Shown here: positions 1 through 64,000 of the stretch, piece by piece
Position numbering within the stretch: the stretch's first letter is position 1
Layout: every line of letters begins with the position of its first letter
Source of the DNA: Basidiobolus meristosporus CBS 931.73
Lineage: Eukaryota; Fungi; Basidiobolomycota
Direction of reading: 5' to 3'
Length of the DNA stretch: 64,000 nucleotides
Assembly (NCBI GenBank): GCA_002104905.1
Contig: MCFE01000183.1
Coordinates: 76,812 to 140,811 of the forward strand
Notes under the pieces: model-generated
Told to the model about the DNA's origin: nothing
Seen by the model: only the letters and a program-made list of their open reading frames with translations
Databases searched by the model: none
Made by a program: the position numbers and the translations under genes

Positions 1-3000
1 GTTCTGAATCCTTATAAGTGTATCTTAAGCAGATATCAGCAGTTCCTTTTAGGTATCTAAAAATCCGCTTAACTGCTGCAATATGATCAGATCCATAATT
101 CTGATTATGTTGGCTGACAACTCCCACTGAATATGAGATATCTGGACGTGTTCCAAGCATGATATACATCAGACTGTCGACCATAGATTGATAAGGAAAG
201 TCAGGGCTTTCAGATGGCACCAAGCTCTCTTGATTTGGTTGAGTTTTGACCAAGTTAAGGTTTGTCTCCATTGGGGTAGCTGCCAGTTTACAGTCTTCCA
301 TTTGGTACTTCTTTAGTATATCTTGAATATACTTGGATTGGCTTAGGGTGATAGTCTGGGTACTTCTGTCTATGGAGAACTTAATCCCTAAGTAGTAACT
401 AAGTTCTCCTAAATCAGACATCTTGAACTCCTTAGATAGGCTGGATTTAGTTTCTTCCAATGTTTCTAGGTTATTGGTGGCTATAATAAGATCATCCACA
501 TATAGAGCTAATAGAACTGGATTTGCTCTATCTGGCTTATAGTATATACTATAGTCAGCATTACTCCTTTTGAAACTTAAAGATTCCAAATAAGAATCTA
601 TCTTGCAATTCCAGGCTCTTGGTGATTGTTTGAGACCATATAGTGACTTTTTAAGCTTGCAGACCAAATGGGGGTTATCTTGGTCAACAAACCCATCAGG
701 CTGGTCCATATACACATCCTCATCAAGTTCTCCATTCAAAAATGCAGCTTTTACATCCATTTGATGAATAAAAAACTTATATTTGGCTGCAATAGCCAAT
801 ATTAATCTGATGGAATTAAACTTGGCTACCGGTGCAAAGGTCTCAGTATAGTCAAGTCCTTTTGTTTGAGAGTATCCTTTGGCTACAAGTCTTGCTTTGT
901 ATCTTTCAATTGTACCATCAGCCTTGTACTTTGTCTTGAAGACCCATCTGCATCCAATTGATTTTTGGTTGATTGGTAATTTGACTAAGTCCCAAGTTTG
1001 ATTTTCCATCAGTCCCTGATATTCCTCAGTCATTGCAGATCTCCAAAACTTTGTCTGAGGGCTATTTAGGGCCTCTTTTACAGTCTGGGGTTCATCAATA
1101 TGGACTGAATAGGCATAGGCTAAGTTTGTACCCTCATTAATATAGTAATTTGGGCTATTTCTTTTCCGATTTGATCTCTGGGCATTTGATACTGGAATGA
1201 TCACTTCTGGGATATTCCTGGGCACTGATTCTGGCTGAACCACGGTTGTAGAGTCCTCTGGAGTGAAAAAATTTTCATTGTTTTGCTCTGATTCAATCCT
1301 GACAATTGGTGGACTTGAGATCAAATTTTTGTCATCATCTGATGTCATTTTTTGTGAAAATTTTGAATTTTCATCAAACAACACATCCCTGGACTTGATC
1401 AGCTTCTTTGCTTCAGTATTGTAGAGTCTGTATGCCTTACTCTCATTGCAGTAGCCCAAAAATATGCATTTTACACTTTTTGGCTCCAATTTTGACTGAT
1501 TTCCGGCCAGTTTTTTGGCATATGCTGTACACCCAAATATTCTTAGATGTTCTGCACTTGGTCTGTATCCATACCATGCTTCAAATGGAATAGAATCACA
1601 AAGTATTCTGTTATAGCTCCTATTTTTAAGGTATACAGCAGTGGCAACTGATTCCACCCAAAAATCATAGGATAATTTTTGATCATGGATCATAGATCTT
1701 GCCATATCAATTATTGGTCTGCTTGCACATTCTGCTACTCCATTTTGCTGTGGGGAGTATGGTACAGTAGTGTCTTGCTTTATCCCATGAATTTTGCAGA
1801 AGTGGATGAACAGTTTTGAGGCATATTCTCCACCATTGTCAGAGGGTATTTTCTTGATTTTTTCACCAGTTTCTCTCTCCACCATGACTTTAAACTCCCT
1901 GAGCTTGTACAGAGCTGCTTGCTTTCTCTCCATGGAGTAGACCCACACATATATTGTATAAGCATCAATAAGAGTGAGTAAATACTTCATTCTACTCAAG
2001 TACAAATTTTGCATAGGTCCAAACAGATCTGAGTGAATTAGATCTATGTTTTTCTTGGTTTTAATTAGCCCAGAGCTCTCAAACAGTGGTCTGGCTTGTT
2101 TCCCATATATGCAGGCTTCACAGTGCTCCAAATTAGCTGGGGGATCAATTTTTACTCCAGAAATTAGCTGATCTCTGACCATTTTGCACAAACTATCAAG
2201 ATTGATGTGTTCAAATCTCCTGTGCCAAAGCATTGGTGTTTCCTTATTCAAGTTACTTATATTGGCTTCCAGATATGATGGAAAATAAGTCAACTTATAC
2301 AGATTCTGATCTCTGATACCTAAAGCAATAGGAGCACCATTTTGATCAGTGATCCTGCATGCAGAATTGTCAAGTTGAAACTGAGTCCTTCTGCAATGGC
2401 CTTACTTACAGATAGTAAGTTCTTGGCTATTTCTGGTACATAGAGTACTTCTTTAAAGGTCAGTGTATGGCTTCCTTCACTGCTTCTTAGGTTTACTTGG
2501 ATAGTTCCTTCTCCCATGGCATCAAGTGTTCTATTGTCACTCATGAAAACCTTCTTAATTGGAATTTCTTGATATTGTGTAAAAAGTTCTTTTTGGTGTG
2601 TAAAGTGTTGAGATACTCCAGAGTCATTATACAACATCTCAGAATCCTTGTTTGTGGTCATATTTAGTGCAGATATGAATAGTCTATCTTGAGTTGTTGC
2701 AACATTTCCATATTCAGCCTTTTTTGCTGACTATCTCTCTTTTCAAGCACTGGTCTGATGGGTGTCCTTACCATTTGCAGTAGTTGCAAAACAGGTTGCT
2801 ATTACCTTTAAGAGGTCTTGGGTATCTCCTCTGTTGGTTATCATGGCTTGTTAAAGCATTTTGTTCTTCCTTCTTATTGGCACTTGATTTACTAAATTCT
2901 TCATCCAGGAGCCTTCCATATACATAATTTATGGTTTGATCTTCAGTTCTGGACTCTAAGGCTGATATAAGGCCCTGAAATGTGTCTGTCAGGCTATTCA

Positions 3001-3481
3001 GGGTGGTTACTAGCACATCCTCATCAGTAGTTGGTATGCCCATGGATTCCATCTCATCCACCAGCAGGGTAATTCTATTGAGTAGATTTTCATTTCTTCT
3101 CCTGGCAGCATCTTTGTAGTAAAGAATTTTCAACTAAGATACATTTTCTTGGCAGCTGAACATGATTGTTAGGTGTCCTCTAATGCCTTCCAGGCATTCT
3201 TTGCTGTTTTTGCTCTTGAGCATTGAATTAGAAATTTGTCTTTGGCATTAAGGCAAATGCAGTTAAAGGCACTTTGTTCTTTCTTCTGGTACTTTAAGGC
3301 TTCCTCTTCCACATATTTAGGAGGGCATTCTTCTCCCATGACAATATTGAAAAGGCCTCTTTCTTGTAGCCGCATCTTCATTTTCACCTTCTACACTTGG
3401 TAGTTAAATCCATCCAACTTTTCAGCAGAGGGAAAAGTTTTGGTAATAGCAGTAGTAGACATTGCAGAGAGTGCCAGCTTG

Positions 3482-3493
3482 GGGCTCATAACC
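3482..3493 (-). other. Primer-binding site, copia-type (internal tRNA-iMet fragment)
   Basis: Minus strand reads GGTTATGAGCCC immediately after the LTR; resembles the copia PBS GGTTATGGGCCC. Confidence 0.75.
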
Positions 3494-3902
3494 TGATGTA
3501 AGAGTCTGGGAGATATTGACAGCAATTGGAAGAACAAGTAGATTATGTGGCTTTCACTTCAAAATTTAATGAATGTAAAAGTAGTAATTATACTTTTACA
3601 CGGTCTTGGCATAGCAAGCACATAGAATAAATTTAGGAAGGTCCTAAGAGCATGTGTGCAAGATTTGGGGCTGTTTGGACAACTTTGAGAATTTCCATGA
3701 TCTGGGTATCTGATATTTTGGTGAAAATATTCCAAGTAAATGCCAACATGGATTTTGGTCAGTATTCTCTAGGATTTGAAGGGAATGATCTAACTGACTA
3801 AGCTAGGTGAATATATATGTGGAATTACAAATTTTTACAACAAAAACCACATAATCTACTAGTTATCTCAATCACTTCTAATATCTCCTGACTTTTACAA
3901 CA
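3494..3902 (-). repeat. 5' LTR of the copia element (~409 bp, TG...CA)
   Basis: Begins TGATGTAAGAG and ends TTTTACAACA; abuts the PBS; related sequences at 36950, 43871 and 44543. Confidence 0.85.
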
Positions 3903-4040
3903 GAATATGCTCAGGAAAGCTCCAAGAACATGTGTGCAGCATGCGGGGCAGTTTGAACAATTTTAAGATTTTTCATATCCTGGACACCAGATGTTTTGGG
4001 GAAATATTCTAAGTATAGAAACACTTTAAGGGCAGAAGTG
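3903..4040. repeat. Partial LTR-interior fragment of the same family
   Basis: ccaagaacatgtgtgca...tgttttggggaaatattc matches the LTR interior at 3640-3740. Confidence 0.6.
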
Positions 4041-5433
4041 CTGTAAGTATTCAGCTTACATGTAAACCACCCATAGGTCTTTAGATTCTATTTAGCTTAT
4101 TGCCAAGGGATGAAGTTCTCCAAATCACTTCCAATACTCCCTAGAATCTTGCAACAGCACCACCACAAGACCATACTGAAAAGGTACAAATACCATCAGA
4201 AAATCCGCCTCAAGTCCAGTTTTGAAATTTTAGATAGGGGGGCTACCGGGAACTTTCCCATACCATCCTTACCATTAGTTCACCGACTCCCCTCAAGAAT
4301 TTCCATGTCCGATCAAGATGACAATAGCAGAGCATCAAGCAGTCTTCTAGTACTCCGCATCCCTCGCGACTGCCAAAAGCTATGATGGAAGAGGCACTCG
4401 CAGCACTGCATCTGCAAGGGTGGGTGTGGAATGCAAAGCTAAAGACTTTGAAGAATGGCGCCAGAGCAACAAGTTGTTAGGACAACCTCGAAAATACTGG
4501 AGGGTTTTGGGAGGTTGAAAGGAGAGTGGCTGTATGGGGTTTAGCATGAATATTTTGAAGCCAATTTTCAGACCAACCAACCGATCATGGGCTTTGGTAA
4601 AAAGAATCCAAGGGATGGGGATTTATGGGGTAGCTGGCTAATGGTCAGCACCGATTTAGTCGATTGAGTGGATTTTAGCGTAAACCAGATCAAGGGATAC
4701 GGGGTTTTGATTTACTTAATTGTTTACTTATACTGCGGGTCCCTAGATTCTTCCGAACCAGACCGTCATGGCCACATATTCTTGATTGAATCTTGGCTTA
4801 GTTCGGCAACAAGACCCCAAGTACATCTACATGGGGGCCACAACAATGGATACCAACGCCTCCGTTGAGAAAATCCATCCAGGAGAGTGGCACGGCCCTA
4901 TCTGTTGGTCGCCACCCCTTGAACTCAGTCCAGATGCAGGGCCATTGCGACGTATCCCAGACAGTCGCATCTCATGCTAGATTCCTCTCTCAGCCATCCT
5001 TGTCGCCCACCATCTCTGCCCCGACAAGCCCCAGGCAATGCAAGTTCGATTAAGGTTAGACGTTTAGATCAACCCGATTCCTATTTGAACCAGCAGGATG
5101 CAAAACTCCCTGACTCAGGATGCTCGAATCACACTACGCAATCCACGGGACTTGTTGTGTAAATAACTCCATCCACCAATCATCTGGACTGCGGGGGGAA
5201 ATCCGATGCAGGATCAGAAAAACAATTCCGACCACTACAACGTTCGCGGTCACATCTACATCAGTATCCACTTGTTTACTCGAGGCTCCATTGTCAACAA
5301 TTCGAAGGGGCAGTAAATTTTATCTCGATAGAGAGCAGCCTCGATTCCGTACCTTTGCTATCACCCGGTTGACTCTGCGGGAAACCACTGTTACTTGTGC
5401 TTTTGCTCCGGGGGAACTCTTCTCGACGTATCT

Positions 5434-7746
5434 ATGGACACGCCCCCGCTAACCGACGCCTACTCCTTCTCTTCCCTCCCCTCCTTGAGGTTTGTGCAAC
5501 TCCTCAACCCTGTTGTTGGCAACTACTAACCTAGACCATCGTTCCCCAACACTTTAGCATGGAGCAACCTAAAAACCTCCCAGAACAGCTCTACTTGCGA
5601 ACTGGCCCACCCACCACCGCCAGGGAGAGGAAGGTGGCCAAAACCGAGCCGGTAACCTCGCCGTTCAAAACCATCCGAAGAATCTCCTCTTTCACGATTC
5701 CCAGATCGAAGCCCCCACCGAAGCCTGTCCTGGCCGGAACTCACGGCACCAACAATTGCCCAGCCATACCTACCCCAGACAACTACAGGAAGCGCTCGCT
5801 ACCCCTTGACGCCCGAGGGCTCGCCCGAGATGGCCAGCTTGGCTACAGCGGCCTAGGGCTTACAGAAAAGAAAAGCCGACTTGCCGGCAGTGTTGAGTTT
5901 CATCTTACTTCGGTTGTAGAAGACAACAGTCATGTGCTGGACCAGAATCTCAACATCACCCACGTGTCCATGAACAAAATCCTCCCCCAACGCCCGAGCA
6001 CGGTGACGCCTACTGGGCCCTCCACCAACACATCACCCATCATTATCTCCTCACAAACTCCGTCCCCGGAATGCAAAAGGCCCAAGTCCCTGAGCACTCT
6101 CAATGGGCTTAGGTTTACCCTGATGGACGCTTTCAAGAGAATCCAGTCGAGCTACAAGCCGGTGATCAAACAGACGCCCCTCAATCCTCGCACCGTCACC
6201 ATCACCGGATCCCCACGGATGATTTGTTCCCGAGGCTCCCTCGTCATCGGAAGTAGCGAGAACTTCCTTCGGGTGACCCCGAGCAAGAAGCCCCTTCTTC
6301 CGGAGAGACAACCCACCCCTCAATTCGGGGTGTCCAGATTCCGGGTGGGAAGGCAGCTTGACCGACCCCATGGGGCCCGCCACAGGAGCTCTGCCGTCCC
6401 CTTTAGCTGCACCAAATGTCAGAAGAAGTACAAGACCTCCCGTGGCTACAAGAACCATCGATGCTCCCGCAAGACGGAGGACATGGTGGACTGCGTCTGT
6501 GGACGCGACCGTTCGGACATCGGGACGATGATCTTCTGCGACATGTGCCGTAACTGGCTTCATCTCAAGTGCCTAGGCATCACCGAGGATAATCTTCCGG
6601 AGCAGTATTTTTGCCCCAAGTGTGCCACTGCCGCACACGGGAAAAGCATCACCAGAGCTCCCGGCGCATCCAAAAAGCCATCGACCATGTCGGCCCTGGC
6701 GCCGTACCTGCTGCCATCCGACTTGACGACCGAGGATCCCCATGACCTGTACCAGAACACGCTACAACCCACCCATGGAGATTTGGCCACCGATCCGTTC
6801 GACTCGGATGGTGAGCTTCCGGCGTTTGACGATACGGATGGGGTGGACCTGAGTTCCGGGACCGGGCAATACCCGTCGCTTCTATTCGAGAACGACGACG
6901 ACATGTATATGCTGTTCTCGGATGTCCCGCCCTACGACGGCACAGACGCCCTATCGAGTGAGGTGAACGGGTTCGTGTCCGAGCCGTGCCTCGACTACGA
7001 TGACACCTACCGAGTATGTGGCCATGTTCATTTCAATCGCGACCCCTGTACTAACCCATTCGCAGCAATTCGCATCTAAACCACAAACTGTGTACGATCA
7101 GGTCAGTCAATCGAACTCCATGTACAGCCTCAGCTCGATGGTAAGTAGGGGGAGGGATCGTTGTTCTCTGGCCCGTATCCGGTATTCATCGAACTTCTTT
7201 AGGCAGCGGAGTTCATGTCTGATCCGTTCTCCGACATTCCTCAGTCGGACGATCCGCTTTCCAGCCACCAGATGTTCGAGACACCCGCGATAGCCAGGTA
7301 AGGCGTTCGTGGCTGATACCCATCTGCATCACCCAACTAACGTTCCGTCGAAACACCAGTGCGCCCAACTTCTCCATCCCTCACAGCGAAGACCCTCAAA
7401 CCCTCTTCGACTTCAACAGCGAGGACCCGAATCAGCTGTTCTCCTTCACCGACTCGTGCACGGACTTCTCAATGCTTCCGAGTGCGATCTCAGAAACCCT
7501 CGAATGGCCTGCGGATCCATTCAACATGGAATCAGTGTTTGGAGGTAGGTCCTTAGTCCAGTGTTACGTAGATTCGTCAGTGCACCCGCTAATCATCGTT
7601 TGTACAGATGTGATAGACGCGGACTACGTATCTTAGTTGGCCGCTCACCCTCCAAAAACGATCTTTATTACCCAGCTACACCATCGGACTGGCTCCGTAT
7701 TGGGTCTGTACAGATACTCTCCACCATTCCATCCGTCCCTCCCTGA
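5434..7746 (+). CDS. PHD-finger protein with a preceding C2H2-like finger (multi-exon, ends approximate)
   Basis: CTKCQKKYKTSRGYKNHRC and VDCVCGRDRSDIGTMIFCDMCRNWLHLKCLGI...YFCPKC in ORF 5559-7079. Plausible GT-AG introns link ATG 5434 and the downstream exons. Confidence 0.75.
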
Positions 7747-8063
7747 ATCCAGCCACTCAACTCTGAGTACTATTGGCGAACGGGGCAACTTGTAAGATAG
7801 CAACATCCCGGAGCGGGGTTGCCATGAAATACTATGTTTGTGTATATAGCCATATGAACGACCACCTCGAAAACCTTCCCTTCTCTACCTATTTATTACC
7901 CCACGCGGCACCCGCTACTCAAATCAAAACCGAATAAATGAACCCCCCCCCCCCACACACACACACGTTTTAGAGCCATTTGGTGTCTACGCAATGAACA
8001 ACGACAAGAAGCAACCCTTTTGTGCAGACGTGGATCCAAGGAAAAGCAGTGCGTTTATTATGC

Positions 8064-9414
8064 TTACGATCCAATGGGGGTTATGTACAAGGGCTTGTCC
8101 TTGTTGCCGTTTATACCTTCTGCTCTAGAGCATACTCCACAAACTAGCGAGGATGAGGTTAAGGTGAATCGGTACATCAGGTGACAACATTTGGGCAAAC
8201 TTACTTCGTCGATGAGAACTGGCCAAGCGCCTATGGAAAGCAAACGGGGATGAGTAAGGGCAGTGGGTATTTGGGGATTGGTGTACGGACCTTCCATGTC
8301 GTGGCCACTGAAGTCGTTCGGGCAACTCTTGATGAAATCTAGAAACTATGACCACAGTTCAAAGGGGGGTTCTCGCAATGTAGGTCAAATCCCGATACCA
8401 ACCAGGTTCCACGTATCTCTGGAGATGGCCTTTCCATGCTTCTCCTGTAAGAATTGAATCCAGACATCGAGATGGGTATATTTTCCTTCGAGAAGGAGCT
8501 GCCACAGCAGAATGGCGATATCGAGTGCTATAGAACCCTCGTGCATTAGTGATGTGCAGGTCAATTCGAGTCATTCAAACCCCGTTACGTACGCAGACTC
8601 TTCTGGTTCTCGCTTCTACTGAATTTAAAGGTGAATTGATAGATCTGCTTGAATTTCTCCTCATCGTTCAGCTCCTCCCTCAGCGCAGGAAGGACGCTCT
8701 TCATCTTTTCCAAATTGTCGCACCTAGATGGGTCCCGGGTTATCTTCGGTCTCTCGCATGTGAGGAAGTACACTATCAGTTACCCCAGAGCTGCCCAACC
8801 GTCAACGAAGCCCTTTCTCTTGAACTCGCACATCCGTTCGGCGCCCAGGTGCCACGCCACTACCAACATCACCACATCGGTAGGATCTACCTCGAGATCG
8901 TTGCATAACTTCTCTGTTCCTTCCACCAGAATGGCGTCTTCGTCGGGATCTTTTGGACCAAAGGGGATGGAAGGCAGTTAAAGTACGACTCGCTTTACGT
9001 CAGTGTGGAACTCACGACGAAACAAACAACCCACCTTTATACCCCTCAAACACATCGCTGAGCTCTTGGTAGTTTATGGGGACGGAGTGATGAGCCCCGT
9101 TGTCCTTGGAAGAGAAAGAATGGCCGAAATACCCATCGACGGCAAGCTGAACATTCCAGTTAAAGGCTTCGAGGGTCTCACGAGCAACCCTCTCACTGTT
9201 CGCCGAAAGAACCCGGAGAAAGAATGAATGAGTGTGTGGGTGGGTGAAAGGGAGAGCTGGTTCTGCTCTAGGTTACCTGGTATTCGTGAACCCAACAAAG
9301 GTCTTTATCTTCTCGCTTTGCTGTGCTCTTCTGGTAAAATTCTACATGGGAGCAGGGGTTGGTAATGGTGGTGGGGATGGCGCCAATGGACAGGGTAACA
9401 AATGAACCTACCAT
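8064..9414 (-). CDS. DCN1: DCN1-like cullin neddylation E3 (UBA-like + PONY domain), multi-exon
   Basis: Spliced pieces EKIKTFVGFT, LEAFNWNVQLAVDGYF, EKFKQIYQFTFKFSRSENQKSL, AISRDTWNL, GAWPVLIDE. Confidence 0.85.
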
Positions 9415-9908
9415 CACTATACGCGTGTGTCAACAGTGAAACGTGGACCTACGTTGAAGAGTGAAAAGTACTAGAAAGTTCACTATTTCTTGGATATCTT
9501 TGGAATTGATTTGATCTCGGTGAACCAAGGATCCTAGGCCATCGACTAATGAGATCCCCCTCTCTGCATCGACAGTGTGCCTTTCTTAATTCATCCAGGA
9601 ATGGTGCGGATCCGCATCCGGGGAATAAAATGAGGGAAATCCTCATCAGAAATATCGGAATTCGCTCCAGCGTCAGATCGCTTGGTCAGCGCCGCTGTGA
9701 TTGGCCGTGGGTGCCAGCTCGAAATGAACAAAATTCACCGCGTAGCAGCGGGAGAACGGTCTTTTCTGTCGGTTGTCATCCTTCAGTACTACGGTTAGTT
9801 CGAGTGGGTTTGAGGTCGCCGGAGATGGCGACATCGGACTGTTTCCGTTTCCATCCATCCACGGATGTGTGCTAACTTTCGTTGGTTCTTTCTCAGGGGA
9901 AACAGAAC

Positions 9909-10632
9909 ATGGCTCTTCCTGCTGAAATCACTGCCGAGGCTCAAGGCATCCAACTTTTCAACAAGTGGTCCTATGAAGACCTCGAGATCAAGGACATCTC
10001 CTTGACCGACTACCTCCAAATCAGAGCTCCTGTCTACTTGCCCCACACCGCCGGTAGATATGCTACCAAGAAGTTCAGAAAGGCCCAAGTACGTAGGTCG
10101 AATTGCTTGGGGCTGCGTGGATGATACTAACCGTTTGTGCTTTGCTAGTGCCCCATCGTTGAACGCCTCACCAACTCTCTTATGATGCACGGCCGTAACA
10201 ACGGAAAGAAGCTCATGGCTGTCCGTATCGTCAAGCACGCTTTCGAGATCATCAACCTTCTTACCGATCAAAACCCTCTTCAAGTCCTCATTGATGCCAT
10301 CATCAACTCCGGACCCCGCGAAGACTCCACCCGCATCGGTAGCTCTGGTACTGTTCGTAGACAAGCCGTTGATGTTTCTCCCTTGAGAAGAGTCAACCAA
10401 GCCATCCACCTTTTGACCACTGGTACTCGTGAGTCTGCCTTCAGAAATGTCAAGACCATTGCTGAATGCTTGGCTGATGAGCTCATCAACGCCGCCAAGG
10501 GCTCCTCCAACAGTTACGCCATCAAGAAGAAGGACGAATTGGAGCGTGTCGCCAAGAGTAAGTCCCATCCCATGGTCCATGGACCGAGCAGCGACTGTGT
10601 ACTAACCGATTTCCTCTTCAGGCAACCGTTAA
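9909..10632 (+). CDS. RPS5: 40S ribosomal protein S5 (uS7), 2 coding introns
   Basis: [19 protein letters not shown]|[38 protein letters not shown]|SNR*. Introns ~10090-10148 and ~10558-10621. Confidence 0.98.
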
Positions 10633-10807
10633 TTCTTGCGCCACCTTTTCGAGTTACTTGCTCATACTTTACACCGTCTTTGGATGAAGTAGAGCGTTAT
10701 TTGACTCGGCATCACTTTAATAAACTCCTAAAAACCATACGGTCAGGCGTGTTTGTGGAGCGTTCGTCGCATTTGTAAAGAATGGATTTATTGCTTTTGC
10801 ACTGTGC

Positions 10808-13800
10808 TCATTTCTGGTTCAAAACTGAATAGCCTCTAGGCCCGTTGAGTCTTGATTGGGGCCTGGACTGGATTAGGGTGCGCGATGATGCTGCTTGGGA
10901 GGTGCGGTTGGAGGGAGAGGAGTAGAACTGGTAGGGTGCAGTCCAGGAGGGTGCCCGATGATACAGCTGCCCGTGCATTGGACTGGGTGTGGAGTAGCGT
11001 GCATTTGGATGCGGCATATGTCCGAATTGATGGTAGCTGTAGGATGGGATGGAATAGACGGGGTTCATGCCAAATGAACGCGAGGCCTGTACCCGTGGGA
11101 TATATGTCTGGCGTGCCTGGTGGTGAGGTTGATATCCAAGCGGGGAGACGGAGAGCGGCATAGAGTAATGGGAGAACTGTGGATGATACAGGTCCATGGG
11201 ATCGCTCATTGGTGGTATCGCGGTGGAGACGAATGTAGGGGCCCCGGTGCTGCCATTCTGATATGGACGAGGGCCACAGAGCTGGCTATAGCGAAGCTTG
11301 CCTTGGTCGGTCATGTGGTCGCCCTCGCTGTGGTGTCTTTTCTGAAGCGACTTGTATTTGCTTGAGCCATCCAGCTCGCGGGCTTGATTCGGCATATAAC
11401 GATGAGTGGGTTCGGCTGTGTATCTTATTGGCTCAACCACGACATCCTCGATGATCTCGTTCTCGTTGATTACGCTGAGCTCTCTACTCAGATTTGGTCC
11501 GTCGAGTCTGCCGTGCTTATAGTAGTGTGCATCGGAACCTGGTCTCAGAGTCTCAACCTCGTCGCTCGTGGAGCCACGTTTCTCAGTGCTCCATTCGTGC
11601 CAATGCTTGGTTGGGATATCGCCGGGGTCGAACTGCTCTACGTCTCTGCCGTGTTCGTCGCCACTGCTCAGACCGTCTATCTTTCTCGTGGTTCCCCAAG
11701 AGAAATCGTCGAAATGCCAGAACGCATATATGGGAAGGACAAAATTCCATATCGGCATGGCCAATATAAACACCACCATCCAGAGAACATACCCCATCTT
11801 TCTGGTGGTCACGGCGATTAGTAGGCTCTGGAGGAAGAATACGATGCACATGAACAGTAGTGGCAGCCAGACATCGGCCCCAGTGAATGCAGCCAGGATC
11901 AGAAAGCAGAAGAAGACAAACGAGGCCGGCATGATGACCGTTCCGACTAGCTCCAGGAGGATCACGAACTGCATGGAGCAGCAAAAAATCCCACATAGTT
12001 GTGGAACCAGGATCAGCTCCAGTAGATTGTGGATGGTGGAGTTGATCCAACGTCGACGCTGGCTCAGAAGCACTCGGAATTCATCTGGAACCACCGTCTT
12101 GCAGATGGCTTTTGGCACGTATATCATCTTCCGCTTGGGAAAGGTACGGATCATCAGGGTCGTGAGGTAACGATCCTCTCCTAATAACAACAGGTTTTTC
12201 TGGTGAAGCGTGGAGACATGGTTGGAGGAATACAGTGCCACGATCTCTGGATTGGCAAGCACCGGCACTGAGTAATCGCTACACTTCGGTGCCTTGATTC
12301 GATACATGCAAAAGCAGCCAGGTAGGCAGGTGACTCCACCAAATATCGATTCGAAAGCCTTCCCCAGATGATGCGAGATGTAGTACTCGTACACCTTGAA
12401 TCGGGAATTGGTAGCTGTTAAGGACTGTCTGCGTAAAGAGCATGTAGACGCGTACTGTACCTGAATCATGGTCACCCAAGTTTGTTTCTTGTTTGCTACT
12501 TTGGTCTCTCCACAAAGCCCCATCACATTCGAATCTCGTTCCATCGCAGCCACCATCCGGCTGACACTGTCCTCCTCAACCAGAGTATCCGCATCTACCA
12601 TCAGGACCATCTCGAATTGATCAGGTGTGAAACTCATCAGAATCCTGACTTTCTCGAACAATTCGTACTCTAGTGGATTCATCTTCTCATTCAGACATAT
12701 CTTGCTTAACCATCGCATCAGGATCAACTGCGAATCTCTCTTTCCGCGGTTTCCGGCCCTAGAAGTGGTTCTTTCGTTCGGGGTTCCGCACTTGACCACC
12801 ACCAATATTGGCACCCGATGCTCCTGGCAGCGGTAGAAGCCAGTGTACACCTGTGCCATGTTATGCTGTCGGGCACCGTCTCCTACCGCAATATAGGAAG
12901 CAGGCTCGGGAATTGCCGCGGCCGAGTCTAGCGGCTCTATGATGTCCAAAACGATGTTGGGAGTAGATTTGTCGTTCCCAGAGCCTATGATATCCCCGTC
13001 GCATATCACGAAGAGCAGCTTGCTTTCATCCTCGTAACTGGTCAAGGCCAGCGAGTCCAAAGTCGTCCGTATCGAGTGTTCTCCCTCGGAGTAGCACGTG
13101 ACAAGCAGGATAATGGGCTTGATTGGATCGGAGGGATTGGCCTTCTTTGAGATCTTCCCTAGCTTTTTGGACAAAAACCAGTCGAAGGCCACTGCCGAGG
13201 CAAATTTGATTAAGATGATACCCACGAGGATAACGCTGGACACCACAATCAGCAGGTTGGAGGCGAAGCAGCCGGTACTTGACCCCTCCACCATCCCAAC
13301 CATCAGCTGGTCTTCGAAGCAGGGAATCATGTTTTTCAAACCACGATCTCTCATGATGTCTCTGGTGGCGTCTCTTCCTATCAGCTTCAACAACTTCGAG
13401 GTGAACTGGGCATCTCCCAGATAGGTTTCGTTATTGTACAGGTAAAGTTCGAGAGAGAAAACCTTGTCGTTGTACACGAATAGCTTTCTCTCTTTCTCCT
13501 GGATGGACTCCCAGGAGAAGGCGACGAAGTTCTGTATACTTAGGGACTCCAAGGTTTTTCGGGAGATCGGACTATTGTGGCAATGGTAGCGCTTGTCCAT
13601 CCCTTCGAACGCACAACTAGGTCTCAGTGGCCACTTCCGGCACTTGGAGGCAAACTTGTCAATCGGAAAGAACTCACTAATATCATGCCCCAACAAGGGG
13701 TTGATCACCGAGGCCAGATCTTCGTCTTGGAAAGGAAGGATGGGCCTGTGGTAGCCAAAGCGGAAGTAGTCTCTGACATTATAGAGCCTGCCCCGAACGA

Positions 13801-15554
13801 TCATAAGCTGCATTCCTTTGCCCTCAAACCCATATTTGTGGGCCACATCCTCGGCAAAGATGGGCGGGCTCTGGCGACAAACGACCGCTGAAAAGGTGAA
13901 AGTTAGGAAGCCAAAGAAGGCGGAGATCAGCAGAATTATTATACATAGGGAGACTTTTTCTCTCCAAGCTTGGCGCACATCCGAGTCGGTCAACTTCCCG
14001 CAATCAGCCAAACAGTGGTTTACACAGCAGCAGGTTAGAAGCTTCGAGGCAATCTCCCAGAGCCTTCTAGAATCGGACGGCTCCTCCTGGCTTCCCGCTA
14101 TAGAAGGGTTGGTCATCATGCGGGGATGTGGCGGTGATCGCCGACGTTGAAACTCCGGCTCAATCAGTGGCTGGTGATTGTCGTACGAGGAACGCGATTG
14201 TCGCCGGTCAAGCTTGATTTGGAAGGGAGACTTGACATTCCAGCCGGACTTCTCGTTGGAGAAGCTTTCCCACTGGCTTTGCTCCCAGGAGCTCTCGTCC
14301 AAAGATTTGATGGATCTCGTAAAAGTTGACGTCGCAGGCCTTTGGTCGGCGATATGGAATTCGGATGACGCCTGTTTCCCGGAGCCTAGCCGGTAATTGT
14401 GGGATCTGATGTATTTGGTAGACAAGTTGGATCCCCGTGAGCTTCGGTGGCCGGTGAGAGTGATAGAGGAGACCGGGGAGCTCCTCGCGGTGCTAGGCTG
14501 CTCACTAATCGTGCTTGGGAACGGAGACAGAGTCGAGCTTCCAAGCTCTCTCGATAAGATTCGCGACTTCGGGCGAACGCTGAAGGGGATTGGTGCGGGG
14601 ATGGTAGGCCTTTTGCTGGGTACATTGGGGATTTCACAGTCGGCCAAGATCCGCACAATTGCCAAGCGGCTAGCATCCCGAGCCAGATCCTCTGCATTCT
14701 TGCCGTTATCGGTGGTAAGTGTGACGTCTGCGCCGTATTCCACGAGCTTTTGCACGACTGAAACCTTGCCTGCATGGGCCGCCAGCATCAGAGCTGACCA
14801 GCCGAACTAAGAAGTGGCAAATGTTAGGTGGTGCTAACCCCGATGGCCCAATCAGACACGAAGCACAAACCTTGTCCACACAGTCCACCTCGGCCCCCCG
14901 CTCCAGGAGCGCCTCCACCGTATCTTCGTAGCCCTCAAAGCTCGCGAAGCTTAAAGCGGTTTTCTGGGTGATGTCCCGATGATTGATGTTTGCATGGCCG
15001 ATGCCCACTAAGAAGCAGCACAGCGACGCGTGGCCGTTGTAGGCGGCAATGATCAGCGGAGTGCTCAGCTCCTGGATAGAAACGGTAGATTAGCCCCCTA
15101 CCATCGGCCCCAACTAGTAGAAATACAACCTTACCCTGTTCTCAGCATCAGCATTGGCGCCGGCTTTGATCAACTGTTCGGCGGCCTCGCTAGCACCCGC
15201 CGCACAAGCTTTGTACAACGCAGTATTTCCTTCATTGTCTTTCTTGGAGATAGAATAAGTGAGCTGCATCCAGGGCATGGGGTTGTTACACGTCTAGAAG
15301 AAAACCAAACCTCTTAGCTCCAAGTCAACAGTGGGGTGGCTCGCAAGGAACTTCAACACCTTGATCCGATTTCGGAAAGCTGCCACCATGAGAGGAGCAC
15401 GACCATCCTCATCACGGATGTAGTTCAGGTCAAACTGCTTTTGGTTAAATATCTCACAAACTCTATCTACATCGTCTTGATTTATTGCCTGGAAGAACTC
15501 CACCACTGGGTCCGAAGAGGGGGAAATGCTATACCATGTCGGTATGCGGGACAT
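10808..15554 (-). CDS. Division-2 (class IV-like) chitin synthase with N-terminal ankyrin repeats
   Basis: Cyt-b5-like segment (MIVRGRLYNV), MVDADT, CLPGCF, LGEDRYLT, QRRRW. Upstream exons 15554-14790 encode about six ankyrin repeats (DGRAPLMVAA, EGNTALYKAC, TPLIIAA, QKTALSFAS, GWSALMLAA) that splice into the same ORF. Confidence 0.9.
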
Positions 15555-16518
15555 GGGAAAACTCAAACCAAAGGATAAATAGGGTTGGTTTTTATAAATA
15601 TACAGCCTAGGATGGCAATGGTGGTATCAAATGAAATGTCCATAGAGGAGCGACGCTTATTTATGGCCCGCTTGGAAGCTCGCCATGAAGTGCGGAACTT
15701 TGCGATACAATGGCCTCGGGTTGGAAAGTAAACTCCGGCGCCCGAGTTCCACTGGAGCTGTATGGCAGGGCATGGTAAACGATCATTCGGCCCGGAATAA
15801 ATGAATCCCCTCCGTGTCCTGGGTGCATATGTTGTAATTTGTCTTGAATGCGAGATGAAGGAAATTTCCCTGGGCATTTGATTGCAGCGGAGATCGCTAC
15901 TTCGAAGGGAGCATCGATGTGTGCATGCCGACGCCGCCGCCATACAATGGTTTGTCGGTGTCGAGCTAGCATTGGTCTGAGGCGTCTGGTAGAACAGACT
16001 GCGCCCATTGCTACGAGACATCAGGCTGTGGAAAACATGGCAGGGATACGCGGCTGCATCGGACACTTCAAGGACCATTCCTATTCCAGACCTCACTGAT
16101 GAGCGCACTTATCAACCACGCATCAACCACTGTGATAGCAGCGATGAGCAGTAATGCGTACATATTGTTGAAATAGAAATCATCAGTAGCAATTTTGTCT
16201 AAATTATTAATGTTGTGGATGCTTCGTAGCACCAATTTTGGGCCTCGTATTAGACCTCAATGGATCGAAGAGATCAAATGGCTACGGCCTGGTTACTGCG
16301 AGAACTTCGATTCGATTTAATTAAAACCAGTCAGCCTTGGACTTATTTGGAAAGCCATCTGAAGAATTTAACTCTGTGGAAAGGTTCTTCGCTGATTCGA
16401 TATAAACGGTTGACCAGCTCCTTGGTAGGTGGAAGCTCCACTTGGTTAGACCGGCGATTACCACACACTTGTAGCCGCACAGCGTACTCCACAACTCACT
16501 CTGAAATACCTCTCCAAC

Positions 16519-17374
16519 ATGCACTGTGCTGGCTCAGCTTTTGGAGATGCCGAAACACTCATTGGTACGTATTTTCTTGACCAAGCCCTTATAAGCCGGC
16601 TAATAGCTGAGTTATGTCTCTGTAGATGCAGCGGAATATGTTGTCGACAGGGTCTGGCGTCCCTTCAACTCAGTCTCAGATTCAAATCGCTTGGATTTGC
16701 GAGAATTTGTCCGAGAAACGGTCAACGCTTCGCAAACAGCCCATTCAACAACGATCCTCTCACTCTATTATATGTACAAGCTGCGCGGAGCTGTCCATAA
16801 GATGATGTTCGGCCGAGAGTATACACCGTTAGAGGCCAGCGGCTGGAAGGGGATGCACAATATCACGTCCCCATTTGACGAAGATGGATTTGAGCAACAG
16901 GCTTCATTGGAACCCAATGCCCAGCAGCGGCTGTACTTCGCAAAGAATACTTTTGTTGGCGCACTGATAGTGGCCTCGAAATACCATCAAGAAAACAACC
17001 CTTTCAATATGGATTGGGCGCGTTACACAAGCTCCACTTTGGCACAGGTCAACGATTTGGAAATGGAATTTCTTGACTGCATCCAGTATGATCTTCACGT
17101 GTCCAAGGAGGAATATGAGCTATGGACCGTCGAGCTCTGGCGAGAGGTCCAAGAGGCCGTGCGCAGTAAATGGAGGGCTCACAAGCGCGCCTCTACTGGG
17201 AAGGCAAAGTCATCAGCGAGGCACCATCATCATGTGAGCAATCCTTACACAAGTAGCCTCCGCTTCGACTCTAGAAGGCATGACCAACACGCCTCCAGCA
17301 ACGAGGAACGTGAGCTCATTATCCCGATCGAACGAGCGGTTTCTGCTCAAATCAGGCACTTTGTCAGGGACTAG
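16519..17374 (+). CDS. Pho85-type (Pcl-like) cyclin
   Basis: LREFVRETVNASQ..TILSLYYMYKL, FVGALIVASKYHQE, LAQVNDLEMEFLDCIQYDL; one intron ~16565-16626. Confidence 0.85.
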
Positions 17375-17678
17375 GCTGGGGCCGACACCCCACGGAGCTG
17401 GACTGCACCCTCTTCTCTGTACACATACGATTGTCTGCTCCACTGTACTCTTGTATATACATGTTTGAAATAAATGCTGAATGGAGATTCTCGTCGGTTT
17501 GATTCTGATTTTTAGTAATGCCAAATCCCACCATCTTGTATTTGTAAGCCAAGATCAATCTCTGGTGAGAAATGATCAATGCTGATAATCATGTGTCACA
17601 TGACGATGCGCAACATGTGTGGTTCGTTTGGTCTCCCCTTCGCTCATTGTCCTCTACTCTGAGGAGTGCTACTTCCCA

Positions 17679-18903
17679 ATGACTTCTACACAGCCCACTC
17701 CCAGTGAACCATCGGAACCAAGATTCGACCACAATCGTGTTCGCATACCTATGAAGCTATCTCTCCCTCCTGGTGCTCAACCTGACATCATTAGAGCCAA
17801 CCAGAAGGATGTTTATTATGAGAAAGTGCTGGAAGAGAAAGTGGTCGGGGTGTTTCAAGACTGGTTAGGAACAAGAAGACAATTGCAGTACCAAAACGAG
17901 CTCAACCTGGCTTCAAAATTGGTATACCTGTCGCTGACCACGTTGTTGGGCTCACAAACGTTAGGGGAGGAGTATTGTGATATCTTGCAAGTGACCACAG
18001 AAGCAGGAACATACCCAAGTCTTATACGGCGTGCATTGCTGGTGTTCCTGAATGTCTGTGCACCCTACCTGGCAGCGAGAGGCCTCACAAGCCTAAGGAA
18101 AACAAGCCGCCAACGGCAACTTATCAATGGTAATCTCTTCCTTATCTATTGCTCGGGGCTCATGTTAAAGTTCGGAAATTGCTAGCCGCGAAAACAGAAG
18201 AACAAGGTCTGAAGCCCAGAGTGCAGAAATGGCTTACTGAGCACTCAGCTAAGCTTCAGACGTTCTTCACCACCTACGTACGCTCAACGCATATGGCTAT
18301 CTTTTATTTCTTTGGAGCGTATTATCATTTCTCCAAAAGATTCACTGGGATACGTTATGTAAGCGATATTTCACACCTCAATGGAGCCAGTCGGTACTTA
18401 CGCAGCTCCCTTTAGATCTTCACTCGGAAGCTACGCAAAGGCGAGGAGCGTGTTGGTTACGAGATTCTTGGTGTGTTGATCGTCATACAACTGTTGGTTA
18501 AAGGATTCCTCTCTTATCGTCAAAGCCTCAACAATACACCAAAGGAAGAGGTGGAGGAGGAGGCAGATACCGATTTGTAAGTAGATGTTGGATCGACCCC
18601 GAGCAGAGCTTGTCTGACCTTGGCCAAATCAACAGAAACTACTCGATGGATGTGGAATCTTCCGCACAATCGTGCACACTTTGTCTGTCGCCACGCAAGG
18701 ATACAACGGCAACTCCATGCGGGCATCTTTTCTGCTGGACATGCATCTGCGAATGGTGTCGAAACAAGGTAAGCAACGGGGCGATCTGCCATTCATTTGC
18801 CTACGCTTATCAACAGCTAATTGAAATGATCACTCAGCCGGAATGCCCACTCTGCAGACAACCAGCCACCTCATCTAAGCTTCTGTTGGTTCAAAATTAT
18901 TAA
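17679..18903 (+). CDS. PEX10: Peroxin 10 (Pex2/10/12 N-domain + RING), multi-exon
   Basis: AQPDIIRANQKDVYY, GSQTLGEEYCDI, CTLCLSPRKDTTATPCGHLFCWTCICEWC..ECPLCRQ. Confidence 0.95.
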
Positions 18904-19121
18904 ATCTTATCGCATTCATCAATAAACTTTCCTTGATTAATTTTATTCACCCTCAAACCAACCACCATTGACTAGAGTCGACAGAAAACGAAAATTTCTA
19001 GGTGGAGATTTCTGACCCCAAAATTGAGCGGCAAAAATCTTGCTGGTTTTATTAATTGAAGTAAAGGACTTCGCCTTGAGACCTGACTTGACGAAGACCC
19101 CAGACTTTTCGAAGTTTCACC

Positions 19122-19584
19122 ATGTTTCAACTACTTAGCAGACCATTCGGCTTGTTGGCTGGCTTCCGTCAACCTGTTCAGAGAAATGTCACCGGGCTCC
19201 AGTCGTTGGCTGGCCACCTGTCCAGGTAATTTGAGTTTCCTCCATGACCGCCTCGCCGTGCAAACGAGACTAACTCCTATTTGCATTCGCCCCGAACCAG
19301 TCGTTTCGCCCGACCCTCCAACGCCTTGAAGTGAGTTACTGCAGCTACGGAAGCGAGTTCTTGAGATCCTTTACTAAACCGAGCTCTACCCCATTAGTGT
19401 TCCTTCCGGACTCCGAGTCAATGGTATGGAGCAGATCCGATGCGTCACCTACGGAAACGAATACCAGCCAAGCAATCTGGTTCGCAAGAGACGCCACGGC
19501 TTCCTGGCCAGAATCCGCACCAAGTCCGGTCGCAGAATTCTCAACCGGAGAAAGCTCAAGGGACGTAAATACCTGTCCCACTGA
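19122..19584 (+). CDS. MRPL34: Mitochondrial ribosomal protein bL34m
   Basis: C-terminal [46 protein letters not shown]; presequence-like first exon; missed by the ORF track. Confidence 0.9.
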
Positions 19585-19921
19585 GCGGCTCCAGCCCGAA
19601 ACCTTCGTGCCCTTCATCAATCGACCTTTCTTTGTTCCTCCCCTAGAACTGAACCACCCATCTGCATTTTGTGAACAGCTTCTTTTCTCTCCATTGAAAT
19701 AAACCACCTTTCAAATGAACCGACTGGCTGTCCCCCAACCAACATACCACTGGCTATTAATACAGCAGCACTTCAAACATAGCAAACAAGGCCCCTCTGA
19801 CATCATGGAGGACGGTCACGTCATTGGCGAGATGCGGTTATTTTAATCTACCAAGGTCGCTGACTCAGCCTCGACGGATATAAAACCCAGTGGACGTTGT
19901 CATGGTGAATGGAACCAAACT

Positions 19922-21606
19922 ATGCTCCGAAACTACTTGTGTCTAGCTCAGATTCTGATCGGCTTGCCATCCATGGTGTGGGGCCGAAACGTAGGGAACT
20001 TGGCCACGGACGGTACGTATAGGGGGGAGCTGCTCATGTCGAACATGTCTCATCCGCGGGGAATCACCTTTGACCCCGCGGGGTCCTTGCTTGTGGTGTG
20101 CGTCGAGTCGCAAGAGGTAGTGGCGCTTCGGGAGGATGCCTCGGGGGCGTTTTCCAAATATACCATCATCAACCAAACCAACCTCCCCGCGCAGTTCACC
20201 TTGAATCATGGCATAGCGTACTTCCAGGACCACCTCTATCTATCCAACGACACTACAGCCTACCGGTGGCCTTATGGCGCTGGCCAGCTCACTCTCGCCA
20301 CGAATACCCCGCAGAGGGTGATACGGAACATCGACGGTGGTGGGAACCATTTCACCCGCACGCTACTGATCCGAGAGTCCGACGGAAGGCTGTTCATCAA
20401 TGTCGGAAGTTCTGGAAATGTGGACCCAAACTCCAATCGGGCGAAGGTCAGGTAGGTTGCCGGTTCTCTTCCGCAGACGCGTGGTTAATCGGGTCTTGTT
20501 CCAGGTACTTCGATCTCGGGGCGAGTGGTGATTCTTGGTTGCCAGGGAATCCAGATGGATTTGATTTTCAGGCCGGTGCGGTTCTTGCCGATGGTGTGAG
20601 AAATGAATGTGGCCTTGGCCTCGATCGGCACGAGAATGTGTGGGGGGTCGAGAATGGTTCGGATCAGCTGATCCGCTCGGATCTAGGCGGAGATATCCAT
20701 GAGTGGAATCCAGCCGAAGAGATGAACTTCTTCGGTGGCAACAGGACCAACCCCGCGACAAACGTTTCTTTCGGCTGGCCATATTGCTGGTAAGGAGCTG
20801 TTCTGACCCTAGCCTCTGTCTATGTGGAGACGAAGTGACCTCTCTTACCAGGACTGACTACAACCTGACCATATACGATCCTCAGATCACAGAGAGAGGT
20901 TGGTCATGAACTCACATTCTTGGCGGCTGGCCAACTAACATCAACCACACTTTGTAGGCAATCAGTGGGCTTGGCCAGATTTCATGAACAATGGGTAGAC
21001 CTCCCTCGTCATACCTGCCTACTTCGCTTTCGCTAAGCGCTGTTCCATGTAGGCTAATTTCCGATACCTGGTGCCGAAACTCGACAAACAATATGCCCCC
21101 GGCCTTGGCTATGCAGGCCCACAGGTGAAGTACCTCCAGCACTGCACCGTCACCAACAGCCAATGTACTAATACTATAGCTTTAGCGCTCCTCTGGACAT
21201 TAAATTTTTCGATGGGAGCGGATGCGGTGTTGCCGGGGGATTTAGCTGCAGTCATGCTTGGGATGCCTTTATCTCCTTTCATGGGTCCTGGAACAGGGAT
21301 CGGCCAAACGGACGTAAAATCGTCCGTGTTCCTATTGATCCCGTAACTGGAAAACCCGTTGGAGGAATCTCTGGTCAGGTGTTCGATGTGTGGGGGGAAT
21401 TGGACCCCGGCAATTGTCAAGACACATGCTTTCGGCCGGTTGGGCTTGCTTTTGATCGTAAAGGACACCTCTATGTTAGCTCAGATAGCTCCAACGAGAT
21501 CTGGCGTATCAGTCTAGAAAACGACGCGAGCTTGAGGTCAGCATCCGTTTTATTGGTACGGGCCGTCGCACTTCTCACCCTTGGTTGCTCCTCGCTAATT
21601 CATTGA
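19922..21606 (+). CDS. Secreted sorbosone-dehydrogenase-like beta-propeller (AA12-like PQQ-dependent sugar dehydrogenase), multi-exon
   Basis: Signal peptide; HPRGITFD, GGNHFTRTL, DGVRNECGL, WGVENGSD, NPAEEMN, GWPYCW, FRPVGLAFDRKGHLYVSSDSSNEI; hydrophobic C-terminus. Confidence 0.8.
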
Positions 21607-21736
21607 TCAAATTTGTAGTGAATTCATTCCGTCAATAAACCCAGAAATTCCAACCAGACTCAATAAATAGGTGTCCAGCACATTTAATCAATTAATTACA
21701 CACGAAAGTTCCGGTCGCATATCTTCAGCACTCGTC

Positions 21737-24145
21737 CTAACCAAACATTATTCTCAAATACAGATACACGAGGCAACCCAAAAACTTAAAGGCAGATAAG
21801 CCGGCCATGGACCAAAAGATGAAGTCCAGGTAGGGTCTAGAGCTGACATAGTCCCCAGCAATGCTGTGAATCCACCCGTTGACAACTTCCGACTGGAACG
21901 CTAGGATCAGTACCACATTGCTGAACATCCAAGTAAGCACCGTACGTGTACGGAACAGCCGGTAGTAGTCTTCGCGTTTGGTAGCCGCATCGGTTTGTTG
22001 CTTCTCCGGCTCGGGCTTCACTTGGAGGTCGGAGAGCAAGTCGGCGTAGAGCGCATTGACATCCTGTTTCTCGGTGGGCACCTCGACGGTCGCTACCTCG
22101 ACTCCCTTCTTGTTGGTAAGGGAGGTGACATTTCCGAGATTGGCCGACGCATTGTTGTCACCTTTGGTGCCCCAGGAGACATCGTGCGTGTTGCAGAAAG
22201 CGTACACCATAAGGATGCACACGTAGGATGGGAAAATGAACATGTACTGTACGAAGGAGGTGAACATGTGCCACGGCTCGAAGTACAAAAACGACGAGAG
22301 GAAGTACAGCCCGTACGTGGAGGCCACCGCAATAAAGATGTTGACCGTCTCTTTGGTGAAGGGCTGTTTCAGTAGGTTGTTGTACACGTCGGGATTGCTG
22401 AAGTAGACCGTTAGGTTAAATCCGATGGTATACAGCATAATGGCCATCACGAAAGCAAACAGATAGACGCAGAGGAGGTAGATGATCTTGGAGCCTTGCG
22501 GACGGTTCCCAAGAGAAAGGACGAACTGCACAATAATCCCCAACAGGAAGATCTCTCGAACAATGGAGTAGACATACTTCGATTTATGGAAGAACGGGTC
22601 TGGGCCATCGTTATCGTCGGAGGAATTCTGTTGACCCATGAAGTAGAAGGTAAGATAGAAATTACCCAGCGCGAACCAGGAGAAGAATAAATTAATGACG
22701 TTATAAATAAACTGGATCATAAACAGTCCCTTGCGAAAGAGGCCATGGTTCGTTCTCCATATCTGGAACCAATGGGCCGTGGCAAAGAAGGCAGCGAACA
22801 AAGAGCCATTCAACCATCGACGACGTTGAGAAATGAACTCGGGCCAATTATCCGGTACGTCGGTCTCTGCCTTGGCCGATTTCACGTATTTGAGAACCCA
22901 TTTGCTGTTCTTCTTGGCGCACAGTTCAAAGCAGAGAATACGATCTTCCGCCAGATACATGTTGGCTTCAAAGATACCCCCAGTGGCATCCGCTCCATGC
23001 ATCGTCTCTCCCTTGAAGTAGGACGCGAGAGGACCAATTCCGGGGGCAGTGTTCTTTAAAGCCGCGTATCTGTATGCGGAGAACGCACCGGGAAGAACAC
23101 TGATGTATCCAAACACACTCTCCAACGGCTTATCCAGGATGTTGCTCATTTTGTACTCGAAATTTTGCGCAGCAACCAACGGGTTCCAAAGGTTGGAGCA
23201 GCCGGTGCCCAGCTCCACGCAGATCTCACCGCACGCGCCACCTACGCTTGGATTCCTGTCGAATGCCTTCCACAGGTGGTAGATCGAGGTGCCACTGGGA
23301 CGTGTTCCGACATCCAGCAAGATACACACGTTGGGATTCAGCAGCGGAGCAAAAGCGTTGAAAAACCAGCGATGGGAGTTCAGCTTTTTGGCATTCTTCT
23401 CCTTCAAACAGAAAACCATTTGGATGGGCACGAAGTCCTGCTCAGCAATCGAGTGCACCCTCATATCACTGTCGAGATAAAGCTGGGAGGTGTATTCGTA
23501 GATGTGCGCGGTGACACCCTTCCCGTTGACGGTGCTTTGCGCTATGCCGTCCTGATACACGCCCATGGCGCCTAAAACCTTGAGCACCCGAGGATGCACC
23601 TTGGTACGGCCGTCTGCGACCACACAAACAACACATTTCTTCCACCCCTCATTCCCCCAAACCTTGGACTTGGAACGGTTGCATAGATGGCGGATATTCT
23701 TGATTACACCGGTGAAGGTTTTGACAAAGAGCTGCTCATCTTCGTTGTACATGGTCATCACGATAAACAGCTCCGTGGTGCGGCCAAACATTGCTGGACG
23801 CAGGGTGTATCTATTCTGTAAAAAGTCGTTTGGATCACAGGTAGCCGCGGTATACCGCATGGTTTCAAACTCTTCTCCCCTGTTAGGGGCTTTCTCCAGG
23901 ATTTTGTCGGCAATTGGACACTCGATGACCAGGTTTCCAGAGATCAGCTCTATATGCCGGATACTCTTACGGCGATCCTCGATGTATTGTCTGTATCTTC
24001 GGGAGCCTGGGGGAGGGGCCACATTCGCGTTGTAAAGCTCTTCTATATGCCCCGGCGCCGGATCTCTGAAAGGATCCTCGGTCGGGTGTTCGTAGTTATC
24101 ATAGGCTAACGGATGGTTGGAGTAAGGCTGGCGATAGTTACTCAT
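21737..24145 (-). CDS. Division-1 chitin synthase (class I/II/III type), intronless CDS
   Basis: [57 protein letters not shown]. Confidence 0.97.
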
Positions 24146-26338
24146 TTGGAGGGAAGGAGTGGAAGCCAATGTCTTTCAAAGACCTGATGTGGCGAGTGGA
24201 TTAGGCGAGGATGAAGGGTTTTAGGGCACTCTGGGGTAGCTTATAGTGTCTGGTTTGGGTGCGGAGTTTATATGTTGATTCGACTGTTTAAAGGAACACT
24301 GATTTAAATGGTGTCACATCACCCTGCCACAAATTAACGCAAGCCCACTAATCTCTTTGCACTTGTGAAATCAAATCACAATTGTAGAAGTGGTTTCGAG
24401 CTAATTTCCGAGCACCCAATGCTTGAGAACGAGCATGTAGTGTGGTATTGTAATCTCCATATTGGCGATGAATTCCCAAATTAGGCGAGTGGTTTACCTG
24501 CATTTGGAAATCCCATGACAGCTCCATATTCCCTTAGAGTGATACGTATTTTTGACAACGGGTAGTTGCTGTTTGTGCGCGAACTGACGTAGAAGGCGTG
24601 CACCTTCGCCACTTATGCCCAGCTTTGCTCTTTTACGTCCAAGTTATGTGAGGCTGGCATTGATCGACCTGTGCAGGAATTGTAATCGGAAGCGATACAT
24701 TGCGCCGGTTGGAGTGATTGATCCCACTTACGCAGCATCAATCAGGTGCGATGAATCAAGGCGATGTCTCGTGCTGGCAAGCGAGTGCAAACAGCCAATT
24801 GTCCTGTCTGTGGCTATGCATTGGAAGCACCCGCACTGTTCAATCTTGCAAGTTTACATACACTGTGTCTATTTTCACTGCGCTCGCGGCATGCGTGCAG
24901 AGGCACTGGCGCACGAATTTAAAAATACACGGATCTTCCAAATGTACCCGTCGTCCTGTGTTCCATTTCGAAACGACGGTCGTCGAGTTCATCCGCAACC
25001 GATTTCAGTGGTTAGGGATTGGTGGGCAGTTCGAAAATAGATCCCCTAAAAATAACCATGGCTTGGATAGCCGCCCCTATACACCAATCACATCTACAGG
25101 AGTGATTAGTGATTGCATCCAAAATGGCCTATTTTTAGATTGGGTCGCGGACTATACCAAGGGAAGTTAGCCTCTGGCATGTTGGGTCGTCGATATTTCT
25201 GCTCACCAGACTAACCCTCATAATGCCAGAGTTGGATTATCCAAGGAGCCCAATCGCACCCCCGACAAGCCCAATGGAACGGCGTTTAACGTCCAATAGT
25301 CCACCTTGTGTCAGAAATTCTCCTCGCTGTCTGTTTTCATTATACTCCAGCGACAATAGGGATCGCAGAAAATCGACCTAAGCGATCAACCTACAATCTG
25401 GATGCCATCCCTTGGCGTGGTAACAATATGAGCCTTAGGGAAGACCGTGACCAAGTAGGACTAGCTGAGATCCACACCCACGTGAGTGATCATGTTTGCT
25501 CTTGGCCCACCTGATGCTCAAATGGTCATTCATCGAAACTTATTAATCCACAGATGCTTAATGCAGTCTTATCGGCGACTCTCTTGCACCTAATGTAGGC
25601 GGCGTCCAGCGAATCATCTGGCCTTGATCGTGTGATAAATCGGATGAATGAGGGTTTGGGACGGCAGCCCTCAAATGAGAGGGTTTCATTTGCCAGGGCC
25701 AGTCGTACATCCGCACTTAATCCGCGAAGTAATGGCTCAGCATATGTCGGAGTTGATTGTACGGGGATCAGCAGAAGTGATCCGTTTTAGAGTGGTCTAT
25801 ATGGCATCCACTTAATGTCTATCCGATATCACACTAATGCTTCTGCATACACAGGAAACAGGGGCTATGCTATGTGCCAAATCCCAATAATATTGACTTC
25901 CAAATAGAAACCTGTTCCACTCTAGAATCACTGATATGATATCTATAATAACTGGTTGATTCAAATAAATAATGGCATCAAGGGCTGAGTGGATTAAGGC
26001 CACTCCCCGATTTCTAATCCTGACATCTTGAACTAATCTAGTAGTTCATATGATACCATAATTGGTCAGCAGATCATCAGAATAGATAGAATGGAGACTG
26101 TATTCCTACCGGTTTGTGCTTCATTATTAAAATAAAAACAAGAAAAAAAAGCGCGGGCCTCGTGACTCTCCTTACCTGCTATATAACGCTCAAGACGCCT
26201 ACGTTGTGCACTAAAATCCCACTCACGAATTCTCTCCCAGGGAATCTTGAAGAAGGCCGTTTTCACAAAAGCCGTTCCAACAGAATTTCCTTCGAGACTA
26301 GTCTTGAAATTCCCCAGATAGCATTTTCAACTATTGCT

Positions 26339-26893
26339 ATGTCTTGCACTGTTCTCCCCTCTAAACAGATTGCCGATTATAAGCCTCTTCCTGACCCACT
26401 CATCAGTAAGTGAGGACTCCATGCTAAGCTTCACACCCATGTCCTAACAATATCAACTTTAGATTTCACCACCGAGTTCTTGTGTGGGATTTTAAACTGC
26501 AAGCAGAGGCCACTGCGCCAAACCCAAATGCCAGAACTGCTACTCTTCGTCACTCGGGTAGCAGAACGCTCACGCATAAGCATCTTTACCGGAGTTATCG
26601 CGCTGATTTATCTGTATCGACTGAAAGCGAGGCTTCCTGCCAAGGCGCAGGGGGAATACGGCACATCACATAGACTGTTTCTCGCCAGCATACTGGTCGC
26701 ATCGAAATATCTTTATGGCCCCGAAGGACTAAGCAATCGTACCATGGCCGAGGTATCTGGCGTTTTCAATTCGACTGAAGTAAGCAGGATGGAAGAGGAG
26801 TTTCTGAAGTTGCTTGACTACAGAGTTTGGGTCAACGATCAGGAGCTCCGACTATTCCTGGAGGAGCACAAATCCGAGCTGTACTTGATTTAA
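26339..26893 (+). CDS. Small Pho85-type (Pcl1/2-like) cyclin
   Basis: ALIYLYRLKARLP, HRLFLASILVASKY, EVSRMEEEFLKLLDY; ATG 26339 with one intron. Confidence 0.9.
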
Positions 26894-27907
26894 ACTAACC
26901 AAATCGACCATAACCCCTTACCTTGTTAATATCCTTAATCGCCAGAATCTGGTAGTTTTGAGAGGAGATGTCTGACCCCATATTGCTGCTGATAATCGAG
27001 TAGACATTCCTAGCGAGTATTGTACAATAAGTTTATGACCAACCACGGTTTCTCTGACTATCCCCCACCCCCTACAGGCGCGCTTCCCTTTATTCCTGGC
27101 TTACTTTTTGTTCATATTATGTATCAAAATCATGTTGCATTTTGCGACCTCCCAGCTTGTAATGATTTATCCCCTAACTAGACTCTACCTACTCCTTTAT
27201 CTCCTATAACGCACTATCCGTTTTGTGTTGTGTATTGTCTATCCTGTACTTCTACTGTTTCATATAAATGACCATCATATCAATCTATTTTTAAAGTGCG
27301 AGGATGCTAGTATTTCTGCTCTGGGGTAAAAGTTTGGTGGCTGCGTCCTTTTAGGATGCGTGTGGTTATGCGAACCAACAAGGACCGACATGATTCTCTT
27401 GAAATCATACCCATACACATGTTGTCCTTGTTCCATTGCGGCAATGGGAGACCAGCAAATGTGCTATCACCCATGCTGCACGGACACCTTCATGGTAAGG
27501 ACATGAATGGTCATGATGGCTCCTAATCATACCATATGGAAGTATCCAGTGCAAACGCTGCCAAGGCATTATTTAATCTTCGGCTAGCGCTGCGATTTTT
27601 GCTATTTTCATTCAAATCAGACTAAATAAGCATTGATTGTGTTTCATCTTATCAAACAGTTGATCAGTAATTGTTTGCATAAGTCTGCCACATTTGTTGT
27701 TCTGCGGTTGTAATTTCGATTAATCATTGAATAGAAATGGTTGGTCAGCTCGTGTGATCTTGTTTTGATGACATGCATGAGATTATTGTTATGATTTAAA
27801 CCCTCAGAGTCATGTGATTAAAGACAGTCATTCCAAGCATTTTCCATGCGGCTTTAAAGGTCAATTTACTGACTGTCCTGCTATAGTTTGTTCACAACTA
27901 CGTAAAG

Positions 27908-30446
27908 ATGTTCCTCTTCGATTCACTTAGCAAACTTATTTGGAAAAGCCCAGATGGCTCCGATCTAATTACCCTTCCTTCCGGTCAATTCTTTTTACTT
28001 CGACCCGACTCTCATAGAAAGAGCCGAGAGTGCATGTAAAAGCCATTTCTTTGTTGTTCAATTGTCAGTATCAACTTTCTGACTTTTTTAATTCTGTTTA
28101 GCTTTAAAGACAGTCAAGCTGTAATTAGACGAACTGGGACAGAGTACCAGTACCAATTGGTTGTATCTCGAGTATACGAGGAAGGCGAAGAAGAACTTGA
28201 AGAAGACAATCTCAGTAGGCATTTGACTTGATTATTTTTTCGTATGTATAAGCTATATTAAGTGCTTGATTGCTCTACTTTTCTGTAATACCAGATGAGG
28301 AAGAGTATAGTTTTCTTGTAGATCAACATCTGCATTTCTATCACACCGAGTATGAGGGCTCGCCTTCATTTTTATGGTCGGATCTAGAAAATGTAAGCCG
28401 CATTATCGACAATTTTCTCTCAAACAAGTGTGTCCCTGACTAATTTTACTATTTATTCTCCTTTTGCAGGAGGGCCAATATTTCGAGTTCGTTGCCGAAG
28501 AGCGAGTCGATCCAGACAGATTAGAAGCTTTCCAATTGACAGTATTCGAATGTATGTACGAGCGTAAATATAGAAAGCCACACTCTGAAGCCAGCAATGA
28601 AGAGTTGAAGCAATTCATTTACGAGTAAGTAGATGCACGCATCAAATCAACTCCCTCTTCGATAGATTCCCATTAACCATTTTTCATTGATTTCAGTCCT
28701 GAAGTAAGCGAAAAGGCTGAGCCCTCCTCGCCCACTGTTGTGGCTCAAAAGCAACCATCTGCGCCATCCACCCCCGTGCGTCAAGTGAGCCAGGAAAAGT
28801 CTCCTGCCTATATTTCTGCTCCTGACGGAAATAACGTGGCTGTAGTTAAGGGAGAACTATACCTCTTCAGCATCAATCATAACACCTTTCTATTGCAAAC
28901 ATCCGACGCAGTTGCTAATTTGATCGAGGTCAATCAGTATGAATATTGGCTTAGTGTCGAGGGTGATGGCAGGCCATATATTTCACAACCTATTGGCTCT
29001 GATATGAACCCTGTTTTCAGCAATGAGCATCACTCCTTTATTTGGTGTTACACCGACGATAACGGCTATGTTTACTCTTGGTCCTTGAAGTTCACCGATG
29101 CACAAGAAGAACAGATATTCATTGAATCGTTTGGTAGATGCATGTATGAAACGTTAAACCAACAGAATTTCAGCAAAGTTAAAAGCGATGACCAAAAATA
29201 CATCACCGAGGCATACCAAGAGGATGTCGAGATGGCCGATGCCTTTTCCGAGTCTGATGAAGAGAGCAGTAGATCCGAAGACGAGGATGAAGAAGAAGAG
29301 GAGGAGGAAGAAGAGGAAGAAGTGGAAGTGAGATCTACATCTGCAGGCAAAGGCATCGATTCCAATAGCCAGCTTGCTGTTGGATACAAGCATGATCGTT
29401 CTTTTGTCGTTCGTGGAGACAAAATTGGTGTTTTCAAGCACACTGATGACGATCAACTCGAGTTCTCTACCACTATCAACAATGTTTCCACTCCCAATGG
29501 AAAGAAATTTGCTCCATCCAAGGTCATGCTACATGAGGAGGATTCTTCAATGGTTTTGATGGATCCTAAAGAAAACCACTCCCTTTACAAGATGGATTTG
29601 GAGTACGGCAAGGTAGTGGAAGAGTGGCCAGTTCACGAATTTATTCAATGCAGTAACATCATGCCGGACACCAAATTCGCCCAATTAACACCGCAAAAAA
29701 CATTGGTTGGTATGAGCCACAACGCCGTCTACAGAGTGGATCCCCGTTTACCACACTACAAGATGGTTGATTCACAACTTAAACAATACGTGACCAAGAA
29801 CGACTTCAGCTGCGCCACCACCACGGAGAATGGTCAGATTGCCGTTGCAAGTAACAAGGGAGATATTCGCTTGTTCAACAAACTGGGCATCAATGCAAAA
29901 ACCGCATTACCTCCTCTTGGTGACCCCATTATTGGTATTGATGTTACCGCTAGTGGCCGTTTCATTGTAGCCACCTGTAAAACCTATCTGTTGTTGATTG
30001 ACACCATGATCAAATCGGCAAGTACACCTACTTATGGCTTTGAAAAGAGTTTCCCAAAGAACGAAAAGCCAGTCCCTAAACGTCTCCAGTTAAAGCCTGA
30101 ACATGTCGCTTACATGAATGAACCAGTGTCATTTACCCCAGCCAAGTTCAATACTAGCGAGGGAGAGGATGAAAGAACCATCGTAACCAGTACTGGACCA
30201 TACGTCATCACCTGGAACTTCCGTAAGGTGAAGCAAGGCAAACTGGACGACTATCAAATCAAGCGCTACACAGATACCGTTGTTGCCGACAACTTCAAAT
30301 TCGGCGAAGATCGTAACATTGTTGTCGCGCTGCCGAACGATGTTACTATGGTGAACAAGAAAACCCTGAAATCCCCGGTCAAGGTTCTTCAAACCCCAAC
30401 CCGTAAACTCCGGTCCAGGTCGGACATTGTGAATTCGCCGTATTAG
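27908..30446 (+). CDS. VID27: Vacuolar import and degradation protein 27, multi-exon
   Basis: SQLAVGYKHDRSFVVRGDKIGVF, MDLEYGKVVEEW, AKTALPPLGDPIIGIDVT, IVTSTGPYVITWNF, DNFKFGED; N-terminal exons from ATG 27908. Confidence 0.93.
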
Positions 30447-31059
30447 GGGTGGGCTGGGTTGAGCCTGAACGCCATACCACCACCAGAGCTTTTTGATTTT
30501 CCAGATATTGAATTCCTGTGAGCTCGGTTCTGCACATCTTTGTTCCTCCCCCTTACCCCTCCCCCCCCCACGAATCTTTTCTAGCTGTTTATAAAATTGG
30601 AAAATCTCTTCTACATAAAAGCAACTCAATGAAAATATCATGTGCGCAGGTAGTGTCCGGAGGGTTGGGGACGGTCGTGTAAAAGCAGCCGAGCACTAAG
30701 GCCAGGGTCGATGACACGCGATTAATGATCTTGGGCGACCTGGGGCTCTGGCCTTGGATGACCTGCATACAAGGAGACATTGGATTATAGGAAGCTCTCC
30801 ATGATATACTCTGCTTGTAGCATTCTTCGGATGAGTAAGAGGTGGAGCTCACATGTCAGGCAGAGATCAAGGATGCCGGTGTTGTATGGAACACAGCTTT
30901 TATCAACATGTTGTCAGGCATACCAAAATTCCTTGTTGATTGGCTACCATTGCTGCTATGAGCGTTCTAGAGGTGATTCAGTCGGTTGACTGTTGAATCG
31001 AGGCCATTTGGCATTCATTCATCGGTTGTAGCCTTTACAACTGACTAAAATTTGGACCG

Positions 31060-31680
31060 ATGACCAGTAGATTCAACAATGCCACAAGAATTCTATCGCC
31101 AAACGACTGCTGATGAGGGGACTTCACACTTTACGGGGAGATCAAAGGCAAGACTAATAATCACGGGTGTGGCTTGGGTTGGGCTTGGAGCCGAGGCCGC
31201 ACGAGTGATAGCCCAACATGGCACTGGGTCGGTGATTATTGCGGGTAGGCGTGAGTCGGCGCTTCAAGACATCATCAACAAAATCATGGAAGAAACACAC
31301 AGCACCTTGGAAAAGTTGCCGAGTATATTCTGTACGAAGTCCTGCTTCTCGTGCTGCGTGTGGTCGATGCCCAATCACAATATTTCATCCATACTAGCTC
31401 TCGTTGGAACGGATGCCCAATCATTATATTAGACCGTGCCATTATACTAACTGAGTGCTCAACTCCTGCTCGTATCGCAATCGCTTCCAAGACCAAAGGA
31501 CCTCTGATCCTTGAAAAGATTGGCCCTTCTACGAGAACGATGCGTACATCCCGAGTAGACCCCTCTTCGGGGGGATTTATTGGTCATTATACAATGAAGA
31601 GATGGCTTTCTGAGTTGAGTTTGCTAATAGGGTTGCCGTGTCTCTTCCTTTCATATTTCATGTAACTCTTATCGCTACAC
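31060..31680 (+). pseudogene. Degenerate short-chain dehydrogenase/reductase
   Basis: IITGVAWVGLGAEAARVIAQHGTGSVIIAGR Rossmann motif; upstream stop and frameshifted remainder. Confidence 0.7.
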
Positions 31681-32533
31681 ACTGGTTTCAAAATCATTTG
31701 TGATCTGACACTGAAATCGAGTCCAGCCACGTGTCCGTAATCACCAAAGATTCATTCATCCTAGATTTGCAGTTTAATTGGCCCCCAATGGCCATCTAAA
31801 TCGCCAAGTTCCAGTCAAAGTACCTATAAAAACCCGAGAAATGTGGTACATCAGTAGTAGGTCAGGCTGAAGATCCTTTCTCGTTTTAGTTCTGCGAAGA
31901 ACAGCTGGATCAACAATATTGGGTGCACTAGAGAGCGTAAATGATCCTTCTACTACACAAAGGGTGTTCAGGATTTGATGGCCGCCATGAGCGACTGCTC
32001 TAGTCTACGTTGTCACATTCCCTGCCCTGATTAAACTCTTCACTTGCCGATCTACGAATCGGCGTTACAACCACCACATGAATACTACTCCCCGATGTGG
32101 AGGTTTATCCGTAATCACCTACAGTACTCTAATGACTGACATTGTAGACGTAAATAGCCTCAGTTATCTTGATCTATGTGGCAATGCAGGTGATTTTCAT
32201 GTCGAAATCTGGTTCGCATCCAGTTCATCACCTTGTTGAATCGATTTAGGTTGGGTCGATCCTAGCAACAGGGATACATTACTGAGCGCTAAAGCTACAG
32301 AACTGTATACAGAGTTACCATAGCACCCGTTGTGATTCCTGTTCATATTCTAATAGCTTAATTTCCACCATTCAAGGAAATATCAACTGAGCGTAAAGCA
32401 TCCAAGAAGCCTTTCATTTAGCCATTTCTGAAATGTAAGTGATGCTCACCTCTTGGACCGGGAACGGAATAGGACAAACAAGCCTTATAAATACACCAAG
32501 TTCATTGCCTGAAAAGTAATTCTAAGCAAGACA

Positions 32534-33412
32534 ATGTTCTCTAACCTCTTGCAAGCAACTCTTTGTCTACTTGGTCTGGTGACGTTGACCGTCGCTCATA
32601 TGGAGATGGTACAGCCACCACCACGCCGCTCACGGTATAACCCCACATGGACAGGAACTCCGGACTACAACATGGTGAATCCATTAGGCATCTACCCATG
32701 CAAAGGCTATGAACAAGGAGGAGTTATTCAGACCGTGAAGGCTGGTAGCTCCATCCAAGTGAAAATCGGTGGCGGTGCCATCCATGGAGGAGGACATTGC
32801 CAGTTCGCTATTTCGTACGATAAAGGCAAGACCTTTGTCGTACTTGAAACCGTCTATAACAACTGTCTCATTGCAAGCACTCAATATTCCGTGAATATTC
32901 CTAGCACTGCTGGTTCCAGTAAAAACGTAGTCTTTGCCTGGACATGGATCAACAAGATCGGTAATCGCGAATACTACATGAACTGCGCTGATTTGGAGCT
33001 TCAGGGGACTGCCAATGGCTACATCACTGGGCCAAAGCTGTTGGTTGCAAATCTCCCCGGCTATCCTACTATTCCCGAGTTTCCTGGTGATGGGCCAAAT
33101 GATGGCCGAGATTTGCTTGCTGCTCGGCCAATTGTAACCATTCGTCCAGAAAATGATGGCTCTATTCCCACATCCAGTGCATCCCCAACCAAAACTACTA
33201 GCTCAGTCACTAGTCTTCCTACTACAACAGCCGCCCCCACTTCTGCACCAGGAGCTGGCGTTTGTAAAGACATTCCTGCTTGGAGTGCTGGAGTTGGCTA
33301 TAATGGCTCTCAAAAGGTAACTTACAAGGGCCACCTCTGGCAAGCCAGATGGTGGAATCAAAATGAGTCCCCAGATACTAGTAGTGTCTGGACAGATTTG
33401 GGTGCTTGTTGA
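32534..33412 (+). CDS. AA11-like chitin lytic polysaccharide monooxygenase with S/T/P linker and C-terminal CBM5/12 chitin-binding module
   Basis: Signal peptide then His1 (VA-HMEM); AIHGGGHCQ; FAWTWINKIGNREYYMNCAD; C-terminal WSAGVGY..VTYKGHLWQARWW..P..W. Intronless. Confidence 0.9.
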   Translation: MFSNLLQATLCLLGLVTLTVAHMEMVQPPPRRSRYNPTWTGTPDYNMVNPLGIYPCKGYEQGGVIQTVKAGSSIQVKIGGGAIHGGGHCQFAISYDKGKTFVVLETVYNNCLIASTQYSVNIPSTAGSSKNVVFAWTWINKIGNREYYMNCADLELQGTANGYITGPKLLVANLPGYPTIPEFPGDGPNDGRDLLAARPIVTIRPENDGSIPTSSASPTKTTSSVTSLPTTTAAPTSAPGAGVCKDIPAWSAGVGYNGSQKVTYKGHLWQARWWNQNESPDTSSVWTDLGAC

Positions 33413-34294
33413 CTGTGAAGTAATAAAGTTGCTTCAATCTTATATTACGTGTCCCCGATTTGATTTCTAGGCAGCGGGTGCCTACCCTGTCCATCGAGAC
33501 ACAGTTCCATGATAGAGTGCTATATGTCATAGAAATATCAATCCTTCCGCTTGGTAAAATGAGCTATTTGACAAGCAAGACGCCCTGTTCAGCGATAAGA
33601 ATGATCACCATGCATAAGCCAGATTAGAGCTCGATCCGATGTATACGGCTTGTGGCAGTAGATCGTTTCTTCAAGAAGTATCAGTGTAGATTCCTAAATA
33701 TTCTGTCGTACTGGAATATGATTCTGATTCATGTGTGCATTATTTGTTAGTTGAGTTTTTCCTTCTATATGGCCTTGTTCATTTCCATTGCCTATCTGAT
33801 ATCCTTCAGTGGTGTCTGGAATATTCCCGAAGCAGTGTATTAGTAGTAGTTTCACTGTGGTAGGGGTAACAGGCGTGCTTCGTATTTGTAGCTAGCAAAT
33901 ACGAATTTGACAACAGCTGCCCAGAGGGTATTCAGCATGGGTATCACTAGTACAAATCTCGAATTTATTCAATTTGAGGACTGGAGAAGTCTAACATCAT
34001 TTCATAGAACAAGTATCGCCGACATGAAATCCGACATGAAATCCTTGTAGCTATAACTGTTGCGTCCATGCTACTTACAAAGGCTTATGCAATGAGCAAT
34101 GCCGATCCAATTGCCGGCGTTTCCTTGACTTGCATTAGCATCAAGACGGTATGAACAACACTTGCTGATTAGATACTAAATACACCAACAGCTTTGTACC
34201 AAAAGCACCTCGAGCGATACGGTTGAGATCCATAGAATGGGGGTAGTGTACGTGGGCAACATAAACTTTGATAATCGAGATTTATTTCAGAGTG

Positions 34295-34700
34295 CTATGC
34301 CAAATTCTGATGGTATTTAACCCATATGAATGCCAGCAAAGCAGAGCAAAGCGATGGACAGGATATCTTATTGCTCATATTGGCACTGTGGCTGGTGGTG
34401 CCTACTCTTCTCCCGGCATGATGGCCATCATCATCACCATCATCGCTGATATGGCAACCACCGCCATCTTCGAAAATTTCGACAGGCTTGTAATTCGGAT
34501 CGGAGTTTAACAGATTCATAACTAGATAAAAAATTCGGTTGGTTTATGTTCGTAATAGAGTGCAACCAGGTAAACCCATTTTTACCTGGATTTCTATCCT
34601 GACTGGCCTTGATATCGGTAGATGGTATCGCATCAGCCCGTGAGACAATAGTCACACTTGCTAATAGAAGCACAATAAATAAGAGTCTGGTCATAACCAT
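34295..34700 (-). CDS. Possible small secreted protein (spliced; structure unresolved)
   Basis: Signal-like MTRLLFIVLLLASVTIVSRADA; a plausible intron joins it to ORF 34295-34519. Confidence 0.4.
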
Positions 34701-35766
34701 AACATTAGCAGGCGTTTGCCAGTTAAATAGTTAATCTGAGAATTTCTTCACCCATTTGGTTGGCACCCTTTGGTAACGCTATTTCACCACATTCTCTTAC
34801 CCATTAGTCTCACCATTTTACCGCATGCTCTTGACTTGATTTGGTCGAAATCCACCACATGCTCTAAACTGTATATGGCTGAAATCCACCACGTGCGTAT
34901 CTGACTGATTCTTCTCGGAATGTCCCGTTGCCTTGATACGCGTTTGTTCTCATACAAAGTGTTTTACGTAAGCCAACTACAATAAGAACTTCCTATGGGA
35001 ATTGGAGCTGGCAAGCTGGTGGAAATATAGCATGTGGCTGCGCACAGCCCCGGTTCAGCTTCAGAACAATCCACGAAACTCGCATGTCCCAAAGAAGCAC
35101 ATCAAATAGATAAAAATGCAAATCGGGATCAAGAGGGAGCTGTTTCCGAGGGCCAATGCTTGCTCAAAATGCATACAGCGCCTGATCTATCAAAGAAAAG
35201 CTATTTGACAAATAGAAATTGATTGCATTGAAGTTTCCATCTGCCGAGTGTGACCTACCAGGGAAAGCCGGGAGAACATCCCGAGAGTTGATATCTTTAT
35301 GATGGATCCTCTTGCGGTCTTGAGCTTATCCGGAACACCGTTCTTGCTTTTCTGTCCTGGTTGTGATTATGCAAGCAGCTCAGGAGCACACCAATTATCA
35401 TGCCTGACTAGGCCAAATGACTCCAGATAGAACCGGGAAACTGTTATGAAATCGTGCCTGCGACTGTTGAACCGCAACTGAATCTTGCTAAGGTGTTATT
35501 GCTATATGCTGCAGCAGTGTTGTCACGTAGTTTCACGCCTTGCACGCTACGTAGATTGATAACTTCAAGAGGTATAAAGTCGGGTCGAAGGGCAGTCAAG
35601 AATATCTCGTTAGGTATATTGTTTGGATATGTTCCTAAACCTGGTTATCACCCTTTTCTCTTATTTGCTGTGACAGAACTCCCAATATATTCCAGAGTTG
35701 GCTATCTCCAATTTCTCACTTATTTACTGACTCCAATGCTGAATGTTGATTGGTTATTTTCCTTGA

Positions 35767-36813
<1,047 letters not shown>

Positions 36814-36949
36814 ATCACAAAATGTATTTAATAATGTACACTATTTATATGTCAGTGATAATTTTATGTAGTCCTTAGCCTTAGATTTTAGAATAAACAA
36901 ACGTCTTGAGATGTGGGCGCTACTTTGATGCATATTAACAGGTTAAAAG

Positions 36950-37290
36950 TGTTGTAAGAGTTTTGGAGATATTGGAAGTGATTGGGAGAACAAGTAGGTT
37001 ATGTGGCTTTCACTTTATGATTTATCGAATGTAATAGTAGCATCTATATTTGTACATGGTATTGGCAAAAAAACACATCAAATATGTTTGGGAAGGTCCC
37101 AAGAACATGTGTGCAAAGTTGTTTAGGCAACTTACTGAAATTTCATGCTCAGGGTACCTGATGTTTTGGCAAAAATATTCCAAGTAAATCTCAACAAGAA
37201 ATTTGCTCAGAATTCTCTAAGAATTGTAGGTAATAATCTAAGTAACTAAGCTAGGTGAGCAGTTAGGTGCAATTACAAATATTTTCAACA
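36950..37290. repeat. Copia-family LTR (3' end eroded)
   Basis: TGTTGTAAGAG start; colinear with LTR 3494-3902. Confidence 0.8.
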
Positions 37291-37294
37291 AGAT

Positions 37295-39660
37295 GTAAAG
37301 AAGGCAGTCACACACCTACCTTCAAAGTAGTACTCTATGTACCAGAAATAGCTAAGAATCTATTATCTGTAAGCAAGACCACAGCAGAAGGACTCAGCTT
37401 TGGTGTTGACAACTATGAATGCTGGATTACCAATAAAATGGTGCCCATATTGCATTGGGTATCAGAGATCAGAGCCTATGCAAATTGACTCATATTCCAT
37501 CACATCTAGAAGCCAACATAAGTAACTTATATGAAGTAATACATATGCTTTGGCATAGCATGTGGTAATTATTAAGTTGCCACCTAAATATGCATGCCAA
37601 CTTAGTCACATAGATCTTATTCTTTGATTAGCCTTCTGTCCTGACCAAATCTCTTGTTGGGATTTACTTAGAGTATTTTCACCAAATTATCAGGTACCCA
37701 GATTATGATCTTTCTCAGAGTTGTCCAAAAGCCCCCAGACTTTGCACACATATTCTTGGGACCTTTCTTAACAAACTCTACACATTTTTTTGCTCTACTT
37801 TATCAAAAGTATAAATACCATACTTTTGATCAACAAATCTACAAGTTAGTAACATGTAGTCCTCTAGTTCTCCACATCACTTCCAAAACACCTCAGAATA
37901 TTGCAATATTGCAGACTGAGACAAATCAACTTTGAATATTTGCATAAAACAATCAAAAGTCATCTGATTTCTTGAGTAAAAACTGATCCCCCAGTTAATT
38001 TGGGGTACTGTGAAGCCTGCATATATGAGAAATAAGCCTGAAAGCCATTCAAGAGCTTTAGGTCAATCAAAACCCAGAAAAAACTAGGTTTAACTCACTC
38101 AGATCTGTGTGCACCCATGCAAAATCTCTCCTTAGGTGAATTGATGTATTTAAGTACAATTATTGATGATTATACAAGATACACAGAGATCTACATCTGA
38201 TAAAGAATGGAAGAAGCTGCACCTAGGTTCAGGGAGATCAAAGCCATGGTGGAGAGAAGAACTGGTTAGAAATCAGGGAAATACACTCTGGCAATGGTGG
38301 AGGATAGATCTTAAGACTCTTCATCCACTTCTCAAAAGTTCATAGGATAAAGCAAGAGACTGCTGTGCCATACTCCCTGCAGCAAAATGAAGCTTCAAAA
38401 TGTGCAAGCAGATCAACACTATATAGCAAGATCCATGATTCAGGATCAAATAATATCATATTATTTTTGAGCAGAATCAGTTGCTTTTGCTCTATATCTT
38501 AGAAATAAGAGTTACAGCAAAATACTTTGGGATTCCATACCACTTGAGGCATAGGATGAGTACAACTAAGTGCAGAGCACCCAAGAATATTTGGTTACAC
38601 AGCATATGCCAAGCAATTGTCTGGAACTCAGTCAAAATTTGAGCCAAAAATCCAGTTGCCTATTTGTGGGCTACTGCAATGAAGGTATGGCCTATAGACT
38701 CTAAAATATCAAAGCAAAGATGCTGAGCAAGTCTGGGTTGAGCTGTTTGATGTAAGCTTAAAATCATCATACAAAATGGCATTAGATCAGGACAAAAACT
38801 CATCTCAAGACCACCAGTAGTCAGGATTGAATCAGAGCAAAGCAATCAAAATCTTTTACTCCAGAGGACTCTTCATCCATAGTTTAGCCTGAATTAGTGC
38901 CCTGGAATATCTAAAAGAGAACATTCCACTATTACAAGGTAGAAGATCCAACTGTACTAGAAATAGCCCAAATCATTATATCAATAAGGTCACAAACTCA
39001 TCCTATGCCTATTCAGTCATTATTAATGAGCCCTAGTCAGTAAAAGAGGCGCTCATTAGTCCTTAGACAAAGTTTTGGAGATCTGCAATGACTGAGGAAT
39101 ATTAGGCCCCAATGGAAAACCAAACTGAGGAATTGCTCAAATTACCAATCAATCAAAAATTAATTAGAGGCAGATGGGTCTTTACAACAAAATATCAGGT
39201 TGATGGTACAGTTGAAAGATACAAAGCATGCCTTGGGCCAAAGGATACTCTCAGACAGAAGGACTGTACTACTCTGAAACCTTTGCTTTGATAGCCAAGT
39301 TCAATTCAATTAGACAAATATTGGCTATTGCAGGCAAATATAAGTTTGTATTAATCAAATAGATGTAAAGACTGTGATTTTGAGCAGCAAGCTTGATAAG
39401 GACATGTACATGGACTAACCTGTTTGGTTTGCTGACCAGGATAACCCCAATTGGTCTGCAAGCTTAATGTCTCTAAATGGTCTCACGCAATTACCAAGAG
39501 CTTGGAGTTGCAAGACAAACTCCTATCTGGAATCCCTGAGTTTCCAAAGAAGTATGGCTGACTACAGTATCTACTATGAGTCAGATGGAGCAAGTCCAGC
39601 TCTATTAGCTCTATGTGTGTATACTAATACTGTGAGATTTCTTCAACAAGTGGTGGTTGG
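37295..39660 (+). mobile_element. Decayed copia pol remnant (protease end, integrase, RT), interrupted by an LTR
   Basis: LYVPEIAKNLLSVSK matches the element at 2400-2470; integrase and RT fragments (GLTQLPRAW..YLESL); many stops. Confidence 0.88.
37561..37906. repeat. LTR, reverse-complement match to solo LTR 43871-44259
   Basis: Nearly colinear reverse complement of 43910-44259. Confidence 0.8.
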
Positions 39661-39779
39661 ATGATGAAATATAAATTAATGGCAACGATATAATTTCTGT
39701 TGCTTATATGGTTGCATCTTACTCTTTACCTAATTTAAGCACTTAGGTCACAGCTGGCAAACCTTACCGCATTGTACCT

Positions 39780-40060
39780 ATATTCTTTATTGGGATGTAT
39801 TTGGAAGAATTTGCCTGAATATTGGGTACCTAGGATATGGAAATCTCAAGGTTGGCAAATGAGCCAGAGTATTGCACACAAGCTCTTGGGACCTTCACAG
39901 ACATACTATACAAGTTTGTTTTTACCAAGATCATGCAAGGTACATAGACCCCTTTTATATTTTGTATATCACTTAGTGAGAGCCACAAGTTCCACCTAGT
40001 CTCCCAATAACTTTTAGTATCTTCAAAACTCAAGCAGCAATATTCAAGGTATCCAATATA
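39780..40060. repeat. Diverged LTR-like fragment
   Basis: Minus strand contains gaaggtcccaagagcttgtgtgcaa, the conserved LTR interior motif. Confidence 0.45.
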
Positions 40061-40934
40061 GATGAGCTAGAGAATACTGCTCTATACATTTGATTATTGT
40101 TGGTGTTAGCATGACTTAGTGCCTATCTGTGGTGTAGATGCATAACAGATGGGTGTCTATTAAGCTCAATTTCAATAAGCATTTAGAGCATAGCAACATG
40201 ACATTAAGTGATCAGGAAGATCATAATCCATTACTAAAGTGGGTATATTAATCAGAATCTGCATAAGATTGACCAATGGTGCATAAAAGTACATGTAAAG
40301 TAATAGCCTATTTAGCTTCAGACTTGACTATGCAAGATCATAACCCACCCATTATTGCTACACTCACTATTAAACAGTCAGATCCCCAAAAACTCCTGGC
40401 TTACCTGAATAAAATATATTTGTCAATCAACTTTACTTAAAATTGGCTTATCAGCCTTCTTGGCCATCAGAACCTAAGATTTTGGCTTTATTTTGAGATT
40501 TTAAATCAAGTTCTATGCCTAGATTATTTTATTCATAGCAAGGTGAGGTAAGCATTTTTTGGTAATTGTTATGTAGTTAGCAAGCAGCCATAATGATGGT
40601 ACAATTAGCCATTGCCTTGTAAAATGCCTTTGGCTTCGCTGATGTAATATGCTCATTTCCCATTTGTTATTTATCCATGAGTAAACCAAGTGTGGTTAAT
40701 CACCCCATTTATGTTGTACAGCAACTATGTTGTTACAAACAATAACTGGGATGGTAATTTCAGGATCACCACATTAAAATTCGAGGTTGTAGTAAACGCA
40801 ATGGTGTAAACTCGGATGGCTAAGAGTAAATACAGAGATCAGATCCAATCAGCAATTGCACCAATTGGGAAAGGGTGTGCTGGAAACAATATGAATGTAT
40901 ATTGGCAAACAGATTGGATTGTTAACCTTTATGT

Positions 40935-41484
40935 CCTTGCTCAAGCATATCAGCAACACTCCGGCATGGGTTATTAGTGCTGCAAACTACTATGCTAAGG
41001 CACAAGGAAAGACACCTTTCGGTATCTACCAGGCCAATGAAATGCTGTTTATGGAGATTTGAACGTAGAATTATTTCATTAGCTTGCCACTTTGGTATGG
41101 CTCTGGCACCTTACGATGTAATTAGTGGCGGGAATTTCCAAACCAAAGGTGCAACAGATGAGCGTAGAAAGAGAGGATGGTGGCTAACGAGTGTGATCTT
41201 GGCTCAGTAGGGTACGACTTGATGAGGTGGGGGCAGACCATGAAAATGAGTCAGTGACAGCTATTGTACTCGCTTATGTAAGTACCAAAGCAACAAGCGT
41301 ATATTCCGCTGACTCGAGGAAGAAAAGTAGAGCACCTCCACAATAATACTCGAGCGTTAAACTGACAATCGAGTTTTTGGAAAATGTCAAGTCAAAGGAG
41401 TTGGGCTTTCGGAACAACTACTTTGGCGTTGATCCCAGAATCACTGGGCTCACTACAGCGATTTCACCTCTAGCAACTTCTTAA
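40935..41484 (+). pseudogene. Aryl-alcohol dehydrogenase (AAD/NorA-type aldo-keto reductase) C-terminal fragment, frameshifted
   Basis: [60 protein letters not shown]; resembles yeast AAD proteins as I recall them. Confidence 0.85.
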
Positions 41485-42333
41485 GCCAATTGCCCGTGCA
41501 TAGACACTTGAGTCTCATATAAACATACAGTTTTTCATTGCATTCAGGAAATCTTTTCTATAGCTGTTATACTTGACTACAGTTGGTCGAAGGTATATTT
41601 TTTCATTCTGGCACTCCACATATTCATTTCCCACAAGCAGCTGTGTTGTGGAGCAAGGTAAATCCGTATAGAAAAGTATCGGGAGATCAAACGCACCAAC
41701 CAACATACCTCAAGGCTCTTGGGATATCGTTTTCCCATTCTTCTCTCAGGGCAACGCCACGGAGCCATCGAGAGCGCAAATTGGATAAATATTGGCAAGT
41801 ATATATCCGGAGCAATATTGGCAGCAGCAGATCACACAGCAGCATTGATTGAGCCAGGAAATGTCAGCACAAATAACCATACTAAGCTGTGTTATTGGGA
41901 GAGTTGGAAGTTGACGCAGAGCACGGCCCGGGTTACTTCATCTTTATTTGCCAAGACCGTCTGATTAGGAATTCTATTGATAAATCATGCCAAGACCACC
42001 TAGTTGGGAATTCCTTTGATATTCCTCCAGTCGCGTTATGAGAATCGTGGAAAAGTGTTTCGGTTACTTGTCTCCACAATACAAGACAGTCACCATAATT
42101 AAGCAGGTGCAAGGAACACTACTCCTTACCAGCCATCAACGCGACCGTAGAAAAATCCGGAACAGCCTAATAGTTACGTAGTACCCCTGCTAAAGCAATA
42201 TTTCAAATCAAAGTCTCCTATCAGAAGGCTAGATCCCTCCAGTAGATATTGCTCTGCCTCGATGTTAAATAGGCCTTGGTGCTCGCAAAACATCTCTACG
42301 ATAGTCTCAAGCTCACTTTAACGCACAATCACA

Positions 42334-43698
42334 ATGACATTGCCGGCAGAACTTGACATCTTGGGACAGCACCCTATGCTTAGAATGATGTACACCAATT
42401 TAAGCTATATCTTCGCCCTAGACGACAGTCCAAACCAGTCTGCCACAGACTCTGTCGTTCAGTCCCTTACGAATGGTCTACAGCGTTTGTCTGAGAGCTT
42501 TCCATGGATAGCGGGACAAGTCGGTAGCACAGGGGCCGACCAGGGTGGTTCCACAGCATTCAAAATCATACCATTCGAATCAATGCCTCCGCTTCAGACA
42601 GCGCACAGGCCAGATCTTTCGATTAAGACCTTCATTGAATCGAATTGGTCGATGCAGATGCTCGATCCAGACGTGTTTGCGCCGCGCTTGAGCCCCCTCG
42701 GTCAAGCCCCTAAGCCGTCTGATCCGGCGCCAGTATTTCTCCTACGGGCGACATTCATCACCGGCGCCGTCGTACTAACGTTTGCGGCAAACCACAGCGC
42801 CATGGATATGACGGGACAGACTATGATGATACGGCTTCTGAGCAGAGCCTGCCATAGTATCCAATTCACCGAAGAAGAGCTGCGTTTGGGGAATAGGGAA
42901 ATAGGGTGCAAAATTGCCTTATTTGAAGACAGGGGGGATCAGGAGCTTAAGGCAGAGATAGCCAGTCAACTAAGCAGGAAGACAGCGGAGACAGAAATCC
43001 CCAAGGTGAATGATCCCCAAGAACCGGCCAAGCTTACTTGGGCATATTTCCAGGCAGATATGTCGTCGCTAGCCGCCATTAAAGCGAAAGCGACTGAATC
43101 GAACCCTAGTTCCAGTTTCGTATCCACAGACGATGCGCTCACCGCATTGATTTGGCAAGCAATCAGTCGTGCGCGTCGCTCTCGTCTCGGCGTATCCACA
43201 AGGCTGTTATTAGCGAGAGCAGTAGATGTGAGAAAGTCGATGGGCATTTCCGAAAGGTATCCGGGTATGATGCAGAACATGGCGTTTAACAACTTGACTA
43301 TTGAAGAGGTTTTAGAGATGCCTCTTGGTGCCGTCGCAGCTCAATTACGAAATAAGCTGGACCCTAACAACCTTGGACATGCAATGCGGGTAATCATGAC
43401 CCTGATGAGCCGTCACCCGCACGAGTCGCCTATTTTACCCTATCTCAAGCCATCTCACGATGTCATGATCACCTCTTGGGCGAAGATGGACTGCTACAGT
43501 GACGACTTTGACTTAGGGCTAGGTAAGCCAGAGATTGTACTACGCCCGCGGTTGCCACCTGTTGGCGAGGGATGGGTCAATTTAATGCCCAAGTCAGAGA
43601 AGAGGGGTATTATATTTGGTGTTTGTTTGCGGGAGGCAGATATGATGCTTTTCAAGGCTGATGAGCAGCTTAGGGAGTGTGTTGATTGTATTGCCTAA
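42334..43698 (+). CDS. Trichothecene 3-O-acetyltransferase-like transferase (TRI101/AYT1 family), intronless
   Basis: LDILGQ, GLQRLSESFPWIAGQV, HSAMD (HxxxD), FVSTDDAL, RAVDVR, YPGMMQNM, ITSWAK, DFDLGLGKPE. Confidence 0.9.
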   Translation: MTLPAELDILGQHPMLRMMYTNLSYIFALDDSPNQSATDSVVQSLTNGLQRLSESFPWIAGQVGSTGADQGGSTAFKIIPFESMPPLQTAHRPDLSIKTFIESNWSMQMLDPDVFAPRLSPLGQAPKPSDPAPVFLLRATFITGAVVLTFAANHSAMDMTGQTMMIRLLSRACHSIQFTEEELRLGNREIGCKIALFEDRGDQELKAEIASQLSRKTAETEIPKVNDPQEPAKLTWAYFQADMSSLAAIKAKATESNPSSSFVSTDDALTALIWQAISRARRSRLGVSTRLLLARAVDVRKSMGISERYPGMMQNMAFNNLTIEEVLEMPLGAVAAQLRNKLDPNNLGHAMRVIMTLMSRHPHESPILPYLKPSHDVMITSWAKMDCYSDDFDLGLGKPEIVLRPRLPPVGEGWVNLMPKSEKRGIIFGVCLREADMMLFKADEQLRECVDCIA

Positions 43699-43870
43699 AT
43701 TAGCCAGGTTGGTTGAATGCTAATATACTTGCCACAAGTCTAGCACATACAAATAAAAAGCCAGCTTGTATTTATTTTCTACTCATATATCCGCTTAAAT
43801 ATATTGAACTGAGAATAGCAAATCAGGTAGTTTGCGCTGACTGAAAAGGAAGGTGCACTGATCTACATAG

Positions 43871-44259
43871 TGTTGTAAGAGTTTCGGACAATAAGTAGAT
43901 TATATGGTTTTTGTTGCAATATTCCGAGGAGTATTGGAAGTGATGTGGAGAACTAGAGGATTACATGTTATTCACTTGTAGATTTGTTGATCAAAAGTAT
44001 AGTATTGTTACTTTTGATAAAGTAAGGCAAACAAACGTGTAGAGTTTGTTAAGAAAGGTCCCAAGAATATGTGTGCAAAGTTTGGGGTCTTTTGGGCAAC
44101 TTTGAGAAAGATCATAATCTGGATACCTGATAATTTGGGGAAAATACTCTAAGTAAATCCCAACAAAAGATTTGGTCAGGACAGAAGGCTAATCAAAGAA
44201 TAGGATCTATGTGACTAAGTTGGCATGAGTATTTAGGTGGCAACTTAATAATGACAACA
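43871..44259. mobile_element. Solo LTR with near-perfect 5-bp TSD (CATAG/CTTAG)
   Basis: TGTTGTAAGAG...ATGACAACA; flanks 43866-43870 and 44260-44264. Confidence 0.85.
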
Positions 44260-44289
44260 CTTAGATCATTACCTTCAAATCCTAGAGAA

Positions 44290-44543
44290 CACTGACCAAA
44301 CTCCTTGTTGGGATTTACTTATAATATTTACCCAGAACATAAAAATTAGATAAGTTGTCCAAACAGCCCCAAACTTTGCACACATGTTCTTAGGACCTTC
44401 CTAAACCTATTTTACATGCTTGTTATGCCAAGATCATGTAAAAGTATAAATACCACTTTTACATTCAATGAATCACTAAGTGAAAATCACAGAATCTACT
44501 TGTCCTCCCAATCCCTTCCAATATCTCCAAGACTCTTACAACA
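44290..44543. repeat. Partial LTR, inverted relative to 3494-3902
   Basis: Ends GACTCTTACAACA; its reverse complement matches the start of LTR 3494. Confidence 0.8.
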
Positions 44544-45243
44544 CCATTACACCCAAATACTTATATTAACTCAATCACTTAAGTCATAGTACATAAGCAT
44601 TATTATTTTTGGACCAGATTCATAGATGTGTTTTTACTTAAAGTGCTTTTATCCTAGTGTCTGGCTCTCAGGGAATAATATCACTTACCAATAACTCAGA
44701 TAGCAAAGAATTATGTATATAGTTGAAAGCTTTCATCAGCTGAGTATTGGCACTAGCTAATAGAGATAGACGGTCATAGTCACTGCAATATAAACATACA
44801 GTTTAGTAGAGCCAGACTCAATTGAAGAGGAGGGAATTGCCACAACACAAGTTTGCCAGTATCATAAAGATCTATGAGAAGCAAAATAGTGCATGTAATA
44901 TATTGGTAGGTATACACAACAGCCAAGAAATTATTAGAATTGCTTATGTAAAGAGCTGTGCCACACAGTCTGTTCCTCTGCCAACCAAGTTCTGGGAGAA
45001 AGCTTACTTAAAGAATGTTTACTAGCTATTTTCCAAATAAATTTATGAGTCCAGGTAGCTACTGGTCGAGTGATAGAGTGCCAATGCTGCTCTACAGGTG
45101 AGTTCTATTCCATTTGAGGTATGCCAGTTTACTATGCAAGTTTATTGATAATGGTAATATTGTTAGGCAGCGCTGGACAAATGGGGCATGGCTTGGTGAA
45201 GTATGAGGCTGTAGAGGTATTAGTAGCCACAGCGTTGTTTAAC

Positions 45244-45818
45244 CTATTGAACATTAGTCGCATTGAAAAAAAGGTCAGCGTAGCATTTGGCATATTGATC
45301 ATAAACCTTGATCCAGTTCTGAACGCATTCTGTGAATATTCTATCATCTGGCACATCAGAAAGATCTTCATTCATGTGAACATGCAGATCTTTTTCTTCC
45401 ATCAAGAGACAGTATTCTGCTGCGAATTTTAGGTGCACTCGAGTGCAATCAGTGGCTCGTAGTTCTCCAGCACATAAGAGATCGCCTTTACTACCTTCTG
45501 TGGTTCTTGGGAGCATCGAATTAGAATCTTACTTACAAGCGTGTTAGTCGCTGACTTGTCGCAACGCGGTGCCGTACACGCGGTGTTAAGGAGTGGTGAA
45601 AATTGGTCAGCATTGCTTAGTTCATAGTTCTACCAACCTATGGAGGCGACTGGTGACCAGATTTGACTGAGCGGTAAACATGGCTCATTATCAGTTACAA
45701 TAGAGAGTAATGATTGCCTACGGGTGGCCGACAGCTGGCCGAGATCATTGTCTACAGGTGCGGCGTCGGCAACCAAAAGAGTAGAGGCAATCACAGCAGA
45801 TACACGTGAGGATTTCAT
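45244..45818 (-). CDS. Possible small secreted Cys-containing protein (spliced; unresolved)
   Basis: Signal-like MKSSRVSAVIASTLLVADA; GTAAGT donor near 45535; Cys-bearing downstream ORF 45244-45516. Confidence 0.35.
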
Positions 45819-46165
45819 TGTGACCCAAGAATCAAAGGCTTGGCAAGAAAATACCTGAGGGATTGTAATTTATTGTATTAAGGTAAATAATATCGCAATT
45901 GCAAGACATAACCGTTTGATTATAGCTTGTGCTATATAGTTAAGATGAAAGCAAAAGTATACTGGTAAGAACACACAGATATCTATTGCTCTTGAGATAT
46001 TATTAACAATACTGAACAACACTCCACTAGCTACAAAGTCTGCGCGAAGCTCTTTGCGTGTTGCAAAAATGTACGAGATTTCTTGGAAATTCATTGGTCA
46101 GATATCTTAATATAGGTGATAGCATCTATCCTTGTGTTTATTTCAACTACATTCGATGTTTTCTC

Positions 46166-47614
46166 CTAGTGCAAGGGAATGCTTCGGGCAAATTGGAAAA
46201 CATTTTTGGGATCGTATTTGTTCTTGATATGAACTAGTCTATCGAAGTTATCCCCATAGTAGATCTTCTTCCAGTCCTTTTCGTCGTTGTCAACGTAGTT
46301 TTGGTAGCCTTGGGGGAAGTCTGGATGAAGCGTATTATAAATTTCATGAAGCCAAGGAAGACGTGTAGCATTGAAGACTCCGATTTGGATGCTAGAAATG
46401 GTATTGCGGTGGACAAAGGAGGTGGCATGGGTCGAGTGTCTGCCAACTTGCCCTCCTTGCATATCAAACATGATGAAGGCCTGATTGTCAACCGATTTCA
46501 TAATGTCATAGACTTTGTCGGCCACTTCTTTGGTCACCGGCTTCACCAAATAACCTGATTTAGCCTTGAAATAGCTCTTGACTGATCTCCGTTGGGTTTT
46601 GGCCAAATCATCAACCGCCATATGGGGTCCGTTGGTAGCAAAATATAGGAACGATTCGGGTAAAGTCATCTTTTGGTTAGTAATCAGCGAGGTCTTGGGG
46701 AGTTTCTCGATAATTTCTTGGAACAATTGTTTTTGCTTCGTTGGATTGCCTGTTAAGATGGTTCCCGATACTCGAATTGCTCCGCCAGGTAAGATATGGA
46801 AAATTCCAGTAACTTCCCTGGGTGGGTTACTAGCAAACCATTCTTGAACCCCAATAAGCACGTCACTGAAGTTCCCTGCGCTAGTAGGATACGTGAGTGA
46901 GAAGACTGGGAACTTGTTAGGTGCGTGGAAATAACGGAATTGGAACTTTGTCACAATGCCGTACGAGCTATGGCCTGCACCCAATAGAGCCCAGAACAAG
47001 TCTTTGTTCTTCTTTTTACTAGCAACAACAACATCCCCGGTAGCGGTAACCACCTCCATGGACTCTACTCTATCCAGCATTAGTCCATGAAGACGACTGT
47101 ACAAACCATAGCCACCACCTAGGGTATGCCCACCAACTCCGATCTCTGGCTCGCTACCATGTGGGAGACCCACATTACGCTCTTTCCACAAGAAGTGCAA
47201 GAGCCTGCCTACCAATTGGCCAGCCTCAACCGAAACAGTACGATTGTTATCATCGAATTTGGTTTCGTGCATGTTGACCAAATCAACGACCATCTTGCCA
47301 TCTTCACCTCCAAGTCCATAGCCCTCATAATCATGACCGCCGCTGCGAGCGACCACCTTCAGGTTGGTTTTGCTGGCACATCTCACTGCAAGCGCTACAT
47401 CGTGAGTGCTTGTAGGGCGTACGATAACGGCTGGAGAAACCTCGGAGAGTCTGTCATTCCAGTTGAATCTTGCCTGGTCGTATCCGGTGTGTCCAGGAAG
47501 GAATACCTTATGGTGAATCTTATGCAAGCATCGGGCAATATCAGCGGAAAGTAGCGATGTGGCCAGACTGCCGGAAGCGGAGAGAAAAAGGAGCAAAGCG
47601 CTAGCTGCTTTCAT
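46166..47614 (-). CDS. Secreted FAD-linked oxidase, berberine-bridge-enzyme/AA7-like, intronless
   Basis: Signal MKAASALLLFLSASGSLA; RSGGHDYEG; GVGGHTLGGGYG; ALLGAG; BBE tail YQNYVD..YYGDNFDRLVHIKNKYDPKNVF. Confidence 0.93.
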   Translation of the reverse strand: MKAASALLLFLSASGSLATSLLSADIARCLHKIHHKVFLPGHTGYDQARFNWNDRLSEVSPAVIVRPTSTHDVALAVRCASKTNLKVVARSGGHDYEGYGLGGEDGKMVVDLVNMHETKFDDNNRTVSVEAGQLVGRLLHFLWKERNVGLPHGSEPEIGVGGHTLGGGYGLYSRLHGLMLDRVESMEVVTATGDVVVASKKKNKDLFWALLGAGHSSYGIVTKFQFRYFHAPNKFPVFSLTYPTSAGNFSDVLIGVQEWFASNPPREVTGIFHILPGGAIRVSGTILTGNPTKQKQLFQEIIEKLPKTSLITNQKMTLPESFLYFATNGPHMAVDDLAKTQRRSVKSYFKAKSGYLVKPVTKEVADKVYDIMKSVDNQAFIMFDMQGGQVGRHSTHATSFVHRNTISSIQIGVFNATRLPWLHEIYNTLHPDFPQGYQNYVDNDEKDWKKIYYGDNFDRLVHIKNKYDPKNVFQFARSIPLH

Positions 47615-49799
47615 GTTGAATTCAGAGTCAGATCGGCTTGATGACTTGTCTTCATACCAGCCGCTCAAGCCGCCGCTTTTATATGCAACATGGACTTGGA
47701 AGGGTATTAGGAAAGCTTTACCGATACTGTAGAGCAGTATCTTCCACCCTCCCCCAAATCAAAGAATATTACCATAAAAGGTATACAGAAGTACATAGTT
47801 ACCAGGATCGCCATCACAAATCTCCGACTACCAAACATCTACAAGAGATCGTGCCAAATGGGGTGGTTGGCGTATGCCAAAATTTACCACGCTTTCCACA
47901 CCATATCGCTCCGACAGTGACCATTCTCATACCTATAAAGTACTGTTGACCAGGCTGGGAGAAGCCGATTTCTATTTGTCGTGGGTAGAAAAAGATGTCA
48001 TCTAGAACTGGGCAACTTCCGAATTAGCTCCTATACAGAAGAGAACAGGTTCATATATTGGGCTCTAGCCTGGACCATTCTATTATTGCTAAGGAAGTTA
48101 CGGGTCGCTTGGTTGAAAGTTCCGGTTGAATCGGGTGCAGTAAAAACTTTGAAACTTTTCGCATTGCTCAAAGAGTGCTAAAGGTTGCGTGGTTATCTGT
48201 TGTTATCCCGACCAACATAAACTGCTTTTTACTGCTGACCTTGATATTTATCATGTCAGATCGAGTTACCCTGCAGGAACATAGCATAACAAATATTTGT
48301 TATCCGTGAGTACCTTTTACAAATCTTAATGTGGGAGAGCATGCAATGACTCTCAGGCGGCTATTTTCGGGGTTATGGACTGAGATTATTTGGCAGTGAA
48401 TAGCACAAAACCAAACCCGGCAAAATGAAGCATGGTCGCTTTTACCATATTTATCAGCGCAGTAAGATCAGGCGTATACCAAATTTATTACACGCGCTCA
48501 AGTAGCATACCTTGAAAATATGGCTACTTGTATTGCATTGGCAAAATAGGCAGTTGAATTTGGGCTCTTCTTAGACGCCTTAAATCCCGACCTCTCCTTG
48601 TGATTAGTAGCTAGCGCTGACAAATATGTTATTATTCTGAGGATAGTAACCTCTATGAAAAATAACCATGATGATCCCATCAAAAGACTGTCACAAAACT
48701 TAAATCCTGCAACTAAGCAGTATTGATGCCATTGTGATACCATGCAAAGAGCATTAAAAAGTTGCACCTCAGATTTCTCAAAAACTTGGTCAAAATCTTT
48801 CATCACAACAATCCATAAGTTACTGTTGTTTGGTTCTCTGCCAATTCTCTCACTTTCTGATCATGGGCACTCAATCACCTCCTACATTTGTGTACATTCA
48901 TTGGCTATTGCCTCTTTTTCACACTTCTTACTTCCTGACTCAACCAATGCTCTTACTTTTCATGCATACAAATTGGTTTATTTCTGTTATATCTTCCATT
49001 GTAACTCAATTACCAGCTGTACTGACCCATGTAAGTCCCTATACCAATGTTAACATTAAGCCTAACCTTGCACTCTATGAGTAATTCCATTAAAATCCTC
49101 CATTCAATAAGTGTTTCTGCTGCCCAGCAACTATATGCGGGTGGCTGAACCAGAATCCGCAGAAGACAACCATCATCAAGGAGTGAGGTGGATCTCGTGG
49201 CAAACAGACACTTTAAATAAGATTGTGTATGCACTAGTCGGGGAATGAGACAATGAATGATAAGTACCCTTAGTTTTTATTGGTAAATACATCTGTCACG
49301 CATTGAACTAGCCAACAAATAGAAAGTCTGCCAAATTCTCCCAATGCGTCCGCTTGTTAAATCTGCAACTGAAATTAGCGAGAAAGGCGCGGATCATGGT
49401 ATGGGTGTATGCACCTGGCGTTGACCACCTTAAAAGCCAGAAGCAATGCATTGATACCACCCGATGTACAAAGTCCACTATTTGGTTGATAAACTAAGGT
49501 AAGAGAAAGCTTCATGATTGAGTTGGAGCAAAGTAAGGTTAGCCTGACTACATTTAACTACTGCAATAGGTGCTAAAATACATTTTTACTGTTGCCGTCT
49601 TAACCCTTTAGACAATTGCTCTGCTTACAAGTAGCATAAGCAACTAATCAATTTATTGACTACTACGTGGCAAAAAAGCTCCACGCGCTTGGTTTTTTCT
49701 CTCATCAGTCTTGAAAGAATTGATGTTACACATCAGCTGTGGATAGCAACCTGCTGACTTTTGTCTCAATTTAGTCTCCCAAATCCGGGATTTTGTGTG

Positions 49800-50444
49800 C
49801 ATCTATTATGCAAAGGGTTATTGAATGTAAACTCTGTTGCTGTTTTTTTCAAAATGATGGAAGCACGAAGTAAATATACTTCAGGGGCTTTAGCCTTCAA
49901 AGTACTTAGCTTGAATTCTAACGGTATTCCAAGAATATTTGGCATATACCAATACTTCGCTCTTATTTTCGGTAATACGCGCTACTTCCGAAGCTTTGAG
50001 CTGTTGGAGTAATATTGCTTGGTCTACGGTATCCTTGATAAAGCCGTGACGAATGATTTCCCCTGCACAGACGGCACTAAATGTAGCAACGGTCTTAATG
50101 CGCAAGTCAGTCTGAGCACCAAAGGATACATAGCCACCGGAGGCGCTCAGGGTCCACGCCAACTGAGAGTGGCGCTTTTGATATCTACTACACGCTGGTA
50201 TAGGTCTTTGAGACCTCGGGGCTCGCCTACGCTATCACTTTGATAGGCGGCATAAAAGGTGAGAGTAATAAACTCGTTTTCAGCTAGCTGCTTGGTGTAA
50301 ATGATCGCGGTCTGCTCCTTCCGTCCTGTCATCGGGTATGAGATAACGATGCTTACGATTGGGAACTGACTTAGCTGATAGGTGGAGATCACTAACGATG
50401 GTAATACCGTTGCGGGGGAAGGTGACCTTTTGCGCTTGGGCCAT
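49800..50444 (-). pseudogene. Frameshifted YcjY-like alpha/beta hydrolase
   Basis: KVTFPRNGITIV, IVISYPMTGRKEQTA, FITLTFYAAYQSDSVGEPRGL, ASGGYVSFGAQTDLRIKTVAT, spread over three reading frames. Confidence 0.85.
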
Positions 50445-52949
50445 GATAACTATAGATAGATTGCCTGTTACCCTTTTAAAATGTAGCATTTGTTCGAAAA
50501 TTACCGATTACCAACCTTAATAAGATTGTTAGCATTACCGCAGTGATTTCCGTTCGATCATTGAAACTGATTCGATTTGCCTTCATTCTGATGGAGGTAT
50601 AAGCCACGCTGTTGTATTGACTTCATCATCCGATGAACAGGATCCTAAAAAGAGCGCACTGCCCACTTACAGAGGCGAAGTGGCAGGGCTACAGCATTTT
50701 CGGTGGTCCTTGGCACCCAATTACTCAGGTGAGGCGCCTCACCCTTTGCCTCTCGTGCTCTCTGTCTGACCGACTCTTGTAAGCTTTTTTGCAAGTCTTC
50801 GAATGAAAGACTGGCTTCTCTGCACAACTCACTGACGTCTGCCGAGCTTATTGTGACACAGGTTGCGTACCCCCTGAAGCGCAAGTACCGAGCGCCGCAA
50901 TTCTTTAGGGGTCAACTTCATCCAAGGTAGTCGGATAGGGCACGACACTCTTGAAGTTCTCCACTTTCTGGCTGGCTTTACACCTATAGCTTTCGGTGCA
51001 AGTGCATATTGACAATGTGAAAGGATTTACTATGCATTATAGGGGATACATAAGCTCTAATTAAGTCAAATACAGCTTTTACATACAAATGAAATAATGC
51101 AACATAATGATGGTTCATGTGCGTGTAGCGACCATCAGAAACATGGATCTGGATTAATAAACATCCTGAAAGTTCACATATCATGTTATTTATCAACCTA
51201 TATATAATTGCCAATTAGATTTTTCATATTCATACTATAACAAGCAAGCCCCATATAACATACTATATTCTGTGCACTGTACCATCTCTAATAAGAACAC
51301 ATATATACACTGCTTACCCTAAATGATGATAAAGTGTATTGCACCATAAAGAGAGTATTTGAGTATCAAGGATAATTTTCAACTAACATCATTAATTTTA
51401 TCCTTGAATCACAATAATGAGAATGCTTAGGGTAATGTCCTACCTTATGAAGCCATTCTGGATAGCAGGATGAAAGCTGAGATTAAAGAATTATTGCTAG
51501 TTTAAGAATCCTTTGGTCCAGTTGTATTCAGGACTTCCTGGTTAAACAAAGAAACAATAAGGTTTGTTGCAGTGCTGAGATCCAGAATTATTGGCTGCAA
51601 AACTCTACAAGAAAGAGTTGATTATCACATTCTACAGCTTTTACTGAGCCTTTACCAGTAAAGGCACTTTGTGAAAAGGTGCAAGTCATCAAATGACACC
51701 TAAATACCAATAACCCTATAATGCTATCTTTGATTCTGACTGGTTTTGAGTATAGATCCAATCAGCAAAATAGGATTTAATGACACTGGCCTATTTAATT
51801 CTGGGCATCATTTGTCTAAGTACAATTATTTATACCATTTCTTAGTTGTTTATATATCATATATAAAGTCATAATCTTCCAAACTTTGATTAGCTTTTTT
51901 GATATATTGGTGCTATTTTCCTAAGGTAGAAACACTAAGATGATAAATGCTATACAACTTTTCAAAGTATATTGAAATAGTACAGCTTATTTGAATAATA
52001 TGGAATTTCTAGCAATACTGCTATTAAAATTTGGATTGACAATTCTAGCACTATTTTCAATGGTCTCCTCAAGTAATATTTCTACACTAAATTTAAATAT
52101 TACAATCCGTAGGTTATTGATTATTTATATACCAAAGTTTGTTCAAGTTGGATCGAGAGAAACACTATAAACATTGGAATCTAGTTTCCATTACCATCTT
52201 ACAGTTACCATAATTTTTCAACTTGGATCAAGAGAAGCATTGGAATTTAACTTTGAATAAAACTATATACCATTTTGCAGATCCACTTGAGCTAAGAGAT
52301 CTATGCCTGCTTGTCAGCTAAACAGATATTATTGGTGTCAGAATGGATACATCAAATGCGAAATTCCGTGGTAAACTGGTAGGGTAACAGATAGTCAAGC
52401 TGCAATCTCACGCATATTACCTCACCACACCACAATCCAGCATAGAAAGCCAATGCACCCGCTGCTTCAACACGTGGAGTGAATGATGAGACAGCAACTA
52501 TCCTGATCTTACCGAAGCTTGATTTCCTCACCTATGCATTGGAGAAGATGCGCATGCTAACCCACACGCATGGCATGAGCAACATTGTACCATCCGTGTA
52601 TGCGTGTGATTGGTTGTCTTCTACATTATAATGCATGATGAGCGAGCTATACACAGCGATTGACAAACAGCCAACTCATTATTCTTCTCTTTACAATAAA
52701 GATACTGGGACAAATCAAAAAGTGATGTAATATCAACGTTCAATTGCTATGTATCATATCGAGGCAATGCTCATGAGATCACACGTAGACTGTGGCAAAA
52801 TCAACGCTCTAGATACTCCTCATTTAGCTATATATAACACTCCATATCCTGGCTTTTCTGACGCAAATCCCACTCTTTTTAATACAGAATCAAGCAAAGC
52901 GTCCACACAGACTGATTGTAATTTAGATAGGTCCAACAACCACTCAGCA

Positions 52950-53549
52950 ATGGTATATCAAATCAGAATCGTCAAAGATGAAGAAGGAATTAACCAAATC
53001 CAAAGACTTCTTTACACGGTCTACATTGAGGAGGGCAAATGGAAGTTCAACCCTGCCAATCCAGCTGGGATAAGGATTGTGGACCATATGCTAATTGACA
53101 ACCGGGATGATATTGCGACATACTTTGGTGCATTCAGCAACAAGAAACTAATCGGCTGTTGCCGAATCTGTCCAAGACATGAAGGTTTATTTGAGATACA
53201 GAATTACAATAGCAAAACTTTGAACCTACTGAATGCAAAGAACTTGGTGGAGGGTTCAAGGAGTGCGGTACTACCTGAGTATAGACAGCATGGAGTATTT
53301 CGTACTATGTTTCATGAAGTTCTCCAATACTGCTATCAACGAGATCTTTTGCTGTTTGTTTCTACCAGTTCAAATGAACTTCGACGTATTTTTCGAATTA
53401 TCGACTTTCCAATTGTTGAGGATTTCACATTCAAATATGAATCCCACGACCCAAAAGAGTGCCAACTCTTTGTGGCTAAATCCCGATCGGACTTACTGCA
53501 TAGTATTTCAAAACTTTGCCCCACAGTTCCACTACATAGTCATCTCTAA
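52950..53549 (+). CDS. LuxI/FeeM-like GNAT-fold N-acyltransferase (199 aa from ATG 52950), intronless
   Basis: RLLYTVYIEEGKW, IDNRDD, YFGAF..LIGCCRICP, LVEGSRSAVLPEYR; motif order and spacing follow autoinducer-synthase-fold proteins. Confidence 0.7.
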   Translation: MVYQIRIVKDEEGINQIQRLLYTVYIEEGKWKFNPANPAGIRIVDHMLIDNRDDIATYFGAFSNKKLIGCCRICPRHEGLFEIQNYNSKTLNLLNAKNLVEGSRSAVLPEYRQHGVFRTMFHEVLQYCYQRDLLLFVSTSSNELRRIFRIIDFPIVEDFTFKYESHDPKECQLFVAKSRSDLLHSISKLCPTVPLHSHL

Positions 53550-55366
53550 GCTTGATAAACTAACCTAACTGATATTTTATTCTATTTTATAATGTTCTAT
53601 CTTTGATTAATGATTAATTGCACCCTATTTTATATTAACCTAACTGTTGAACAATACATGGTTATACAACTTACATATTATCCTAGTTTTGATCTGTGTA
53701 CGCATTTAATGAGGTCCTGATATTATCCTGCTCCACTATTTAGCATTCATACATATGATTTTCTATCAATTAAAATATCATAAAGCAAATTAACAAGCAC
53801 AAGAATGACTATCTAATATAAAGCTAACTTGTAGGCTCATCTACTATGGCTAAAATTTAAGTACATTAGACTTGTTATCTTTTGTTGTGTTAGATCATTC
53901 TTAGCATGCTACACTCCAGATAGTTCTTGAGCATTTCAGAGCATTCATCATTTTTCTGTTGCTTGTTCTATGCTGAACTTTACAATTATCTTTAATCAAC
54001 TTATAGTACATTACATTTTGTTCTGCTTCTATACTTCTCCATACCTTACCCTATCTGACTCTCTTGATAGAAATATTGGAAAATACAAATACACTGTAGT
54101 AAATGATATTTGAGCTATTTCTTGATATGCATTTTTGCCAGATTTGACAAAATTAACTTAATGATCAGAGCATAATCAAGTGATTTGAAATGATGTGGCA
54201 TGCTCATATTGTGGTGGATTTTGTAATTGCACCAAAATGCTTACCAAATTTGGTTCTTAGATCATAGACTACAGATCTAAAAGAAATATCACTAAATTAC
54301 TAGTCAGGATTTAATTGCAATATTTTGCCAATATCATCAGGTATCTAGCCCATGTAGTATCTCCAAGCTATGCAAACCACCTCTGGCTTAGCACACATGC
54401 TCTTGATACCTCCTCTAAGCACAATACATATGTTTGCTCTGAATTATCATATAAATGTATAGCCACCTCCTTTACACCTAAGAGATCATCAAGTGAAAGC
54501 CATTGAGTTTATTTGCTCACCTAATCATTTCTAACATCCTCCAAACCCTAACTTTGAGTTGTGTGCCCTAAGCTGCTGCTATATGGTCTATCTACTACCA
54601 TTATTACTTTGATTTTTCCCTTGGCCAAAAAGCTGGATAGAACTAGAAACTAAGTCTGGAAGGCAACAATGAATGTGGTGATACAGGAAATGGGCCGTTA
54701 AGACTTATCATAGCATTAAGACTTCTTCTTCAGCACCTTCAGGAGGGCATTTCATCTCACATAACAGTATCCCAAAGTTGGAACCCTATTGGATTCTCAG
54801 CTGGCATTTCTGCAGGTATTTTGGCAGAATATTGTTGGATTGGGGAGGATAATTATCACTAAAGGGTGGAACCTTTATTTATATCATAAATAATGAACCA
54901 AGTTTGAATATGAATATCTGAGATGCAGAAAGCATACAAGATAAACTTGGACTTTGCTGTTTCCTAAATATCCTCAATTTCATAGTCTTGAGGAGAATAT
55001 AGCAATACTGCATATTCACCATGGAGTTTCTTAGAGGAAGTTTGTGACTTGAAGGGAAGGACAATTCTTCAACAAGCTAGTATATCTTTTGAGAAGTTCT
55101 ATTCCCAGAGAGAATGGTACAAAGAGTGGAAATTCTAAATGATGTTTGAACACTGTGCTCTGAAAGCTTCCCAATCCAGCATATTCTTGACTTCTTCTGC
55201 AAAATCTTCAACAATATCCTTTTCAAGAATAACCTCTAAGAGATCCATGGCAGTGTACAGAATGCATATAATATTAGGTATATGAATACCTTGATCCTTG
55301 GGGTGTTTTCTTTGTTCTAGTATTGCAAGATAAGAGTTTGGGGGATGATAATCACCAAATTGTTAA

Positions 55367-55510
55367 GGGAGACAGTCACCTACAGGTGAAATCTTTATTT
55401 CAACTGAAGCAAAGAAGCCAGCTCTACTGTGGTAGCTTTAATAGAAGAGTGTGTAGCTGAGGGGAATCTGTAGGTAAATCTATAAGGAGAGACAATGATT
55501 CTTCAGTGCT
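55367..55510 (-). mobile_element. Old diverged 3' terminus of the telomeric LINE (type A)
   Basis: gggAGACAGTCACCtacaGGTGAAATC..GAAGCCAGC..GTGTAGCTGAGGGGAAT, diverged from 56394-56530. Confidence 0.85.
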
Positions 55511-56117
55511 TGTTGTATCCAAAAGAAAAGTGTAATAAAATGTTTGAATGAGTTAACTGAGCCTAAGTGACAACTAAGTGCAGAATCTTAGAATTGTCAA
55601 GAGTGACAGAAATATTAGCAGGGAGGTTCTGGTCTAACATTTGTGTTATATAGAGCTGTGTTGGGCTATAAAGGCAACAGAGTAGGTTTGCTATGCAGGC
55701 TAGGCTTAGTGTTCTTGAGAGTGCTAGATATGCTAAGCTTGGGAAGAAATTAGAATGGATTTGTTGAATTCCTAATTTTGTTGAGACATGCACTAAACCA
55801 AAATGTTCAGTAAACTTTATTTATACTTTTCTGATTGAGTTGCATTAGTAAGCGCCAAGAGACTGGACTAATTGAAATCTGTTGGGGTGTTGATAGGTGC
55901 ATAAGATAGATGAAAAAATGCATCATTAATCAGCTGATGTCTTGGCAACTGCTAAGTAGTTGGATAAATCTCAGATGACTAATCACTTGGAAAGGATTAG
56001 CAGATCAGTTGAGGACATAATGTCCACATGTAAATTGATCAGGTGTGACAGCTAAATATTGATTCTGAGAAGTGATAAAATAAACCATAACAGGGATTAG
56101 TTATGCTTGGGTTAGGG

Positions 56118-56301
56118 AAAATCAGTTAGGGTACTATATTTTCTAACAGAGTGATATTGGCCAATTTTTAAATGTTGATGCACAACAGTGCTCAAGAAAC
56201 AGTTCAGTGAGAAAAGGGGTAGCAAGAGAGGCAAGAATGACTTGTGAACAACATTAATGAGGGGAATGTGATAAGGATTGATATTTATCATAAAGGGAGT
56301 G
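56118..56301 (-). mobile_element. Short fragment of the telomeric LINE ORF2 C-terminus with a different 3' end
   Basis: 56186-56301 matches 56530-56642. The proximal ~70 bp differ and are bounded by GGGTTAGGG (56109) and TTAGGG (56126). Confidence 0.75.
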
Positions 56302-56304
56302 TTA

Positions 56305-56382
56305 GGGGGGAGGAAAGTCACCAAGTGGTGAAATCTTTATTTACTTATGACAAGTATCTAAAGAAGCCAAGTTAATCTGAAG
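56305..56382 (-). mobile_element. Truncated noncoding partner element (type B terminus)
   Basis: G6-aggaaaGTCACCaagtGGTGAAATC..AAGAAGCCAAGTTAATCTGAAGT, near-identical to 60987-61052. Confidence 0.85.
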
Positions 56383-56447
56383 TTAGGGGGGGGAGACAGT
56401 CACCAACAGGTGAAATCTTTATTTCAGTTGAAACAAAGAAGCCAGCG

Positions 56448-59216
56448 CTACTGTTGTAGCTTTGATACAAGAGTGTGTAGCTGAGGGGAATTTGTAGGTA
56501 AGTTAATAAGAAGTGATGATAGTTCTTCAGTGCTCAAGACACTGTTCAGTGGGAAGGGGGGTAGCAAGAGAGGTAAGAATGACTTGTGAACAACATTAAT
56601 GAGGGGAATGTGATAAGGATTGATATTCATCATAAAGGGAGTGTGCTGCTGCAGATATTGCTGCCAAAGGTCTGTCAAGTACTTCAGGTAGGCCAGCTTG
56701 GGTTTTTCTGACTGCAGAATATAGTGAGCAAACTTCTTGACTTCAGGATCTCCAAGTATAGTTCTCCAGCAGGAGTCAGGTGTTGTGTGGTGTGTTCTCT
56801 TCCAGGCCGTAATCAGTGGGTTGTTGCAGTTGTGAAGTCTGAGGTATAATCTGGTTCTAAGGTAGAGAAGTCTGATCTTATGGGGCATAAACCCAAAAGC
56901 ACCAAGAATAGCATGTCTGTAGGGGCATTCAGGCAAATGAGGCACCAAGGAGGTAATGCACCATACTGCAAACTTGTCAAGCTTAGTGCAGTCTCTAGAA
57001 GTAAGAGAGAGAAGTGGTAAGCCAAATTCCAGGACAGGGAAGACAAACTGCTTGAGTAGAAGGAGGCAGCTGGGAGCTGAAGTTGTAGGAGGAGTAACAG
57101 CCAGTAGCTTGTGGAGTGCCTGTCTTGCCAGGATAATTCTCTTCTTCTGGTGTGCTCCAGAGTCTAGTCCAGTAGGAAGGAAAGGAAAGCTAAGATATGT
57201 AGCAGAAACCTGAGCAGGTAGAGTGGAGTTCTCCAAGTTGATGGGAGAGCCCAAAGGTACTGTCTTTGCAATGGAAAGCTGGAGATTATTCTTCTGCAGA
57301 TACTGGTGGATGGTCTGGGAGTCTTGTTGCACATTGGAGGAGGATATTCTGATGTCATCAGCAAAGAGAGTAACCAGGCAGTCAGCTGAGAGTCTTGGGA
57401 AATCATTCAGGAAGATGGCAAACAGTATAGGACCAAGCACAGAGCCTTGAACCACTCCATTAGGAACTGAGAAAACAGCTGATTGCTCACTTGGGTGCAG
57501 AATTCTTGCTTGTGGATCCAGAAACAGAGACCTGACAAGGAGGGTGAGAGAGGTACTGGAGAAGCATTGCAACTTGGACCAAAGCAGATTTCTGTCAACT
57601 GAATCAAAGGCCTTAGTAATATCAAACAGAACAGAGGGATACTTGCACTGGAGAGAGTGATCTTGGCTAAGTATGACTGCATATTCCAAGGAGAGGCCAG
57701 GAACAAAGCCAAACTGTGCAGGATGAAACTTGAGAGAGTCAGAGTAGAGCTCCTGAGCAAGCAGAAGCTCAAACACCTTTCTGCAGGTGGGCAGCAGAGA
57801 TATTGGCCTGTAGGAGCTAGGATCCAGGTGCTTTCCTTTACCCTTGTACAGTGGCAGAACATTTGCAAAGGACCATTCCTCAGGAGTAGAAAGCTGGGCT
57901 GAGCATTGCTGAAACAGTGGAAGCAGAAGTGCAGACATGGCCTTGGTACTAGTCTTCAGAAGCTCATAGGAGATTGTGTCCACACCTGGAGCAGTAGAGT
58001 TGGGAAGCCTCTTGAGCACATTATGGATTCTCCTTTGATCAAGTGCAAGTGGGATGGGCAGAGTCTTGAAGTCAGGATGAAAGCCAGGAGTTGAGTACTG
58101 CTTTGTAGAGAAGAAGATGTTAGCCAGCTGTTCTGTTGAAGGTAACTTCCTGGAAGAGGGCCTCATTGCCCTGTAGAGTCTTGATACTGTTCTTGTTATA
58201 GAGTTGGAAGATTGCAGAGGCAAGGAACTCATAATATGATCCCAGAGCTGAGTATGCAGAGTGTGGTGAATTGCCTTGGAGTGGTGTATTGCTGTCAGGA
58301 GGAGTTTCTCTGTTTTTGGGTTAGGGAAGCTCAGGTAGCTTTGTTGCAGGGCTGAAACAATGGATTCCCATTTTCTTGAGGTAACAGCAGTAGTCTTGCA
58401 TGGCAGTGAGAGGGAGGCAGACACCAGAATAAGATGCTTCACAAAGAGCCAGGCAAAGTTGAGATCATCTGGCAGAGAAAGTAGCAAACTGGCAAGCTTC
58501 AAGTAGTTCCCAAAGTCTTTCTTCTGATTCTTGGTAGCTTTGTGGGTGAGCACAGTAAGTTTTGGCAGCTTCTTCTTCACAACTGGTTGCATAGAAAGGG
58601 ACCAGGCTGGGTGGTCAGAGGCTCTCAAGGATCCTAGCTCAGCTCCAGAGAATTGCTTAACTTCATTCACAAAGTAGAGGGCAGCAGCAGAAGGGCAGAT
58701 CCAGTCAACACATCTTTTCTCAGATTGAGCACCTAGTGGTAGCAGGTGGCTTTCTCTCAGGAAGTTCAGTAGGAATGTACACCTTGGCTTCATTCTTGCA
58801 GTCAGAGTAGTCTTGTTCTCAGGATGGGGAATGTTGAGATCTCCAAGCAAGATAACAGGTGTTGATATAGATTGTTGGTATTGCTGAACCTTCTGGCATA
58901 TAACTTGCACTTCCTGAAGGGCTAGACTTGGAGGCAGATAGCAGAGCACCAGACTGATAGTTGGCAACTGGAGAGCAGCACAGTAAGGGGAGTAAAGAGG
59001 AACACAGAGCTGAGGAGTATTGATGGTAGAAGAGATGAAGCAGATAGAGGAGGTATTCTTTGTTCTAGGAGTAGAAAAGCAATATAGATTAGTCAAAAGT
59101 ATAGAGGGTAGCTGGACATCAATCAAACACAGGAGGGAAAATCTTGAAAGAAGTCTCTCTAGAGTTGGTCTTGATGGCTGTATGCTGTTGCAGTTAAGCA
59201 ACAGAACTTCAGGTAG
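56448..59216 (-). CDS. LINE ORF2: APE/EEP endonuclease + reverse transcriptase
   Basis: EVLLLNCNS, CYLPP, LLGDLN, VDWI, SDH; YRPISLL, QFGF, DITKAFDSV, GVVQGSVLGP, FADD, KT. No RNase H or CCHC seen. The frame opens directly after the ORF1 stop. Confidence 0.95.
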   Translation of the reverse strand, partial: LPEVLLLNCNSIQPSRPTLERLLSRFSLLCLIDVQLPSILLTNLYCFSTPRTKNTSSICFISSTINTPQLCVPLYSPYCAALQLPTISLVLCYLPPSLALQEVQVICQKVQQYQQSISTPVILLGDLNIPHPENKTTLTARMKPRCTFLLNFLRESHLLPLGAQSEKRCVDWICPSAAALYFVNEVKQFSGAELGSLRASDHPAWSLSMQPVVKKKLPKLTVLTHKATKNQKKDFGNYLKLASLLLSLPDDLNFAWLFVKHLILVSASLSLPCKTTAVTSRKWESIVSALQQSYLSFPNPKTEKLLLTAIHHSKAIHHTLHTQLWDHIMSSLPLQSSNSITRTVSRLYRAMRPSSRKLPSTEQLANIFFSTKQYSTPGFHPDFKTLPIPLALDQRRIHNVLKRLPNSTAPGVDTISYELLKTSTKAMSALLLPLFQQCSAQLSTPEEWSFANVLPLYKGKGKHLDPSSYRPISLLPTCRKVFELLLAQELYSDSLKFHPAQFGFVPGLSLEYAVILSQDHSLQCKYPSVLFDITKAFDSVDRNLLWSKLQCFSSTSLTLLVRSLFLDPQARILHPSEQSAVFSVPNGVVQGSVLGPILFAIFLNDFPRLSADCLVTLFADDIRISSSNVQQDSQTIHQYLQKNNLQLSIAKTVPLGSPINLENSTLPAQVSATYLSFPFLPTGLDSGAHQKKRIILARQALHKLLAVTPPTTSAPSCLLLLKQFVFPVLEFGLPLLSLTSRDCTKLDKFAVWCITSLVPHLPECPYRHAILGAFGFMPHKIRLLYLRTRLYLRLHNCNNPLITAWKRTHHTTPDSCWRTILGDPEVKKFAHYILQSEKPKLAYLKYLTDLWQQYLQQHTPFMMNINPYHIPLINVVHKSFLPLLLPPFPLNSVLSTEELSSLLINLPTNSPQLHTLVSKLQQ

Positions 59217-60726
59217 TCAGGCAGAGGTTGTAGCTTCTTCAGAGGCAGCATTAACAATGTGACCTGCAGAGTCCCAGAGCTCTTCAAATGGTGCATCACT
59301 TAAGTCAGCAAGGAGGGAAATGGCATGGTTCTTGAGGAAGTATGCCACATCATAGGAGGGGGCTTGTCTCTTGATGGCAGCAAAGAAAGACAGAATGGCA
59401 ACATGGGCTGGAGGCTTGTTGAACAGTAGAGAGTCAGAGGATTCAGATTCTTCAGGCACTATCTTGAAGTCAGTTTTCAGCCAGTTAAGGTTCTTCTCCA
59501 CAAAGGCAACAAATGGGTCAGCAATGTTTTGGTCTAGGATAACCTCCAGAATCTTCCCTTTTCTCCAGGCCAGGTTGACAATTCTTGAGAGCTGAATATT
59601 GCATGCCTTGAGTGCTTTCCTGATGTTGGAAATGGGGGTCCAGGGAACTTGCTTCAAGTACACCACAGTCCAGGTAGAAGCTGGTGGTAGGTTTGTTGGG
59701 GGCTTGTAAGTCCTTCTGTGTTGCAATGGGGCTGCAGTAGTCAGATTGGAGTCCACATTCTCAGTAGAAGGTTTTCTTGATGTGTCTTGCTGAATAGTAC
59801 TGGAGCTGGATGTGCTGATAATTCTTGCTAGAACCTTGCCTGCATAAGTCTGAGGTATAGCTGAGGTGACTGTAGAGGTGGTGGCAGCTGGTGCAGGTGG
59901 AGAGGCAGAGACTGAAGCAGGAACTGAGGTCACCTGGGAGAAGGCAGTAGAAGCAGGTTTTCTGGGAGGAACAGAGTTCACTATCCAGTTGTTCTGTAAA
60001 ACACTGGAGTAGCTTTTCTGTGGAACAGGATCTTGCTCTTGAACAGGAACAGAAGCAGGAGGCTGGGGCTGAGCAGTAGTGGTAAGGCAGTGGCACTCCA
60101 AGGAAGCTTTTTGCAAGGCATCTCTGGCAGTTTTCAGGGCAGTATTGGCTTCATTCTTGAGCTTCTTGCATTGGGCATCCAGTCTCTTGTTTTCAATAGC
60201 CAGGGCAGTATTGGCAGCCTCTAAATCAGCAATTCTCTTCTCAATTGCAAGGAATCTCTGAAGATAATGCATCAGTAGAAGTGCTGGCATCTGGGAGAGC
60301 AGTGGCAGGAATAGAGTCCATTGACAGTGGGCTTCTTGGAGGCAAGGAAAGTGGACTGGCAGATTCAGGCACAAAAGGAGATATCCTGGCAGGAGGAGAA
60401 GGAGTATCCAAGGCAGTAACAGAGGCAATTCTTGTTGGTGAAGCAGCAGCAGGGGAGGCAAGCCTGTTCAGAAACTGGGCAGGAGAGAGTGCTTGAGGAG
60501 AGGGAGTCTTCAGCTTGCCAAGCATGTCTTCCATCAGAGTGATACCAATATTCCTGGTGCATTTGCAGAGAAAAGTAAGCATCCTGAGTCTGCCAGCTCT
60601 TCCATTCCTTCTGATAGTTCCTTTGTTTCCACAGTTGGGGCAAGAAATCTTCTTGACAGACTTGTCAAAGCAATCAAGAACCTTCCTTTCAGGTGTAGTG
60701 GGCTCCTGTTGAGGTTTTGGTGGCAT
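59217..60726 (-). CDS. LINE ORF1 (Zn-ribbon, Pro/Ser linker, coiled coil, RRM-like), broken by a 1-nt frameshift near 60255
   Basis: ATG 60726 MPPKPQQ..CPNCG..CKC; second frame FLAIEKRIADLEAANTALAIENKRL..; WTVVYLKQVPW..IRKAL.. Confidence 0.75.
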
Positions 60727-60963
60727 ATCCAGAGTTTCAGCTTCAAATTTCAATTTTTGAGATTTTTGGGTGATTTTTGATGGGCGGGATCAAAATAAGG
60801 GTTAGGGTTGCGCGCTGTGACTGCTTTTTACGATCGCAAGGTCAGATCCTAGGAAAAATAAAAATAGTTAGTAAAGGTGCTTTAATGGATGGATGGATGG
60901 ATTCGGAGTCAGATTCAATCAAAAAATCAAATCGTTGACTAATTTAAAGAGGAAAAATAAAAA

Positions 60964-60986
60964 TAGGGTTAGGGTTAGGTTAGGGG
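60964..60986 (+). repeat. Interstitial telomeric repeat tract at an element junction
   Basis: TAGGGTTAGGGTTAGGTTAGGGG. Confidence 0.95.
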
Positions 60987-61283
60987 AGAAGTCACCAAGT
61001 GGTGAAATCTTATTACTTATACAAGTATCTAAAGAAGCCAAGTTAATCTGAAGTAATTCCTAGAAAGCTAGTCTGAGAGATATCTTCCTGGTAAGCAGGT
61101 CTGAGAGTTGAGAAGCTGAGTGGTACTATATTCTAGTTAGCTAGGTCTGAGAGAGGTTCCTGGAAAGCCAGGCCTGAGAAGTGAGAATCTGAATATATCT
61201 GAGCTAAGTTATCATGGTTTGCGGTAGCTGAATTGTGCGAATGGCAGTAGACTGGGAACTGAGAATTCTGGCGATCACTGGCA
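60983..61283 (-). mobile_element. ~300-bp noncoding partner element (type B), internally repetitive
   Basis: Shares the hairpin terminus with type A; four degenerate copies resembling CTRGWAAGCYAGKYCTGAGA; no credible ORF. Confidence 0.75.
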
Positions 61284-61286
61284 TTA

Positions 61287-63331
61287 GGGGGGAGACAGTC
61301 ACCAACAGGTGAAATCTTTATTTCAGTTGAAACAAAGAAGCCAGCGCTACTGTTGTAGCTTTGATACAAGAGTGTGTAGCTGAGGGGAATTTGTAGGTAA
61401 GTTAATAAGAAGTGATGATAGTTCTTCAGTGCTCAAGACACTGTTGAGTGGGCAAGGGGGGTAGCAAGAGAGGTAAGAATGACTTGTGAACAACATTAAT
61501 GAGGGGAATGTGATAAGGATTGATATTCATCATAAAGGGAGTGTGCTGCTGCAGATATTGCTGCCAAAGGTCTGTCAAGTACTTCAGGTAGGCCAGCTTG
61601 GGTTTTTCTGACTGCAGAATAAATTCAGCAAACTTCCTGACTTCAGGATCTCCAAGTATAGTTCTCCAGCAGGAGCCAGGTGTTGTGTGGTGTGTTCTCT
61701 TCCAGGCCTTAATCAGTGGGTTGTTGCAGTTGTGAAGTCTGAGGTATAATCTGGTTCTAAGGTAGAGAAGTCTGATCTTATAGGGCATAAACCCAAAAGC
61801 ACCAAGAATAGCATGTCTGTAGGGGCATTCAGGCAAATGAGGCACCAAGGAGGTAATGCACCATACTGCAAACTTGTCAAGCTTAGTGCAGTCTCTAGAA
61901 GTAAGAGAGAGAAGTGGTAAGCCAAATTCCAGGACAGGGAAGACAAACTGCTTGAGTAGAAGGAGGCAGCTGGGAGCTGAAGTTGTAGGAGGAGTAACAG
62001 CCTAGTAGCTTGTGGAGTGCCTGTCTTGCCAGGATAATTCTCTTCTTCAGGTGTGCTCCAGAGTCTAGTCCAGTAGGAAGGAAAGGAAAGCCAAGATATG
62101 TAGCAGAAACCTGAGCAGGTAGAGTGGAGTTCTCCAAGTTGATGGGAGAGCCCAAAGGTACTGTCTTTGCAATGGAAAGCTGGAGATTATTCTTCTGCAG
62201 ATACTGGTGGATGGTCTGGGAGTCTTGTTGCACATTGGAGGAGGATATTCTGATGTCATCAGCAAAGAGAGTAACCAGGCAGTCAGCTGAGAGTCTTGGG
62301 AAATCATTCAGGAAGATGGCAAACAGTATAGGACCAAGCACAGAGCCTTGAACCACTCCATTAGGAACTGAGAACACAGCTGATTGCTCACTTGGGTGCA
62401 GAATTCTTGCTTGTGGATCCAGAAACAGAGACCTGACAAGGAGGGTGAGAGAGGTACTGGAGAAGCATTGCAACTTGGACCAAAGCAGATTTCTGTCAAC
62501 TGAATCAAAGGCCTTAGTAATATCAAACAGAACAGAGGGATACTTGCACTGGAGAGAGTGATCTTGGCTAAGTATGACTGCATATTCCAAGGAGAGGCCA
62601 GGAACAAAGCCAAACTGTGCAGGATGAAACTTGAGGGAGTCAGAGTAGAGCTCCTGAGCAAGCAGAAGCTCAAACACCTTTCTGCAGGTGGGCAGCAGAG
62701 ATATTGGCCTATAGGAGCTAGGATCCAGGTGCTTTCCTTTACCCTTGTACAGTGGCAGAACATTTGCAAAGGACCATTCCTCTGGAGTAGAAAGCTGGGC
62801 TGAGCATTGCTGAAACAGTGGAAGCAGAAGTGCAGACATGGCCTTGGTACTAGTCTTCAGAAGCTCATAAGAGATTGTGTCCACACCTGGAGCAGTAGAG
62901 TTGGGAAGCCTCTTGAGCACATTATGGATTCTCCTTTGATCAAGTGCAAGTGGGATGGGCAGAGTCTTGAAGTCAGGATGAAAGCCAGGAGTTGAGTACT
63001 GCTTTGTAGAGAAGAAGATGTTAGCCAGCTGTTCTGTTGAAGGTAACTTCCTGGAAGAGGGCCTCATTGCCCTGTAGAGTCTTGATACTGTTCTTGTTAT
63101 AGAGTTGGAAGATTGCAGAGGCAAGGAACTCATAATATAATCCCAGAGCTGAGTATGCAGAGTGTGGTGAATTGCCTTGGAGTGGTGTATGGCTGTCAGG
63201 AGGAGTTTCTCTGTTTTTGGGTTAGGGAAGCTCAGGTAGCTTTGTTGCAGGGCTGAAACAATGGATTCCCATTTTCTTGAGGTAACAGCAGTAGTCTTGC
63301 ATGGCAGTGAGAGGGAGGCAGACACCAGAAT
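61287..63331 (-). mobile_element. 5'-truncated telomeric LINE copy 2 (RT and C-terminus; 1-nt insertion near 62003)
   Basis: Near-identical to 56386-58430; starts after ATTAG-G6 and is truncated at CACCAGAAT. Confidence 0.95.
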
Positions 63332-63339
63332 CAGATTTA

Positions 63340-63822
63340 GGGGGGGGGAGACAGTCACCAACAGGTGAAATCTTTATTTCAGTTGAAACAAAGAAGCCAG
63401 CGCTACTGTTGTAGCTTTGACACAAGAGTGTGTAGCTGAGGGGAATTTGTAGGTAAGTTAATTAGAAGTGATGATAGTTCTTCAGTGCTCAAGACACTGT
63501 TCAGTGGGAAGGGGGGTAGCAAGAGAGGTAAGAATGACTTGTGAACAACATTAATGAGGGGAATGTGATAAGGATTGATATTCATCATAAAGGGTGTGTG
63601 CTGCTGCAGATATTGCTGCCAAAGGTCTGTCAAGTACTTCAGGTAGGCCAGCTTGGGTTTTTCTGACTGCAGAATATATTGAGCAAACTTCTTGACTTCA
63701 GGATCTCCAAGTATAGTTCTCCAGCAGGAGCCAGGTGTAGTGTGGTGTGTTCTCTTCCAAGCCTTAATCAGTGGGTTGTTGCAGTTGTGAAGTCTGAGGT
63801 ATAGTCTGGTTCTAAGGTAGAG
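63340..63822 (-). mobile_element. 5'-truncated telomeric LINE copy 3, capped by the telomere
   Basis: Near-identical to 56386-56869; starts after TTTAG-G9. Confidence 0.95.

Positions 63823-64000: not shown

Follow-up and report, generated by a model that had tools for sequence, protein, structure and literature searches.

A four-copy subtelomeric gene family of probable bacterial ancestry encoding a predicted FeeM-family N-acyltransferase in the fungus Basidiobolus meristosporus

Close to one chromosome end of the fungus Basidiobolus meristosporus CBS 931.73 lies an intronless gene of 199 codons that we consider likely to be a functional gene of bacterial ancestry, encoding a FeeM-family N-acyltransferase, that is, a member of a branch of the GNAT superfamily with the LuxI fold. 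It occupies positions 52950-53549 (plus strand, stop codon included) of the window, by which we mean the whole stretch of 64,000 nucleotides of contig MCFE01000183.1 that was analysed, and it belongs to a four-copy subtelomeric family rather than being a single gene.

Synthases of N-acyl amino acids and of AHLs are viewed as enzymes of bacteria and as dependent on type-II acyl-ACP. This dependence on acyl-ACP has been offered as the reason why eukaryotes lack such lipids (PMC11631085). If the reading given here is true, a selected, multi-copy family member in a gut fungus would mean that N-acyl chemistry is transferable into a eukaryote, and would provide a specific candidate for lipid signals exchanged between fungus and bacteria, or between fungus and host, in the herptile gut, while the locus illustrates how a gene of probable horizontal origin turns into a subtelomeric family. 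The analysis supports the view that a eukaryotic, multi-copy subtelomeric member of the FeeM/N-acyl synthase family is new, in a fungus already known for massive horizontal gene transfer, and a literature search found no paper on a fungal FeeM-like synthase. The surprise is nonetheless moderate, as large-scale bacterial transfer into CBS 931.73 has been published and the FeeM-domain label for this protein is already in public databases; the importance would rise with an N-acyl product or a cross-kingdom activity.

The reading frame, its family and its predicted fold

The 199-residue frame is uninterrupted in the ORF list and its translation, with the motifs YTVYIEEGKW (residues 22-31), DNRD (50-53), GCCRICP (69-75) and LVEGSRSAV (99-107). 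A preliminary description, made from the letters of the window, had quoted this frame with its four motifs and called the gene intact and intronless; all of this holds, the coding sequence being a single open frame with a start that is conserved among the copies. An in-frame ATG at 52749 would extend the protein to 266 residues, and this longer frame is open both in the window copy and in its near-identical counterpart on contig MCFE01001217.1 (L009). Stop codons break the extension in two paralogues, L001 on MCFE01000234.1 and L007 on MCFE01000046.1, so that the 199-residue start is the conserved one; the public models of the paralogues begin there too, and the 266-residue alternative was rejected. 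The 185 bp immediately upstream (52765-52949, plus strand), which blastn finds to be about 90% conserved relative to L001 and which are non-coding in L001 and L007, are probably a promoter or 5' UTR that travels with the duplicated unit. The protein begins at strand beta-1 with an acidic N-terminus and no presequence, features that mark it as probably cytosolic.

The LuxI motifs YQVF..W, DxxD, GCWRLLP and IVELSRFAV follow one another in the same order as these four and at similar spacing in AHL synthases, and in related N-acyl amino-acid synthases, of about 190-210 residues. Conservation within the present family was counted in an alignment of 78 sequences, where D50 and Y86 are invariant and conservation is 90% or higher for W31, N37, C70, R72, E82, E101, R104 and F161; E101 is found in 77 of the 78 sequences, and R104 in 71, with Lys in the remaining 7. 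The window protein retains D50, R72, E101, S103 and R104 together with Y22, Y25, W31, N37, C70, E82, Y86 and F161. When the family profile is aligned to LasI, D50 falls on D47, R72 on R70, E101 on E101, S103 on S103 and R104 on R104, residues which we take, from the LasI, EsaI and FeeM structures, to make up the electrostatic core, to supply the candidate general base and to contact the phosphopantetheine. In the window, the stretch from D50 (LasI D47) through D53 to C70 and R72 (LasI R70) is encoded at 53097-53165, and the codons for E101-G102-S103-R104, aligned to the LasI E101-x-S103-R104 motif, lie at 53250-53261, both on the plus strand. As to the N-terminal Arg/Phe/Trp triad with which LuxI proteins bind SAM, W31 is kept in 77 of 78 sequences, and the LasI alignment stops short of this region. 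The preliminary description had pointed to an Arg that precedes the LuxI-type Arg position by two residues, and R19 is indeed present there, but its column is variable (Ala in 25, Arg in 11 and His in 9 of the 78 sequences), so R19 is not a conserved equivalent of the LuxI arginine.

By profile models the protein is a member of the FeeM/Acetyltransf_5 group and not of the LuxI family. The Pfam model FeeM (PF21926, N-acyl amino acid synthase) matches residues 16-149 far above chance, with 41.7 bits for a cut-off of 27 (E 1.4e-10), and also matches 57 of the 78 relatives, followed by Acetyltransf_5 (PF13444; 30.5 bits against 22.4) and, more weakly though still above threshold, Acetyltransf_1 (28.5 bits). 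The LuxI model, Autoind_synth (PF00765), gave no match to the window protein at E<=1, and among the 78 relatives it matched just four weakly (best E 1.3e-4). The top NCBIfam matches were the OlsB equivalogs NF052555 and NF052554, yet their 23.1 and 22.2 bits lie far under the respective cut-offs of 320 and 350, and TIGR03694, the PEP-CTERM/exosortase-associated acyltransferase, reached 19.3 bits against a subfamily cut-off of 111.95. Searched against PDB sequences, the family profile weakly matched generic GNATs and LuxI proteins, with the small acetyltransferases SACOL1063, PaiA and Naa50 on top, and did not retrieve FeeM itself.

An AlphaFold2 model built from the 78 relatives has a pLDDT of 94.5 and a pTM of 0.90, and its nine best Foldseek matches in the PDB are all TofI, BjaI, LasI, MesI or FeeM, FeeM itself (2G0B) giving TM values of 0.67/0.73. 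In VIA-align, an independent structural comparison with representative structures, LasI reaches Z 17.8 over 175 residues, RpaI 17.1 over 179, FeeM 16.9 over 175 and TofI 16.5. Ordinary small GNATs reach Z 15-16.5, but over only about 140 residues. The lead of the LuxI/FeeM proteins in score is modest (Z 17.8-16 versus 16.5-15; Foldseek E 1e-7 versus 1e-6). The feature and shape neighbours in the ESM Atlas fall in FeeM/Acetyltransf_5 clusters that are nearly all bacterial. The LuxI/FeeM fold that the preliminary description had proposed is thereby borne out, LuxI-type AHL synthases and FeeM giving the best matches and the longest alignments, over the full length of the protein.

These data also bear on what kind of enzyme is encoded. 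Were the protein a true LuxI-type AHL synthase, it would use SAM and an acyl donor to make AHL signals by which the fungus might talk to, or jam, gut bacteria. Its top structural matches include LasI, TofI, BjaI, RpaI and MesI, its D/R/E-x-S-R core aligns with that of LasI residue by residue, and the CoA-dependent LuxI enzymes demonstrate that this fold accepts acyl-CoA. We nonetheless hold this reading to be quite improbable, given that the protein passes the FeeM and Acetyltransf_5 models in place of Autoind_synth, that FeeM, which is no AHL synthase, is an equally good structural match (Z 16.9), and that the LuxI-type N-terminal arginine is unconserved in the family. An ordinary GNAT enzyme that transfers acetyl or short acyl groups to a small molecule or a protein, for instance in detoxification, and that has no lipid-amide role, would account for the Acetyltransf_1 match, for the best PDB sequence hits of the profile and for the Z of 15-16.5 obtained with small GNATs. 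We rate it as unlikely, if less so than an AHL synthase: such matches are limited to the C-terminal cofactor half or to the roughly 140 residues noted above, whereas LuxI and FeeM proteins cover 175-179 of the 199 residues; FeeM is the best Pfam model; and the N-terminal Y-x-x-Y...W and D-x-x-D elements, which the LuxI/FeeM group has in common, are conserved throughout the family. A FeeM-type N-acyltransferase is therefore the reading that we carry forward.

Bacterial relatives and subtelomeric copies

Word-index searches, whether started from the one protein or from the profile, returned Basidiobolus paralogues only, and it was an exhaustive HMMER search of 1.84 billion representative proteins that gave the wider family, with 242 hits at E<=1e-3. 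Sources were looked up for 30 of these 242; most of the hits are unnamed metagenome proteins, for which a bacterial origin is assumed. Two Basidiobolus proteins come first (91% and 89% identity), then a hypothetical protein of Pyxidicoccus caerfyrddinensis (40%, E 3.9e-39), which has orthologues in two Corallococcus species, likewise myxobacteria; further named hits are proteins from Burkholderiales and Gammaproteobacteria MAGs, and the contig of one relative, P0004, carries MutH, BirA and OmpA-type genes. In maximum-likelihood trees, whose backbone is weak, the Basidiobolus copies sit on a long stem as a clade of their own (99/99); its sister group is the Pyxidicoccus/Corallococcus clade, a relation that is moderately supported (88/89). 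The neighbourhood of the myxobacterial genes, with a TPR-CHAT protein, a PhoD phosphatase and a Ser/Thr kinase, offered no biosynthetic hint. The horizontal acquisition from bacteria suggested in the preliminary description thus finds support in the exhaustive search, the source names and the trees, the nearest named relatives outside Basidiobolus being bacterial and the Basidiobolus copies nesting among them.

Two eukaryotic or eukaryote-like occurrences stand beside the Basidiobolus genes. The ascomycete Mariannaea sp. PMI_226 has an intronless member (P0076) within a 1.1-Mb contig, with 25% identity to the window protein and a distant position in the tree, where its sole close relative is one metagenome protein; to judge from this position, it is probably an independent acquisition. 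The second, P0007, is a frameshifted homologue with 39% identity on an 81.7-kb metagenome contig, and groups with Basidiobolus at 93/90. Its site lies at 4249-4822 of locus L010 on contig Ga0590115_0001376 of JGI 3300060285 (L010/L011/L015). Long ORFs are absent from this contig, an NB-ARC/LRR gene of plant type on it matches RPP1 best in the PDB (E 3.6e-29), and Rfam and tRNA scans of the contig were blank. This plant-like contig suggests a second eukaryotic carrier of the Basidiobolus lineage, and its grouping makes a transfer in one simple step less straightforward. Neither the window protein nor P0007 gave a match when metagenomes were scanned. Among the 30 hits of looked-up source there was no further protein from Zoopagomycota, although the libraries may omit other Basidiobolus genomes. 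Taken together, an overwhelmingly bacterial distribution with patchy eukaryotic cases is the pattern expected of horizontal transfer, and the sequence relationships point to a probably single acquisition from a bacterial donor related to the myxobacterial homologues.

The gene lies in a fungal chromosome. Over 20.6 kb the window matches contig MCFE01000183.1 of the CBS 931.73 assembly (GCA_002104905.1) at 100% identity, and fungal genes lie upstream, namely two chitin synthases, VID27, an HSP70 fragment and a PHD-finger protein. Downstream, an AT-rich spacer of about 2.6 kb is followed by a head-to-tail array of telomere-proximal non-LTR (LINE) retrotransposon copies (56186-63822, minus strand), recognised by blastn and by RT-like ORFs, the reverse-transcriptase frames lying within 56448-63361. 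A repeat scan finds about 30 copies of (TTAGGG)n at the end of the window (63821-64000, plus strand). The FeeM-like gene is hence the last non-transposon gene ahead of a real telomere, and its description as subtelomeric and fungal, also made in the preliminary account, is confirmed. Contamination was considered and is excluded, because the gene is contiguous with the chitin synthases and other fungal genes upstream and with the LINE array and TTAGGG repeats at the end of a window that equals the public contig.

After these upstream fungal genes, and 5-10 kb before the FeeM-like gene, lie an intronless gene resembling trichothecene-3-O-acetyltransferase (TRI-like_N/Transferase; 42334-43698, plus strand) and then a BBE-type FAD oxidase gene with an apparent signal peptide (46166-47668, minus strand). 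A conserved biosynthetic cluster comprising these two genes was considered and rejected, as both neighbours are absent beside the other three copies.

Four copies are present in the assembly, three of them intact and one frameshifted. Besides the window copy (L008, on MCFE01000183.1), a coding sequence identical to it sits on MCFE01001217.1 (L009), inside a segmental duplication of 4.6 kb that is 97.6% identical between the two contigs and spans 51537-56116 of the window. The similarity of L001 (protein P0001, on MCFE01000234.1) is confined to 840 bp at 90% nucleotide identity, namely the coding sequence with 185 bp upstream and 55 bp downstream, and that of L007 (P0002, on MCFE01000046.1) extends over about 1.25 kb at 83% identity. 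In L007, a 1-bp deletion shifts the frame near codon 154, and this copy is either a pseudogene or a sequencing error. The public model K493DRAFT_297457 (203 aa; L007 10001-10612) reads through the deletion, leaving its last 50 or so residues out of frame. In each of the four loci, the gene is oriented toward the same LINE array, which lies 0.7-2.9 kb from it. The element itself is 96-99% identical between chromosome ends (56186-63822 of the window, L001, L007 and L009), and at several ends its array fills the interval from the last gene to the TTAGGG repeats. L001 likewise ends in TTAGGG repeats, and in L009 there is also a TTAGGG run in an internal position, at 9876.

Divergence between the window copy and L001 permits an estimate of selection. 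With dN 0.037 and dS 0.274, dN/dS is 0.135; 17 non-synonymous changes stand against 29 synonymous ones, where neutrality predicts 79% to be non-synonymous (p ~1e-9), and all 17 replacements fall in variable columns of the family except for the conservative K162R. The ratio, its significance and the avoidance of conserved columns indicate that the protein has been maintained by purifying selection after duplication.

In base composition, the gene (GC 0.40, GC3 0.39) is like its AT-rich flanks (0.35) and unlike the core genes of the window (GC3 0.50-0.69), and it also differs from the myxobacterial homologues, whose loci have the crowded, overlapping long ORFs expected of high-GC DNA. The transfer is therefore not recent. 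The low GC3 fits either amelioration or weak expression.

Two accounts that would remove either the function or the bacterial origin can be weighed here. The gene might be a decaying passenger, a non-functional relic moved about by subtelomeric segmental duplication and intact in appearance only, and the frameshift in one copy of four, the AT-rich, repeat-rich site and the low GC3 would all suit such a relic. Decay sits poorly, however, with a dN/dS of 0.135 at a dS of 0.27 between two diverged, intact copies, with the retention of every family-conserved residue and with three intact copies, and we give it only a slim probability, comparable to that of an AHL synthase. Still slimmer is the chance that the gene is anciently eukaryotic, passed down vertically and lost nearly everywhere, with no bacterial transfer at all. 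Such descent could draw on the members in Mariannaea sp. and on the plant-like contig, the latter grouping with Basidiobolus, but Mariannaea lies far from Basidiobolus in the tree, with that single metagenome protein as its close relative; no other fungal protein occurs among the 30 hits of looked-up source, the remaining named hits and the Atlas clusters being bacterial; and the gene is intronless within an intron-rich genome. The evidence thus favours a selected gene of bacterial ancestry. Tabima et al. 2020 (PMC7466969) described about 806 mostly intronless candidates for horizontal transfer from bacteria in CBS 931.73, N-acetyltransferase activity being one of their leading GO terms; like those genes, the window gene is intronless, lies amid fungal genes and has a composition near that of its AT-rich flanks. 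The main text of that paper does not name it, and discusses neither the four-copy subtelomeric arrangement nor the FeeM/LuxI-fold identity.

Proposed activity and comparison with known enzymes

As a FeeM-type N-acyltransferase, the enzyme is predicted to bind two substrates, a fatty-acyl thioester and an amine, for example an amino acid. In this scheme Glu101 would serve to activate the amine, Ser103 and Arg104 would hold the phosphopantetheine arm as they do in LasI and FeeM, and the predicted product would be an N-acyl amide lipid. We know of no free type-II acyl-ACP in the fungal cytosol, and because the protein is probably cytosolic, acyl-CoA is proposed as the most likely donor, as for BjaI, RpaI and MesI, which are CoA-dependent relatives of LuxI. 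These three match the AlphaFold2 model as well as the ACP-dependent enzymes do. Among the characterised members of the family, the acyl-ACP of type-II fatty acid synthesis is the donor (PMC11631085), and by analogy with them activity in the fungus would need a donor switch away from acyl-ACP. The product could serve as a signal, an antibiotic or a surfactant in the herptile-gut community of Basidiobolus, and the gene, once acquired, would have ameliorated to the local base composition and been copied among chromosome ends along with its promoter. A bolder version, to which we assign a low probability, holds that the captured synthase makes N-acyl amide or AHL-like molecules acting across kingdoms on gut bacteria or on the lipid-sensing receptors of the host, that subtelomeric amplification diversifies them or raises their dose, and that the FeeM/LuxI fold has been re-tooled from acyl-ACP to acyl-CoA.

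Comparison with characterised systems brings out both likeness and difference. FeeM (PF21926; 2G0B) is a similar-sized single domain with the same fold over about 175 residues and a conserved catalytic Glu, but its identity to the window protein is just about 15% and its host is a bacterium rather than a fungus. The window gene has neither an acyl carrier protein gene next to it nor a fee-like cluster, and the acyl donor of its enzyme is probably other than acyl-ACP. The LuxI-type enzymes (LasI 1RO5, TofI 3P2H, BjaI 5W8C, RpaI 6WN0 and MesI 6WNS) provide the best structural matches, whereas the window family has a signature of its own in C70, E82, Y86, F161-K-Y163 and D167. With OlsB and other PF13444 N-acyltransferases, those of bacterial aminolipids and of gut-microbiome N-acyl amides, the window protein shares the Acetyltransf_5 match, and N-acylation of an amino acid would be the expected common chemistry (PMC11631085), though no OlsA-type O-acyltransferase partner lies nearby.

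Other branches of the family

Several observations concern relatives outside Basidiobolus. In Mariannaea, the gene (8001-8666 of locus L014, on JANFOG010000014.1) adjoins genes for a bacterial-luciferase-like monooxygenase and an amino-acid permease. The ESM Atlas contains a 110-member cluster of proteins of about 250 residues with the FeeM core domain, 55% of them viral (Nucleocytoviricota), and such viruses are a conceivable vehicle for carrying the FeeM family into eukaryotes; a scan of viral contigs with close relatives found nothing.

In one well-supported bacterial sister clade within the family (100/99), a FeeM-like domain lies N-terminal to PAS_4-HisKA-HATPase_c(-REC) kinases or to PAS_4-GerE regulators with a LuxR-type HTH, the fused members being P0006, P0009 (L012/L013), P0013, P0014, P0019, P0029, P0036, P0044, P0045 and P0047. 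From their domain order these may be synthase-sensor fusions, a type for which a literature search found no paper. P0004, moreover, adjoins a GerE-type regulator at one locus, and together the fusions and this neighbour hint at signalling roles in the wider family, in a clade other than that of Basidiobolus.
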